Position numbers and translations under genes: made by a program | DNA from: Epithemia pelagica | Taxonomy: Eukaryota; Protista; Bacillariophyta | DNA length: 64,000 nucleotides | Assembly: GCA_946965045.2 (NCBI GenBank) | Contig: OX337232.1 | Location: forward strand, 496,001 to 560,000 | Reading direction: 5' to 3' | The notes under the pieces: generated by a model | The model's database searches: none | What the model was told of the DNA's origin: nothing | What the model saw: only the letters and a program-made list of their open reading frames with translations | Shown: piece after piece, positions 1 through 64,000 of the stretch | Numbering within the stretch: position 1 is the stretch's first letter | Layout: each line of letters opens with the position of its first letter

Positions 1-1
1 A

Positions 2-874
2 TTGGAACGATTGGTCTCCATGCCACGCATTGGCTTGTATACGGAATTGCGTCCCGCCATCGCAGACTGCTCCTCCTCCTCCTCATCATCATGGAGTAAT
101 AATAGGTTGTGGTATTATGGTCGAGGTCCGCATGAAAATTATCCCGACCGTCAAGCATCGACGGAATGGGGTGTGTTCGAAACCACACCATTCGACATGG
201 GTCATGACCAGTACATTGTGCCGGGAGAAAATGGATGTCGCTCGGACTGCGAATGGATTGCCTTTGGTGTTCCACCATCAGGGTCATCCAACGAGACAAC
301 ACATTGTGACGATGCCCGCAACAACAACAAAACCAACAACAAGGTGGATGGCTTGTTGATTGTTTCCACTTCGTCAAGTCGTTCCTCGTTGCAACCAGGC
401 AATGCTCCATGCAATAAGCCATCCGTCTTTCATTGCAGTGCATTGGTGCATTCCGCAGTGGATTTGGAAACCGCACATACCCATGCCGATTTGCAAACCT
501 TGACGGCCACATCCTTGAAGAATACTGCCACCGACCCTCCAACCACCACCACGACAGGATCGTCCGTGGTGTGTCTGTTGTTGGACGATCAACTCATGGG
601 TGTGGGGCAAGCCATCCGTGTGGGCAACGGTTCATCCGAGTATTGTTCGTATGTGGATCCCGACTGTCGCGTTTCTTTTTCGAGTGCTGCGGCTGCGGTG
701 TACGAGTATTCCATTGCCCTCTGTCCCCTGGTCGCCCCGTCCTCCCATCCGGACGACCGGTGGCTGGATCCATTCACTGTATCGTACGTGGCCCGAGCCG
801 TGGCAACGCACCACCATTGTCCGAAACTACTACAACAACGGCGATTGGGTACCAACCGCAGGAGCGGCAGCTGA
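2..874 (+). CDS. Beta-galactosidase (GH2), C-terminal small-chain domain; 5' part lies outside the window
   Basis: Motifs MPRIG, WYYGRGPHENYPDR, YIVPGENGCRSD and LDDQLMGVG match the LacZ/EbgA C-terminal beta-supersandwich, with low-complexity inserts; ends in TGA at 874. Confidence 0.85.
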   Translation: MERLVSMPRIGLYTELRPAIADCSSSSSSSWSNNRLWYYGRGPHENYPDRQASTEWGVFETTPFDMGHDQYIVPGENGCRSDCEWIAFGVPPSGSSNETTHCDDARNNNKTNNKVDGLLIVSTSSSRSSLQPGNAPCNKPSVFHCSALVHSAVDLETAHTHADLQTLTATSLKNTATDPPTTTTTGSSVVCLLLDDQLMGVGQAIRVGNGSSEYCSYVDPDCRVSFSSAAAAVYEYSIALCPLVAPSSHPDDRWLDPFTVSYVARAVATHHHCPKLLQQRRLGTNRRSGS

Positions 875-1449
875 GAACCGTGTGTGTACCATCCACTGGG
901 AACAGACTCCCAAAAAAGAGGGGGACGACGACAACAACAACGACAGTTGGAAACCACACAAAAAAGCACCACATCCAAACACTGCGCGCAAGGTCCCAAC
1001 ACGAAACAACAACAAAAACCGCGGCGACAACAGGACGATTCCCTCTCACATTCCGTTGTGGGGTTTTGTGGGTGTGGTGTCGTTCGGATGGATGACACCT
1101 CCACAGAATGCCGAGCCAGTGTTTCCCACACTCCATACAATAGACCACCCTGTGTGGGAAATGAATGTGGTTCGGCAACTGTGGACCAAAAGGAGGACAC
1201 CAAGACGCGCATCCTCAAAATAAGTCACCATCACACTCTCTCTATAATACGACAGAGAAATCCATTCCACGGTCCTGTTATCGAATGCTAATACTTACTA
1301 CCAGTGATTCTCCGTGGAGGATCCTATCATGGATCTAACCAAAATAGACAAAACATAATTGGTACCATAGACCGAGGAACTGTGCGTATATAGAAATCCT
1401 TGTTCCAACATGTGTGATATTTTGTGGATCCATATATGAGGAAGAAGAG

Positions 1450-2312
1450 GTGTGTGTGTCATTCCGGATCACACGGTGGAGCGGTCCCAACACAACGAAC
1501 CGTCGACGCAGTCCACGCGTGCTGTGGAAACAACCTACCTAGGTGGACCCAATAGTGTCCAAAAAGAGGAATCTGCCAATGGTGAGGAATCAACCGAGGC
1601 GGGTTCGCCGAAACTCGCCTCTTGTAATTCCTCGCCATTGGCAGCTTCCCCTTGTTGGACAATATAGTGGGTCCATCTAGGATATGTTTCCAGCTTTGTC
1701 TAGTGCAGCAGCACGATGATTCACGGCTGCAGGTACGGGTCCTTTTGTTCGGACAACGTTGGACCCGTTGGTCTGCTGAGACGTGCTGGCAGCATCAGTG
1801 TTGTTCCCGTCAATGCTTGACAGGCCCTGTTCTTGTTGGTCTTGACGTTTGACCTCTCCCACCGGAGGCGGTGGAGGCTGCCGTGCACGGAGTGCTTGAT
1901 CCAGTGCGGCGGATACCTCTGCTTGATCCGGCGGGTTTTCCGCAAGACTTGGCACATACGCCTGAATTGTGACAATAACCGAGGACCGCACAGCATCCAC
2001 ATCACCAAGAAGGGCATTGCGATAGTGGTCGATAAACCCAGTAGGCAACGAATTCACCCATTCTTCAAGGCTATTGTACTTGGTCACTTAGCGTGATTTT
2101 TGGTCGGACGTGGTGGTGGTGGCGACGGCCCTTTTCTGGTACGATACGTTGCTTCTCTGGACAGTAGTTGCGGAGCAGCTGGTGGTACTCGATCGAACCG
2201 TTCTCACATCGTCCGTGTCGTCGTCGTCGTCATTGTCTGCTGCTGCGTTCGGTTCGGAACGGACCTTGTCGTCGTCGTCCAACGGGCGATCCAGTAGTGT
2301 TTCCATCGACAT
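1450..2312 (-). pseudogene. Orphan family (DDTDD-RTVRSSTT family) copy 1, disrupted
   Basis: ATG at 2312 (MSMETLLDRP). Shares DDDTDDVRTVRSSTTSCSATTVQRSNVSYQKR and NPPDQAEVSAAL with copies 2-4. In-frame TAA at 2088-2090 (copy 4 has CCA), and a frameshift/stop near 1677. The 3' limit is approximate. Confidence 0.75.
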
Positions 2313-2892
2313 ATGATTCGGAGCGCAGCGACACGGAATGGAAAGAGTCGGCGCCTCCCTTTCGATTATAATATGTTTGTCTTGTTGCTTCCGTTGGATG
2401 GTCTTTGTTTGTCGGCGATTGTGGGTGCGGGATGCGGGAACTCTCTCTCCGCTCCCAAAAAAGCCACGTACGCGTTCGTTCGTTCGTTCGTTTCTGTCGT
2501 TCGGGACTCGGGACTGTCGTGCGTTACCTCTTTGAGGAGGGTCGCGCGGCGTGCGCCAACGACCGGTCGCTCCTCTAGCTAGGCTTGCTACCCGGAAAAG
2601 GTTTCTGGATGACAACGTACCCGGAGGTTGTGACCCCGGACGCCACAAAAAGGTCATTCCACATGGCAACACACCTCTCTCTCTTTGGATAGATACTATA
2701 CCGTATATTCGATTCGAGTGGTCGTCGTCCAGTTCATTGTGGTTCGGACGACACAAGCTCCAGTGTTGGAAGAAGAACAGAGTACTCGTATTGTACTGGA
2801 ATAGTAAAAGAGAGTGGAAGAAGAAGAAGAAAAAGGGCGAGGCCGTATAATATCGAATTGGTCGATCCATAATATAGTACCAAAAGATAAGA

Positions 2893-5800
2893 ATGAGTGC
2901 TTCTTCGCTCAACGCGAGCAACAAATCGATGGAAGGTGGTGGTGAACCATCCTCCGCACAATCGCAACCCTCCAAATTGGACGCTGGCAGTAGTGGCGAT
3001 GGAGATGGTTCCTCTCAACAACAACACTCCCAATCTCATCAACAACAACAACCCTTGAGCAGCGATGCCTTGCAACAACAACAGCCCAAAAAGCACAAGG
3101 AAGATGTCGTGACAGGCTTGGCCTTGACCTTTCCCAAAGGAACGACCGCGGTGGATTTGGATGCCGTTCCAGCGAGTGAAGTGGGGGTGCAGGATCCGAC
3201 GCCGTACTTGTCGGCCTTGCGCGACGATCATTCCAGTCTCCGATTGGTGACGCGAGCCTTGCAACATTGTTGTCAATTTGCCGGTCAGGGCAGTCAAGCC
3301 ATGGCCACCAATGAATCATATTTGTATTGTTCTTCGTCCGTCGTGCATGTTCCCAGTTATACCAAGGTGGTCTCGCAACATGTCATTGCCAGTATTACGG
3401 AATGTTTGCAACAACACAAGGATCGCACCTGTCGGATTTTGGCGGCCCAAACCTTGGCTCTGGTGGGACAAGCGGCCTATGCGCAATTGCGACCGAGTCC
3501 ATTGCTGGCCACCTTGCGGGATGCGACCGTCGTGGCGCGGTTGGAAGATGAAGTCGGAGCCGAATTGCCCACGGCTCTCATTACCGCCGTTTTGCAGGAA
3601 GACGACGATGGTGTCTCGTCGCATGCCTTGCAAGCCTTGGGACGCTTTTGGAATTTGCAAGTGCCCGATGCCAGTAGTGCCACATCGGTCGCTTCCTCCG
3701 CGACTTCGTTTGGCGCCGTGGTCCATCGGGCCTTGCGATCCTTGACGGCGCCCGGCGTCGCCGTCACGGCACCGACCGTCCAAGCCTTGGTCGATGAAGA
3801 TGTGAGTATTGTCGCGACGGAATTGGCCACGCGGTGTTTGCAAACGGTCGTGGTGCCCCGATTGTGGTCCGTCGTGGAACGTGTCGTTCGGTATACCAAT
3901 CCCCTCGCCCTGGCGCGGGCCATTCCCGTCGTGACGGCCGCCCTCTGTTTTGCCTGGCAAACCTCGCAGGGACAACTCTTTGGCATGACGCGACACGTGC
4001 ATGCCAAACAATGGTCGACCGTCCATGCGGCCGAAATGGTACAAACCTGGGTCCACGCGGTCCTACTGCCCACCTTGCAACAAGCCGTGCAGGGTCATGT
4101 CTTGTGGACAACCGCCTTGGCCGCCTTGCAACTCGTCCAGGCCGGCAGTTTGATTGGACCGGCACCGCCCACGTGGACGACCACACTGGGCAAGAGTATT
4201 TGTCACGTGCAACACGAAGCCTTGACGGCAACACCCCTGTCGTTGCAACACAAGTTGCATGGAGTGGCCACCATTCTCGTGGCCAGTCGGACCGTACCCT
4301 TTCCCGAACGCTGTCCCCTCCTCTTTCCCTTGGTGGAACTGGTACTGGCCTTGCCCAGTACCACGCGCGTCCCCCTCGGTGTCCTGTCACCCGGTCTCGT
4401 CTTGCCGGAATATACCAATCATGCCGCGGCGACACGAAAATCCAATTCCTCCAACAACAACACTACTAGTAGTAGTAATACGTGGTTGGTCCAAGATGCT
4501 CGGTTGGGACATCATACGCGACGTCCCACCCGCATTCCCTATTGGACCGAATTGGCATTGAGTTTTTTTCTCGATGGTCCCACACCCTCCCGCGCCGATT
4601 TGACTTATACCCAAACCGCCGCCACAGCCGCGGCCGCCGCTGGTCCCTCGAGCAGTGCCGCGGCCAGCAGTATTCATGGGACCAAACAAACGGCCGCGGC
4701 GACCGCTGCCACGGCCGCGGCCGGGGGAGGACGGCCCGAAGCGCTCAAAAAGTTTTTTCATTTGGCTACCGTGTCCAGTGTCATTTCCGATGCTTCCTTT
4801 TCAAATGCCCGGTCCACACCCCTCTTACCCCGCGATGAATTGCTCGTGGCCTTTACGACCGTTGCCATTGCCTGTGGACGACGCTTTCGAGGAGGACCCG
4901 TCGATCCCACGCGAGCCGCCGCCGCGGCAGCCAGTGCCACCACAGCCGCGGCCGTGTCCTGGCCCTTGACCGATCCCAGTGCACCCGCTGTCGAAGAATG
5001 GTTGCAATTGTCCTGGATTGTCTTGACCGCCTTTGTGCCCTGTGTCAATATGCCACCCTCCCCACGCAAGGCGTCGTCCAATAACAATAATACCAACAAC
5101 AACAATGCTCCCACATATTTGGAGGAAGATTTGAGTTTGAGTACAGCGGGGTTGACCCTCTATGTCCAATTGTTGCAAGAATATTTGCATTTTGCCGGAC
5201 TCTTGCATCCCGGATCGTCCGTGGCACTCAAACTCGTGGCCAATGCCTGTCCACCGCACTTGTTGTGGGATCAATTGTCCGAATCAGCCTCCTTTTTGGC
5301 TCGTCTCGAAGCCGTCGATATGGGTTTGTTGGACAATACGACCAAATTACTCAATGAAATTGTCTCGCGCGAAATGACCAAGAGTGGAGGAATTCCCTCT
5401 CATCACATGAGACTCTTTTGCCTCGCCTTGGCCTCCGATCATTGGATGCAAGGACGCGTCGCCGCCATTCGCAAACAATTTGAATCCACGGGAGGATTTG
5501 GCGGAGGCAACAGTTCGCATAGCAATTCCAGTGGCAATCACAGCAACAGCATTCCACCCTTGGATGCCGCCTCGGCCCGGGAAATTATCTTGGCCCTCAG
5601 TCCGAAACGCATCTTGACCAAAATTTTTCAAGCTCATGTTCCACCCGTCGATGCCGAAGGGAAAAAGAAAAAGGATCCCATCAAACGCTTGACCGTCGAG
5701 ACGGTACGCGTATGCGTGGCTTGTATTGAAAACATTGCCCTCATTGCCTGCGATTGGCGCAAACGATTTCCACCCACGGCGGCCAATAGCAACTCGGCGC

Positions 5801-7377
5801 AACAACAAGAGCCCAAACATGTCGTGTCCGTCGCCGTCGGTGTCTTGCAAGGCAAGGTGGATGAAACTCCCATGAATGAGACGATTAAAACAATCATGGC
5901 CCCCATTTGTGAGGCAGCCGTAAGTCGGATTCAATCCTTTTACGAATCCGATTTGGGCGGTCAAGATTCCTTTCCCGCTTCGGAATTGGTGATGCAAAAT
6001 GTCAAGACCAAAATCAAACCCTTGGTGTCGTCCTCCTCGTCTAAACCACCCATTATTACCAAGGACGATTATGCTCGTGGCTACTTGATGCAATTGTGTC
6101 GCTCCCTCGTGCAGAGTTTGGCCGAACAAGCGGTTCATTCCTTGCCACCCACCGATACCGAAGGCACCCGTCCGGCTCGATCGACCAATTGGTTGCGGTT
6201 GGTCGTGCCACCACCCATTATGGCCGAATCGCGCGATGGACGTGTCTTGGGACATCGCCTACCCACGACGCATCAATCGTTTGGCTCTACGGCCCAGGTC
6301 GTTTCGGCCGGATCCGATCCGGTGGCCCTCCTCGTGGCCTATACACCGCGACGCTACTTTCGACACGATGGAGAAGATGAATTTCGAACCACCATTCTCG
6401 TACATGTCTACAATACAACCAATTTCGAATTTACCGATGGGTTACGATTGGAATTGGCGCTGGTGAATCAAGGGGAATACCATTTTGATCATGATCCCAT
6501 GATGGAACAAGATGTCTTGAAACGAGCCGTCATGGAATCACTGGGACTGAGCGAAGACGATCTCGTCCAGCCACCTTTGACATCGGCCTCGGTCGTGTGT
6601 CAACAAGAATTGACGCCGGGCGAATACTTGTCCTGGGAAGTCGCTTTGGATCAAATTCCGATCGGAGAAGGCATTTGTGTCATTCCCTCCGTGACCTTTC
6701 CCAATGTTCCCAAGGAACCTGTCGATTCGGGTGCCAAATGGATGGGGGAAGCCAAACCGCAAAGTGGCGATTCCAGTACGATTAATACGGGTGGAGGCGA
6801 AAGCACTGGTGGGAATCCAGGCGGAGAAGATGACTTTCAAGTCACAACGGGCGATGGTGGTCGTCGTGGTGTCAAAGATACTGAACCACCGTCGGAACCC
6901 GTTACCATTGTGGGAGAAGCCATGCCCTTGCCGCCCATGATTCAAATGCAACCTTGCCCGCTCATCTTTTTGCGGGATCGATGGGGCGATATGGATGCCT
7001 TTCGACTCTTGTGGTTCCGCCTGCCCTATCATGTCCCGGAAATTCCATTGGCCCTGGCACGAAACAAGGACGACATGGGTCATTTTGACAACAAGGCCAA
7101 TCATTTAATGCGAGCCTTGGCCAACATGTCTAGTTTGGTGTGGAATGGCGAGGCTATTCCGGGTGGCTATGTGACGCGTGCCTGGGCCTTTTCCACCCTG
7201 TATGGACAACGCATCTTGGCCGTCTTATCGGAATCGGATAGCGACAAGAAATTGGCCTTGCATTTCCGCGGCGACGATCGTCATGTCCTCTATGGACTCG
7301 TAGGACCCCTCCGCAACCGACAACGGGTCGTGGCGGCACTCACCCCGGAATTTGAACCAGTTCAACTGTTGGATTAG
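2893..7377 (+). CDS. 1494-aa HEAT/ARM trunk plus appendage protein, TPLATE (TSET beta subunit)-like; beta-COP/AP-5 beta superfamily
   Basis: Intronless ORF. N-terminal ITECLQQHKDRTCRILAAQTLALV and DDDGVSSHALQALGRFW resemble the TPLATE trunk as recalled. C-terminal AGSDPVALLVAY...ILVHVYNTT...LRLEL and EPVTIV...FRLLWFRLP resemble the TPLATE/beta-COP appendage. By-eye alignment only. Confidence 0.6.
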   Translation: MSASSLNASNKSMEGGGEPSSAQSQPSKLDAGSSGDGDGSSQQQHSQSHQQQQPLSSDALQQQQPKKHKEDVVTGLALTFPKGTTAVDLDAVPASEVGVQDPTPYLSALRDDHSSLRLVTRALQHCCQFAGQGSQAMATNESYLYCSSSVVHVPSYTKVVSQHVIASITECLQQHKDRTCRILAAQTLALVGQAAYAQLRPSPLLATLRDATVVARLEDEVGAELPTALITAVLQEDDDGVSSHALQALGRFWNLQVPDASSATSVASSATSFGAVVHRALRSLTAPGVAVTAPTVQALVDEDVSIVATELATRCLQTVVVPRLWSVVERVVRYTNPLALARAIPVVTAALCFAWQTSQGQLFGMTRHVHAKQWSTVHAAEMVQTWVHAVLLPTLQQAVQGHVLWTTALAALQLVQAGSLIGPAPPTWTTTLGKSICHVQHEALTATPLSLQHKLHGVATILVASRTVPFPERCPLLFPLVELVLALPSTTRVPLGVLSPGLVLPEYTNHAAATRKSNSSNNNTTSSSNTWLVQDARLGHHTRRPTRIPYWTELALSFFLDGPTPSRADLTYTQTAATAAAAAGPSSSAAASSIHGTKQTAAATAATAAAGGGRPEALKKFFHLATVSSVISDASFSNARSTPLLPRDELLVAFTTVAIACGRRFRGGPVDPTRAAAAAASATTAAAVSWPLTDPSAPAVEEWLQLSWIVLTAFVPCVNMPPSPRKASSNNNNTNNNNAPTYLEEDLSLSTAGLTLYVQLLQEYLHFAGLLHPGSSVALKLVANACPPHLLWDQLSESASFLARLEAVDMGLLDNTTKLLNEIVSREMTKSGGIPSHHMRLFCLALASDHWMQGRVAAIRKQFESTGGFGGGNSSHSNSSGNHSNSIPPLDAASAREIILALSPKRILTKIFQAHVPPVDAEGKKKKDPIKRLTVETVRVCVACIENIALIACDWRKRFPPTAANSNSAQQQEPKHVVSVAVGVLQGKVDETPMNETIKTIMAPICEAAVSRIQSFYESDLGGQDSFPASELVMQNVKTKIKPLVSSSSSKPPIITKDDYARGYLMQLCRSLVQSLAEQAVHSLPPTDTEGTRPARSTNWLRLVVPPPIMAESRDGRVLGHRLPTTHQSFGSTAQVVSAGSDPVALLVAYTPRRYFRHDGEDEFRTTILVHVYNTTNFEFTDGLRLELALVNQGEYHFDHDPMMEQDVLKRAVMESLGLSEDDLVQPPLTSASVVCQQELTPGEYLSWEVALDQIPIGEGICVIPSVTFPNVPKEPVDSGAKWMGEAKPQSGDSSTINTGGGESTGGNPGGEDDFQVTTGDGGRRGVKDTEPPSEPVTIVGEAMPLPPMIQMQPCPLIFLRDRWGDMDAFRLLWFRLPYHVPEIPLALARNKDDMGHFDNKANHLMRALANMSSLVWNGEAIPGGYVTRAWAFSTLYGQRILAVLSESDSDKKLALHFRGDDRHVLYGLVGPLRNRQRVVAALTPEFEPVQLLD

Positions 7378-8275
7378 ACCTCCTTCTTTTGTTGTGTTCT
7401 TTTGGATGAAGGATTGCCTTTTGGCGTTTTCAAGAATCGCACAGAAATTTTTGCACTTTGGATCCTACAGATCTATAAAGCTGTGTTGGGAAAGCCCTTG
7501 TTGGGAAGTTGACTCTCCTTTGTGGGACAGAGGAGGAGGATGATGAAGACTGCTTGTCGCTGGTACGCTTTGTATTCCGTGATTCTGAATGGCATCCCTC
7601 ATTCATCCTCGATGACATGGTGGGAAAAGCGAATGTCCAAAATCTACCATTGCGATTGAATATGGTATGGTCCGTGACTGCGAAAAGGCTCCAGAAATGT
7701 TTTGGACCAAATGGTTATTGCTGGTATACGGTACCACGAACGTTCTTGTACCAAAACAGTCCACGGAGGACTCTCTCTATCCGTAATCCATCCGTAATCC
7801 TTGTACATGATTTCTATATGCACATTGGTGCACCAAGGTATCGTCTACCTCTCGGTCTATGCTACGAATGATGTTTCTTCTATTATATTCTTTCACAATC
7901 AATCATGATCTTCCCCGGAGAATCACCAATGGTAGTAGTAGTATCGTAGGACCGTCGAATGGATCACACATCAATGACGATTTGTCGTGGGCCGATCGTT
8001 GTCATCCGTTATCCGTGTCAGTGTCCTGTTGCACCCTATCTCCTCACCAAAGCGCTGTTTCTGTTTTCGCGGCACATGTCCTCTAAAAGAGGAGCGACCG
8101 TAGTTTGCGCACGCCGGGCGACCCTCTCAACACACGACAGAACCCGAACACGATCGAGCGGATTTCCCGCACCCCGCCATCACACAGACCAAAAGACCAC
8201 AAACGAAGCAAGGCAAACATCCGAACAAGGGGGAGGCGCCCACTCCTTCCATTCCTTGGCGCTGCGCTCCGAATC

Positions 8276-9190
8276 ATGTCGATTCCAACACAACTGTATC
8301 ATCCGTCGGATGACGACGACGACGACAAGGTCCGTTCCGAACAGCAAGCAGCAGCAGACACCGACGACGACGACGACACGGACGATGTGAGAACGGTTCG
8401 ATCGAGTACCACCAGCTGTTCCGCCACCACTGTCCAGAGAAGCAACGTATCGTACCAGAAAAGGGCCGCCGCCACCACCACCACTACCATGTCCGACCAA
8501 AAATCACGCCACCAAGCAACCCAGTACAACAGCCTTCAAGAATGGGCAATTTCTTTGGATTCTGACAAGTATATCCACGACCTTCGCGATGGACTTGATG
8601 ATGATGCTGGGCGGTCCTGGATTCTTGGTACAGTTCTGTCGCGTGTGCCAAGTCGTAAGAACAACCCGCCGGATCAAGCAGAGGTATCCGCCGCATTGGA
8701 GCAAGCACTCTGTGCACGTCAGCCCGTACCGCCTCCTCTTGTGCTTCAAGACATGATTCGACCCCCAAAACCAGGACTGTCGAACCTTGGTGAGGAGACC
8801 AACGCTAATACGGATGCAGACAGCACGTCCCTGCAGACCAACGGGTCCAATGCTGCCGGAGGAGACGGAAGCGTCATGGCAGCCATGGAGCTTGGTGGTG
8901 CTGCTTCTGGAGCTGCTAAAGCTGCAAACATCCCAGATGGACCCAACAATAGTGTCGACCAAGTGGAATCATCCGCCCACGAGGAGACGACAACATCCGA
9001 GGCGGGTTCCTCCGAACGGGAACCGGAGCAAAATGCCCATGGTGCAAAGCGCAGCAAGGTAGCACGGACAGTTTGCTCCTGTTTTCGATCGGATGAACCC
9101 GCCTCTAGTAATCCGAAGAATAATGACGACGACGATCGCAAATACAAGAAGCAATGTCGGAAACAAGGATCTAGGTGGGGCCAAGAGTAA
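8276..9190 (+). CDS. Orphan family copy 2 (disordered N-terminus, ~65-aa helical core, basic C-terminus)
   Basis: Open frame from ATG 8276 (MSIPTQLY); paralogous to 9431-10216 and 12384-13148. Confidence 0.7.
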   Translation: MSIPTQLYHPSDDDDDDKVRSEQQAAADTDDDDDTDDVRTVRSSTTSCSATTVQRSNVSYQKRAAATTTTTMSDQKSRHQATQYNSLQEWAISLDSDKYIHDLRDGLDDDAGRSWILGTVLSRVPSRKNNPPDQAEVSAALEQALCARQPVPPPLVLQDMIRPPKPGLSNLGEETNANTDADSTSLQTNGSNAAGGDGSVMAAMELGGAASGAAKAANIPDGPNNSVDQVESSAHEETTTSEAGSSEREPEQNAHGAKRSKVARTVCSCFRSDEPASSNPKNNDDDDRKYKKQCRKQGSRWGQE

Positions 9191-9430
9191 CATTAAACTA
9201 CCTAGAACGAATCTGGATTACGGTACAATGTGATTGGGTATTCGGCTAGGACCCAGCGCATCCTGCGCACGGCGGCTTTTTCTCAAGTTTTCAAGCAAAC
9301 ACACACACGCCCGGGGCACATCGACGACACAATCAGTACCCCCAACCACAGCACAAGAGCACGAGACCAGCAACACAAGCAGAAAGGGAGGCGCCGAAAG
9401 TCATCCACTCAATTCATTGTCGCTCTCATA

Positions 9431-10216
9431 ATGTCGATTCAAACACAAATTTATCGCCCTTTCGACAAGGTCCCTTTCGACAAGGTCAGCCACCGTTCCG
9501 AACAGGAAGCAGAGGAGGACGACGACACGGACGATTTGAGAACGGTTCGATCGAGTACCACCAGCTGCTCCGCAACCACTGTCCAGAGAAGCAACGTATC
9601 GTACCAGAAAAGGGCCGCCACCACCACCACCACCATCATGTCTGACCCAAAATCACGCCGCCAAGAAACCCAGTACAACAGCCTTCAAGAATGGGCAAAT
9701 TCTTTGGATTCTGACAAGTATATCCACTTCTTACGCGATGGACTTGATGATGATGCTGGGCGGTCCTGGATTCTTAGTATAGTTCTGTCGCGTGTGCCAA
9801 GTCGTAAGAACAACCCGCCGGATCAAGCAGAGGTATCCGCCGCATTGGAGCAAGCACTTGTTGCACGGCAGCCTCCACCGGGAGAGATCAATCGTCAAGA
9901 CCAAGAAGAACAGGGCCTGTCAAGCATTGACGGGAACAACACTGATGCTGACAGTACCTCTCAGCAAACCCACGGGTCTATCCGAACCCAAAACACCATC
10001 GGCGCAGTCAACGCGCTGGTCAGTCTTCGGGGTGTTGCAGGAAACAATCCTGGTGGACCCAATATTATAGTCCAAGAAGGAGAATCCGCCCATGCCGACG
10101 AATCAAAAGAGGCGGTTTCAGCTAACCAGGAACAGCAACAACCTGCCCGTGCTCCAAAGCGCAATGCTCCAAAGAATAATGAGGACGATAACAAAAACAA
10201 GAAGAAGTGTCCTTGA
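9431..10216 (+). CDS. Orphan family copy 3
   Basis: Open frame from ATG 9431 (MSIQTQIY); core YNSLQEWANSLDSDKYIH...PPDQAEVSAALEQAL. Confidence 0.7.
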   Translation: MSIQTQIYRPFDKVPFDKVSHRSEQEAEEDDDTDDLRTVRSSTTSCSATTVQRSNVSYQKRAATTTTTIMSDPKSRRQETQYNSLQEWANSLDSDKYIHFLRDGLDDDAGRSWILSIVLSRVPSRKNNPPDQAEVSAALEQALVARQPPPGEINRQDQEEQGLSSIDGNNTDADSTSQQTHGSIRTQNTIGAVNALVSLRGVAGNNPGGPNIIVQEGESAHADESKEAVSANQEQQQPARAPKRNAPKNNEDDNKNKKKCP

Positions 10217-10952
10217 TGAAAGAAAAACTATGAGTATCCTGAGTACTCCAAGGATCTAGATGGGGACGAGAGAATGACATAAAACTAAAACGAGTAGGGA
10301 TTACACTTTGGTACAACGTGATTCGGTACTGGGCTTTTGGAGTTGTTAGGACAGCGCATCCTCGTGTATCGTGACATTTGGTTCAGAGATGACAACACGA
10401 CACATCCAGAGAATGAAGGTTGATCCCTGCGAACGAATCGACAAAGTCCTCTCGTGTGGAAATAGTAGGAGCCAGCGCCGAACGTCGGTCGAGTATACAG
10501 AGTCATGAACGTTCCCAATAGTTCCATAGTCCAAGTCGGCTCCCTGCTCTCATCATGACACTTGAACAGAAGGGCCACCTTCCTTCTCGAACATGGCACT
10601 GCCAATTTCGATGGTTCCACGTATTGTTCTAGCTATAGAGAGATCTGGGGAAACATCTCATAGAGTCGGTGTCGGTAATAATGGAAGAGGCTTCCCCAGG
10701 TTCCGTAGGTTGGAACAAACGACGACGAAACTGTTTTCTAGGTTTGTTGTCTGAGTGACATACAAAATGCTCTAGTAGACAAGATGATTGAATAAATGCG
10801 AATGGTTCTCTGTCTCAATTTATATATTGTATGGCACTGAGAGACGATTCGGTTCGCTCGACTAAAGAATGGAGAGAGAGTGTGTTTGTGGTCGCCGCTG
10901 GCTGCTGGAATCATTTTTTTCTTTTTTTTTCTCTCTCTCTTTTTCGTTTGGA

Positions 10953-11880
10953 CTAAAACTTTTCCACCCACGGTCGAACTTCAATCTCATTGGTCCAAGT
11001 CGATCGGTGTTGTTGGATCAAGGCCCAATAGGTTTTGGCAATTTCATCAGGATGCAACAAGGAATCGGCCAGTTGCGGGGTCCACGGCGCGGCTCCCACT
11101 CCAACGCCACCATCGACCGCTATCCACACGACATGAATGCCTTGAGGCTGCAGTAATATGTTATTGTTGTTTGTTGTGAGCCAATCCATACAAAAATCGT
11201 ACACATTGATGTGTGCCAGTCCATACAAATCGTAGACATCATCACCCAAGAAGAGAAAACACCGCACGCACAAAAAGACAAAAAGGTGCCAACCAAAAAC
11301 TGCTGCGTGAGAATGCGAAGGAATAGATTGTACCGGACAGTGTGGTATCGTCGACCTCTCTACGAACAGGATCCAACACACACAGACGCACACACACACG
11401 TACATGCAATTCTCGGGCCATACTTTGGGCCAATCCTCGTTGCGCAAATTTGCCCATGGCAAAGGCGGCCGATTGGGGAAAGCCCTTGACACCGGCCGAA
11501 GCACCGGTAAACAAAATGGTACCCTTGGTTTCACTTGTCGTCGTCGTCGTTTGTTGTTGCAACATGACCTTGGCGGCTTCTTGTCCAAACAAAAAGGATC
11601 CATATCCGGTTATCTCCATGGCCCGTTTCACCTGTTGGGGATCCACTTCTTGAATCGGACCCTTGATACGGAGAGATGGATTGTACAAGGCGACCGTCGG
11701 TGGACGAGGACAGGCGGCAAACAAGCCTTGGACTTGCTGTGGTTGCGTTGCATCGCACACCACACTGGTGGCCTGGAGTTCGGTCGTCAAGTCTTGAAAC
11801 TTTTCAATGTTGCGGGCACCCAAGACCAAGTCGTAGCCTTGCCGATGCAACAATCGGGCCAAGATTGGAGGAGGCGGCAA
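10953..11880 (-). pseudogene. SDR oxidoreductase copy 1, 5'-truncated
   Basis: Same 256-nt GT-AG intron (11403-11148) and exon 2 as copy 2. It lacks the ATG and the VILGVGDGLS nucleotide-binding motif, and has a QQQTTTTT insertion. Confidence 0.7.
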
Positions 11881-12383
11881 GGGTCAAGGTCAAGGGACAA
11901 TAGACAATATTATAATGTACTGCCGACTGCCGAACGAGATTGGGTCAACACGACTCCATTTCCCATTACTCTTCAATTATCATTACAATCATAAATCCGT
12001 CCGACAAAGCCCGTCGTTTTTGTGTCGGGTGTCGGGTTATGGGTTATGCATGCACTTTTACTCGGCCGTCGTCTGTGCGCCTCTTTCTACTCTTTACCTA
12101 TACATTTGTACTTTCTCCTTTAGTAATTCGCATAGCAGAGGCGAGACAATACCAGTTATCAGTACAGATAGAGGGATAGTAGAGTAAATAATAGCTACTA
12201 GCTATCCCTAATCCCTAATCCCTACTATGTCTTGACCATGTCATATAGCTTGTCCATTGTCTACGGTAGAAAGCCGTGTCTATCAGAGCGGAATTCCCAC
12301 ACAAGCACGAGACCCAAGACCAGCAACACAAGCAGAAAGGGAGGCGCCGAAAGTCATCCACTCAATTCATTGTCGCTCTCATA

Positions 12384-13148
12384 ATGTCGATTCAAACACA
12401 AATTTATCGCCCTTTCGACAAGGTCCCTTTCGACAAGGTCAGCAACCTTTCCGAAAAGGAAACAGACACCGACGACGACACGGACGATTTGAGAACGGTT
12501 CGATCGAGTACCACCTTCTGCTCCGCAACTACTGTCAAGAGAAGCAACGTATCGTACCAAACAAGGGCCGCCGCCACCACCACCACCATCATGTCCGACC
12601 AAAAATCACGCCCAGTGACCAAGTACAGTAGCCTTCAAGCATGGGCAAATTCTTTGGATTCTGGGCTTATCCACTACTTTCGCGATGGACTTGGTGATGA
12701 TGCTGTGCGGTCCTCGGTTATTGTCACAATTCAGGCGTATGTGCCAAGTCGTAAGAACAACCCGCCGGATCAAGCAGAGGTTACCGCCGCATTGAATCAA
12801 GCACTCCTGGCACGTCAGCCTCCACCGGGAGAGGTCAATCATCAAGACCAAGAAGAACAGGGCCTGTCAAGTATTGATGGTGACGACGGGACCAGCGCTG
12901 GTGATTCTGCCAGCACGTCTCAGCAGACCCACGGGTCTATCCGAACCCAAAACACCATCGGCGCAGTCAACGCGCTGGTCAGTCTTCGGGGTGTTGCAGG
13001 AAACAATCCTGGTGGACCCAATCTTGTCCAGGACGAAAAATCTCAAGAGTCAGGCGAACGGGAACAGCAACAACATGCCCGTGCTGGAAAGCGCAACAAG
13101 GAGAACAACGACAAGGACGACAAAAACAAGAAGCAGCGTGCTCTTTAG
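12384..13148 (+). CDS. Orphan family copy 4
   Basis: Open frame from ATG 12384; flanks resemble copy 3 and the core resembles copy 1. Confidence 0.7.
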   Translation: MSIQTQIYRPFDKVPFDKVSNLSEKETDTDDDTDDLRTVRSSTTFCSATTVKRSNVSYQTRAAATTTTIMSDQKSRPVTKYSSLQAWANSLDSGLIHYFRDGLGDDAVRSSVIVTIQAYVPSRKNNPPDQAEVTAALNQALLARQPPPGEVNHQDQEEQGLSSIDGDDGTSAGDSASTSQQTHGSIRTQNTIGAVNALVSLRGVAGNNPGGPNLVQDEKSQESGEREQQQHARAGKRNKENNDKDDKNKKQRAL

Positions 13149-13912
13149 AAAAACGATGAGTTTCGATCACAACAAGGATCTAGGTAGGTGGGGACGAGAA
13201 TACTCACAACATAATATTAGAACGAATAGGGATTACAGTACACCGTGATTCGGTACTGGGCTTTAGGAGTTAGGACACAGCTCATTCTCGTGTATCGTGA
13301 CATTTGGTTGAGCGATGACCACACGACACGTCCAGAAGAAAGGTTGACTCCTGCGGACGGCGAATCGACAAGTCCTTTCGTGTGGGAATAGTAGGAGCCA
13401 GCGCCGAACGTCGGTTGAGCATACAGAGTCATGAACGTTCCCAATGGATCCATTTTCAAAGTCGGTTCCCGCTCATGGCACTTGAAAAGAAGGACCACCT
13501 TGCATATTTGAACATGGATCTGCCAATTTCGATATTATTCTAGCTACCGGTAGGGAGATCTCGGGGAGACATCTGATAAAGCCCGTGTCGGTAATAATGG
13601 AAGAAGCTTCCCCAAGTTCAGAGTTGGTTGGAACATACGACGACGAAACTAGTTTCTAGTATTGTTGTGTGTCAAAAGCATGCCTTTTGTGACAACATAC
13701 AACATGCTATAGCAGACAAAATGATTTCATAAATGCAAATGGTTCTCTATTGTATGAAACGAAGAGACGATTCGGTTCGCTCGACGAAAGAATGGAGAGA
13801 GGATGACTGTCTTCTGTGGCACGCAATCTAGAACGCTGGACTCTCTGGTACCCGTCCATGTCGTCGTTGACTGCTCTGTCATCATTCTTTCTATCTCTCT
13901 TTTTCGTTTGGA

Positions 13913-14858
13913 CTAAAACTTTTCCACCCACGGTCGAACTTCAATCTCATTGGTCCAAGTCGATCGATGTTGTTGAATCAAGGCCCAATAGGTTTTGGCA
14001 ATTTCATCGGGATGCAACAAGGAATCGGCCAGTTGCGGGGTCCACGGTGCGGCTCCCACTCCAATGCCACCATCGACCGCTATCCACACGACATGAATGC
14101 CTTGAGGCTGTAGTAATGTGTTATTGTTGTTTGTTGTGAGCCAACCCATACAAAAATCGCACACAATGATGTGTGCCAGTCCATACAAATCGTAGATATC
14201 ATTACCCAAAAAGAGAAAACACCGCACGCACAAAAAGACAAAGACATGCCAACCAAAAACTGCTGCGTGAGAATGCGAAGGAAAAGTTTGTACAGGACAG
14301 TGTGGTATCGTCGACCTCTCTACGAACAGGATCCAACACACACAGACGCACACACACACGTACATGCAATTCTCGGGCCATACTTTGGGCCAATCCTCGT
14401 TGCGCAAATTTGCCCATGGCAAAGGCGGCCGATTGGGGAAAGCCCTTGACACCGGCCGAAGCACCGGTAAACAAAATGGTACCCTTGGGTTCCAACATGA
14501 CCTTGGCGGCTTCTTGTCCAAACAAAAAGGATCCATATCCGGTAATCTCCATGGCCCGTTTCATTTGTTGGGGATCCACTTCTTGAATCGGACCCTTGAC
14601 ACGGAGAGATGGATTGTACAAGGCGACCGTCGGTGGACGAGGACAGGCGGCAAACAAGCCTTGGACTTGCTGCGGTTGCGTTGCATCGCACACCACACTG
14701 GTGGCCTGGAGTTCGGTCGTCAAGTCTTGAAACTTTTCAATGTTGCGGGCGCCCAAGACCAAGTCGTAGCCTTGCCGATGCAACAATCGGGCCACCGATG
14801 CCGACAAGCCATCGCCGACACCCAAAATCACTGCCACTGGTTTGACCACCGAAACCAT
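13913..14858 (-). CDS. Short-chain dehydrogenase/reductase, SDR_c10-like (bacterial type), 2 exons (14858-14364, 14107-13913)
   Basis: VILGVGDGLS, FTGASAG, FAMGK (Phe at the catalytic Tyr position), MARELH|PQGIHV, EVRPWVEKF. Removing a 256-nt GT-AG intron restores the frame. Confidence 0.88.
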
Positions 14859-15617
14859 ACTGATGTTTCTTCTATTTCGAACAAAAACGAGTAGTAATGG
14901 GAGGTGATGATGGTTTGTCAAGGAATGAAGATTGTCCTTTTTGTGTGCTGAGGTGTGTGTTGATGCAGGAGAAAAGGTATCTTTTCCATCGTTCCAAGAC
15001 GATCGTCGAACGACCCGCGCGTCCACACCAAAGATCGCGCGAGATGGGAGAAAGATGCTATACAATACTCTCTCTATGTGGATTATTCGTCCTCCTATTA
15101 CTCATAGGAGTAGCTTTAATAGTATGAACATGTAGGCTCTGCTGAGATCCAAATAGGCAATGCCTTTTTCACCTCGACGTCTTTTCCTGCAAGCATACAG
15201 AGCGGCAGGTAGATGGATCACATGATCTTGGTACTCTTTGTGTGTCGAACTATACCAAAGCATTCAAAAACCCATGATTACGACAAAGACGATCAACAAC
15301 ACAAACTGAGCGTCGGAAACAGTACGTCGACAAATATCATGGCGTGCCTACGTTGCCATTTCCTATACTCCATAGATAATATATGCACGTCAGAAGTGTG
15401 ATTGCGAAAGTAACACTCTGTAGAACAAATATCTATATGAATGGAAACAAAACAACTGGCAATATAGTATAACATGGACGGAACATACAAAGTAGATACA
15501 GAGGAGCCTGCAGCTTGTGGCAAAAGGCAATGTCGTGTGGGATGGACGGAACGTACAAAGTAGATACAGAAGCCTCAAGCAAGAGGCAATGTCTTGTGGG
15601 CATCCTTATTGTTTGCA

Positions 15618-18600
15618 TCATACACTGGCAACATGCTTGATGGGTGTTCCGGATGGTTGTCGTTGTGGAGGCGTTTTCGTACCAGCATCCGTCCCTGGAA
15701 TGGTTTCGTCCGCATCATAAAACAAGACATGTTTGGCCTTGTTGTTGGCGCTGCCATGGTCCCCGGTCGAGAGCGCTTCCATCTTTTTGGCCACTTCCTT
15801 GGCGGCCTCAATGACTTTGCGTTCCGACGATATTTTGCTTTCCAAAAAGCTGGCTCGTGCTGCCACACTTTCATGACCCCCAGGGCTCGGATTCGTAGCA
15901 TCGTCGACACTGCTTTCTTCACTGTCGGTGCTACGGCCACTGTGTGTCCCCAGTTGTTTCACTTCGGCCAGTGACCGTAATCGATTGTCCTCGTGTTGGA
16001 CTTCCCACAGGGCCAGAAATTCACTATAACTAATCTTGCCATCCCGTGTCAAATCGGCTTCGTCAATAATGGCATCAATTTCGGATTGTGGAAATTCATC
16101 CCCCAAGAGGGATCGCAAATTGGCCTTGGAAATGTATCCCGAATCATCGGCATCAATCCGATCAAAGGCTTCGGCCAATCGCTCCTCGCTAATGGCTCCC
16201 TGTGCTTCAATCGTGGCCGCCAAGAATTCGGTATATCGAATCTTTCCCGTCCCATCCAAATCCTGTCAAGACAAAGTATATAAGGATCCACAAAACAAAG
16301 AAACAAGAGCAATAGGGAATGTACACCCAACAATAAAACCGGCATCACATACAACAAATGACACGCACAACGAGAGAGAACGCATCCGTGTGAGCATTTG
16401 GATTGAATGAACGTGGTTTCGCCACTACAAGAACGTACCACTGCATCAAAGACACTTCGATATTCGTCTTCGGAATATCCGGCATCCCGGAGGGCCGCCT
16501 TGAATTCGGCATATGACAATTGTCCGTTGCGTTCGGTATCGTAGGATTGAAAGACTTTGCGCAAAATACCAATTTCCGTCGTGGTGGATTTGTGCGCACA
16601 AATCAGCAAGGCAATCTTTTTGATTTTGGCATATTTGGAATATGCCAAAATACTTTGATTGGCCGATTCCAATTCTTCTTGATAGGGATTGCGGACCGTG
16701 GCGGTAAAGCGACGATTCAACCACGAGGCACTCAGGGCGACCGTGGCCGTGACCCGTTCCAGGGGATCGACACAGAGCAAGTCTTGGACAAAGGCCTTGG
16801 CCTGGGGACTGATCCGTTTCCATCGTCGGCCTCGCATCTCGTATTGCCCCTTCATGATTTGTTCGACAATGACGCGTCGTTTCCGCCCGTAAAAAGGCAT
16901 TTGCGACGACAAGAGCATAAAGGCAATGACACCGACCGACCACAAATCCGCCTCTTTGGAATAGGAACCTGTGGTTGTGATTGTTGTTGTTGCATCCACA
17001 GGGAATGTCCATGAATGGTCGATGAACCATGGAATGTGAATTGCAAGCCCCATGATTCGTGTGGGACAACGTCATTTGGAAAATGGAGTGTCAATCGTTT
17101 GTCCAGATGGTTGAGAGAAGTGTAATTGTGTGTGTGTGTTTTATTGGGAGGAACGAAACAGAGAAAACAAGTCAACAACCACCAACGAGATCAATGACGT
17201 GAAACAGTGCACAACGAAGCAAAGAAGAAAAAGTATAGTTGGAACGGTGAGATGCGAAATGTCCAAAAGAACGAGCATAAGGGGGTTCCCACCAAGATAT
17301 TGAACGTACCTTTGAGGACTTCGGGAGCCATGGTATATCTGCAATAAAAGGTATATGCGACGGAATCACCATGCACCACATTCCGGCACACACAAGATAC
17401 AAAAATGAACAAGTGAGAGACGGAACACAAAACAGGAAATCACACAATGGAAATCACCAAACCACGTCGTTCTCTTCATATCGAATCGTCGTTGTTGTTG
17501 TATTCGTAACGAACGGAGAGAGGATTATGGCATATTTATATATACGTACATGGTTCCGACGCCTTCGGTCATGGGTTCACTGTCCTGGCTGCCAAATTTG
17601 CGACTGAGTCCAAAATCAATCAATTTAATTTCGGCCTGTGGTGCTTGATTGACAAAGAGGATGTTTTCATACTTTAAGTCGCGGTGACTGATATTTTTGG
17701 AATGCATATAGGAAATGGCCGAGGTGATACTGGCCACAATGCGGGCCGCCTCCGCTTCGGTATAGGGATCGCGACTGTACAAGTCGCCACCGGCACACAA
17801 TTCCATGACTATAAAAATTTGATGTCGATGTTCAAAGGTTTCCAAGGCCTTGACAATGTGGGGATGGTCCAATTTTTTCAAAATGGCCACTTCATTTTTC
17901 AATTCCTCCACAAAGGTCGGATCCGTCACGCGATTCAAGTGAATGGATTTCATGGCGCAAACCATTTCGTATTTGCTGCCCGTACTGCCCGTACTACTCG
18001 TGGCACGAGCACGACTCCCATTGGCACTGTCGACCAAATTGTCATCGTAATACTCGGACGACGGCGACAATGCTGCTTGTTGTTGTTGTTGATGGGCCGC
18101 ATCGTTGTAATCTTCCACCACACCTCCGGCCGCGGCATGCAACAAACTGGTTCGACTCGATTGGGAATCGACCAAGACATTGCGATCGCTATCCGTTTCG
18201 TCTTGCGACTGTTTCCAACACGACTGTTGCCAACACTTGGCTAGGGCCGGTCCAACGAGGGGAATGTCATAACACAATTTCAATTGTTTTTCGCGTTGAA
18301 AATGGGGTTGCAAACTCTGTCGGGCCGATCCCCCAATCACTTGACTCCGTTTGCGAACCTTGGCCACACTGCCCATACTGCCCACGCCCAAGACGGACAG
18401 AACTTCGTAATAAAAGAGCGGATCGCGATCCTTTTGTTCGCGCATCAAATTGCCCCGCAATTCCTTGGCCCGATATTTCGGTGTCGTATTGGTTGTTGTT
18501 GTTGTTGTATGCAATGATGGTGGTGTAGTTGTGGTTTCGGTCGAAGTGGGATGAAAGCGAGTCCCTTGAATGGCATTGTCGTCGGGCGCAAAGCGAACAC

Positions 18601-18694
18601 CGGCCGTCGGAGAATGTGAGTGGCCATTGGACGAATTCTTATTATTTGGTGGTGTGGTAGGATCCTTCATGCTCTTCTTGTTGCTGGTGGACAT
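15618..18694 (-). CDS. Calcium-dependent protein kinase A (kinase plus 4 EF-hands), 4 exons (18694-17550, 17338-17310, 16968-16439, 16262-15618)
   Basis: [23 protein letters not shown], spliced GTIYTMAPEVLKGSY, DLWSVG. EF loops DTERNGQLSYAE, DLDGTGKIRYTE, DADDSGYISKAN, DLTRDGKISYSE. All three introns are GT-AG and in phase. Confidence 0.92.
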
Positions 18695-19120
18695 GATGAT
18701 GATGATGATTCAACGAAGGAGGATGACTCTTGTTGTGTCTTTTCAAAAAAAAAAGAACCTCTTTCTCTTTAGATTCTCTTGCCAAAAGATCTCTCGTCGT
18801 TCCCTCCGCTCTTCTATTCGACGACGACGGTGTGGTGGTTGGGGCGAACAATACGAAAAATATAGATTCTCTTTGGTTGATGCTTGGTCAGATGTTTCGT
18901 TGTATCTATGTTGGTGCGGAGTGCGGACGCGGACGCGGCTGTTGCACCGCATGTTGTACCCAGCACGCGCGCGCATCTTCCAGATCCAAGGATCCCACGG
19001 GTGTGCCCGCGCGCACCTCTCCGCGACCAGCGAAGCGGGGTCGCGGATCTCAAAAATGTCGTTGCGACATGTCTTTTCAACAAGAGAGTACAATACTGCC
19101 ACGGCGTCATCGGTCGGTCT

Positions 19121-19303
19121 TGACGTCAGTCGCGCCGGACTACAATAAGAGATAGATACGCCCGAAAATTCCAACCGTTGACGTATTCGTTGCAACTCAA
19201 ACAGATGCTGGGCATGGTCCCTGCTGTGGGAACGACTGTGCCCAAAACAGTACTAACCACACACAGCCGGACCGGCGTTCTGGAGGGAGAGAGTGAGTGA
19301 CGT
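19121..19303. promoter_or_regulatory. Cluster of three TGACGT bZIP-type cores in the divergent promoter between CDPK A and the coiled-coil gene
   Basis: TGACGTCA at 19121-19128, TGACGT at 19179-19184 and 19298-19303. Function is inferred only. Confidence 0.3.
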
Positions 19304-19800
19304 TTGGGACCGCGCAAAAGACAGCCATGTGTGTGCAGTGAGAATTTCAGAGCCAGACCATCATTCTCTCCTCTCATCGACACAATCGAATCCATTCTCT
19401 TGTGTGTGTATTGCATCAGAGAGGTGTTGCAAAAGAGAGTGGTACCATTTCCTTTTGACTCTCTCTCGTTCTTGTTTCGATTGAGTCTAGCTGGTAAGGG
19501 ATGGCGTGGAAGGGACCGAGGGTCGTCGTTGGCGGAGTGCGGATATTTTGGGGGGCCGTCCTGGATCCTTCTGTTTCTCGCACCTCGTGTTTTTCTATCC
19601 ACAGATGGGACCGTCCGTTATGAATCGTGTGATACCATCACGAATCGTTGCAAACAAGGAAGGAGTTGGTCACACCAACCGCTGGTTGCTGGCGCTTGGG
19701 AGGTACTTCTCACATTTTTCCTTCTTGCTTGTGTGTGTGTGTGCGTGTGGTTGTTTACGCAGAAAGTGAACCCTAAGTACTGCTCGTTTGGTTTGGGACC

Positions 19801-21627
19801 ATGACCGAATCAAGTACCACGATGACAGCCACAACAACAACACGACAAGAATACCACAGTGACATGGGAGCGTCCAGCCAAGCAACGTTGCGAGCAGCAC
19901 CAGCACAACAGCAACCAGAAGCTCCGTGCTTGCCGTGGTTGCCGGTGTGGCATCACCGCCTCTGGCACCCACGGCCCTCGCTGTGGGACGACGATTCCCC
20001 AAAAGTGGACAAGGACGACGAAACACCCGAATCGGATTGGTTGCAACCCGACAACAACGACGACAAGGACGAGGAGGAGAAACCTCATTTTCCGTTGGAC
20101 GATTCACTGCCGACGAGAAGGAGCCATTCCAGTCCCCCACCATCACCAAAGCAACGACCCGATCCACAAGGCAAAACTTGGAATGAGGCGGTTGCGGATT
20201 CGAAAAAAGAGGAGGAGGAGGAGGAAGAAGAGTTGCAAGCATCCCTACCATTATCAGACGACGACGACGAGTCGGACGTGAGTTGCCACCACGACGACGA
20301 GTCGAGTGGTGTGATGGAGGAACCAGTCACACCACCACCATTGGTACCCACGGATGCTGTCACACCCGACCCCGAACCGACGACGCACTCGGCCTTGTGG
20401 TTCACACTGTTGACGCACCTGCTCCACGAATCCCAACACTATCGACACCAAGTGGAGGAATTGCAACAGCAAGTCAAACAATTGCAGCAGCAACAACAAC
20501 CACGTCCACAAGACATGTGGAACGAGGAGGACCATACCATTGAATTTGTGGCCGAGGACACGAATCAGGACAACGAGAAAGAGGAGAATGACGCACAACA
20601 AGACGAAGAAGAAACAGAAGAAGCAGACGCGTGGGGCTTGTTTGAGTTTTCCGAACGACCCAGTTCCAATTCCCCGGACAAAATGGTGGCCGCATCATCA
20701 TCCTCATCCAGTTCCCGGACCAAACTCCAAGCCTTGGAGCAAGCCCTTCACTCCACACAATGGCAAGTCTCATCGTTCGAGCAAGGCCTGCAGAACCACG
20801 AGGCGCACCTGGAAACGCGATTGCAAACCGTGGTGCAAGACTTGCATGGTCAAATGGCCGACTTGCAAGTTTCCTTGTACCAACAACAAGAATTGCAAGT
20901 GCAACAATTGCAAGAACGAGGCCGCTTGGAAACGGCCATGATGCGACAAATCATGGACGAACGCGTTCAAGACTATGAAACCCAATTGCAACACGTGACC
21001 AAACAACTGGCCGACTTGCAGCAACAACAATTGTCGTTGCTGCGGCAACCGCTGGATTCCACCACGGTGCCCACGACGGTCCATACCTCATCGTCGTCGT
21101 CGCCGTCCTTGTCGCTGGCACAAACACGGACCGAAGAAGAAACGACCAGTCTCTTGGCGCTCAAACCATCGTTGGAGGAAACGCTCACGAGCAGTCCGAC
21201 ACGTCCCAGGCAACCGCAAACTGTGTTTCGCACCAAGCCTACAACCAGTACTCCCTTGGCCGAGTGGATGTCCCGGACCGAAACCAGCCCCACAACCACG
21301 ACGACGATGACGACGACCCTGTCGTTGCCCCCACCCGTTCTACTGTCCTCACCGCCCTCGAAACAAGTGTCTGTGCCACACGCTGGTCGGTCGACGACAG
21401 CTACAGACGACTTGCTGCTCCTCCACAATCGACCCTCGTTTGAAGAACGAGCCGAACGTCGCAACCAATTGCGGCGACGACGCCAAAGTGTCGAATCCTT
21501 TATGCGCGCCCAAGTCCAACACATTCGGCAACGCAATTGGGGCGATTCATCGTCGTCGATTGTGGAAAGTATGGCCGGTCATCAGTCCTTGCCCACTCTC
21601 ATGTTGCAACCGCACGAGCAGCCGTGA
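19801..21627 (+). CDS. 608-aa acidic, low-complexity, Gln-rich coiled-coil protein; the only intact member of a 6-copy family
   Basis: Uninterrupted ATG-TGA ORF with heptad segments (HYRHQVEELQQQVKQL; LETRLQTVVQDLHGQMADLQ...) and a basic C-terminal helix (RRRRQSVESFMRAQVQHIRQRNW). Confidence 0.8.
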   Translation: MTESSTTMTATTTTRQEYHSDMGASSQATLRAAPAQQQPEAPCLPWLPVWHHRLWHPRPSLWDDDSPKVDKDDETPESDWLQPDNNDDKDEEEKPHFPLDDSLPTRRSHSSPPPSPKQRPDPQGKTWNEAVADSKKEEEEEEEELQASLPLSDDDDESDVSCHHDDESSGVMEEPVTPPPLVPTDAVTPDPEPTTHSALWFTLLTHLLHESQHYRHQVEELQQQVKQLQQQQQPRPQDMWNEEDHTIEFVAEDTNQDNEKEENDAQQDEEETEEADAWGLFEFSERPSSNSPDKMVAASSSSSSSRTKLQALEQALHSTQWQVSSFEQGLQNHEAHLETRLQTVVQDLHGQMADLQVSLYQQQELQVQQLQERGRLETAMMRQIMDERVQDYETQLQHVTKQLADLQQQQLSLLRQPLDSTTVPTTVHTSSSSSPSLSLAQTRTEEETTSLLALKPSLEETLTSSPTRPRQPQTVFRTKPTTSTPLAEWMSRTETSPTTTTTMTTTLSLPPPVLLSSPPSKQVSVPHAGRSTTATDDLLLLHNRPSFEERAERRNQLRRRRQSVESFMRAQVQHIRQRNWGDSSSSIVESMAGHQSLPTLMLQPHEQP

Positions 21628-23618
21628 CACAACCAAGGAGCAACCGGAGGTGCCTATTTGAAAATAGAACGGCCGCCTCAGGCGACCTTGTGCTGCGTGT
21701 CCCTTCCCCAATGCCCAAAGGTTGGAGGAAGTAAAAGAATTTGCCTTTCCCATTCAGATCATCCAGTCTGCTTGACTTTTCTTCTTCTTCTTCTTTACGC
21801 TCAAAGAGAAAACGCCGTAAAGAGTGCGAGGACAGAAAGAGAGAGAAAAATCGCCAATGCCGACGTGATGCCTGAGGCCATGGTTTGAGAAACAAACAGA
21901 TGATACGCTGATGTTACATGGTCATTGATTTTACGAATGGCACGATTGTCAGTCCCTGTTTGCTTTTGCGATCTATGAGTTATCTACCATCTCCTTGTCG
22001 GAAAAGAGGTTGAAGGTACCGCAGATTTTGCGTTGTAGTAGCTCGCGAGTCCGATTTCCTTCAAGGCTTGCATCACCTTCGGCGTGAAGGACTACCGGCG
22101 TGTATGGCCGTGCACAACTCTTTGTTCAAAGACATTGGATGCGATTTCGCCGGCATTCTCACATTCTCCTCGGCGGACACAAAACATCATCCATCGCGTT
22201 TCCTCGTCCTCCTTCTTTGAGATTGACACTCTTCTTTTCTCTCTCGTGAGTTGCCATCGGTCTCTTCGATTTTGGGATTGCTATGGTCTCCACCGCCTTT
22301 GAAACGGCGTTGAATTCATCTATTCTTGGCACATCTTGTTCTGCAAACCGCAACGACCACAAAATCCTCGATTCGATTGGAGGCACGTTTGATTCGGAAA
22401 CCTCACAAGGCATCTCTATTTCTGTTTGAGATAAAGAACGACAACAATGTAGAGCTGGCTTCATATTCATTGTACTCAAAAGGTCGACAAGAGCTGCAGG
22501 TTGTTCTCGGCGTCACGAATGAGTGGGGTGGAACGAGCTTCACAACAGGTTCTATCCACCAGTGCGATTTCCGAGATAAGTCTGTCGAAGATCATTTGAC
22601 CTCGTAGGGTCAAATTGCTACTCGCCGAGTCATTGACCGGACCCCCATGATTAACTGGGAGGTCTTTCGTTCATTGACCAGTGGGTTGGGTTTCAAAAGT
22701 GCCTATGGAGTATGCGGATGACAAGTTGGTCGACTGTTTCCAAAATGATACTGTCCTCGTGGAAAGGTCTGAGACGCTCAAGACGAAAGAAGAGGGATTG
22801 GGCGAATTTATTCGTATTTTCCAGGCTGTCCCGTTGTTGTCATAATTTAAACATAGAACCCGAGCTTCTTGGAAGAAACAGGGCAACCTGTTCTGACATG
22901 TGAATCACAACGTATGGCTTCCATTTTATCATCACCAATGTATGAATGTGGGCAGATTTTATCGTGTTCATTTCGAACGACTGCACTGGTGCCACACAAT
23001 GATTGTAAAAGTTGAAAATATCCCCTACTAGATGTTGGACACGAGGGGGTCAGTCTCCAACGGAAGTCCACCAAGCCAAGCCAAGCGAAGCCAGACGAGA
23101 ACTAAAACGATAAAACAAGGCTGCTCCACACCATCGTTATTTGAGGCAGAGAGCCTCGTTAGAGGTGAGTTGGTGGATTGAAGAAAAGACGAACGACGGC
23201 CAAAAGGTGGCCGAGCCAGAGAAAACCGAAGCCATCATCAAAGCAATCGTTCCAATAGTTTACAGAACAACAACAGCCATTAACAGTCTCTAGGGTTGGA
23301 TTAGTTTACACATCTTCCTCTGGCTTTCGAAATTGGACGAGAAGTAGGAGTACTCCTCCCTTGTTATTAAGAAGACATTACCTAGCTACTACCTAGCCAC
23401 TATATGGCAGGGATAGATACGGGCTCATCTCCATTTACTCCTATTATAGTTCGCGCAGAAATCGTGACTGAACCGGAATTGACGTGGCGATTCCCACCAA
23501 ATCTCTCCTTCATTGTCGTGAGATTTACGTTTGTTTGTGTGTTGCCATGAGTGGCCGTGCAAATTTAAAAGCAAGAGTTTCCGATCAATTGAATTGTTTG
23601 TGTCCCCTCTTCAACAAG

Positions 23619-24179
23619 ATGACAAGCAAATGGTGTTGCCTGTTGGGAAGCTTGCTGATTGCCGTGCTTCTTTCTGTAGAGGCGACGGTGGCATTCTCGC
23701 CGACCCGTCCTTTGAGGACCCAGGTTTCACGTCTTTCAAGTACGAACCGAAATATTAAGCCGAAAGAGCCGTTCGAAATGAACACGAAAGAGCTCCAAGT
23801 GGCCAATGTCGAGGCAGCCCAAAAGTCTCTGGACTTAGCTGACACTGCAAATACTATTGCTGAGAAGTCAAGCACTATTGCTGCGATTTCTGTTGCAATT
23901 TCTGCTCTTGTACCTTTACTCATTGCATTTGTGGCAAACAACAAGATCGATACTATTCGCGTGGAAGACCAAATCTTTCAACTGGAACTCAAGAAACTGG
24001 AGACAAATAATAAAAAGAAAAAGCATGATATTCAAGCATTGATTGATGCAAAGAAAGGTGTGACTCCTAAACGCTTGTCTACCAATCAACGCAGTAATTT
24101 ATTGAATGACGGTGCTGTCGCTTGGCTCAAGAAGCATACGGTTGCCGAACAGGGAAATTCCTTACCTTGGTTGACGTAA
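23619..24179 (+). CDS. Small putative plastid-targeted membrane coiled-coil protein, copy 1 (186 aa)
   Basis: Signal peptide ending TVA-FSP, S/T/R-rich transit-like stretch, one TM helix (IAAISVAISALVPLLIAFVA), one EDQIFQLELKK repeat. Confidence 0.75.
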   Translation: MTSKWCCLLGSLLIAVLLSVEATVAFSPTRPLRTQVSRLSSTNRNIKPKEPFEMNTKELQVANVEAAQKSLDLADTANTIAEKSSTIAAISVAISALVPLLIAFVANNKIDTIRVEDQIFQLELKKLETNNKKKKHDIQALIDAKKGVTPKRLSTNQRSNLLNDGAVAWLKKHTVAEQGNSLPWLT

Positions 24180-24434
24180 AAGTCGTTCGTTGAGCACGTG
24201 GGACTACAAATGGGGTTTGGGACGATCGGACCGGAAGTCATGCGAATGTTCGCGTTGGGCTCCAACTGGATACGATAGAAGATATATAACGAGTAGTGCA
24301 AAGAACTGAAGCACAGCACTTTGTTGGGTGGTATTACATTGCATCATGGAGATGCGGTTCTAGAATGTGAACACTTTGACGAACCTGCCTGTCGTGGAAC
24401 GCGCCCAACGCCAACTAAAGTAATAGCAGAACAC

Positions 24435-25605
24435 CAACAAGCCCCGTGCCTGTCCTTGTTTCAGTTTTGGACTTCATGGCATCACCGAGTCTGGCAATCA
24501 CGACCACATCTGTTGGGCGATTCCCCAGATGACAAGGATGTGTTACATGACGAGAACGACGAAGAGAAAGCTCATACTTGTTTGGACGAATCACTGTCGA
24601 TTCCAGTCCCCCACGGAGTCACACACATCCCTACCATTATCAGACGACGACGATGACAATGATTTGGACGCGAGTTGCCCCAACGACGACTAGGACGAAT
24701 CGACGTACAGTGATTGTGCGATGAAGGAACCACAGTAGCTCCGGTTGTAGTAGTTAATACACCATCACCAGTATTGCCCACGGATGCTGCTTCACCCGAC
24801 CAAACCGGACTCGAAACGTCAAATGGCTGACTTGCAAGTCTCCTTGTACCAACACCAAGAATTGCAAGTGCAACAATTGCAAGACCGAGGCCGCTTGGAA
24901 ACGGCCATGATGCGACAAATCATGGACGAAGGCATTCAAGACTATGAAACTCAATCGCAACACGTGACCAAACAACTGACCGAGTTGCAACAGCAGCAAT
25001 TGGTGGTGGTACGGCACAAGGATTCCACGACTGTGCCCACGACGGTTCATACCTCGGCGTCGTCCTCGCCGTCCTTCTCGCTGGCGCAAACACGGACCGA
25101 AGAAGAGACGACCACAGTCTCTTGGCGCTCAAACCATTGCTGGAGGAAACGCTCACGAGCAGTCCTACACGACCTATGAGACAGCAAAAATGTGTTTTGC
25201 ACCAAGCCTACAACCAGTATTCCATTGGCGGAGTGGATGTCCCGGACCGAAACCAGTCCCACCACAACGACGACGATGACGACGACCCTGTCGTTGCCCC
25301 CACCCGTTCTCTTGTCCTCACCGCCCTCGAAACGAGTGTCCGTGCCCCACCCTGGTCGGTCGACTGCACCTACAGACGACCATGACGTGCTGCTCCTCCA
25401 CAATCGACCCTCCTGTGAAGAACGAGCCGAGCCATCGCAATCGAGTGCGGCCATGACGCCAAAGTGTCGAATCCTTTAGGCGCGCCCAAGTCCAACACAT
25501 TCGGCCACGCAATTGGGGCGATTCATCGTCGTCGATTGTGGAAAGTATGGCCGGTCATCAGTCCTTGCCCATGCTCTTGTTGAAACCGCACGAGCAGCCG
25601 TGACA
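24435..25605 (+). pseudogene. Coiled-coil family pseudogene 2
   Basis: Colinear with 19801-21627, with deletions, frameshifts and stops. Limits are approximate. Confidence 0.85.
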
Positions 25606-27427
25606 CCACCAAGGGAGAGAGGTGCCTGTTGTTTGGTAGCTACCACACAGGTTGACACTGCCCAACAAGTGTGTGGGGAAAATGACACCAGTCAATATGG
25701 GTAAATATGCCATTCATTATATCCAAGTCGTTGGAAATGGACTCGAATGATTGCTGCGGAAAAGAATTTCGCAGTGAAAATGAAACGGCCGCCTCAGGCG
25801 ACCTTGTGCTGTGTGTCCCTTCCCCAATGCCCAAAGGTTGAAGGAAGTAAAAGACTTTTCCTTTCCCATTCGGATCATCGAGTCTGCTTGACTCGTCTTC
25901 TTCTTCTTCTTCTTAACCCTGAAAGAGAAAACGTCGTAAACACTGCGAGGACAGAGAGAGAGAAAAAAATCGCCAATGCCGACGTGATGCCTGAGGCCAT
26001 GGTTTTGAGAACATACAGATGATACACTGATGTTACATGGTCATTGATTTTACGGTGGCTCGATTGTCAGTCCGCATTTGCCTTTGCGATCTATGAGTTA
26101 TCCACCATCTCCTTGTCAGAAAAGAGGTTGGAGGTACCGTTGATTTGAAGCGAAAAGTAGTTTCTCACTTGTGCGTCGAGAAACAGCCGTATACCCAAGA
26201 TAACATGCTGTTCCGCAATTTGGCGGCAGCGCCTCAACAGTCCTGCGACAAGAGCTGCAGGTTGTTCTCGGCGTCACGAATGAGCCGGGTGGAACAAGCA
26301 TCACAACAGGTTCTATCCACCACTGCGATTTCCGAGATTATTGACAATATCTTTAGGCAGAACGCCAACAAGTCTGTCGAAGATCATTTGGCTGCGAAAA
26401 GGGAAATGGTGTTGGCCTCGAACGGTCAAATTGCTACTCGCCGAGTCATTGACCGGACCCCCATGATTAACTGGGAGGTCTTTCGTTCATTGACCAGTCG
26501 GTTGGGTTACAAAAGTGCCTATGGAGTATGCGGATGACAAGTTGGCCGACTGTTTCCAAGATGATACTGTCCTCGTGGAAGGGTCTGAGACACTCACGAC
26601 GAAAGAAGAGGGATTGGGCCAAGTTATTCGTATTTTCCAGGCTGTCCCGTTGTTGTCATAATTTAAACATAGGACCCGAGCTTCTTGGAAGAAACAGGGC
26701 ACCCTGTTCTGACATGTGAATCACAACTTATGGCTTCCATTTTATCATCACCAATGTATGAATGTGGGCAGATTTTATCGTGTTCATTTCGAACGACTGC
26801 ACTGGTGCCACACAATGATTGTAAAAGTTGAAAATATCCCCTACTAGACGTTGGACACGACGGGGGTCAGTCTCCAACGGAAGTCCACCAAGCCAAGCCA
26901 AGCCAGACGAGAACTACAACGATGAAACAAGGCTGCTCCGCACCATCGTTATTTGGGGCAGAGAGCCTCCTTAGAGGCGAGTTGGTGGATTGAAGAAAAG
27001 ACCAACGATGGCCAAAAGGTGGCTGGGGCAGAGAAGACCGAAGCAATCTTCAAGGCAATCGTTCCAATAGTTTACAGAACAATACCAGCCATTAACAGTC
27101 TCTAGGGTTGGATTAGTTTTCACATCTTCCTCTGGCTTTTGAAACAGGAGTACTCCTCCCTTGTTAAGATAGCTACTCCTACCTAGCAACTATGTGGCAG
27201 GTATGGTAGATACTGGACCCGCCGATTAAAATTTGGTCGCGCAGAAATCGTGACTGAATCACAGATGGCGCGCAAAGTGAAGTGGCGATTCCCACCAACT
27301 CTGTTGCCAAAACCCAGACTGTCGTGAGATTTACGTTTGTTGTTTATTTGTCGCCATGAGTGGCCGTGCATATTTAAAAGCAAGAGTTTCTGATCAATTG
27401 AATTGTTAGTGTCCCCTCTTCAACAAG

Positions 27428-28021
27428 ATGGCAAGCAAATGGTGTTGCCTATTGGGGAACTTGCTGATTGCTATGCTTCTTTCTGCAAAGGCGACGGTGG
27501 CATTCTCGCCGACCCGTCCTTTGAGGGCCCAGGTTTCACGTCTTTCAAGTACGAACCGAAATTTTAAGCCGAAAGAGCCGTTCGAAATGAACACGAAAGA
27601 GCTCCAAGTGGCCAATGTCGAGGCAGCCCAAAAGTCTCTGGGCTTAGCTGACACTGCAAATACTATTGCTGCGACTGCAAATACTATTGCTGCGATTTCT
27701 GTTGCAATTTCTGCTCTTGTACCTTTACTCATTGCATATGGGGCAAACAACAAGATCGATACTATTCGCGTGGAAGACCGAATCTTTCAATTGGAGCTGA
27801 AAGAAAGAGAAGAAATCTTTCAACTGGAACTCAAGAAACTGGAGACAAATAATAAAAAGAAAAAACATGAAATACAAATATTGATTGATGCAAAGAAAGG
27901 TGTGACTCCTAAAAGCTTGTCTACCAATCAACGCAGTAATTTATTGAATGACGGGGCTGTCGCTTGGCTTAAGAAGCATACGGTTGCCGAACAGGGAAAT
28001 TCTTTACCTTGGTTGACGTAA
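27428..28021 (+). CDS. Plastid-type membrane coiled-coil protein, copy 2 (197 aa)
   Basis: Intact paralog with two 11-aa repeats and a duplicated TANTIA heptad. Confidence 0.75.
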   Translation: MASKWCCLLGNLLIAMLLSAKATVAFSPTRPLRAQVSRLSSTNRNFKPKEPFEMNTKELQVANVEAAQKSLGLADTANTIAATANTIAAISVAISALVPLLIAYGANNKIDTIRVEDRIFQLELKEREEIFQLELKKLETNNKKKKHEIQILIDAKKGVTPKSLSTNQRSNLLNDGAVAWLKKHTVAEQGNSLPWLT

Positions 28022-28279
28022 AAGTCGTACGTCGAGCACGTGGGACTACAAATGGGGTTTGGGACGATCGGACCGGAAATTATGGGAGTGTTCACGTTCT
28101 CCTCCAACTGAATACGATAGAAGATATATAACGAGTAGTGCAAAGAAGTGAAGCACAGCACTTTGTTGCAGGGTATTACATTGCATCATGGAGATGCGTT
28201 TCCCGAACGTGGACACTTTGACGAACCTGCCTGTCGTGGAACGAGCACAACACCAACAAAAATAATAGCACAACACCAA

Positions 28280-29690
28280 CAAGCCCCGTGCCTGTCCTTG
28301 TTTCAGTTTTGGACTTCATTGTATCACCGCCTCTGGCAACCACGACCACATCTGTTGGGCGATTCCCCAGATGACAAGGATGTGTTACATCACGAGAACG
28401 ACGAAGAGAAAGCTCATACTTGGTTGGACGATTCGCTGTCGAGAACGAGCGATTCCAGTCCCCCACTGAGTCACACGCATTCCTACCATTATCAGACGAC
28501 GACGATGACAATGAGTTGGACGCGAGTTGCCCGAACGACGACTAGGACGAATCGACGGACAGTGATGGTGCGATGAAGGAACCAGTAGCTCTGGTTGTAG
28601 TCGTTAATACACCATCACCAGTATTGCCCACGGATGCTGCTACACCCGACCAAACCGGACTCGAAACGACGACACTCTCCGCGGTGTGGTCCACACTGTT
28701 GACGCACTTGCTCCACGAATCCCAACACTATCGACACCAAGTGGAGGACTTGCAACACCAAGTCAAACAATTGCAACAATAACAACCACGACGTTAACAA
28801 CACACGTGGAACGAGGAGGACCGTACCATTGAATTTGTTGCCGCGCACTGGCAAGTCTCGTCGTTTGAACAAGGTCGGCAGAAACACAAAGGGCTCGTGG
28901 AAACAAGATGGTAAATGATCATTTAAGACTTGCATGGTCAAATGGCTGACTTGCAAGTCTCCTTGTACCAACACCAAGAATTGCAAGTGCAACAATTGCA
29001 AGACCGAGGCCGCTTGGAAACGGCCATGATGCGACAAATCATGGACGAACGCATTCAAGACTATGAAACCCAATTGCAACACGTGACCAAACAACTGACC
29101 GAGTTGCAGCAGCAGCAATTGGTGTTGGTACGGCACCAGGATTCCACGACTGTGCCCACGACAGTTCATACCTCGTCTTGGTCCTCGCCGTCCTTGTCGC
29201 TGGCGCAAACACGGACCGACGACGACAGTCTCTTAGCGCTCACGAGCAGTCCTATACACCAAACCTCCCTCCACAAACACCACCAGTAGTATTCCATGGG
29301 CGGAGTGGATGTCCCGGACCGAAACCAGTCCCACCACAACGACGACGATGACGACGACCCTCTCGTTGCCCCCACCCGAACTCTTTTCCTCACCGCTGCC
29401 CACGAAACAAGTGTCCGTGCCCCACCCTGGTCGGTCGACTGCACCTACAGACGACCATGACGTGCTGCTCCTCCACAATCGACCCCCCTTTGAAGAACGA
29501 GCCGAACGTTGTTAGCAATGGCGGCCATGACGCCGCCAAAGTGTCGAATCCTTTGGGCGCGCCCCCCAAGTCCAACACATTTGGCCACGCAATTGAGGCG
29601 ATTCATCGTCATCGTTTGTAGTGGAACGCATGGCCAGTCATCCGTCCTTGCCCACTCTCTTGTTACAACCGCACGAGCAGCCGTGACACA
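28280..29690 (+). pseudogene. Coiled-coil family pseudogene 3
   Basis: Fragmented frames (28573-28782, 28930-29289, 29309-29515) homologous to the intact gene. Confidence 0.85.
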
Positions 29691-31095
29691 ACACAAAAAG
29701 AGATGCCTGCCTGGATGGTGCCTCGAATGCCAACACTGTGTTGTTGTTGTTGTTTGGTACCACACCGATTGACACTTGTAAACAATAAGAGGATTCGAAC
29801 GATTCCTGGAACTTGACATGGCAGTGAGAGAAGAAGAAGAAGAAGAAGAACCACCAAATGCGATCTTGGGTCATGTGTCCATTCCCCGAAATGCACTCTC
29901 CAATCTTGCAGGCAATAGAAGAGTTTACCTTTTCCATTTCTGGATCATCCAATTCCTTGGACTCATCTTCTGAGCAAAAGTCGTAACCAATCCCAAGACA
30001 GACAGACAGAGCGAGAGAGAGAGAAATCGCTCATGCCGACGTGATACTTGAGGCCATGGTTGTGAGAAACCAACAGATGATACACTGATGTTACATGGTC
30101 ATTGACAAAAGATTGCCACTCTGTAGCTGCATCTACGAGTATAATCCTCTCCATGTCGGAAAATAAGTTAGAGGTACCCTAGCTAGCTAGCTAGTCTACG
30201 GTGCTGACTTGGCGAGTCTGACGCTCTGTAGGGCTGGCGCGTCAATTGCACCTCCGGCGTGAAGGACTGCCGGCGTGTATGGGAAGGAATCTCGAATGGC
30301 CAGTCGTGCAACTCTTGTTCAAAGACACTCCCATCACACGGAAAAGCCAGGTGGCTTGTGTGGATGCCGGCATTCTCACAACATCTTCTCCGCGGGCACA
30401 TCCATCGCGTATCGCGTCGTTCTTGACACTTCTTTCCTCTCGTGCGGTGTCATCAATATCGATCGGCCTTCTTTATTGATTGTGGGATTCCTCTCTGATC
30501 TCCGCCTTTGGAACGATCATATTCGTCGTTGCATTCAGATCTCTTCTTGATACTTTTTGCAAACCGCAACGCCAACAAAATCTTTTGATTCGAGGCACGT
30601 GAGATTCGGAAACCACCACAAACGCGAAGGCATCTCGTTTTTGGGGGTTGAGAAATCGGATCCGGACCCTTTGGGTTGTTGCGTGACCGTTGAAATAGAA
30701 AGTCTTTGCCCTACCTTCTTTGGGGCTGCAAGGCATATCCAACACACGAACTCTCATAGTTTGGAAGAACGGGTGTGGTGGGCATACCCCCATTCAGTGC
30801 GCTCAAAGAAAGAATGGTGGTACCAATGGTGGAACCCTGCTCTCCCTTGTCGGCCACAACGACAACCACGAAAACGACCAGCCGTTTTGGTGATGGCGAT
30901 CATCATCACCCTCATCCTCCTCACTACAAGAAGGACGACAACTCCAATCCTCTCCAACCACCATCAAGAAGTGAAAAGGACCCTGGAGGATCCTCCACCA
31001 CCACCACGCTCGAGTCGTTGGATGCCACACGGGAAGAACCAATACGGACCCATCAAACTACCACCCACGGTGCATGGAACGACACTAATCATAGT

Positions 31096-33751
31096 ATGGA
31101 CCCAGTGATGGGGAACGAGTCCACCACCAGCACTACTGCGGACAAGACCCCAACCACCATGCCGCTTCCCGTGCTGCCTCACCACCATCCACCACCACGA
31201 CGAGGACGACGACGACCAGGCCGTCCCTATCATTCGCGACGGTGTCGCATGTCCCAGTTGCAAGGCAATTTAATGCGACAACAAACGCATCGAGATCCCT
31301 TCCAGTACGTTTTTTGGTTTGATTGATTCGTGGACGGTTTGGACTTTTTTCTACTACTGGATCGTTTCTCACGAATTGTTTGTGGTTCTCTCTGGTTGTT
31401 GTGGATTGTTGTTGTGATTGTGGTGATGGTTTGTTGGCACACATCATGTTGCAGAATTTATGAAATTTTGGAGGTTTTGGGACAAGGGAGTTTGGGTCGC
31501 GTGTGTCGGGTCCGCAAACGATTGGAGGCTGTCGGTGGATCGGCCAATCCTCAATTTGTCGTGCAACACAAGGGCTGTTGTTTTCCCTGGATTGCCCAGT
31601 GGATGCGATGGTGGACGCATCATCGACCCTCTGTCTTTACCACGAGTAGTAGTGACACGGCTACAGACGAGGACGACCACGAGCAAGACGACAATGACAC
31701 GGACGAGGACGACGAACATCCAGCCGTTTCCGGACGGTCGACTCTTGACGCGGCATCGGCCTCTTCCGAAGAAGCTCCAGTTGTGGTTGCCACCGCCGCG
31801 GCCGAATCCGTCACGACCGGTCCCAGTTCCTTCTCCACCGTAACCAGCAGTTCCAGTAGTAGTAGCAGTAGTAGTACAACCAGTGCCAACGCCAAACGAA
31901 CCTTGTTGTCATCGGCGTCATCCTCGACCGTGTCGGGTCCCTACAACATTCATATTGTCTGTCCCAAACCCATGGCCTTGCAACAACCACAACGACCACC
32001 ACCCTGTTCTCCCGCCGGTGTGGCTCGCCAAAGCCAATACGGACTAAAACACAACACGTCTTCGCTCAGTTCCTTTAATCCTCACAGTATTCGCAGCAAC
32101 AATGGTACCACCACGGCTCCCATGGCCCAATATGCACTCAAGTCCATTCATTTGAATCGGTGTGGCAATCCAGCCTTTGTGGAGGAACTCAAGAACGAGG
32201 TGGAAATTCTCAAGGAATTGGATCATCCCACTATTGTCCGAGCGATTGAAACCTTTGATTACCAACATCGCTTGTACATTGTCCTGGAACTCTGTCGCGG
32301 AGGAGGCGATTTGTATTCACGGGATCCCTATCCCGAAGCCGTGGCGCAATCCATTGTCCACAGTTTGTGCAGTGCTGTCGCCTACCTCCATCGACGAGGC
32401 ATTGTGCATCGGGATTTGAAATATGAAAATGTCATGTTTGTCAATTGGCATTCCAATGATATCAAATTGATTGATTTTGGCTTGAGTCAAAAATTTGTCC
32501 CCCTGCCACCCTCGCCGCGACGACGACAACGACGACACTCAAACAAACAAGCAGAGGAGGAGGAACACGAGGCACCGGAACCACAATACATGCACGATCC
32601 GGTCGGAACCTTGTATACCATCACCCGAATTGTTGTCGGGTGAATATACACATCAAGTCGATGTCTGGAGCCTCGGGGTGATTGCCTTTATGCTACCCTC
32701 CAGTAGTTTGCCCTTTTATGGACGAACCCGCGTCAAAACCATTCAACGCATTCTCAAGGGCAAGTACCGATTTTTGCCCCACGCGCGATGGAAGACCGTG
32801 TCCCGTGCAGCCCATGACTTTGTCCAAGCCTGTCTCTGTTTGGATCCCGAGGAACGACCGACCGCGCGACAAGCCCAGAAACTTGACTGGTTGGTGCAGT
32901 CGTCCCGGAATTCCCATGCCTTCAGTGCTACTGGACCACCGACTTTATCATGGACGAACAATGACTGTGACAACAATGGCATGGTGCTCAGTCCGACGGA
33001 CAATGAACCACACTCCTGGCACAACCAACCATCCGATGGTTCGGACTCGGGAGAAGACGGGCAAGTCCAGCAACAAGAACTTCTACTACTACCCGAATTG
33101 ACGGATCAAGAGGTGGAACAAATGAATCGTATTCAAGCTTCCATTTTGGCCTTTGCCGGATATTCGCGACTCAAAAAGTTGGCCTTGTTGATTGTGGCGT
33201 ACAAGAGTACCAGTGACGAATTGGGATTTTTGAATCACATGTTTGAACGATTTGATTTGGAGCATGATGGTGAGATCTCTCGTTCCGAATTTGTACGGGT
33301 CATGACCGCGTCCTTTCCCAACACGAGCTTGACACTGGACGACATCATTGACGTGGATGGAACCGGAACGGTGCATTATTCGGAATTTTTGGCCGCCACC
33401 TTGGAAGCCGTCACGGGCACCAACGAGGAGGAGGATGGCAGTGTGTACTGCGGTTTGTTGGATGAAGCACGATTGGCAGAGGCCTTTGACCGAATGGATT
33501 GTGATGATAGTGGGTACATTACCCTCTCGAACTTGTCGCAATTGTTGGGCCCCAATGTACCAGACCATTATGTGCAAGGTGTGTTGGATGAAGTGACCCA
33601 GCAAGTCGACGGCACCATGACGACGGCGGCAACCAAGGACCAACCCCTCAATCCCGTGTCTGGTCGGCCCGGAGATTCGTACATTTCGTACCAACAATTT
33701 CGGGACTTGTTATGGTCCACCGACCAGCATTCTTGTCTGGCGGAGGAATAG
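31096..33751 (+). pseudogene. CDPK B copy 1, frameshifted
   Basis: Intron 31305-31454. A 2-nt loss at the MAPE codons (about 32620; ACCATCACCCGAA vs ACCATGGCACCGGAA in copy 2) breaks the frame, and an 18-nt deletion precedes EF-hand 2. The start codon is uncertain. Confidence 0.75.
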
Positions 33752-34058
33752 CGGATGACGGCTGTGGCGTGCGACACGTCGTACTGGACAAGATACAGTC
33801 TCCGGTGAGGACGCTGGTGCACGAATTTTCGGCTCGCTCCACAATGAGCAATGGCACATTGTACCAGCCATCTTGGACCGCGTAAACCACAAGCAAGAGT
33901 TTGAGAAGACTCTCTCCGTTGCTTGCGTCTCTGGTACAAAGTTGGGCTTGAGGCGTAGCTACGAAAGAGTCGAGGCAGAAAAGGAATAGTGGCAACTCGC
34001 TTTGTATTCACGGTCGTCGACATGGAACGCACGTGATAGTGTTCAAGATTTTGCCTAC

Positions 34059-34178
34059 TTACTTTAGATTATTCTTACGCTGTTGGTGTATCTTGACGAG
34101 ATTGACGCCAAGCCTGGCAACTCTGTCCAGCGCTTGCTGAGCACTTGCGTTTGCAACTCCGGGTGGAACGAACGCCAT
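34059..34178 (-). pseudogene. Mug135-like gene, 5' stub only (internal deletion of about 545 bp relative to the 61.2-61.8 kb copy)
   Basis: MAFVPPGVANASAQQALD joins directly to the downstream module at a GGC microhomology. Confidence 0.6.
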
Positions 34179-34354
34179 GGTGATGGGACAAATGGCAACC
34201 AAAAGAAGAACTTCTTCTCTTCCAAATCCCAACCGGTTTTTAGGCCGTAGATCCACGCGCGTGGGCGTTGACAGGCCATCTTGGTCTTGGCGCGTGTGCA
34301 TAAGTTACACAGATGAAAATAGTACAACGTAGGTTAATGTACTGAGCCTACTTA

Positions 34355-35633
34355 GGCTGTCCCTTGACCTCGACAAAACGAAACCCTCCGATTGCGGGGG
34401 TACCTCCCGTCTGCTGTCCATACGGTTATTCCCAAATTTTCCTAAAAATGTAAAAATTATTTCTTTCAAATTTCTTTTGATTTAGCACATTAGTATAACG
34501 TCCAAGATAACTGGCTTCGCCCTATTGTGTAGCCGCTTGCGCTCATGAATGGGAAACAGGAACCGTGAGCCGTGAGACTTGACGAGACATGCACAGAGAA
34601 ATCTACAAGCCCATTTTGTACTCTAAAGTCTATACTGTTTCAGAAGCGAGTACTCTTTACGTAGTAGTGGATCAAGCTTCACGGAATCATCACACACACA
34701 CCATGAAATACACACACATGGTGCAACACAAGCTCCTGGCACTTTGTCTATGGGAAAGATAAAAGCATAGTCCACTACTAGTTTAGGCTTCCTGCTTCCT
34801 GGGCTTACATACCCCATGATGACGCTGTCAAACCTTCGCTTCATCATTGCAGTGGTTGATTGTTCATTGCAGTGGTTGATTGTCATGTTTCATGTTGTCA
34901 TCCTTCCTTTGATGTATTCCGCCTTCACCTGTGATCTAGGTGGATGGTTTTGGCCATAAAGTTGTCACTGTGGTCGTTCGTACGGCTGGATGGTTTGCTT
35001 TTGGTTTTTGGTGTGCTCATGGTCGTCTTTTGTGGTGTTGCTCGAAAAGTGAGACGATTCCTGGCCCTTGTGCCAGCAATACAAGGCGTGACCGGCGCGT
35101 CTATTTCGAACGATCGAAGGGAGGCTGGCGATGTCACCCGGCTGGCGCTTTGGGAAAAAATACGAGACAATTTTTTTCCTTTCGGATGACGGACGAACAA
35201 AGGTACCCCCTCAATCGCACCCTTGCTGACGTCATGACTGATCGCAAAATTGGCGCGTTATACCAAATCCTTGACATCGACAAAACGAAAACTGGAGACC
35301 GCGCTTCTCCCCCCAAGGTCCCTAAGTATACTTTGATGTATTGTATATTAAAGTTCTCGAAATTAGGACATATGTAGGATGTTTCGAATTAGGGGGACCG
35401 TTTGAGCCGAACGCGCGCCGCTCCAATTCGGACCCGTCATTTCTGTACGCCATATGTACACTATCAGGACGAAAACACTATCCCTAGTGATATTACGGTT
35501 TTTGTTGCCAACAAAAATCGAAATCGCTTTTTGTTGAAACAAAACCTGAAACACCCCATGACCCGGATATATGAGGCCAAATGATGACGTGTCATGTTTC
35601 GGTTTATGTTTTTGTTGATGTCAAGGGACAGCC
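34355..35633. mobile_element. Non-autonomous PIF/Harbinger-type (Tourist-like) DNA element, 1279 bp
   Basis: Perfect 14-bp TIRs GGCTGTCCCTTGAC, imperfect to about 25 bp. TTA TSD at 34352-34354 and 35634-35636. The paralogous empty site with a single TTA is at about 62005. No transposase ORF. Confidence 0.9.
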
Positions 35634-35721
35634 TTAGAAGAACATGGATCGGTTCATTTCCTCCTTCACTCTTTTGTGTTATCGTGTTATCACAAAAATT
35701 CCGAACAGCAGCCAGAACACC

Positions 35722-36380
35722 ATGAGCTGTAAAAACGAAACCAATACGTCGTCATCTAACCTTGATTACATCGAGGTATGTCATTTATGATCATTGATTG
35801 AAGAAAGCTGACAAATGGTTGTATCCCGCATCATGCTTTTCTGGATGAAACGGGTGGAAGTGGAAGATGGGAACGGATTCTGTCTATTCTTCCTGATCAC
35901 TTCCTGTCGAACCTGGCGGGAATCGAGAAGAGGGAAACGCAGCTGAGAACAGTTGACAATGACACGGAATGGAGCTGCACCTGTCTCTCCAATATCTTTT
36001 CCAATTTCTCTCACCCGGCTTTTGTCTTGCTGCAATCGACACAGAAAGAAATGATGCAATGCATCAATGAATCCAAACAGGCGTCATGGCCGTTTGGCCC
36101 CATTGCCAAGGGTTCCAGCACACTTGCTTGTGCCCATTTTGCAGTCGCGAGGGCTCATACTCACTTCGGAAGTAGCCTGGGTTCCGCTGCCGAGGCTCAT
36201 GAGGGCGTCGGCAAGGCGCTCAATCACGTTGCCGAGGCTCATGAGGGCGTCGGCAAGGCGCTCAATCACGTTGCCGAGGCTCATGAGGGCGTCGGCAAGA
36301 GCCTCGGGAAGGCTCTCATGTTGTCCTCTGCAATTGCGGGGGTCGCGTTTGTGGCAACCAATTACTTTGGTCGTCGCTAA
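35722..36380 (+). CDS. Small tail-anchored membrane protein copy 1, 2 exons (35722-35775, 36045-36380), with a 14-aa repeat expansion
   Basis: The phase-0 GTATG...CAG intron is conserved in copy 2. C-terminal TM (ALMLSSAIAGVAFVATNYF) is followed by GRR. A 42-bp unit is repeated about 2.6 times at 36189-36299. Confidence 0.6.
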
Positions 36381-37081
36381 CTACTTGTGGTAGAGGGGAA
36401 CTGGAGATTGCACCGGGATTCCCGTTATGTGACGTTGACTGGATTGGAAACTGTCGACGTTCACATACCCATGTACAACATGGTTGGTCGCGCCGGCAAC
36501 TACATTGTATGGGCTTTTGGACAACCGAGGAAACCCTGATCCATGTGATGATACTTGGAATAATTGTATTCGACTGAGTTGGACTGAGTCGCTGTACACC
36601 CAGTTTTTGAAAAGAAGATGTGATTCGCAATGCTTTCGAGCTTGTTTGAGCCTCTTGGCATTTTAGAATGTAAACCCCTCCAATATAGCATGTCTTCTAC
36701 ACCATGTCTCAATGAGTGGTCAAATGGATTTCCATATATTGTGGAAAGAACAATTCCATCCATGTCACTACCCTCTTCATGTCGTCCTCTTCGAGGAACA
36801 AGTCACACGAAACGATTGTGAACTATAATTTGTTGAGGAGAGTAGATGGGCCACGGGATGGATCTCTTTGGCTGCTGCTGCTGGAGTCGCCTCACGTTCC
36901 AGTCCCGCCCGTTGTTCGTGCAGCAGATACGACGATGATGACGACGATGGTAAAAAGATCTTGCCGCCATCAATTTGACGACGACGACGACAGTCGACGA
37001 TCGATAAACAGAGAGTAGCACCTGCGGTCGTGGTGGTAAGGAAAGTCATGGATAAATAAGACTGCCCAATGGTTCTATCTT

Positions 37082-37303
37082 GTGATTCCGTCCATTCTTC
37101 TTGCTTGTCGAACCTGGCGGGACTGGAAACGACGGGCGAGGGACCACACGGCTGAGAACAATCGACCATGGCTCTCCAATTTGGACTTGTCCAAACAGTC
37201 GAAATGGCCGTTTGGCTCGGTGGTCCGAGCTTTTAGCATTGCGGGTTTTGTGCCCATTTTGCCATCGCCAAGTCAATGGAGTCGGATGACGAAGCTCTCA
37301 TAG
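37082..37303 (+). pseudogene. Degenerate fragment of the tail-anchored family
   Basis: GTCGAACCTGGCGGGA...GGCCGTTTGGC...TGTGCCCATTTT parallels 35905-36140; translates as SKQSKWPFG vs SKQASWPFG. Confidence 0.5.
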
Positions 37304-37611
37304 AGACGGCACTCAACTCCATCGACTTTTGCAATGGCAACTTGTCGTCCTTGGAATTGAAAAACCTCTAGATGAAAAACAAAACTGCCAAATGATTCCA
37401 ACCCTTGTCGTACTGTTTTGGATCAAAAAGAAACGGGGTGGAAGGGGCCCAACATTCCGTCCATTTGCCAGTTACTCCTACACAAAGCTGGGAATGATGC
37501 GCAGCTACCCGACCCGATATAGTTGAGACGGGAAAGGAATAGTTCCAACTCGCTTCGTCCGTCGACATGAAAAGCAGTTATAGTTTTCAAGATTTTGACT
37601 ATTGATCATTC

Positions 37612-39147
37612 TTACTCTACTGGTGTATCCGTGAAATCTTTACGAGATTGACGCCAAGCCTTGAACGTGTGAGATCGACCACCTTTCACACCTTCCATAA
37701 TAAAAACATCATCCATGAACTGGTTGTCCAAGTCACTTTCATTGTCACTCTGCTCAGACTCCATGGTTATGGCTCGTTCCTCAGGAAGGGGTGCCATTGG
37801 AGGCATTGCTAGTTTGACTTTGTGGGTAGATATCATTTCCGGACGACCCACACCAGACAACAGTGCATTTCGGTACGAAACCAGTGGCTTTCCAGAGACA
37901 AGTGTAAAGGAAGAGTCAGTCGAAACGACATCCCAACAGTCGGATGACCAAGAGCCATGATCACCATTGACAAGTTCTGGAGCATCCTCCACGACGACAA
38001 AATCAGTGCCGGACGTCACGTCAATGGACACCTCCTCCTCGTTCTTGTCCAAGAGGTCAAAAGAAACACAAGAATTTGCAGTCCGGAGACTTTGTTCAGT
38101 GGCGAGCTCAATCATATCATCCTCACTAATCTGTTGATCTGGAACAACCGACAAACTCAACGCAAGCGCCATCGCCACATCTTCGTCTTCTGGATTGGAA
38201 AATAGAGCCTTTTTGCAGGGAGACTCAAATTCGTCCGTCTTTGGGAGTAGAACGGAATCCTCCCAATTCGGATCATCATATTCGGAATAGTCTTTATCTT
38301 CATCCAAGTACGTGCAGCCGGTGCTCTCGTCCATGCGGTCCGATCCTTTTCCAACACGAAATCCAGGCTTGGTCGAAGTTGGCTTGGTACGGGTTTTGCG
38401 AAAGAGGTTGTTGTAGTTGATATCCAAGTAATGTGTGTAACGACGAACCAGAGTTTTCACATACAAACTGCCATACATGGAACACATGGAATCACCATAG
38501 CCCCACAATTCACGCAAGTTGAATTTCTTGGAACGCATGGCATGTCTTGTTTCTTCGTTCAACGCATTAAGGATACAAACCTCCATATCCTCTGGTCAAA
38601 AACCATCAATATAACCAAGCTTATCCAACCATTGTTGGAGAGTCAGACTCTTGTTGCCATCCAGAGTGCGCTTGTTCGAGAAGTTACAACGATCCATGAT
38701 CAACAGGGACAAAAATAGTCGTACAATATCCGATCTTCCGGTCAGAGCAGCAAAGTAAATGGCTGGACGCTGCTCAATATTTCGAGCGAACAAACAGTCA
38801 ACAAACCGTCGGAACGAATTCCGCGCCTGATACTTTTGGTTCATCATTCCTTCAACAACGGCAAGAACAGAGAGGAGATTTCCACGCTTGACCTCAACTT
38901 TGAGATTTTCGGCATTGTGCCTCTCTCGAACTCTGGAAGCTCTGAGGGAGGTGGATTTCGCCGATTTCTTGCTCGTCTTGTCTAGGCCCTTGGAAAGCGA
39001 AAGCTGCTTCACAGAAGAGGTCCTGCTTCGTTGATGTGCAGGGACTCGAACAACCACGCCGTCGACGCAATAGCCGAGATAGCTTTGTGGAATCTTCACC
39101 ATCTTGGTTGCTTTGTAATGATGCTTGATTTGATTTAATGAGAGCAT
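37612..39147 (-). pseudogene. Ankyrin-like plus tandem UIM plus AIM/LIR-cluster protein (about 510 aa), split by one in-frame TGA at 38596-38598
   Basis: ORFs 38596-39147 and 37612-38586 are in the same frame. Motifs: PAIYFAALTGRSDIVRLFL (ankyrin-like), EDEDVAMALALSL and EDDMIELATEQSL (UIM-like), and FDLL, FVVV, WDVV, FTLV in an acidic/Ser context. Confidence 0.6.
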
Positions 39148-40532
39148 TGTGGAGAGGAGGTGCAGACAAGCAAGATGACTTCGTTGGATTTTTTGCAGAC
39201 GTGCGCAGATCCAAACGTGAAAAAGGCAATCACGACTGAAAAGTCACGGGTTTGACAGCGACCCACACGCGAATAGAAATGGGTTCGATTGTCCGTGTGT
39301 CGCCCGGCTCGTCGACTCAGGTAGTACGGATAGCGAGATTGGAGAAGGCACGATAGATTTCAAGGAACTTTTCTTCATGGATGGGGAACATGTTCCAATA
39401 AATCGTGCAAGTCCAGCTTTCTTGCCAAACATCTTTGAGCAACGGACATTGAGGAACGATATGACAGCCATGAAGGGAAACAGGGGAGAAAACGCCAAAC
39501 AATCGACAATGTAGGAGTGAAACATGCCTGTTTCTCACGATCCAAACCTTCTAGGTAGGAGGAACGAACACAACTCGCTGGATTTGGACGAACGACCCTC
39601 CAAATCTTTTGTTTCTAAAATCCATGAAGCAAAAGCTTTGCACAGTCAGAAAGCCTCAAGGTACTTGAAACCAGCAACATGAACAACGTGTTACGCCTCT
39701 CTCTAACGATTGCCCTCGTGATGTCATGCTCCGTTCTACAAGCCTTGGGAGGCCGAGTAAGTGAATAGAAACTCCCGAGAAAGCTTGCGTAATAGGAAGT
39801 TCTCACTTGGATCGACATCCCATATCCTGTTCTACCTAAGAACCTCGTGTGATTCGACGACGTCTCAATGAGGATGATGAAGACGAAGAAAAGTCGTCTG
39901 GCAAAGGGGGAAAGGGCAAGAAAGATACGGTACGTACTGACATGCTGTCGCTGGTGTTGTATACTCTTTGAACGAGAAGTAGGAGTACTCCTCCCTTGTT
40001 ATTAAGAAGACATTACCTAGCTACCTAGCCACGATATGGCAGGTAGATACGGGCTCATCTCCATTTATTATAGGTCGCGCAGAAATCGTGACTGAACCTG
40101 AATTGACGTGGCGATTCCCACCAAATCTCTCCTTCATTGTCGTGTGAGATTAAGTGTTGCCATGAGTGGCCGTGCAAATTTAAAAGCAAGAGTTTCTGAT
40201 CAATTGAATTGTTAGTGTCCCCTCTTCAACAAGATGGCAAGCAAATGGTGTTGCCTGTTGGGAAGCTTGCTGTTTGCCGTGCTTCTTTCTGCAAAGGCGA
40301 CGGTGGCATTCTCGCCTACCCGTCCTTTGAGGGCCCAGGTTTCACGTCTTTCAAGTACGAACCGAAATATTAAGCCGAAAGAGCCGTTCGAAATGAACAC
40401 GAAAGAGCTCCAAGTGGCCAATGTCGAGGCAGCCCAAAAGTCTCTGGACATAGCTGACACTGCAAATACTATTGCTGCGTTTTCTGTTGCAATTTCTGCT
40501 CTTATACCTTTACTCATTGCATATGGGGCAAA

Positions 40533-40768
40533 TGCGAGTATAGCTGGGGTAGCAAGCTTATACCTGGCAACAAGACTCATCAATCACGAATGATGAGCGA
40601 CGTAGATGTGAACGAGTGGATGGAATGACTCATCCAAAAGATATTGAAGAAAAGATCCAAGTGAATTTAGTGAGAATTTAGGACTAACATATAGTGATTA
40701 TCAGAATAAGTATCCTTTTACGGATTGCTCAATGGGAAAGATACCGCCGTTCTTTTCCACTACTCGCA
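40533..40768 (+). repeat. 5' LTR (236 bp)
   Basis: Differs from the 3' LTR by one substitution and a 13-bp indel between GATG direct repeats. Confidence 0.96.
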
Positions 40769-40780
40769 GGTTCTGAGCCC
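40769..40780 (+). promoter_or_regulatory. Primer-binding site, half-tRNAi-Met type
   Basis: GGTTCTGAGCCC abuts the LTR and has one mismatch to GGTTATGAGCCC, which is complementary to the initiator tRNA-Met anticodon arm. Confidence 0.7.
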
Positions 40781-40870
40781 AAGTATTACGCTGTAGAAGG
40801 TTTCCCAAGGTCGTACGGTGTCAAGGAAGTGAGTGCTCTGGCAAGATAGGACAGAGAGAAGGTGAGAACA

Positions 40871-42613
40871 ATGGCGCGAGCAGAAGACTCGGCAAATGTT
40901 TCACCCGCTTCAGGTGCAGCACCGGCTAACACGGGAGACGATGAGGACTATCAAGACGCCTCAGCGGAAGACCAGACTGGAACCGACAATCGAGAATCCG
41001 ACTTTGGATTCCGAACACTCGACGAAACGCTTCAGGGTCTTAATGAGAGAAGACAAAGAAGAACAAGCGATGAAAACAACTCGGATAAAAGTTCAAAGAG
41101 CGATGACTACCCGTTAGATACAGATACCCGATTCATGGTTGGGGGACTGGCAATTGAGCTGGTGGAACCAGGTTCAAGGGGATATGGTGTCGCAGATCAA
41201 GGACCTTTATATCGGAAAGAGAACAGGGAGAAGATGTCTTCGGAGAAGAAACAAGATCTCTTCAAGGAAGCCGTGAAGACTTTGCAAACAAAATATACTT
41301 TCACGAGTATGAGTTTGACCGATGAAAAGAAGTTGGATGAGTGTTATAACACTGCCATCATGATTTCCAAAACCAAGGACACGCATATGGTTTACGATAT
41401 GCATGACGTGTTCACGATTGTGTTCCCTAAGATGAAGGGATCCCGGAGTATCGAGTCTCGTACTGTAGATCTATATTTAAATTATGAGGAAGTTACTCCC
41501 GATGAAGTTGCAGCCAGTTGTGAATGGTATCGCCGTTGGACCAAGAAGGATTGGTACCGGGAGAATTTGGTACTAACCTACAAGCATCTGGAAAATAACA
41601 TGACTCAAAGTCTGTTTGAAAAATGCTACGAACAGTTTGAGACTTACCCTACCATTCAACAAGGGGGTCCTCTGCTCTTCGTCATTATGATGAACATTCT
41701 GGTTTCAAGTTTGGAAGCCGCTATTGATCACTTGAAAGATTTGGTTAAGAATTTGAAGATTAATGAGTTTCAAGGTGAAAATGTTCTTCGTGTTGTAAGT
41801 TTGATCCGTGGTGCACACAAGCGCTTGAAATGGGTCAAGAAAGTTCCAGAGCGCTTTAATCAGCAAGTGCTAAAGGTCATGCAAACTTCATCCGTTGGCA
41901 AATTTAACTCTTACTTTCGCTATATCGAGCAAACTTACACAATGGCACGGGACATTGGGAAACTTCAAGGGGATCCTGATGACACTGGTGGTTTGGAAGT
42001 TGATGTTCTACTTCGCTTAGCCGAAACTAAGTATAATGAATTATGCAGCAGCAATGACTGGCACGGTTCTAAAACGAAGGGAAAGAACTCCGTGTTCAAT
42101 GCCCAAGAAGATGCCAAGAAAGCTGCCAATACTGCCTCTTCTGGCAATGGCAAGCCCCAACCAATTTGTTGGAATTGTGGCAAGCCGGGACATACGGCAC
42201 CGAAGTGCACGGAACCCCGCAATGAACAGAAGATTGCTGCGAACAAAGAGAAGTTTGGTTCGAAGAAGGCAGCCAATGGGACGAGTTCCTCAAATTCTGG
42301 AGCAGGTGGTGCATCCGGAAAGTGGGCGCCTCCAAAGTCGGACGAGCGAAATCGACACGTGATTGATGGAAAACATATGTTCTACAACCATCGCACGCAT
42401 CGTTGGGTTCCGGATCGGACGCATTCTTCCAACCAAGATGCGAGTGCTCATGCCGCGCGAGCCGACAACGCCAGCACGACCAGCACGCTCACTGGAGCGA
42501 CTGGTACTGTGGCTGGTTCTACTGTCAATCGCGCTGAGCTCGATGCTGCAGTCGCAAACGTGGCACGCTCCGTCGATCAGTCGCTTCGCAGTCTCGTGGA
42601 GCATTTCTCCTGA
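40871..42613 (+). CDS. gag: Copia Gag
   Basis: 580-aa ORF with a CCHC knuckle CWNCGKPGHTAPKC; ends in TGA in frame with pol. Confidence 0.9.
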   Translation: MARAEDSANVSPASGAAPANTGDDEDYQDASAEDQTGTDNRESDFGFRTLDETLQGLNERRQRRTSDENNSDKSSKSDDYPLDTDTRFMVGGLAIELVEPGSRGYGVADQGPLYRKENREKMSSEKKQDLFKEAVKTLQTKYTFTSMSLTDEKKLDECYNTAIMISKTKDTHMVYDMHDVFTIVFPKMKGSRSIESRTVDLYLNYEEVTPDEVAASCEWYRRWTKKDWYRENLVLTYKHLENNMTQSLFEKCYEQFETYPTIQQGGPLLFVIMMNILVSSLEAAIDHLKDLVKNLKINEFQGENVLRVVSLIRGAHKRLKWVKKVPERFNQQVLKVMQTSSVGKFNSYFRYIEQTYTMARDIGKLQGDPDDTGGLEVDVLLRLAETKYNELCSSNDWHGSKTKGKNSVFNAQEDAKKAANTASSGNGKPQPICWNCGKPGHTAPKCTEPRNEQKIAANKEKFGSKKAANGTSSSNSGAGGASGKWAPPKSDERNRHVIDGKHMFYNHRTHRWVPDRTHSSNQDASAHAARADNASTTSTLTGATGTVAGSTVNRAELDAAVANVARSVDQSLRSLVEHFS

Positions 42614-43714
42614 TGGGGTGGCCGCTGGGTGGCGTCTTTGGACGGTCCATCTGGTGTAGGCCGCCCCTATCATCGCTATGGTCCCAGGAGGGAAACCTGG
42701 GTGACCTCTATCTTCTCATCCTTACTCGACTGTGCGCTCATGAGGGGGATGGGAGACCTATTTTGGCTTTATCTGCCGTGGTTATTCCTACTGTATCTCG
42801 CCTTGTTCACAGGTCTTTGTTGTACCATGAGCTTGGTCGAGCAAGACTCCAGGTCCATAGCCACAGCTGCTCATGCTGTGAGCACTCCACCAAGACCGCC
42901 GAAACCTCGTTTGAGACAATCGGTATGCTCCTATGGCCTCAAAATGAAAGCAAGACGTCGAGTCCATCGTGTGATCTGGCGCAACAACCGTCCTTACCTT
43001 TGGTACAACACGGACGACTGGGATACCTGGACCAACCCGAGAACGTCGTCTCCAGAGGGAGCGACAAACGACACGACGAAGATTCTTCGAGACCAAATCT
43101 TTGGTGGATTGTCGCTTTGGAGTTTGGCCCTGAAGGACGATTCCTTGATACCACAAGTCGATCCAGTTCGTCAGTGGCAGACAATCAGATTGTTGAGTCA
43201 TGGGGCGTGGCTTGGAGCTGACCTTACAAGACGAAAGACCCCTTGGAAACTGATGTTGCGACAAAGCATGGTTGCAGCAGCCAATTTTGGACAACTGAAA
43301 AGTTTTCAAGCCGTCACTGTCCCATTGGACCAGGTTGATTGTTCTGGTTTGAATAGTGAGACCATTGGCGAATTGTCACGTCGCATGACGGTGTACATGA
43401 GCCAACGAGAACAAGATGTGCTCCCCATTGTGATCGATTCCGGAGCATCCAAATCGTTGACGCCAAATCTCCAAGACTTCGTCGGACCAATTCAACCGGC
43501 CGAAATCTCATCGTTGAATGGCTTGTCTGGAACGACAGCAGTCCGAGGTTTTGGCACGGTCCAATGGATGGTTAGAGACGTTATGGGGGTAGCTCGAACG
43601 ATCAAGACGAAAGCATACTACGTACCAGAAGCCTCGATTCGTTTGTTCAGCCCGCAAACGTTCTTTCAAGAGCAGCAAGCTGGAAAACTGGTACTCGACC
43701 ACAAGAGAACGTAG
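42614..43714 (+). CDS. pol: Copia pol part 1: hydrophobic (TM-like) spacer plus aspartic protease
   Basis: Same frame as gag; LFWLYLPWLFLLYLALFTGLCC, then IVIDSGAS and RLFSPQ protease motifs; ends in TAG at 43712-43714. Confidence 0.85.
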   Translation, partial: WGGRWVASLDGPSGVGRPYHRYGPRRETWVTSIFSSLLDCALMRGMGDLFWLYLPWLFLLYLALFTGLCCTMSLVEQDSRSIATAAHAVSTPPRPPKPRLRQSVCSYGLKMKARRRVHRVIWRNNRPYLWYNTDDWDTWTNPRTSSPEGATNDTTKILRDQIFGGLSLWSLALKDDSLIPQVDPVRQWQTIRLLSHGAWLGADLTRRKTPWKLMLRQSMVAAANFGQLKSFQAVTVPLDQVDCSGLNSETIGELSRRMTVYMSQREQDVLPIVIDSGASKSLTPNLQDFVGPIQPAEISSLNGLSGTTAVRGFGTVQWMVRDVMGVARTIKTKAYYVPEASIRLFSPQTFFQEQQAGKLVLDHKRT

Positions 43715-46700
43715 TTGCAAATCCCGGATGGGACATGGTTAGAATTTCCATATAACGCCGGTAGTAATCTTCCCTTTATGCTCACAGGAAATGTGAATCA
43801 CATGGGACTTACCTTCGAAGATGCAACGATGTTGGGTGATGGATATTCCGTCAAGTCGGCCTTGTCCACGGCAAATCACAGTGGCTTGATGAATGTGGCC
43901 GACGAGACTAACCAGAACTTAACGGCATCGCAAAGGGAGCTCTTGCTGTGGCACTGGAAGCTCGGCCATGCCAACATGCAATGGATTCAGACGCTCTGTC
44001 GAGATCCAAAAGCAAACAGTCGACGGTTAGTGTTGGAGACAAAAGAAGCAAAGACAACAAGTTGCGTCATACCTTTATGCGCAGCTTGTATGCTCGGGAA
44101 GCAACATCGCCGAACGCCTCATTCGAATCACGGTGGATTGGTGGATGGGAAAGACAGTATGCTCAAGAGGGAGCACCTTCAACCAGGAGATTGTGTTTCG
44201 ATTGATCAATACGAATCAACGATTCGTGGACGTCTTTCGCACACGTATGGAAAAGAGAGGACCGACGAACAATATCGAGGAGGAACTCTGTTTGTCGACC
44301 ATGCCTCTGGCATGATCTTCTTGGCGAACCAAGTGTCCCTTCGAGTTGGTGAGACGCTCAGTTCAAAGAAGAAGTTTGAGCGGTTCGCGGAGGAATATGG
44401 TGTCAAGATACGAGAGTACCGCGCCGATAATGCGCCGTTTGGCCGAGAAGAATTTCTGAACCACGTACACGGAAGTGGTCAACGAATCAGCTTCTCAGGC
44501 GTTGGGGCACATCACCAGAATGGAGTCGCGGAAAGGGCAGTAAAGACCACGATGTCTTGGGCCCGTACTATGTTACTACACGCGACCATTCATTGGCCCG
44601 AGCAAATGCACTTGCATCTTTGGCCCTTTGCCGTTGAGCACGCCGTCTGGCTATGGAACCACCTTCCGAATCGCCGGACGAACATCGCTCCACTCGAAAT
44701 CTTCTCTGGCATCACATTCTCCGATTTTCACCACCTTCAGCGGAGTCACGTATGGGGATGTCCTGTGTATGTCCTGGACCCCAAGCTTCAAGACGGAAAG
44801 AAGTTGCCTAAATGGCAAGCCAAGGCACGACGTGGTCAGTTTCTTGGGATTTCACCCGACCATTCTACTACTGTTGGTCGTATACTCAATCTTCGTTCGG
44901 GATTCATCAGCTCACAGTATCATGTGGTCTACGATGATTTATTTTCTACCGTCCCTAATGCCGATTCTGGCGGGCTCTTAGATGAGCCAAATTTAAACGG
45001 TGACTTTTGGCAACGCTTGCTAGCGGCGGGCACTGAATCTAATCTGCCTGACGAAGATGATGATGATGGTAATTTGGAGCTTGGAGACGAGTGGATGACC
45101 GATTCCGAGATTGCGGAACGGCATGCCCGACGTCAGTCACGTCCTCCTCGTCCCTTGCCCACTCCTCCTTTACCCATTGTTCCTGTTCCAACGTCTGTTG
45201 ACGGGGGGAGAGGCCGAGCCACAAGGAACCATGTTCGATTCCAACCTCCACTGGAACAGCCAACAGAGCGAGGGCAAGGACCAGAACCACCTGCAGAACC
45301 CGGTGAATTGCCAAGTCAAGATCAAACAGGTGGATTGTTGCCTCCAGAGGGAGCTCAAAATGGTGAATTGTTGCCTCCAGAGGGAGAAGCCGACGAAGCA
45401 GAACATGAGATCGTTTTTGAAGACGACTCAGACGATGACAGCACGACAAGACAAGAAGAGATTGAACGCCGTAATAGGCATTTTGCCGAACCCGATCCAG
45501 CATCACATGGGAGAGGCAAAAGAGAACGTCGTCCCAATCGTCACTTGTTCGATGAGCGATTGTGGGCATCGACTGCTTACTTTCCTCGTGGGTCAACAAG
45601 GCCAAAGCAAAAAGTGAGACGAGAGCTGTTAAATGCACAGTTCCTCCAATCCCTTACCTGGGACACTCTGACCAGCGCAATCGCGTCCAAATCCAAAGAC
45701 CTATTGGCAATGGACCTGTGGCTGGATCGTCATACGGATCCGGACACACGCTGGATTGAAGAGATGCATCCTATGGCATTGGCAACGAAGGCCGATGCTG
45801 CAGACAATCCCTCATGGGAACAAGCCATGAACGGTCCCGATAAAGACGGGTACTGGGAGGCTTGCAAGAAAGAATACAACACGCTTCATGAGAAGATGAA
45901 AGCATGGGAAGTCGTGGCAAGAGAGACATGGATGAATGTCTTACCTGGCACATGGGCGTTCAAGTGCAAACGGTATCCCGATGGATCCGTACGCAAATTG
46001 AAAGCACGGTTTTGTGCACGGGGGGACAAACAAGTCGAAGGAGTCGATTTCTTTGACACGTTTGCACCCGTTGTGAATTGGACGACTGTGCGTCTAATGA
46101 TGATTCTTTCCATCATTTTGAATCTGTCCACGGTACAGGTTGATTACACGGCAGCATTTGTACATGCGCCGATTGACAAGGATCCCAATTGGGACAAGAT
46201 GACAGAAGAGGAACGAAAGAAAAGTGGCGTGTATGTTGAGATGCCGAGAGGGTTTGCGCAACCAGGGAAAGTCTTGAAACTTACACGATCGTTGTATGGC
46301 CTAAAGCAGGCACCACGCAACTTCTTCCTTCATCTGAAAAGCAAATTGGAACAAGTCGGACTCAAATCGCAGGAACACATTGATCCGTGTCTGTTCATGT
46401 CCGACAAAATAATCGTGCTGGCCTATGTGGACGACACATTGATTTACAGCCCCAAACGCGAGTGGATTGATGAGTTTCTTGGGAAACTCCAGAATCAACA
46501 GAACGTGACACTCGAGATCGAAGACAGTGTAGCCGGATTTCTCGGCGTACACATCGAACGCAACGATAGTGATGGCACTATCACGTTGACGCAGAAAGGC
46601 CTGATCAAGCGAATTGTAGAGGCGCTCCACATCGGAGACAAACCCATGAAACGGACACCAGCATCGAAGGATCCTCTGGTGGCAAACAAAAATGGGACTC

Positions 46701-47434
46701 CAGCACAGTGCAAATTCAGCTATCCAAGCGTTATTGGAATGCTGCAATACTTGCAAGCACATTCAAGACCCGACATCACATATGCCGTCAGTCAATGTGC
46801 ACGATACACCCATGATCCTAAGACAACACACGAAGAAGCGTTAGAGAGGATCGGGCAATATTTGAAAGGGACAATGGAGAAAGGGGTCATTCTCCGTCCA
46901 ACTTACGACAATCTCAACGTTGATTGTTACGTTGATGCAGACTTCGCGGGTCTGTGGCCACATGAGGATAAGATGGATCCGTCATGTGTCAAGAGCCGAA
47001 CTGGGTTTGCCATCTGCATCGCAAACTGTCCAGTTATTTGGCAAAGCAAGTTGCAATCGGATATTGCAACATCAACAATGGAGGCGGAATACACAGCGCT
47101 CAGTGTGGCGATGAAATCTGTGTTGCCTCTTTTGGATCTATTGAAAACTGTGGCACGAGGTGTCGGCATGACAGAAGATCAGAGAACGAAATTCAAGACC
47201 ACAGTGTGGGAAGATAACAATGGTGCCCTGACGCTCGCGAACATGGAGCCGGGCAGGTTCACACCAAGATCAAAGTTCTATGCGATTCGAATGCACTGGT
47301 TTCGATCGCACTTAAAGCCGAATCGAGTCACGGTTGAAAAGATCGAGACATCGAAACAACGGGCAGACATCATGACAAAGGGTCTGACGAAAGATACATT
47401 TGAAACAATTCGGAAGCTACTGAGTGGATGGTAG
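43715..47434 (+). CDS. pol: Copia pol part 2: integrase, reverse transcriptase, RNase H
   Basis: HWKLGH...CAAC zinc finger, SIDQ/ADN/AERA DDE triad, KARFCARG, LYGLKQAPR, YVDD, YVDADFAG, TMEAEY, EDNNGA, ADIMTKGL. In frame with part 1. Confidence 0.95.
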   Translation: MQIPDGTWLEFPYNAGSNLPFMLTGNVNHMGLTFEDATMLGDGYSVKSALSTANHSGLMNVADETNQNLTASQRELLLWHWKLGHANMQWIQTLCRDPKANSRRLVLETKEAKTTSCVIPLCAACMLGKQHRRTPHSNHGGLVDGKDSMLKREHLQPGDCVSIDQYESTIRGRLSHTYGKERTDEQYRGGTLFVDHASGMIFLANQVSLRVGETLSSKKKFERFAEEYGVKIREYRADNAPFGREEFLNHVHGSGQRISFSGVGAHHQNGVAERAVKTTMSWARTMLLHATIHWPEQMHLHLWPFAVEHAVWLWNHLPNRRTNIAPLEIFSGITFSDFHHLQRSHVWGCPVYVLDPKLQDGKKLPKWQAKARRGQFLGISPDHSTTVGRILNLRSGFISSQYHVVYDDLFSTVPNADSGGLLDEPNLNGDFWQRLLAAGTESNLPDEDDDDGNLELGDEWMTDSEIAERHARRQSRPPRPLPTPPLPIVPVPTSVDGGRGRATRNHVRFQPPLEQPTERGQGPEPPAEPGELPSQDQTGGLLPPEGAQNGELLPPEGEADEAEHEIVFEDDSDDDSTTRQEEIERRNRHFAEPDPASHGRGKRERRPNRHLFDERLWASTAYFPRGSTRPKQKVRRELLNAQFLQSLTWDTLTSAIASKSKDLLAMDLWLDRHTDPDTRWIEEMHPMALATKADAADNPSWEQAMNGPDKDGYWEACKKEYNTLHEKMKAWEVVARETWMNVLPGTWAFKCKRYPDGSVRKLKARFCARGDKQVEGVDFFDTFAPVVNWTTVRLMMILSIILNLSTVQVDYTAAFVHAPIDKDPNWDKMTEEERKKSGVYVEMPRGFAQPGKVLKLTRSLYGLKQAPRNFFLHLKSKLEQVGLKSQEHIDPCLFMSDKIIVLAYVDDTLIYSPKREWIDEFLGKLQNQQNVTLEIEDSVAGFLGVHIERNDSDGTITLTQKGLIKRIVEALHIGDKPMKRTPASKDPLVANKNGTPAQCKFSYPSVIGMLQYLQAHSRPDITYAVSQCARYTHDPKTTHEEALERIGQYLKGTMEKGVILRPTYDNLNVDCYVDADFAGLWPHEDKMDPSCVKSRTGFAICIANCPVIWQSKLQSDIATSTMEAEYTALSVAMKSVLPLLDLLKTVARGVGMTEDQRTKFKTTVWEDNNGALTLANMEPGRFTPRSKFYAIRMHWFRSHLKPNRVTVEKIETSKQRADIMTKGLTKDTFETIRKLLSGW

Positions 47435-47450
47435 CCGAGATATTGCGCTT

Positions 47451-47459
47451 GAGAGGGAG
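47451..47459 (+). promoter_or_regulatory. Polypurine tract
   Basis: GAGAGGGAG immediately 5' of the 3' LTR. Confidence 0.85.
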
Positions 47460-47682
47460 TGCGAGTATAGCTGGGGTAGCAAGCTTATACCTGGCAACAA
47501 GACTCTTCAATCACGAATGATGTGAACGAGTGGATGGAATGACTCATCCAAAAGATATTGAAGAAAAGATCCAAGTGAATTTAGTGAGAATTTAGGACTA
47601 ACATATAGTGATTATCAGAATAAGTATCCTTTTACGGATTGCTCAATGGGAAAGATACCGCCGTTCTTTTCCACTACTCGCA
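47460..47682 (+). repeat. 3' LTR (223 bp)
   Basis: Near-identical to 40533-40768. Confidence 0.96.
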
Positions 47683-48214
47683 GCAAACAACAAGATCGAT
47701 ACTATTCGCGTGGAAGACCGAATCTTTCAACTGGAACTGAAAGAAAGAGAAGAAATCTTTCAACTGGAACTCATGAAGCTTGAGACAAATAATAAAAAGA
47801 AAAAACATAATATTCAAGTATTGATTGATGCAAAGAAATGTGTGTCTTCTAAAAGCTTATCTACCAATCAACGCAGTAATTTATTGAATGACGGGGCTGT
47901 CGCTTGGCTCAAGAAGCAAACGGTTGCCGAACAGGGAAATTCTTTACCTTGATTGACGTAAAAGTCGTACGTCGAGCACGTGGGACTACAAATGGGGTTT
48001 GGGACGATCGGACCGGAAATTATGGGAGTGTTCACGTTCTCCTCCAACTGAAAACGATAGAAGATATATAACGAGTAGTGCAAAGAAGTGAAGCACAGCA
48101 CTTTGTTGCAGGGTATTACATTGCATCATGGAGATGCGTTTCCCGAATGTGGACACTTTGACGAACCTACTGTCGTGGAACGCGCCCAACACCAACAAAA
48201 ATAATAGCACAACA

Positions 48215-49588
48215 CCAACAAGCCCCGTGCCCGTCCTTGTTTCAGTTTTGGACTTCATTGTATCACCGCCTTTAGCAACCACGACCACATCTGTTGGGCG
48301 ATTCCCCAGATGACAAGGATGTGTTACATCACGAGAACGACGAAGAGAAAGCTCATACTTGTTTGGACGATTCGCTGTCGACAACGAGCGATTCCAGTCC
48401 CCCACTGAGTCACACGCATTCCTACCATTATCAGACGACGACGATGACAATGATTTGGACGCGAGTTGCCCCAACGACGACTCGACGGACAGTGATGGTG
48501 CGATGAAGGAACCAGTAGTTCAGGTTGTAGTAGTTAATACACAATCACCAGTATTGCCCACGGATGCTGCTACATCCGACCAAACCGGACTCGAAAAGAC
48601 GACACTCTCCGCGGTGCGGTCCACACTGTTGACGCACTTGCTCCACGAATCCCAACAATATCGACACCAAGTGGAGGAATTGCAACACCGAGTCAAACAA
48701 TTGCAACAATAACAAACACGACGTCAACAACACACGTGGAACGAGGAGGACCGTACCATTGAATTTGTTGCCACGCACTGGCATGTCTCGTCGTTCGAAC
48801 AAGGTCTGCAGAAACACAAAGCGCTCGTGGAACAAGATTGTAAATAAATTCAAGAGCTGCATGGTCAAATGGCTGACTTGCAAGTCTCCTTGTACCAACA
48901 CCAAGAATTGCAAGTGCAACAATTGCAAGAACGAGGCCGCTTGGAAACGGCCATGATGCGACAAATCATGGACGAACGCGTTCGAGACTATGAAACTCAA
49001 TCGAGTTGCAACAGCAGCAATTGGTGTTTGTTCCACGACTGTTCCCACGACGGTTCATACCTCGTCGTCGTCCTCGCCGTCCTTGTCGCTGGCGCACACA
49101 CGGATGGAAGAAGAAACGACCACAGTCTCTTGGCGCCCACGAGCAGTCCTACACGACCCTGGCATCCGCAAACTGTGTTTCGCACCAAGCCTCCCTCCAC
49201 AAACACCACCAGTAGTACTCCCTTGGCCGAGTGGATGTCCCGGACAGAAACCAGTCCCACCACCACGACCACGACCACAACCCTGTCGTTGCCCCCACCC
49301 TATCTACTGTCCTCGCCACCCTCGAAACAAGTGTCGGTGCCCCACCCTGGCCGGGCTACGGACGACCATGACTTGTTGCTCCTTCACAACCGACCCTTCT
49401 TTGAAGAACGGGCTGAACGTTGCAATCGATTGCGGCGACGACGCCAAAGTGTCGAATCCTTTATGCGCGCCCAAGTCCAACACATTCGGCAACGCAATTG
49501 GGGCGATTCATCGTCGTCGATTGTGGAAAGTATGGCCGGTCATCAGTCCTTGCCCACTCTCTTGTTGCTACCGCACGAGCAGCCGTGA
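48215..49588 (+). pseudogene. Coiled-coil family copy 4, degraded; retains a 239-aa 3' ORF (48869-49588) through compensating frameshifts
   Basis: The 5' part has stops; the ORF starts and ends in the ancestral frame with an off-frame middle. Confidence 0.8.
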
Positions 49589-51402
49589 CACAACCAAGGG
49601 AGAGAGTTGCCTGTTGTTTGGTAGCTTCCACACAGGTTGACACTGCCCAACAAGTGAGTGGGGAAAACCACTGACGTTGCGTCGTAGTAGCTCGCGAGTC
49701 CGATTTCCTTCAAGGCTTTTGCATCACCTTCGGCGTAAAGGACTGCCGGCGTGTATGGGTTATGGGTAGGAATCTTGGAGTCACCGAATGGCCGGCCGTG
49801 CAACTCTTTTGTTCAAAGACACTCCCATCACACAGAAAACCCAGGTGGGTTGTTTGGATGCGATTTCGCCGGCATTCTCACATTCTCCTCGGCGGACACA
49901 AAACATCATCCATCGCGTTTTCTCGTCCTCCTTCTTTGAGATGGACACTCTTCTTTTCTCTCTCGTGAGCTGCCATCGGTCTCTTCGATTGTGGGATTGC
50001 TTTGGTCTCCGCCGCCTTTGAAACAGTGTTGAATTCATCTCTTCTTGGCACATCTTGTTCTGCAAACCGCAACGACCACAAAATCCTCGATTCGATTGGA
50101 GGCACGTTAGATTCGGAAACCTCACAAACGAGAAGGCATCTCTATTTCTGTTTGAGATAAAGAACGACAACAATGTAGAGCTGGCTTCATATTCATTGTC
50201 CTCAAAAGGTCGTTGCGCAACATTCATATTTATAAACGCAGAGAAAAGTAGATTCTCACTTGCGCGTCGAGAAACATCCGTATACCCAAGATGACATGCT
50301 GTTCCGCAATTTGGCGGCAGCGCCTCAACAGTCCTGCGACAAGAGCTGCAGGTTGTTCTCGGCGTCACGAATGAGAGGGGTGAAACAAGCTTCACAACAG
50401 GTTCTATCCACCACTGCGATTTCCGAGATAAGTCTGTCGAAGATCATTTAGCGGCGGAAACGGAAATGGTCGTGTTGGCCTCGTACGGTCAAATTGCTCT
50501 TGCCGAGTCATTGACCGGAACCCCATGACTATATGGGAGGTCTTTCGTTCATTGACCAGTGCGTTACAAGAGTGCCTATGGAGTGTGCGGATGACAAGTT
50601 GGCCGACTGTTTCCAAGATGATACTGTCCTCGTGGAACGGTCTGAGACACTCAAGACGAAAGAAGAGGGATTGGGCCAAGTTATTCGTATTTTCCAGGCT
50701 GTCCCGTTGTTGTCATGATTTAAACATAGAACACGAGCTTCTGTGAAGAAACAGGGCACCCTGTCCTGACATGTGAATCACAACTTATGGCTTCCATTTT
50801 ATCATCACCAATGTATGAATGTGGGCAGATTTTATCGTGTTCACTTCGAACGACTGTACTGGTGGCACACAATGATTGTAAAAGTTGAAAATATCCCCTA
50901 CTCGATGTTGGACACGACGGGGGTCAGTCTCCAACGGAAGTCAACCAAGCCAAGCCAGACGAGAACTAAAACGATAAAACAAGGCTGCTCCACACCATCG
51001 TTATTGGAAGCAGAGAGCCTGCATAGAGGTGAGTTGGTGGATTGAAGAAAAGACCAACGACGGCCAAAAGGTGGCCGAAGCAGAGAAGACCGAAGCAATC
51101 GTTCCAATAATTTACAGAACAACAACAGCCATTAACAGTCTCTAGTGTTGGATTAGTTTACATTTTACATATCTTCCTCCGGCTTTCGAAATTGGACGAG
51201 AAGTACTACCTAGGAGTAGCTACCTAATAGCCACTCTATCTGGCAGGTAGATACGGTTTGGTCGCGCAAAAATCGTGACTGAACCAGATGAACAAAGTGA
51301 ACTGGCGATTCCCACCAACTGCTGCCAAAAGTTGTTTGTTGCCGTGCAAAATTTAAAAGAGTTTCCGATCAATTGAATTGTTACTGTCCCCTCTTCAACA
51401 AG

Positions 51403-52008
51403 ATGACAAGCAAATGGTGTTGCCTGTTGGGAAGCTTGCTGATTGCCGTGCTTCTTTCTGCAAAGGCGACTGTGGCATTCTCGCCGACCCGTCCTTTGAG
51501 GGCCCAGGTTTCACGTCTTTCAAGTACGAACCGAAATATTAAGCCGAAAGAGCCGTTCGAAATGAACACGGAAGAGCTCCAAGTGGCCGATGTCGAGGCA
51601 GCCCAAAAGTCTCTGGACATAGCTGACACTGCAAATACTATTGCTGCGTTTTCTGTTGCAATTTCTGCTCTTGTACCTTTACTCATTGCATATGGGGCAA
51701 ACAACAAGATCGACACTATTCGCGTGGAAGACCAAATCTTTCAATTGGAACTAGAGAAGGAAGACCAAGTCTTTCAAACCAGCTTGAAAGAAAGCGAAGA
51801 AATCTTTCAATTGGAAATCAAGCAACTGGAGACAAATAACAAAAAGAAAAAACATGAAATACAAATATTGATTGATGCAAAGAAATGTGTGACTCCCAAA
51901 AGCTTATCTACCAATCAACGCAGTAATTTATTGAATGACGGGGCTGTCGCTTGGCTCAAGAAGCAAACGGTTGCCGAACAGGAAAATTCTTTACCATGGT
52001 TGACGTAA
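51403..52008 (+). CDS. Plastid-type membrane coiled-coil protein, copy 4 (201 aa)
   Basis: Intact; three 11-aa repeats. Confidence 0.75.
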   Translation: MTSKWCCLLGSLLIAVLLSAKATVAFSPTRPLRAQVSRLSSTNRNIKPKEPFEMNTEELQVADVEAAQKSLDIADTANTIAAFSVAISALVPLLIAYGANNKIDTIRVEDQIFQLELEKEDQVFQTSLKESEEIFQLEIKQLETNNKKKKHEIQILIDAKKCVTPKSLSTNQRSNLLNDGAVAWLKKQTVAEQENSLPWLT

Positions 52009-52199
52009 AAGTCGTACGTCGAGCTCGTGGAGCTACAAATGGGGTTTGGGACGAGCCGACCGGAAATTATGGGAATGTTCGCGTTGGCCTCCAACTGAAT
52101 ACGATAGAAGATATACAACGAGTACTGAAAAGAACTGAACTTTGACGAACCTGCCTGTCGTGGAATGAGCACAACACCAACAAAAATAAAAGCACAACA

Positions 52200-53573
52200 C
52201 CAACAAGCGCCGTGCTTGTCCTTGTTTCAGTTTTGGACTTCATGGCATCACCGCGTCTGGCAACCACGACCACATCTGTTGGGCGATTCCCCAGATGACA
52301 AGGATGTGTTCCATCACGAGAACGACGAAGAGAAAGCTCATACTTGGTTGGACGCTTCACTGTGGACAACGAGCGATTCCAGTCCCCCACTGAGTCACAC
52401 GCATTCCTACCATTATCAGACGACGACGATGACAATGATTTGGACGCGAGTTGCCCCAACGACGACTCGACGGACAGTGATGGTGCGATGAAGGAACCAG
52501 TAGTTCAGGTTGTAGTAGTTAATACACCATCACCAGTATTGCCCACGGATACTGCTACACCCGACCAAACCGGACTCGAAACGACGACACACTCCGCGGT
52601 GTGGTCCACACTGTTGACGCACTTGCTCCACGAATCCCAACAATATCGACACCAAGTGGAGGAATTGCAAAACCAAGTCAAACAATTGCAACAATAACAA
52701 ACACGACGTCAACAACACACGCGGAACGAGGAGGACCATATTATTGAATTTGTTGCCACGCACTGGCATGTCTCGTCGTTCGAACAAGGTCTGCAGAAAC
52801 ACAAAGCGCTCGTGGAACAAGATTGTAAATGATCATTCAAGAGCTGCATGGTCAAGGCTGACTTGCAAGTCTCCTTGTACCAACACCAAGAATTGCAAGT
52901 GCAACAATTGCAAGAACGAGGCCGCTTGGAAACGGCCATGATGCGACAAATCATGGACGAACGCGTTCGAGACTATGAAACTCAATCGAGTTGCAACAGC
53001 AGCAATTGGTGTTTGTTCCACGACTGTTCCCACGACGGTTCATACCTCGTCGTCGTCCTCGCCGTCCTTGTCGCTGGCGCACACACGGATGGAAGAAGAA
53101 ACGACCACAGTCTCTTGGCGCTCACGAGCAGTCCTACACGACCCTGGCATCCGCAAACTGTGTTTCGCACCAAGCATCCCTCCACAAACACCACCAGTAG
53201 TACTCCCTTGGCCGAGTGCATGTCCCGGACAGAAACCAGTCCCACCTCCACCACGACAACGACCACCCTGTCGTTGCCCCCACCCTATCTACTGTCCTCG
53301 CCGCCCTCGAAACAAGTGTCGGTGCCCCACCCTGGTCGGGCTACGGACGACCATGACTTGTTGCTCCTTCACAACCGACCCTTCTTTGAAGAACGAGCCG
53401 AACGTTGCAATCGATTGCGGCGACGACGCCAAAGTGTCGAATCCTTTATGCGCGCCCAAGTCCAACACATTCGGCAACGCAATTGGGGCGATTCATCGTC
53501 GTCGATTGTGGAAAGTATGGCCGGTCATCAGTCCTTGCCCACTCTCTTGTTGCTACCGCACGAGCAGCCGTGA
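52200..53573 (+). pseudogene. Coiled-coil family copy 5, degraded; retains a 3' ORF (52848-53573)
   Basis: Nearly identical lesions to copy 4. Confidence 0.8.
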
Positions 53574-54540
53574 CACAACCAAGGGAGAGAGTTGCCTGTT
53601 GTTTTGTAGCTACCACACAGGTTGACACTGCCCAGCAAGTGTGTGGGGAAAACCACTGACGGCGGATGACAAGTTGGCCGACTGTTTCCAAGATGATACT
53701 GTCCTCGTGGAACGTTCTGAGACACTCAAGACGAAAGAAGAGGGATTGGGCGAAGTTATTCGTATTTTCCAGGCTGTCCCGTTGTTGTCATAATTTAATC
53801 ATAGAACCCGAGCTTCTTGGAAGAAACAAGGCACGCTGTTCTGACATGTGAATCACAACTTAAGGTTTCCATTTTATCATCACAAATGTAATGTGGGAGA
53901 TTTTATTGTGTTCATTTCGAACGACTGTACTGGTGGCACACAATGATTGTAAAAGTTGAAAATATCCCCTACTAGATGTTGGACACGACGGGGGTCAGTC
54001 TCCAACGGAAGTCCACCAAGCCAAGCGAAGCCAGACGAGAACTAAAACGATAAAACAAGGCTGCTCCACACCATCGTTATTTGAGGCAGAGAGCCTCCTT
54101 AGAGGTGAGTTGGTGGATTGAAGAAAAGACCAACGACGGCCAAAAGGTGGCCGAGGCAGAGAAGACCGAAGCTATCATCAAAGCAATCAATCCAATAGTT
54201 TACTGAACAACAACAGCCATTAACAGTCTCTAGGGTTGGATTAGTTTACACATCTTTCGAAATTGGACGAGAAGTAGGAGTACTCCTCCCTTGTGATTAA
54301 GAAGACATTATCTAGCTACCCAGCCACTAGATAGCAGGTGGATACGGGCTCATCTCCATTTATTATAGGTCGCGCAGAAATCGTGACTGAACCTGAATTG
54401 ACGTGGCGATTCCCACCAACTCTGTTGTCAAATCTCTCCGTCATTGTCGTGTGAGATTAAGTGTTGCCATGAGTGGCCGTGCAAATTTAAAAGCAAGAGT
54501 TTCTGATCAATTGAATTGTTTGTGTCCCCTCTTCAACAAG

Positions 54541-55146
54541 ATGACAAGCAAATGGTGTTGCCTGTTGGGAAGCTTGCTGATTGCCGTGCTTCTTTCTGCA
54601 AAGGCGACGGTGGCATTCTCGCCGACCCATCCTTTGAGGACCCAGGTTTCACGTCTTTCAAGTACGAACCGAAATATTAAGCCGAAAGAGCCGTTCGAAA
54701 TGAACACGAAAGAGCTGCAAGTGGCCAATGTCGAGGCAGCCCAAAAGTCTCTGGACATAGCTGACACTGCAAATACTATTGCTGCGTTTTCTGTTGCAAT
54801 TTCTGCTCTTGTACCTTTACTCATTGCATATGTCGCAAACAACAAGATCGATACTATTCGCGTGGAAGACCAAATCTTTCAATTGAAACTTAAGAAGGAA
54901 GACCAGATCTTTCAAACCAGCTTGAAAGAAAGAGAAGAAATCTTTCAACTGGAACTCAAGAAACTGGAGACAAATAATAAAAAGAAAAAACATGATATTC
55001 AAGCATTGATTGATGCAAAGAAATGTGTGACTCCTAAAAGCTTATCTACCAATCAACGCAGTAATTTATTGAATGACGGTGCTGTCGCTTGGCTTAAGAA
55101 GCAGACGGTTGCCGAACAGGGAAATTCTTTACCTTGGTTGACGTAA
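54541..55146 (+). CDS. Plastid-type membrane coiled-coil protein, copy 5 (201 aa)
   Basis: Intact; three 11-aa repeats. Confidence 0.75.
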   Translation: MTSKWCCLLGSLLIAVLLSAKATVAFSPTHPLRTQVSRLSSTNRNIKPKEPFEMNTKELQVANVEAAQKSLDIADTANTIAAFSVAISALVPLLIAYVANNKIDTIRVEDQIFQLKLKKEDQIFQTSLKEREEIFQLELKKLETNNKKKKHDIQALIDAKKCVTPKSLSTNQRSNLLNDGAVAWLKKQTVAEQGNSLPWLT

Positions 55147-55399
55147 AAGTCGTACGTCTAGCACGTGGGACTACAAATGGGGTTTGGGACGATCGGACCG
55201 GAAATTATGGGAGTGTTCACGTTCGCCTTTAACTGAATACGATAGAAGATATATAACGAGTAGTGCAAAGAAGTGAAGCACAGCACTTTGTTGCAGGGTA
55301 TTACATTGCATCATGGAGATGCGTTTCCAGAATGTGGACACTTTGACGAACCTGCCTGTCGTGGAACGAGCACAACACCAACAAAAATAATAGCACAAC

Positions 55400-56820
55400 A
55401 CCAACAATCCCCGTGCCTGTCCTTGTTTCAGTTTTGGACTTCATTGTATCACCGCGTCTGGCAACCACGACCACATCTGTTGGGCGATTCCTAGATGACA
55501 AGGATGTGTTACATCACGAGAACGACGAAGAGAAAGCTCATACTTGTTTGGACGATTCGCTGTCGACAACGAGCGATTCCAGTCCTCCACTGAGTCACAC
55601 GCATCCCTATCATTATCAGACGACGACGATGACAATGAGTTGGACACGAGTTGCCACAACGACGACTAGGACGAAGCGACGGACAGTGGTGCTGCGATGA
55701 AGAAACCAGTAGCTCCGGTTGTAGCAGATAATACACCATCACCAGTATTGTCCACGGATGCTGCTACACCCCACCAAACCGGACTCGAAACGACGACGTA
55801 CTCCGCGGCGTGGTCTGCACTGTTGACGCACTTGCTCCACGCATCTCGACAATATCGACACCAAGTGGAAGAATTGCAACACCAAGTCAAACAATAGTAG
55901 CAACAACATCCACGACGTCAACAATACACGTGGAACGAGGAGGACCGTACCATTGAATTTGTTGCCACGCACTGGCATGTCTCGTCGTTCGAACAAGGCC
56001 TGCAGAACCACGAGATGCACATGGAAACGAAATTGCAAACGGTCGTCCAAGACTTGCATGGTCAAATGGCTGACTTGCAAGTCTTTTTGTACCAACACCA
56101 AGAATTGCAAGTGCAACAATTGCAAGAACGAGGCCGCTTGGAAACGGCCATGATGCGACAAATCATGGACGAAGGCATTCAAGACTATGAAACTCACTTG
56201 CAACACGTGTCCAAACAACTGGCCGAGTTGCAACAGCAGCAGCAGCAACAAGTGTCGTTGCTGCGGCAGCAGGATTCCACGACGGTGCCCACGACGGTCC
56301 ATACCTCATCGTCGTCCTTGCCGTCCTTGTCGCTGGCGCAAACACGGACCGACGACGACAGTCTCTTAGCGCTCACGAGCAGTCCTATACACCAAACCTC
56401 CCTCCACAAACACCACCAGTAGTACTCCATGGGCGGAGTGGATGTCCCGGACCGAAACCAGTCCCACCACAACGACGACGATGACGACGACCCTCTCGTT
56501 GCCCCCACCCGAACTCTTGTCTTCACCGCTGCCCACGAAACGAGTGTCCGTGCCCCACCCTGGTTGGTTGGTCGACTGCACCTACAGACGACTTGCTGCT
56601 CCTCCACAATCGACCCCCCTTGGATGAACGAGCCGAGCGTCTCAATCGATTGCGGGATATGACGCGGCCAAAGTGTCGAATCCTTTGTGCGCGCCCCCCA
56701 AGTCCAACACATTTGGCCACGCAATTGAGGCGATTCATCGTCGTCGTCTGTAGTGGAACGCATGGTCAGTCATCCGTCCTTGCCCACTCTCTTGTTACAA
56801 CCGCACGAGCAGCCGTGACA
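55400..56820 (+). pseudogene. Coiled-coil family pseudogene 6
   Basis: Fragmented frames, closest to pseudogene 3. Confidence 0.85.
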
Positions 56821-58156
56821 CAACACAAAAAGAGATGCCTGCCTTGATGGTGGATCGAATGCCAACACTGTGTTGTTGTTGTTGTTTGGTACCACACCGA
56901 TTGACACTTGTAAACAATAAGAGGATTCGAACGATTCCTGGAACTTGACATGACAGAGAGAGAAGAAGAAGAAGAACCACCAAATGCGATCTTGGGTCAT
57001 GTGTCCATTCCCCGAAATGCACTCTCCAATCTTGCAGGCAATAGAAGAGTTTGCCTTTTCCATTTCTGGATCATCCATTTCCTTGGACTCATCTTCTGAG
57101 CAAAAGTCGTAACCAATCCCAAGACAGACAGACAGAGCGAGAGAGAGAGAAATGATACACTGATGTTACATGGTCATTGACAGAAGATTGCCACTCTGAA
57201 GCTGCATCTACGAGTATAATCCTCTCCATGTCGGAAAATAAGCTGGAGGTACCCTAGCTAGCTAGCTAGCTAGTCTACGTTGCTGACTTCGCGAGTCTGA
57301 CGCCCTGAAGGGCTGGCGCGTCATATGCACCTCCGGCGTGCAGGACTGCCGGCAGGAATCTTGAAATCGCCGAATGGCCAGTCGTGCAACTCTTGTTCAA
57401 AGACACGGAAAAGCCAGGTGGCTTGTGTGGATGCCGGCACTCTCACAACATCTTCTCCGTGGGCGCACAGATCCATCGCGTATCGCGTCGTCGCGTCGTT
57501 CTTGACACTTCTTTCCTCTCGTGCGGTGTCATCAATATCGATCGGCCTTCTTTATTGATTGTGGGATTCCTCTCTGATCTCCGCCTTTGGAACGATCATA
57601 TTCGTTGTTGCATTCAGATCTCTTCTTGATACTTTTTGCAAGCCGCAACGCCAACAAAATCTTTTGATTCGAGGCACGTGAGATTCGGAAACCACCACAA
57701 ACGCGAAGGCATCTCGTTTTTGGGGGTTGAGAAATCGGATCCGGACCCTTTGGGTTGTTGCGTGACCGTTGAAATAGAAAGTCTTTGTCTTCTCTAGACA
57801 ACACAGTTGGGGCTGCAAGGCATATCCAACACACGAACTCTCATAGTTTGGAAGAAGGGGTGGTGGGCATACCCCCATTCACCTTGTCGGCCACAACGAC
57901 GACAACCACGACCACAACGACGACCAGCCAACACATCACGAGTTGTGGTGATGGCGATCATCATCACCCTCATCCTCCTCACCACAAGAAGGACGACAAC
58001 TCCAATCCTCTCCAACCACCATCAAGAAGTGAAAAGGACCCTGGAGGATCCTCCACCACCACCACGCTCGTCGAGTCGTTGGATGCCACACGGGAAGAAC
58101 CAATACGGACCCACCCAACTACCACCCACGGTGCATGGAACGACACTAACCATAGT

Positions 58157-60825
58157 ATGGACCCAGTGATGGGGAACGAGTCCACCACCAGCACTACTGG
58201 GGACAAGACCCCAACCACACTGCCGCTTCCCGTGCTGCCCCATCACCACCCACCACCACGACGAGGACGACAACGATCAGGCCGTCCGTATCATGCTCGA
58301 CGACGTCGCATGTCCCAGTTGCAAGGCAATTTAATGCGACAACAAACGCATCGAGATCCCTTCCAGTACGTTTTTTGGTTTGGGTTGGTTAGGACTTTTT
58401 TCTACTACTGTATCCTTTCTCACGGATTGTTTGTGACTCTCTCTGGTGGTTGCTGTTGTGGATTCTTGTTGTGATGGTTGTCATGGTGGTTCGTTGGCAC
58501 ACTTGTTACAGAATTTATGAAATTTTGGAGGTTTTGGGACAAGGGAGTTTGGGTCACGTGTGTCGGGTCCGCAAACGAATGGAGGCTGTCGGTGGATCGG
58601 CCAATCCTCAATTTGTCGTGCAACACAAGGGCTGTTGTTTTCCCTTTATCGCCCAGTGGATGCGATGGTGGACGCATCATCGACCCTCCGTCTTTACCAC
58701 GAGTAGTAGTGACACGGCTACAGACGAGGACGACCAAGACGACTATGACACGGACGACGGCGACGAACATCCAGCCGGTTCCGGACGGTCGACTCTTGAC
58801 GCGGCATCGGCCTCTTCGGAAGAAGCTCCAGTTGTGGTTGCCGCCGCCGCGGTCGAATCCGTCACGACCGGCCCCAGTTCCTCCTCCACCACAACCAGCA
58901 GTTCCAGTAGTAGCAGTAGTCGTAGTACAACCAGTACCAACGCCAAACGAACCTTGTTGTCATCGGCGTCATCATCGACCGTGTCGGGTCCCTACAACAT
59001 TCATATTGTCTGTCCCAAACCCATGGCCTTGCAACAACAACAACAACAACGACCAGCACCCTGTTCTCCCGCCGGTGTGGCTCGCCAAAGCCAATACGGA
59101 CTAAAACACAACACGTCTTCGCTCAGTTCCTTTAATCCTCACAGTATTCGCAGCAGCAATGGTACCACCACGGCCCCCATGGCCCAATATGCACTCAAGT
59201 CCATTCATTTGAATCGGTGTTGCAATCCTGCCTTTGTGGAGGAACTCAAGAACGAGGTGGAAATTCTCAAGGAATTGGATCATCCCAATATTGTCCGAGC
59301 GATTGAAACCTTTGATTACCAACATCGCTTGTACATTGTCCTGGAACTCTGTCGTGGAGGCGGCGATTTGTATTCCCGGGATCCCTACCCCGAAGCGGTG
59401 GCGCAATCCATTGTCCACAGTTTGTGCAGTGCCGTCGCCTACCTCCATCGACGAGGCATTGTGCATCGGGATTTGAAATATGAAAATGTCATGTTTGTCA
59501 ATTGGCATTCCAACGATATCAAATTGATTGATTTTGGATTGAGTCAAAAATTTGTCCCCCTGCCACCCTCGCCGCGACGACGACAACGACACTCAAAGAA
59601 ACAAACTGCAGAGGAGGAACAAGAGGCACCGGAACCACAATACATGCACGATCCAGTCGGAACCTTGTATACCATGGCACCGGAATTGTTGTCGGGCGAC
59701 TATACACATCAAGTCGATGTCTGGAGCCTCGGTGTGATTGCCTTTATGCTACTCTCCAGTAGTTTGCCCTTTTATGGACGAACCCGCGTCAAAACCATTC
59801 AACGCATTCTCAAGGGCAAGTACCGATTCTTGCCGCACGCGCGGTGGAAGACCGTGTCCCGTGCAGCTCGTGACTTTGTCCAAGCCTGTCTCTGCTTGGA
59901 TCCCGAGGAACGACCGACCGCGCGACAAGCCCAGAAACTTGACTGGTTGGTGCAGTCGTCCCGGAATTCCCATGCTTTTAGTGCTACTGGACCACCGACT
60001 TTATCACGGACGAACAAGGACTGTGACAACAATGGCATGGTGCTCAGTCCGGCAGACAATGAACCACACTCCTGGCACAACCAACTATCCGATGGTTCGG
60101 ACTCGGGAGAAGACGGACAAGTCCAGCAACAAGAACTCCTTTTGCTACCCAAATTGACGGATCAAGAGGTGGAACAAATGAATCGTATTCAAGCTTCCAT
60201 TTTGGCCTTTGCCGGATATTCGCGACTCAAAAAGTTGGCCTTGTTGATTGTGGCGTACAAGAGTACCAGTGACGAATTGGGATTTTTGAATCACATGTTT
60301 GAACGATTTGATTTGGAGCATGATGGGGAGATCTCTCGTTCCGAATTTGTACGGGTCATGACCGCGTCCTTTCCCAACACGAGCTTGACACTGGACGACA
60401 TTCAAACCATGTTTCATGGCATTGACGTGGATGGAACCGGAACGGTGCATTATTCGGAATTTTTGGCCGCCACCTTGGAAGCCGTCACGGTCACCAACGA
60501 CGAGGAGGATGGCAGTGTCTACTGTGGTTTGTTGGATGAAGCACGATTGGCAGAGGCCTTTGATCGCATGGATTGTGATGATAGTGGGTACATTACCCTC
60601 TCTAACTTGTCGCAATTGTTGGGACCCAATGTACCAGACCATTATGTGCAAGGTGTGTTGGATGAAGTGACCCAGCAAGTCGATGGCACTATGACGACGA
60701 CGGCAACCAAGGACCAACCCCTCAATCCCGTGTCTGTTCGGCCCGGAGATTCGTACATTTCGTACCAACAATTTCGGGACTTGTTATGGTCCACCGACCA
60801 GCATTCTTGTCTGGCGAAGGAATAG
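58157..60825 (+). CDS. Calcium-dependent protein kinase B copy 2, intact; 2 exons (intron 58366-58511)
   Basis: RDPFQ|[48 protein letters not shown] loops DLEHDGEISRSE, DVDGTGTVHYSE, DCDDSGYITLSN, plus a degenerate fourth. The start codon is uncertain. Confidence 0.9.
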
Positions 60826-61232
60826 AGGATGACGTCTGTCACACGTACTACTGGGCAAATGATACAGCTTTTGGTGAGTAAGAACGATGGTGCACGAATT
60901 TCCATCTCGCTCCACAATGAGCAATGACACATTGTACCAGCCATCTTTGACCACGTACACCACAAGCAAGAGTGTGAGAAGACTCTCTCCTTTGCTCTAG
61001 TGTCGCTGGTACAACGTTGGGCTAGTGGCGTAGCTACGATAGAGTCGAGGCAGAAGAGGAATAGTTGCAACTCGCTTTGTATTTGCGGTCGTCGACATGG
61101 AAAGCACGTGATAGTGTTCAAGATTTTGAGTCCCTACTTTAGATCATTCGTACTCTTTACTGGTGTATCTGAACGAGATTGACGCCAAGCCTGGCCCACA
61201 TCACCCTCCATCTATCTACAAAGGTGGCTCTA

Positions 61233-61790
61233 CTAGATACGAATACCAATAAACTGCTTCAAGCGGTGACGGCGATCCTCCTCTGAGCCAACAGCCGGCA
61301 TTCCATAGAACACCAGAATGGCGTTCAACTCCGGTCCATTCATCATGTTCAAGTCCAAAAGTGTGGCAGGAAAGGTACGACACACATTTCCTTCAGCGTC
61401 ACGCAAGGGAGCAAGCAAATCGCTTCTGGATCTCCCACCACGGCGTTTGTTTGGCGGGCCTCGATATTCAAAAGACAGACCTCGATTTTCCCAAGCTGTG
61501 CCTCGATATTCTCAAGACGAGCATCGTTGTTGACGAGGTGTGCCTGCATAGGAGCCAATTCTGCAGCCAAAGCGGGGCCAAACCAATCAGACACTCCTCC
61601 CCCCGCAACAACGTCAGCAACAGCAGCCGAGACTTCTTGATCAAGGTATTCCGGCACGGTGATGAGGCCCATTTCCAACAACCTTTGGGCGAGTTTTTTC
61701 CGGATGACGCGGACAGATTGTCAGCCGCAGGAAGGTCGGCAAGTGTGTCCAGCGCTCGCTGAGCACTTGCGTTTGCATCTCCGGCGCCAT
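61233..61790 (-). pseudogene. Mug135-like (MUG2_C/DUF1773-type) protein, frameshifted
   Basis: WFGPALAAELAP...LLNIEARQTN, then FPATLLDLNMMNGPELNAILVFYGM...RRHRLKQFIGI. The pieces lie in different frames (10-nt deletion after the ATG plus two 1-nt shifts). Confidence 0.65.
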
Positions 61791-62055
61791 GGTGACGACA
61801 AATGACATCCAAAAGAAAAGCTTCTCTTCAAAATCCCAACCGGTTCTTTTGCAACAGAGGCCGCGCGCGTGGGCGCGGGCAAGAGTCGACGCCATCTTGG
61901 TCGTGGCGCGTATTGTTTGTCCACGGATTTGCGATCCGCCCCACTAACTATGGATAGTTACACAGATGAAAATAGTACTACGTAGATTAATGTACTGAGC
62001 CTACTTAGCCGAACATGGATCTCTGTTTTTTGGTGAGTGTTGTATCACAAAAATT

Positions 62056-62230
62056 TGACATACCTCAATGTATTCGAGGTCAGAGGACGACGTATTGGTT
62101 TCGTTTGCAGAGCTCATGATGTTGGATGCTGTTCGGAATGTTCGGAATTTTGAACAGCATTCAACACCATGAGCTCTCCAAACGAAACCAACCCGTCGCC
62201 TTCTGCTCTGGAATACGTTGAGGTATGTCA
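62056..62230. repeat. 79-bp inverted repeat (68/79 identical) with a 17-bp spacer: inverted copy of exon 1 of the tail-anchored gene
   Basis: The reverse complement of 62056-62134 aligns without gaps to 62152-62230, including the ATG and the GTATGT donor. Confidence 0.92.
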
Positions 62231-62731
62231 TTTCTGATCATTGATTGAAGAAAACTGACAAATGGTTATATCCCGCATCATGCTCTTCTGGATGAAACGG
62301 GTGGAAGGTGGGAACGGATTCAGTGCAATATATTCTTGCTGTCGAACCTGGCGGGAATTGGGAAGAGGGAACCACTGCTGAGAACAGTTGACAATCGCAC
62401 GGAATGGAGCTGCACCTGTCTCTCCAATATCTTTTCCAATTTCTCTCACCCGGCTTTTGTCTTGCTGCAATCGACACAGAAGCAAATGATGCAATGCATC
62501 AAGGAATCCAAACAGGCGTCATGGCCGTTTGGCCCCATTGCCAAGGGTTCCAGCACACTTGCTTGTGCCCATTTTGCAGTAGCGAAGGCTCATCATCACA
62601 TCGGAAATGCTCATGACAAAATTTCGAATTCCATGGTATCGTCCTCCTGGATTGCCGGCGGCGCGCTCGTGTTGTCCTCTTTAATTGCGGGGGGCGCCAT
62701 TGTGGCATCCAGATTCATTGGTCGTAGCTAA
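62169..62731 (+). CDS. Small tail-anchored membrane protein copy 2, 2 exons (62169-62222, 62480-62731)
   Basis: Same intron position and phase as copy 1; C-terminal TM WIAGGALVLSSLIAGGAIVASRFI. Confidence 0.6.
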
Positions 62732-63359
62732 GTTCTAATGACAGAGGGGAACGAACTGGAATCCCGGTGGAATCTCCGGTTCCCATCTGCCACTAGTACT
62801 TAGCGGCGACCAAATAAACTGGATGCCATGCATCCCTTTGGCTGCTGCTGCTGGAGTCGCCACACGTTCCAGTCCCATCCGTTATTCGTGCAGCATAGAC
62901 GACGATGATGACGACGACGGCAAAAAGAATCTTGCCGCCACCATTTTGACGACGACGACAGTCGACGATCCATAAACCGAGAGTAGCACCTGCGGTCGTT
63001 GCTGCGCCGGCGGCTGTGTCGCTCCTTTCTCCTTCTCTACTCCTTGGTGGTAAGGCATGTCATGGAGAAAGGAAACTGCCCAATGGTTCTATCTTGTGAT
63101 TCCGTCCATTCTTTTTGTCGAACCTGGCGGGACTGGAAACGAACCCTTGTCATATTGTAGAAACGGGGTGGAAGGGTGCCAACATTCCGTTCATTTGCTA
63201 TGAGGCGCAGCTACCCGACCCGATATAGTTGAGACGGGAAAGGAATAGTTCCAACTCGCTTCGTCCGTCGACATGAAAAGCAGTTCTAGTTTTCAAGATT
63301 TTGACTATTGATCATTCTTACTCTACTGGTGTATCCGTGAAATCTTTACGAGATTGACG

Positions 63360-64000
63360 CTAAGCCTTGAATGTGTGAGATCGACCACCTTTCACACCTT
63401 CCATAATGAAAACATCATCCATGAACTGGTTGTCCAAGTCACTTTCATTGTCACTCTGCTCAGACTCCATGGTTGTGGCTCGTTCCTCAGGAAGGGGTGC
63501 CATTGGAGGCACTGGCAGTTTGACCTTGTGGGTAGATATCATTTCAGGACGACCGACACTAGACAACAGTGCACTTCGGTACGAAACCATTGGCTTTCCA
63601 GAGACAAGTGTAAAGGAAGAGTCAGTCGAAACGACATCCCAACAGTCGGATGAAGAAGAGCCATGATCACCATTGACAAGTTCTGGAGCATCCTCCACGA
63701 CGACAAAGTCAGCGCCGGACGTCACGTCAATGGACACTTCCTCCTCGTTCTTGTCCAAAAGGTCAAAAGAAACACAAGAATTTGCAGTCCGGAGACTTTG
63801 TTCAGTGGCGAGCTCAATCATATCATCCTCACTAATCTGTTGATCTGGAACAACTGACAAACTCAACGCAAGCGCCATGGCCACATCTTCGTCTTCTGGA
63901 TTGGAATACAGCGCCTTTTTGCAGGGCGACTCATTGCCGTCCGTCTTTGGGAGTTGAACGGAATCCTCCCAATTTGGATCGTCATATTCAGAATAGTCTT
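63360..64000 (-). CDS. UIM/AIM protein copy 2, C-terminal part; 5' end lies outside the window
   Basis: Open to the window edge with both UIMs and the AIM-like motifs. TGG to TAG removes the last 14 residues. Confidence 0.6.
   Translation of the reverse strand, partial: DYSEYDDPNWEDSVQLPKTDGNESPCKKALYSNPEDEDVAMALALSLSVVPDQQISEDDMIELATEQSLRTANSCVSFDLLDKNEEEVSIDVTSGADFVVVEDAPELVNGDHGSSSSDCWDVVSTDSSFTLVSGKPMVSYRSALLSSVGRPEMISTHKVKLPVPPMAPLPEERATTMESEQSDNESDLDNQFMDDVFIMEGVKGGRSHTFKA

Follow-up and report, generated by a model that had tools for sequence, protein, structure and literature searches.

The window analyzed here is a stretch of 64,000 nucleotides from the diatom Epithemia pelagica (assembly GCA_946965045.2, contig OX337232.1, positions 496,001 to 560,000). 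Its forward strand carries, at 2893..7377, an uninterrupted, ATG-initiated open reading frame (ORF) whose translation has 1494 residues, exactly as had been claimed in an earlier note that described an intronless ORF of this length and took it for a probable TPLATE homolog. P0001, the public gene model, matches the ORF product with 100% identity over 99% but is shorter by 12 residues, consistent with a start at M13 (nucleotide 2929), the second methionine. A homolog search recovered 54 close homologs with 29-66% identity over most of the length, all with source names reading "hypothetical" or "unknown", and an exhaustive profile search gave 120 family members, with lengths of 1100-1750 aa. Alignment of the homologs shows conservation across the entire protein length: the ORF is a real gene, kept across diatoms. 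Its features are collected in Table 1.

Table 1. Features of the gene and its product, in window coordinates
Feature	Position	Strand	Basis
Complete intronless CDS, 1494 aa plus stop	2893..7377	+	ORF reading, ATG start
N-terminal Ser/Gln-rich low-complexity extension, aa 1-94	2893..3174	+	occupancy 0.3-0.7, conservation 0.1-0.3
Alpha-solenoid (HEAT-like) trunk, aa 95-1095	3175..6177	+	AF2 model mc1acc4a8b1e1, pTM 0.78
Trunk motif W703-x12-PCV	4999..5046	+	AtTPLATE NWTEPALEVVEVCRPCVKW, equal spacing
Trunk motif YVQLLQEYLH, aa 757-766	5161..5190	+	AtTPLATE YLKLLVRLCH at corresponding place
Appendage (ear) beta-sandwich subdomain, aa 1134-1273	6292..6711	+	AF2 model m120ba714ee3b; Foldseek, VIA-align, motifs
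Disordered Gly/Ser/acidic loop within ear, aa 1280-1329	6730..6879	+	pLDDT <50, model residues 185-234
Appendage platform subdomain (alpha/beta), aa 1334-1489	6892..7359	+	AF2, Foldseek, VIA-align

Trunk and ear architecture

The AlphaFold2 models bear out the earlier description of an alpha-solenoid N-terminus followed by a beta-rich C-terminus. Preceding the solenoid is an extension that is weakly conserved in the alignment columns and mostly missing in the shorter family members. The trunk consists of helical repeats throughout and is broken by about nine disordered, weakly conserved inserts. Conservation among distant members is widest over roughly the first 350 positions of the trunk profile, with the distant matches aligning best at positions 6-350. 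Pfam gives weak HEAT_2 matches in 12 of the 33 trunk members, and nothing beyond these was found by Pfam in the ORF protein, seven divergent members or any member of the trunk and ear alignments. The C-terminal region (aa 1096-1494) is modeled with a pTM of 0.72 as a beta-sandwich and an alpha/beta lobe. The sandwich subdomain begins with AGSDP...VYNTT and includes LSWEV, and the platform subdomain includes EPVTIV...QPCPLIFLRDRWGD..AFRLLWFRLP and ...RAWAF...; within the platform F1370, R1371 and W1374 are invariant, and W1431 and A1432 nearly invariant, in the alignment of the closer, pennate set (A1).

This layout of a trunk and a two-lobed ear, i.e. a sandwich plus a platform, is present in every full-length family member; the ear of the shortest member, P0126 (1110 aa), begins at about aa 806. 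Furthermore, the trunk profile alone had retrieved distant proteins whose C-termini then proved to match the ear HMM, indicating that trunk and ear travel together. As the protein has both the alpha-solenoid trunk and the C-terminal bilobal appendage by which large subunits of the AP/COPI/TSET superfamily are recognized, it is a trunk-plus-ear large subunit of this superfamily. In Foldseek and VIA-align comparisons the ear matches the COPI and AP2 ears, the best match being beta-COP, and its likeness to beta-COP exceeds that to gamma-COP. It differs from the AP2 alpha and beta2 appendages (1b9k, 1e42) and the gamma-COP appendage (1pzd), to which identity is 10-14%, in having extra inserts. Structure searches with the 1001-residue trunk (Foldseek against PDB, ESM Atlas, VIA-align) were non-discriminating, returning generic solenoids such as importins, SF3B1, CAND1, symplekin and AP-3. 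Sequence searches of the PDB, both single-sequence and profile, found no adaptin or COPI chain, their matches being designed HEAT repeats or noise.

Probable affinity to TPLATE

Animals and fungi have lost TSET, an ancient endocytic coat which to our knowledge has been studied in two systems only. The beta-adaptin-like large subunit of this TSET/TPLATE coat is TPLATE, and we consider it likely, though not proven, that the gene is its highly divergent ortholog in diatoms, in agreement with the reading of the earlier note. Among the readings of this gene it is the most likely one, and it draws on the nearest non-self clusters in the ESM Atlas, on motifs found by eye to be colinear, and on a domain layout that corresponds to TPLATE minus its plant-only anchor.

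In the Atlas feature comparison the ORF protein scores 0.95 with its own family, 0.88 and 0.87 with two plant clusters named 'protein TPLATE' (200 and 194 shared features, respectively) and 0.84 with beta-COP. Family member P0013 shows the same order, with 0.96 for its own family, 0.90 and 0.89 for TPLATE, 0.87-0.85 for beta-COP and 0.82 for AP2 alpha, scores of 0.87-0.90 being at or under the tool's 'lead only' line. TPLATE is thereby the nearest non-self neighbor of the family by these features, and the ten best named neighbors are all adaptin/COPI large subunits. An Atlas fold search with the ear brought up clusters of beta-COP but none of TPLATE.

Established TPLATE references are the Arabidopsis (AT3G01780/NP_186827.2), Dictyostelium (XP_639969.1) and Blastocystis (CBK25442.2/OAO17754.1) proteins. 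A post hoc comparison by eye, with AtTPLATE NP_186827.2 and the Blastocystis TPLATE (as given in the supplement text of a paper) as references, picked out about ten short motifs colinear with AtTPLATE, including W-x12-PCV in the trunk and G-SDP, x-N-x-T, EPV and F-x-x-L-W-x-x-L-P in the ear. Four peptide segments had been quoted earlier as matching plant TPLATE in order, namely CLQQHKDRTCRILAAQTLALV (from aa 171), DDDGVSSHALQALGRFW (around aa 236), AGSDPVALLVAY...VHVYNTT (aa 1139-1177) and EPVTIV...FRLLWFRLP (aa 1334-1378); all are present in the translation and, by eye, have plausible and colinear counterparts in AtTPLATE. The spacing of the W703 motif recurs as W-x12-PCLKW in an unlabeled reference TPLATE listed just before AtTPLATE in the query file. 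Within A1 W703 is invariant and C717 nearly so, and the strict W-x12-PCV pattern occurs in 22 of the 65 members; the patterns behind this and the other regex and shuffle counts were drawn up after seeing both sequences, and hence provide no fair test of significance. In the second trunk motif Y757, L760 and Q762 are invariant in A1. At the start of the ear AGSDPVALLVAY..VYNTT can be set by eye against GSSDPCYIEAYH..IINLT of AtTPLATE, and in the platform EPVTIV..AFRLLWFRLP against EPVILR..EFFRLWPSLP and RAW against KTW. The counterparts in the Blastocystis TPLATE, likewise by eye, are GGSDPLLIVGSF..IFNAT, SVTWEAPL for LSWEVAL, and AFRALWDRL. Many of the motif positions shared with TPLATE are invariant or nearly so in A1.

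TPLATE also resembles the diatom family in its domain order, an alpha-solenoid trunk and then a canonical sandwich/platform appendage, and in having no Pfam family. In AtTPLATE the ear starts at about aa 773 and the last 115 residues form a plant-specific anchor; the diatom protein keeps the canonical ear and ends there, in line with the restriction of the anchor to plants and as expected outside them. It differs from TPLATE in a trunk about 200-300 aa longer because of the disordered low-complexity inserts, in the additional 94-residue N-terminal extension, and in the 50-residue disordered loop and a helical insert within the ear. A further difference is the lack of a statistically significant sequence match between the two, with Pfam, PDB profile and exhaustive HMM searches all yielding no supported link. 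The trunk profile (856 positions) run against 1.84 billion representatives at E<=1e-3 gave no plant-TPLATE-like match, as judged in this nameless library from protein lengths, cluster look-ups of ten second-tier matches (which returned no names) and the C-terminal matches of the ear HMM. The distant matches were also considered as a non-diatom bridge to canonical TPLATE and rejected as such, since the uL3m gene beside the distant member P0088 is closest to those of centric diatoms.

Competing identities among coat subunits

An alternative we regard as unlikely is that the family is a TSET-like or adaptor-like large subunit other than the TPLATE ortholog, being either the missing second subunit (a TSAUCER ortholog, or a replacement that keeps the ear) or a lineage-specific paralog with its own complex. 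TSAUCER, whose trunk is of the gamma/alpha type and binds the sigma-like TSPOON, has never been detected in diatoms and is suspected by the authors reporting this to be hidden or replaced there; moreover, the trunk of about 1000 residues, a long alpha-solenoid as in TASH3/TSAUCER of the same type of complex, is closer in length to the TASH3 trunk (104-894) than to the modeled TPLATE trunk (1-467). However, in plant TASH3 an SH3 domain takes the place of the appendage, whereas the diatom family always has the appendage and Pfam finds no SH3 domain in the ORF protein, which favors TPLATE over TSAUCER. The Atlas neighbors are likewise TPLATE and beta-type subunits, the trunk motifs W-x12-PCV and Y.KLL match AtTPLATE specifically by eye, and the ear is nearer to that of beta-COP than to that of gamma-COP. 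As TSAUCER is undetectable in diatoms, there is also a slim chance that the family, detected only in diatoms so far, is a large subunit filling one or both large-subunit roles of a remodeled TSET-like coat rather than a simple TPLATE ortholog; the long disordered inserts, together with the ear loop, might then act as lineage-specific docking sites, for instance in traffic towards the frustule or silica deposition vesicle.

That the protein is a highly divergent beta-COP paralog in a COPI-related coat seems quite improbable to us, even though beta-COP accounts for the best structural matches of the ear and for the best Atlas clusters with a name, and also contains three ear motifs shared with TPLATE (SDP, N.T and FR.xW). 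Against it, no Adaptin_N, Coatamer_beta_C or Coatomer_b_Cpla match was found at E<=10 in 33 trunks and 30 ears, the ear profile retrieved no COPI chain from the PDB at E<=10, and the beta-COP hallmarks LSGFADPVYAEA, FRSMWAEFEWENKV and WILGEY are missing from the ORF translation. Diatoms also possess a distinct protein, about 970 aa long and highly conserved, that is their canonical beta-COP (e.g. Phatr3_J54511/EEC47781.1 and Seminavis CAB9524456.1). The TPLATE clusters outscore beta-COP in the Atlas, and TPLATE itself is known as a beta-COP-like member of the superfamily. An unrelated solenoid with an appendage-like domain and a function outside vesicle coats, for which FANCB/FAAP100 and BBS9 offer precedents, is very improbable, given that in the ear comparison these fall clearly short of the COPI and AP2 ears in score, that the ten best named Atlas neighbors belong to the adaptin/COPI class, and that by eye the order of TPLATE motifs is kept along the whole protein. 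Finally, the beta subunit of AP-5, which the earlier note had named as its main alternative, is the least probable identity: AP5B1 is likewise a divergent solenoid-plus-ear protein of patchy distribution and weak sequence signal, but the 33 trunks and 30 ears give no match to the AP5B1-type models that our Pfam copy presumably includes, AP-5 clusters are missing from the Atlas neighbors, the motifs match TPLATE by eye, and the family members far exceed AP5B1, with its length of about 880 aa, in size.

The TSET coat of diatoms

Endocytosis is poorly understood in diatoms, a group of major primary producers, as is their membrane traffic to the silica deposition vesicle; the suggestion that the gene has a role in silica or wall membrane traffic is pure speculation. 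Both TCUP, with a mu-homology domain, and TTRAY1/2 have been reported from diatoms, so that a beta-like partner is to be expected; in Phaeodactylum the TCUP entry is Phatr3_J43047 and the TTRAY entry Phatr3_J46356. If the gene indeed encodes TPLATE, then by analogy with the Arabidopsis TPC and Dictyostelium TSET its trunk would cradle the longin domain of the mu-like TCUP and pair with a second large subunit, its ear might be a hub at which the beta-propeller subunits TTRAY1/2 and accessory proteins interact with it, and the assembled complex may act in vesicle formation at the plasma membrane or in the endosomal system. A true diatom TPLATE would provide the TSET core of diatoms with a concrete large subunit, and would show how fast TSET large subunits can evolve; on this account the "missing" TSAUCER, for which the authors reporting its absence suspect escape from detection or replacement, may be hidden rather than lost.

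Diatom proteins have already been listed under the name "TPLATE" in a recent survey (Penot-Raquin et al. 2025). The entries examined here carry the beta-COP hallmark motifs, and the table of the authors themselves assigns the Phaeodactylum entry to KEGG coatomer beta. The family described here is absent from the sequence files of that survey. The diatom "TPLATE" of the survey is a different protein, which looks like the ordinary Golgi coat protein beta-COP. The divergence of the present family could hide it from searches seeded with plant or amoebozoan TPLATE, which would then retrieve beta-COP in diatoms instead. The family is likely to bring a correction to the literature, and if it is the true diatom TPLATE, the results to be revisited would include the figure of 81% of stramenopile libraries with TPLATE, the co-expression network of this subunit and its abundance in Tara Oceans data. 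Among the genes most co-regulated with the "TSET core" of the survey is gamma-COP (Penot-Raquin et al. 2025).

The gene and its relatives among diatoms

The putative TPLATE gene is a single unbroken ORF of 1494 codons that begins at an ATG; it was found uninterrupted where the earlier note had placed an intronless gene, and all four peptide segments quoted there could be located in its translation, hereafter the window protein. The public gene model at the same locus, P0001, is identical to it but lacks 12 aa, as expected if translation began at the second methionine. A word-indexed search with the window protein recovered 54 homologs at 29-66% identity and 85-99% length coverage. The closest named source is Epithemia clementina (66% identity), further ones being Seminavis robusta, Nitzschia inconspicua, Fistulifera solaris, Pseudo-nitzschia and a Bacillariaceae MAG; their homologs are labeled "hypothetical" or "expressed unknown protein" throughout, with no precomputed Pfam domain in any of the 54. 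Conservation in the family alignment extends from end to end, broken by the ~94 N-terminal residues and by several inserts of low complexity. As judged from sequence comparison, this is a genuine gene, under selection throughout the diatoms.

An exhaustive hmmsearch with a profile of the trunk (aa 95-1095) against 1.84 billion representatives, a library that carries no protein names, matched 120 proteins, among which nothing resembled plant TPLATE, beta-COP or adaptin. The second-tier matches are 1100-1750 aa long (E 1e-129 to 1e-20), and cluster look-up of ten of these gave "hypothetical protein" or no entry. An HMM of the C-terminal ear also matches the C-termini of these second-tier proteins, which had been recovered with a query containing no ear, so trunk and ear are inherited together. 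One highly divergent member adjoins a uL3m gene, which among named proteins comes nearest to those of centric diatoms (65-70% identity). As none of the members could be attributed to an organism other than a diatom, the family seems to span the diatoms and to evolve fast. The most divergent members lie on two gene-dense and apparently intron-poor eukaryotic metagenome contigs (L002:1-15720 and L001:1-10359), with neighbors that include PPR proteins, uL3m, SMC and transaldolase; the uL3m of L002 is closest to those of Skeletonema, Thalassiosira and Cyclotella.

Domain architecture and the probable affinity to TPLATE

Pfam searches yielded nothing but a sub-threshold HEAT_2 match in the window protein, and at most the same in seven divergent members and in 33 trunks and 30 ears searched one by one (E<=10). 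Likewise, no adaptin or COPI chain was found among PDB sequences at E<=10 with either a whole-family profile or a broad ear-alignment profile. For structure prediction the protein was divided at residue 1095 and each half was modeled with family alignments. The models bear out the alpha-solenoid N-terminus and beta-rich C-terminus claimed from the sequence: residues 95-1095 are a confidently modeled alpha-solenoid (pTM 0.78), interrupted by about nine disordered inserts, and residues 1096-1494 form a beta-sandwich and, beyond a disordered loop of 50 residues, an alpha/beta lobe (pTM 0.72). Foldseek matched the C-terminal part to COPI and AP2 appendage domains (E-values 1.7e-7 to 6e-4), the best match being 9qpq_H, residues 711-953, a numbering that fits beta-COP, and the remainder gamma-COP, AP2 alpha and AP2 beta2. 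The ESM Atlas fold search ranked beta-COP clusters (TM 0.45-0.46 by query) above gamma-COP (0.38-0.39) for this part. Trunk searches returned only generic solenoids, among which the AP-3, AP-2 alpha and gamma-COP trunks were present and not outstanding. As a solenoid trunk followed by an appendage ear is the defining layout of an AP/COPI/TSET large subunit, the window protein, on these predicted models, has the large-subunit layout of this superfamily; we show both this domain architecture and its conservation across the family.

TPLATE combines the solenoid with a conserved, canonical appendage of sandwich and platform and, in plants alone, a 115-aa anchor, whereas in TASH3/TSAUCER an SH3 domain replaces the appendage (Yperman et al. 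2021). The presence of the ear hence favors the beta-like TPLATE over TSAUCER. In ESM Atlas the window protein scores 0.95 with its own family, and the nearest other Pfam-less clusters are two Streptophyta "protein TPLATE" clusters, at 0.88 and 0.87 (200 and 194 shared features), scores that lie at the tool's "lead" threshold; of the named clusters, those of beta-COP come first, at 0.84. The family member P0013 (45% identical) repeats this ranking with higher scores (own family 0.96, TPLATE 0.90 and 0.89, beta-COP 0.87-0.85, AP2 alpha 0.82). The ear starts at about residue 773 in AtTPLATE versus about 806 in P0126, the shortest member (1110 aa); disordered inserts account for the surplus length of the window protein.

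Reference TPLATE sequences, as given in the supplementary files of Penot-Raquin et al. 2025, were compared by eye and post hoc. The colinear segments that the earlier note had matched to plant TPLATE have plausible counterparts, in the same order, in the AtTPLATE sequence, and the motif matches are colinear along the window protein.

Motifs of AtTPLATE and their counterparts in the window protein, matched by eye
Motif	AtTPLATE	Window protein	Remark
1	LRSND..R..ALLQALQQSAAGRD	LRDDHSSLRLVTRALQHCCQFAGQGS	
2	SAVCKKLAFDLIRS	DRTCRILAAQTLAL	
3	DPDVTAAAVSILAAL	DDGVSSHALQALGRF	
4	FREELVAM	PRDELLVAF	
5	W-x12-PCV	W703-x12-PCV	identical spacing, also in another reference TPLATE
6	YLKLLVRLCH	YVQLLQEYLH	
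7	RLIWTIAEH	MRLFCLALASDHW	
8	GSSDPCYIEAYH...IINLT	AGSDPVALLVAY...VYNTT	
9	EPVILR...EFFRLWPSLP	EPVTIV...AFRLLWFRLP	
10	KTW	RAW	

Many of the matching positions are invariant or nearly so in the alignment of the closer (pennate) members, and strict motif patterns are present in 15-48 of 65 family members. The ear of the TPLATE from the stramenopile Blastocystis (CBK25442.2) also matches by eye, with GGSDPLLIVGSF...IFNAT, AFRALWDRL and SVTWEAPL, the last corresponding to LSWEVAL in the window protein.

ESM Atlas features, motif order and size all point the same way, and the window protein is quite probably TPLATE; our confidence is held at this level because the motif matching was done by eye and after the fact, beta-COP shares three of the ear motifs, and the Atlas scores are at the "lead" threshold. 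A large subunit of a TSET-like coat that is non-orthologous to TPLATE is a much less probable reading. A beta-COP paralog, also unlikely, would account for the ear motifs SDP, N.T and FR.xW, which beta-COP carries too, but the TPLATE clusters outscore those of beta-COP for both the window protein (0.88 versus 0.84) and P0013 (0.90 versus 0.87). AP-5 beta and an unrelated protein bearing an ear are both unlikely, as the motif order matches TPLATE.

By analogy with Arabidopsis TPC and Dictyostelium TSET, the mu-like TCUP would bind, through its longin domain, to the trunk of a diatom TPLATE, and the ear would be the hub on which accessory proteins and the beta-propeller subunits TTRAY come together, in a complex acting in endocytic or related vesicle formation.

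The published diatom "TPLATE"

Within the literature searched, a diatom TPLATE is reported only by Penot-Raquin et al. 2025 (PMC12167817) and its preprint. For their Phaeodactylum protein, Phatr3_J54511 (EEC47781.1), the authors' own Data S6 gives coatomer subunit beta, KEGG K17301 (KofamKOALA E = 0), and lists the Pfam domains Adaptin_N, Coatomer beta C-terminal region and Coatomer beta appendage platform. Among the entries examined in the "validated by phylogeny" TPLATE file, those from diatoms, brown algae and pavlovophytes show the beta-COP hallmarks LSGFADPVYAEA..., INRT and FRSMWAEFEWENKV, the last being FRAMW... in pavlovophytes; the Blastocystis entry is the sole TPLATE-like one. As outgroups, the taxa listed for their TPLATE tree include AP-beta only, although AP/COP paralogues are referred to in the methods. 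Co-regulation with their "TSET core" is strongest for a set of genes that includes gamma-COP, and their TSPOON1 and TSPOON2 are annotated as AP-4 sigma and AP-3 sigma.

In all three genomes cross-checked the published accession differs from the family member: KAG7367160 versus KAG7374387/KAG7349424 in N. inconspicua, CAB9524456 versus CAB9521264 in Seminavis and GAX25219 versus GAX09956/GAX14482 in Fistulifera. Furthermore, six family-specific motifs are absent from 4.3 million characters of the supplementary text. Together with the beta-COP hallmarks, this suggests that the published diatom TPLATE is, going by the entries examined, probably beta-COP, and that the family of the window protein appears, in the portion of this source covered, to be so far unreported. 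That one of the large subunits evades detection in diatoms is a suspicion voiced by the authors as well (PMC12167817).

Other features of the window

The neighbors of the TPLATE-like gene are unrelated to trafficking and include three protein-kinase genes and a retroelement. An intron probably separates the two ORFs of the first kinase gene.

Features of the window
Feature	Coordinates	Strand	Remark
TPLATE-like gene	2893..7377	+	
Protein-kinase gene with EF-hand domains (calcium-dependent kinase type)	16049-18694	-	split in two ORFs
Protein-kinase-domain gene	31330-33751	+	
Ty1/copia-type LTR retroelement	40862-47434	+	three consecutive ORFs: gag with zinc knuckle; Pol beta-barrel domain; GAG-pre-integrase and RVT_2
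Protein-kinase gene with EF-hand domains (calcium-dependent kinase type)	58450-60825	+	
ORFs of 361, 328 and 608 aa	8105-10216 and 19801-21627	+	no Pfam match

The two stretches with the Pfam-less ORFs have an unusually strong AT skew of +0.21 to +0.22.
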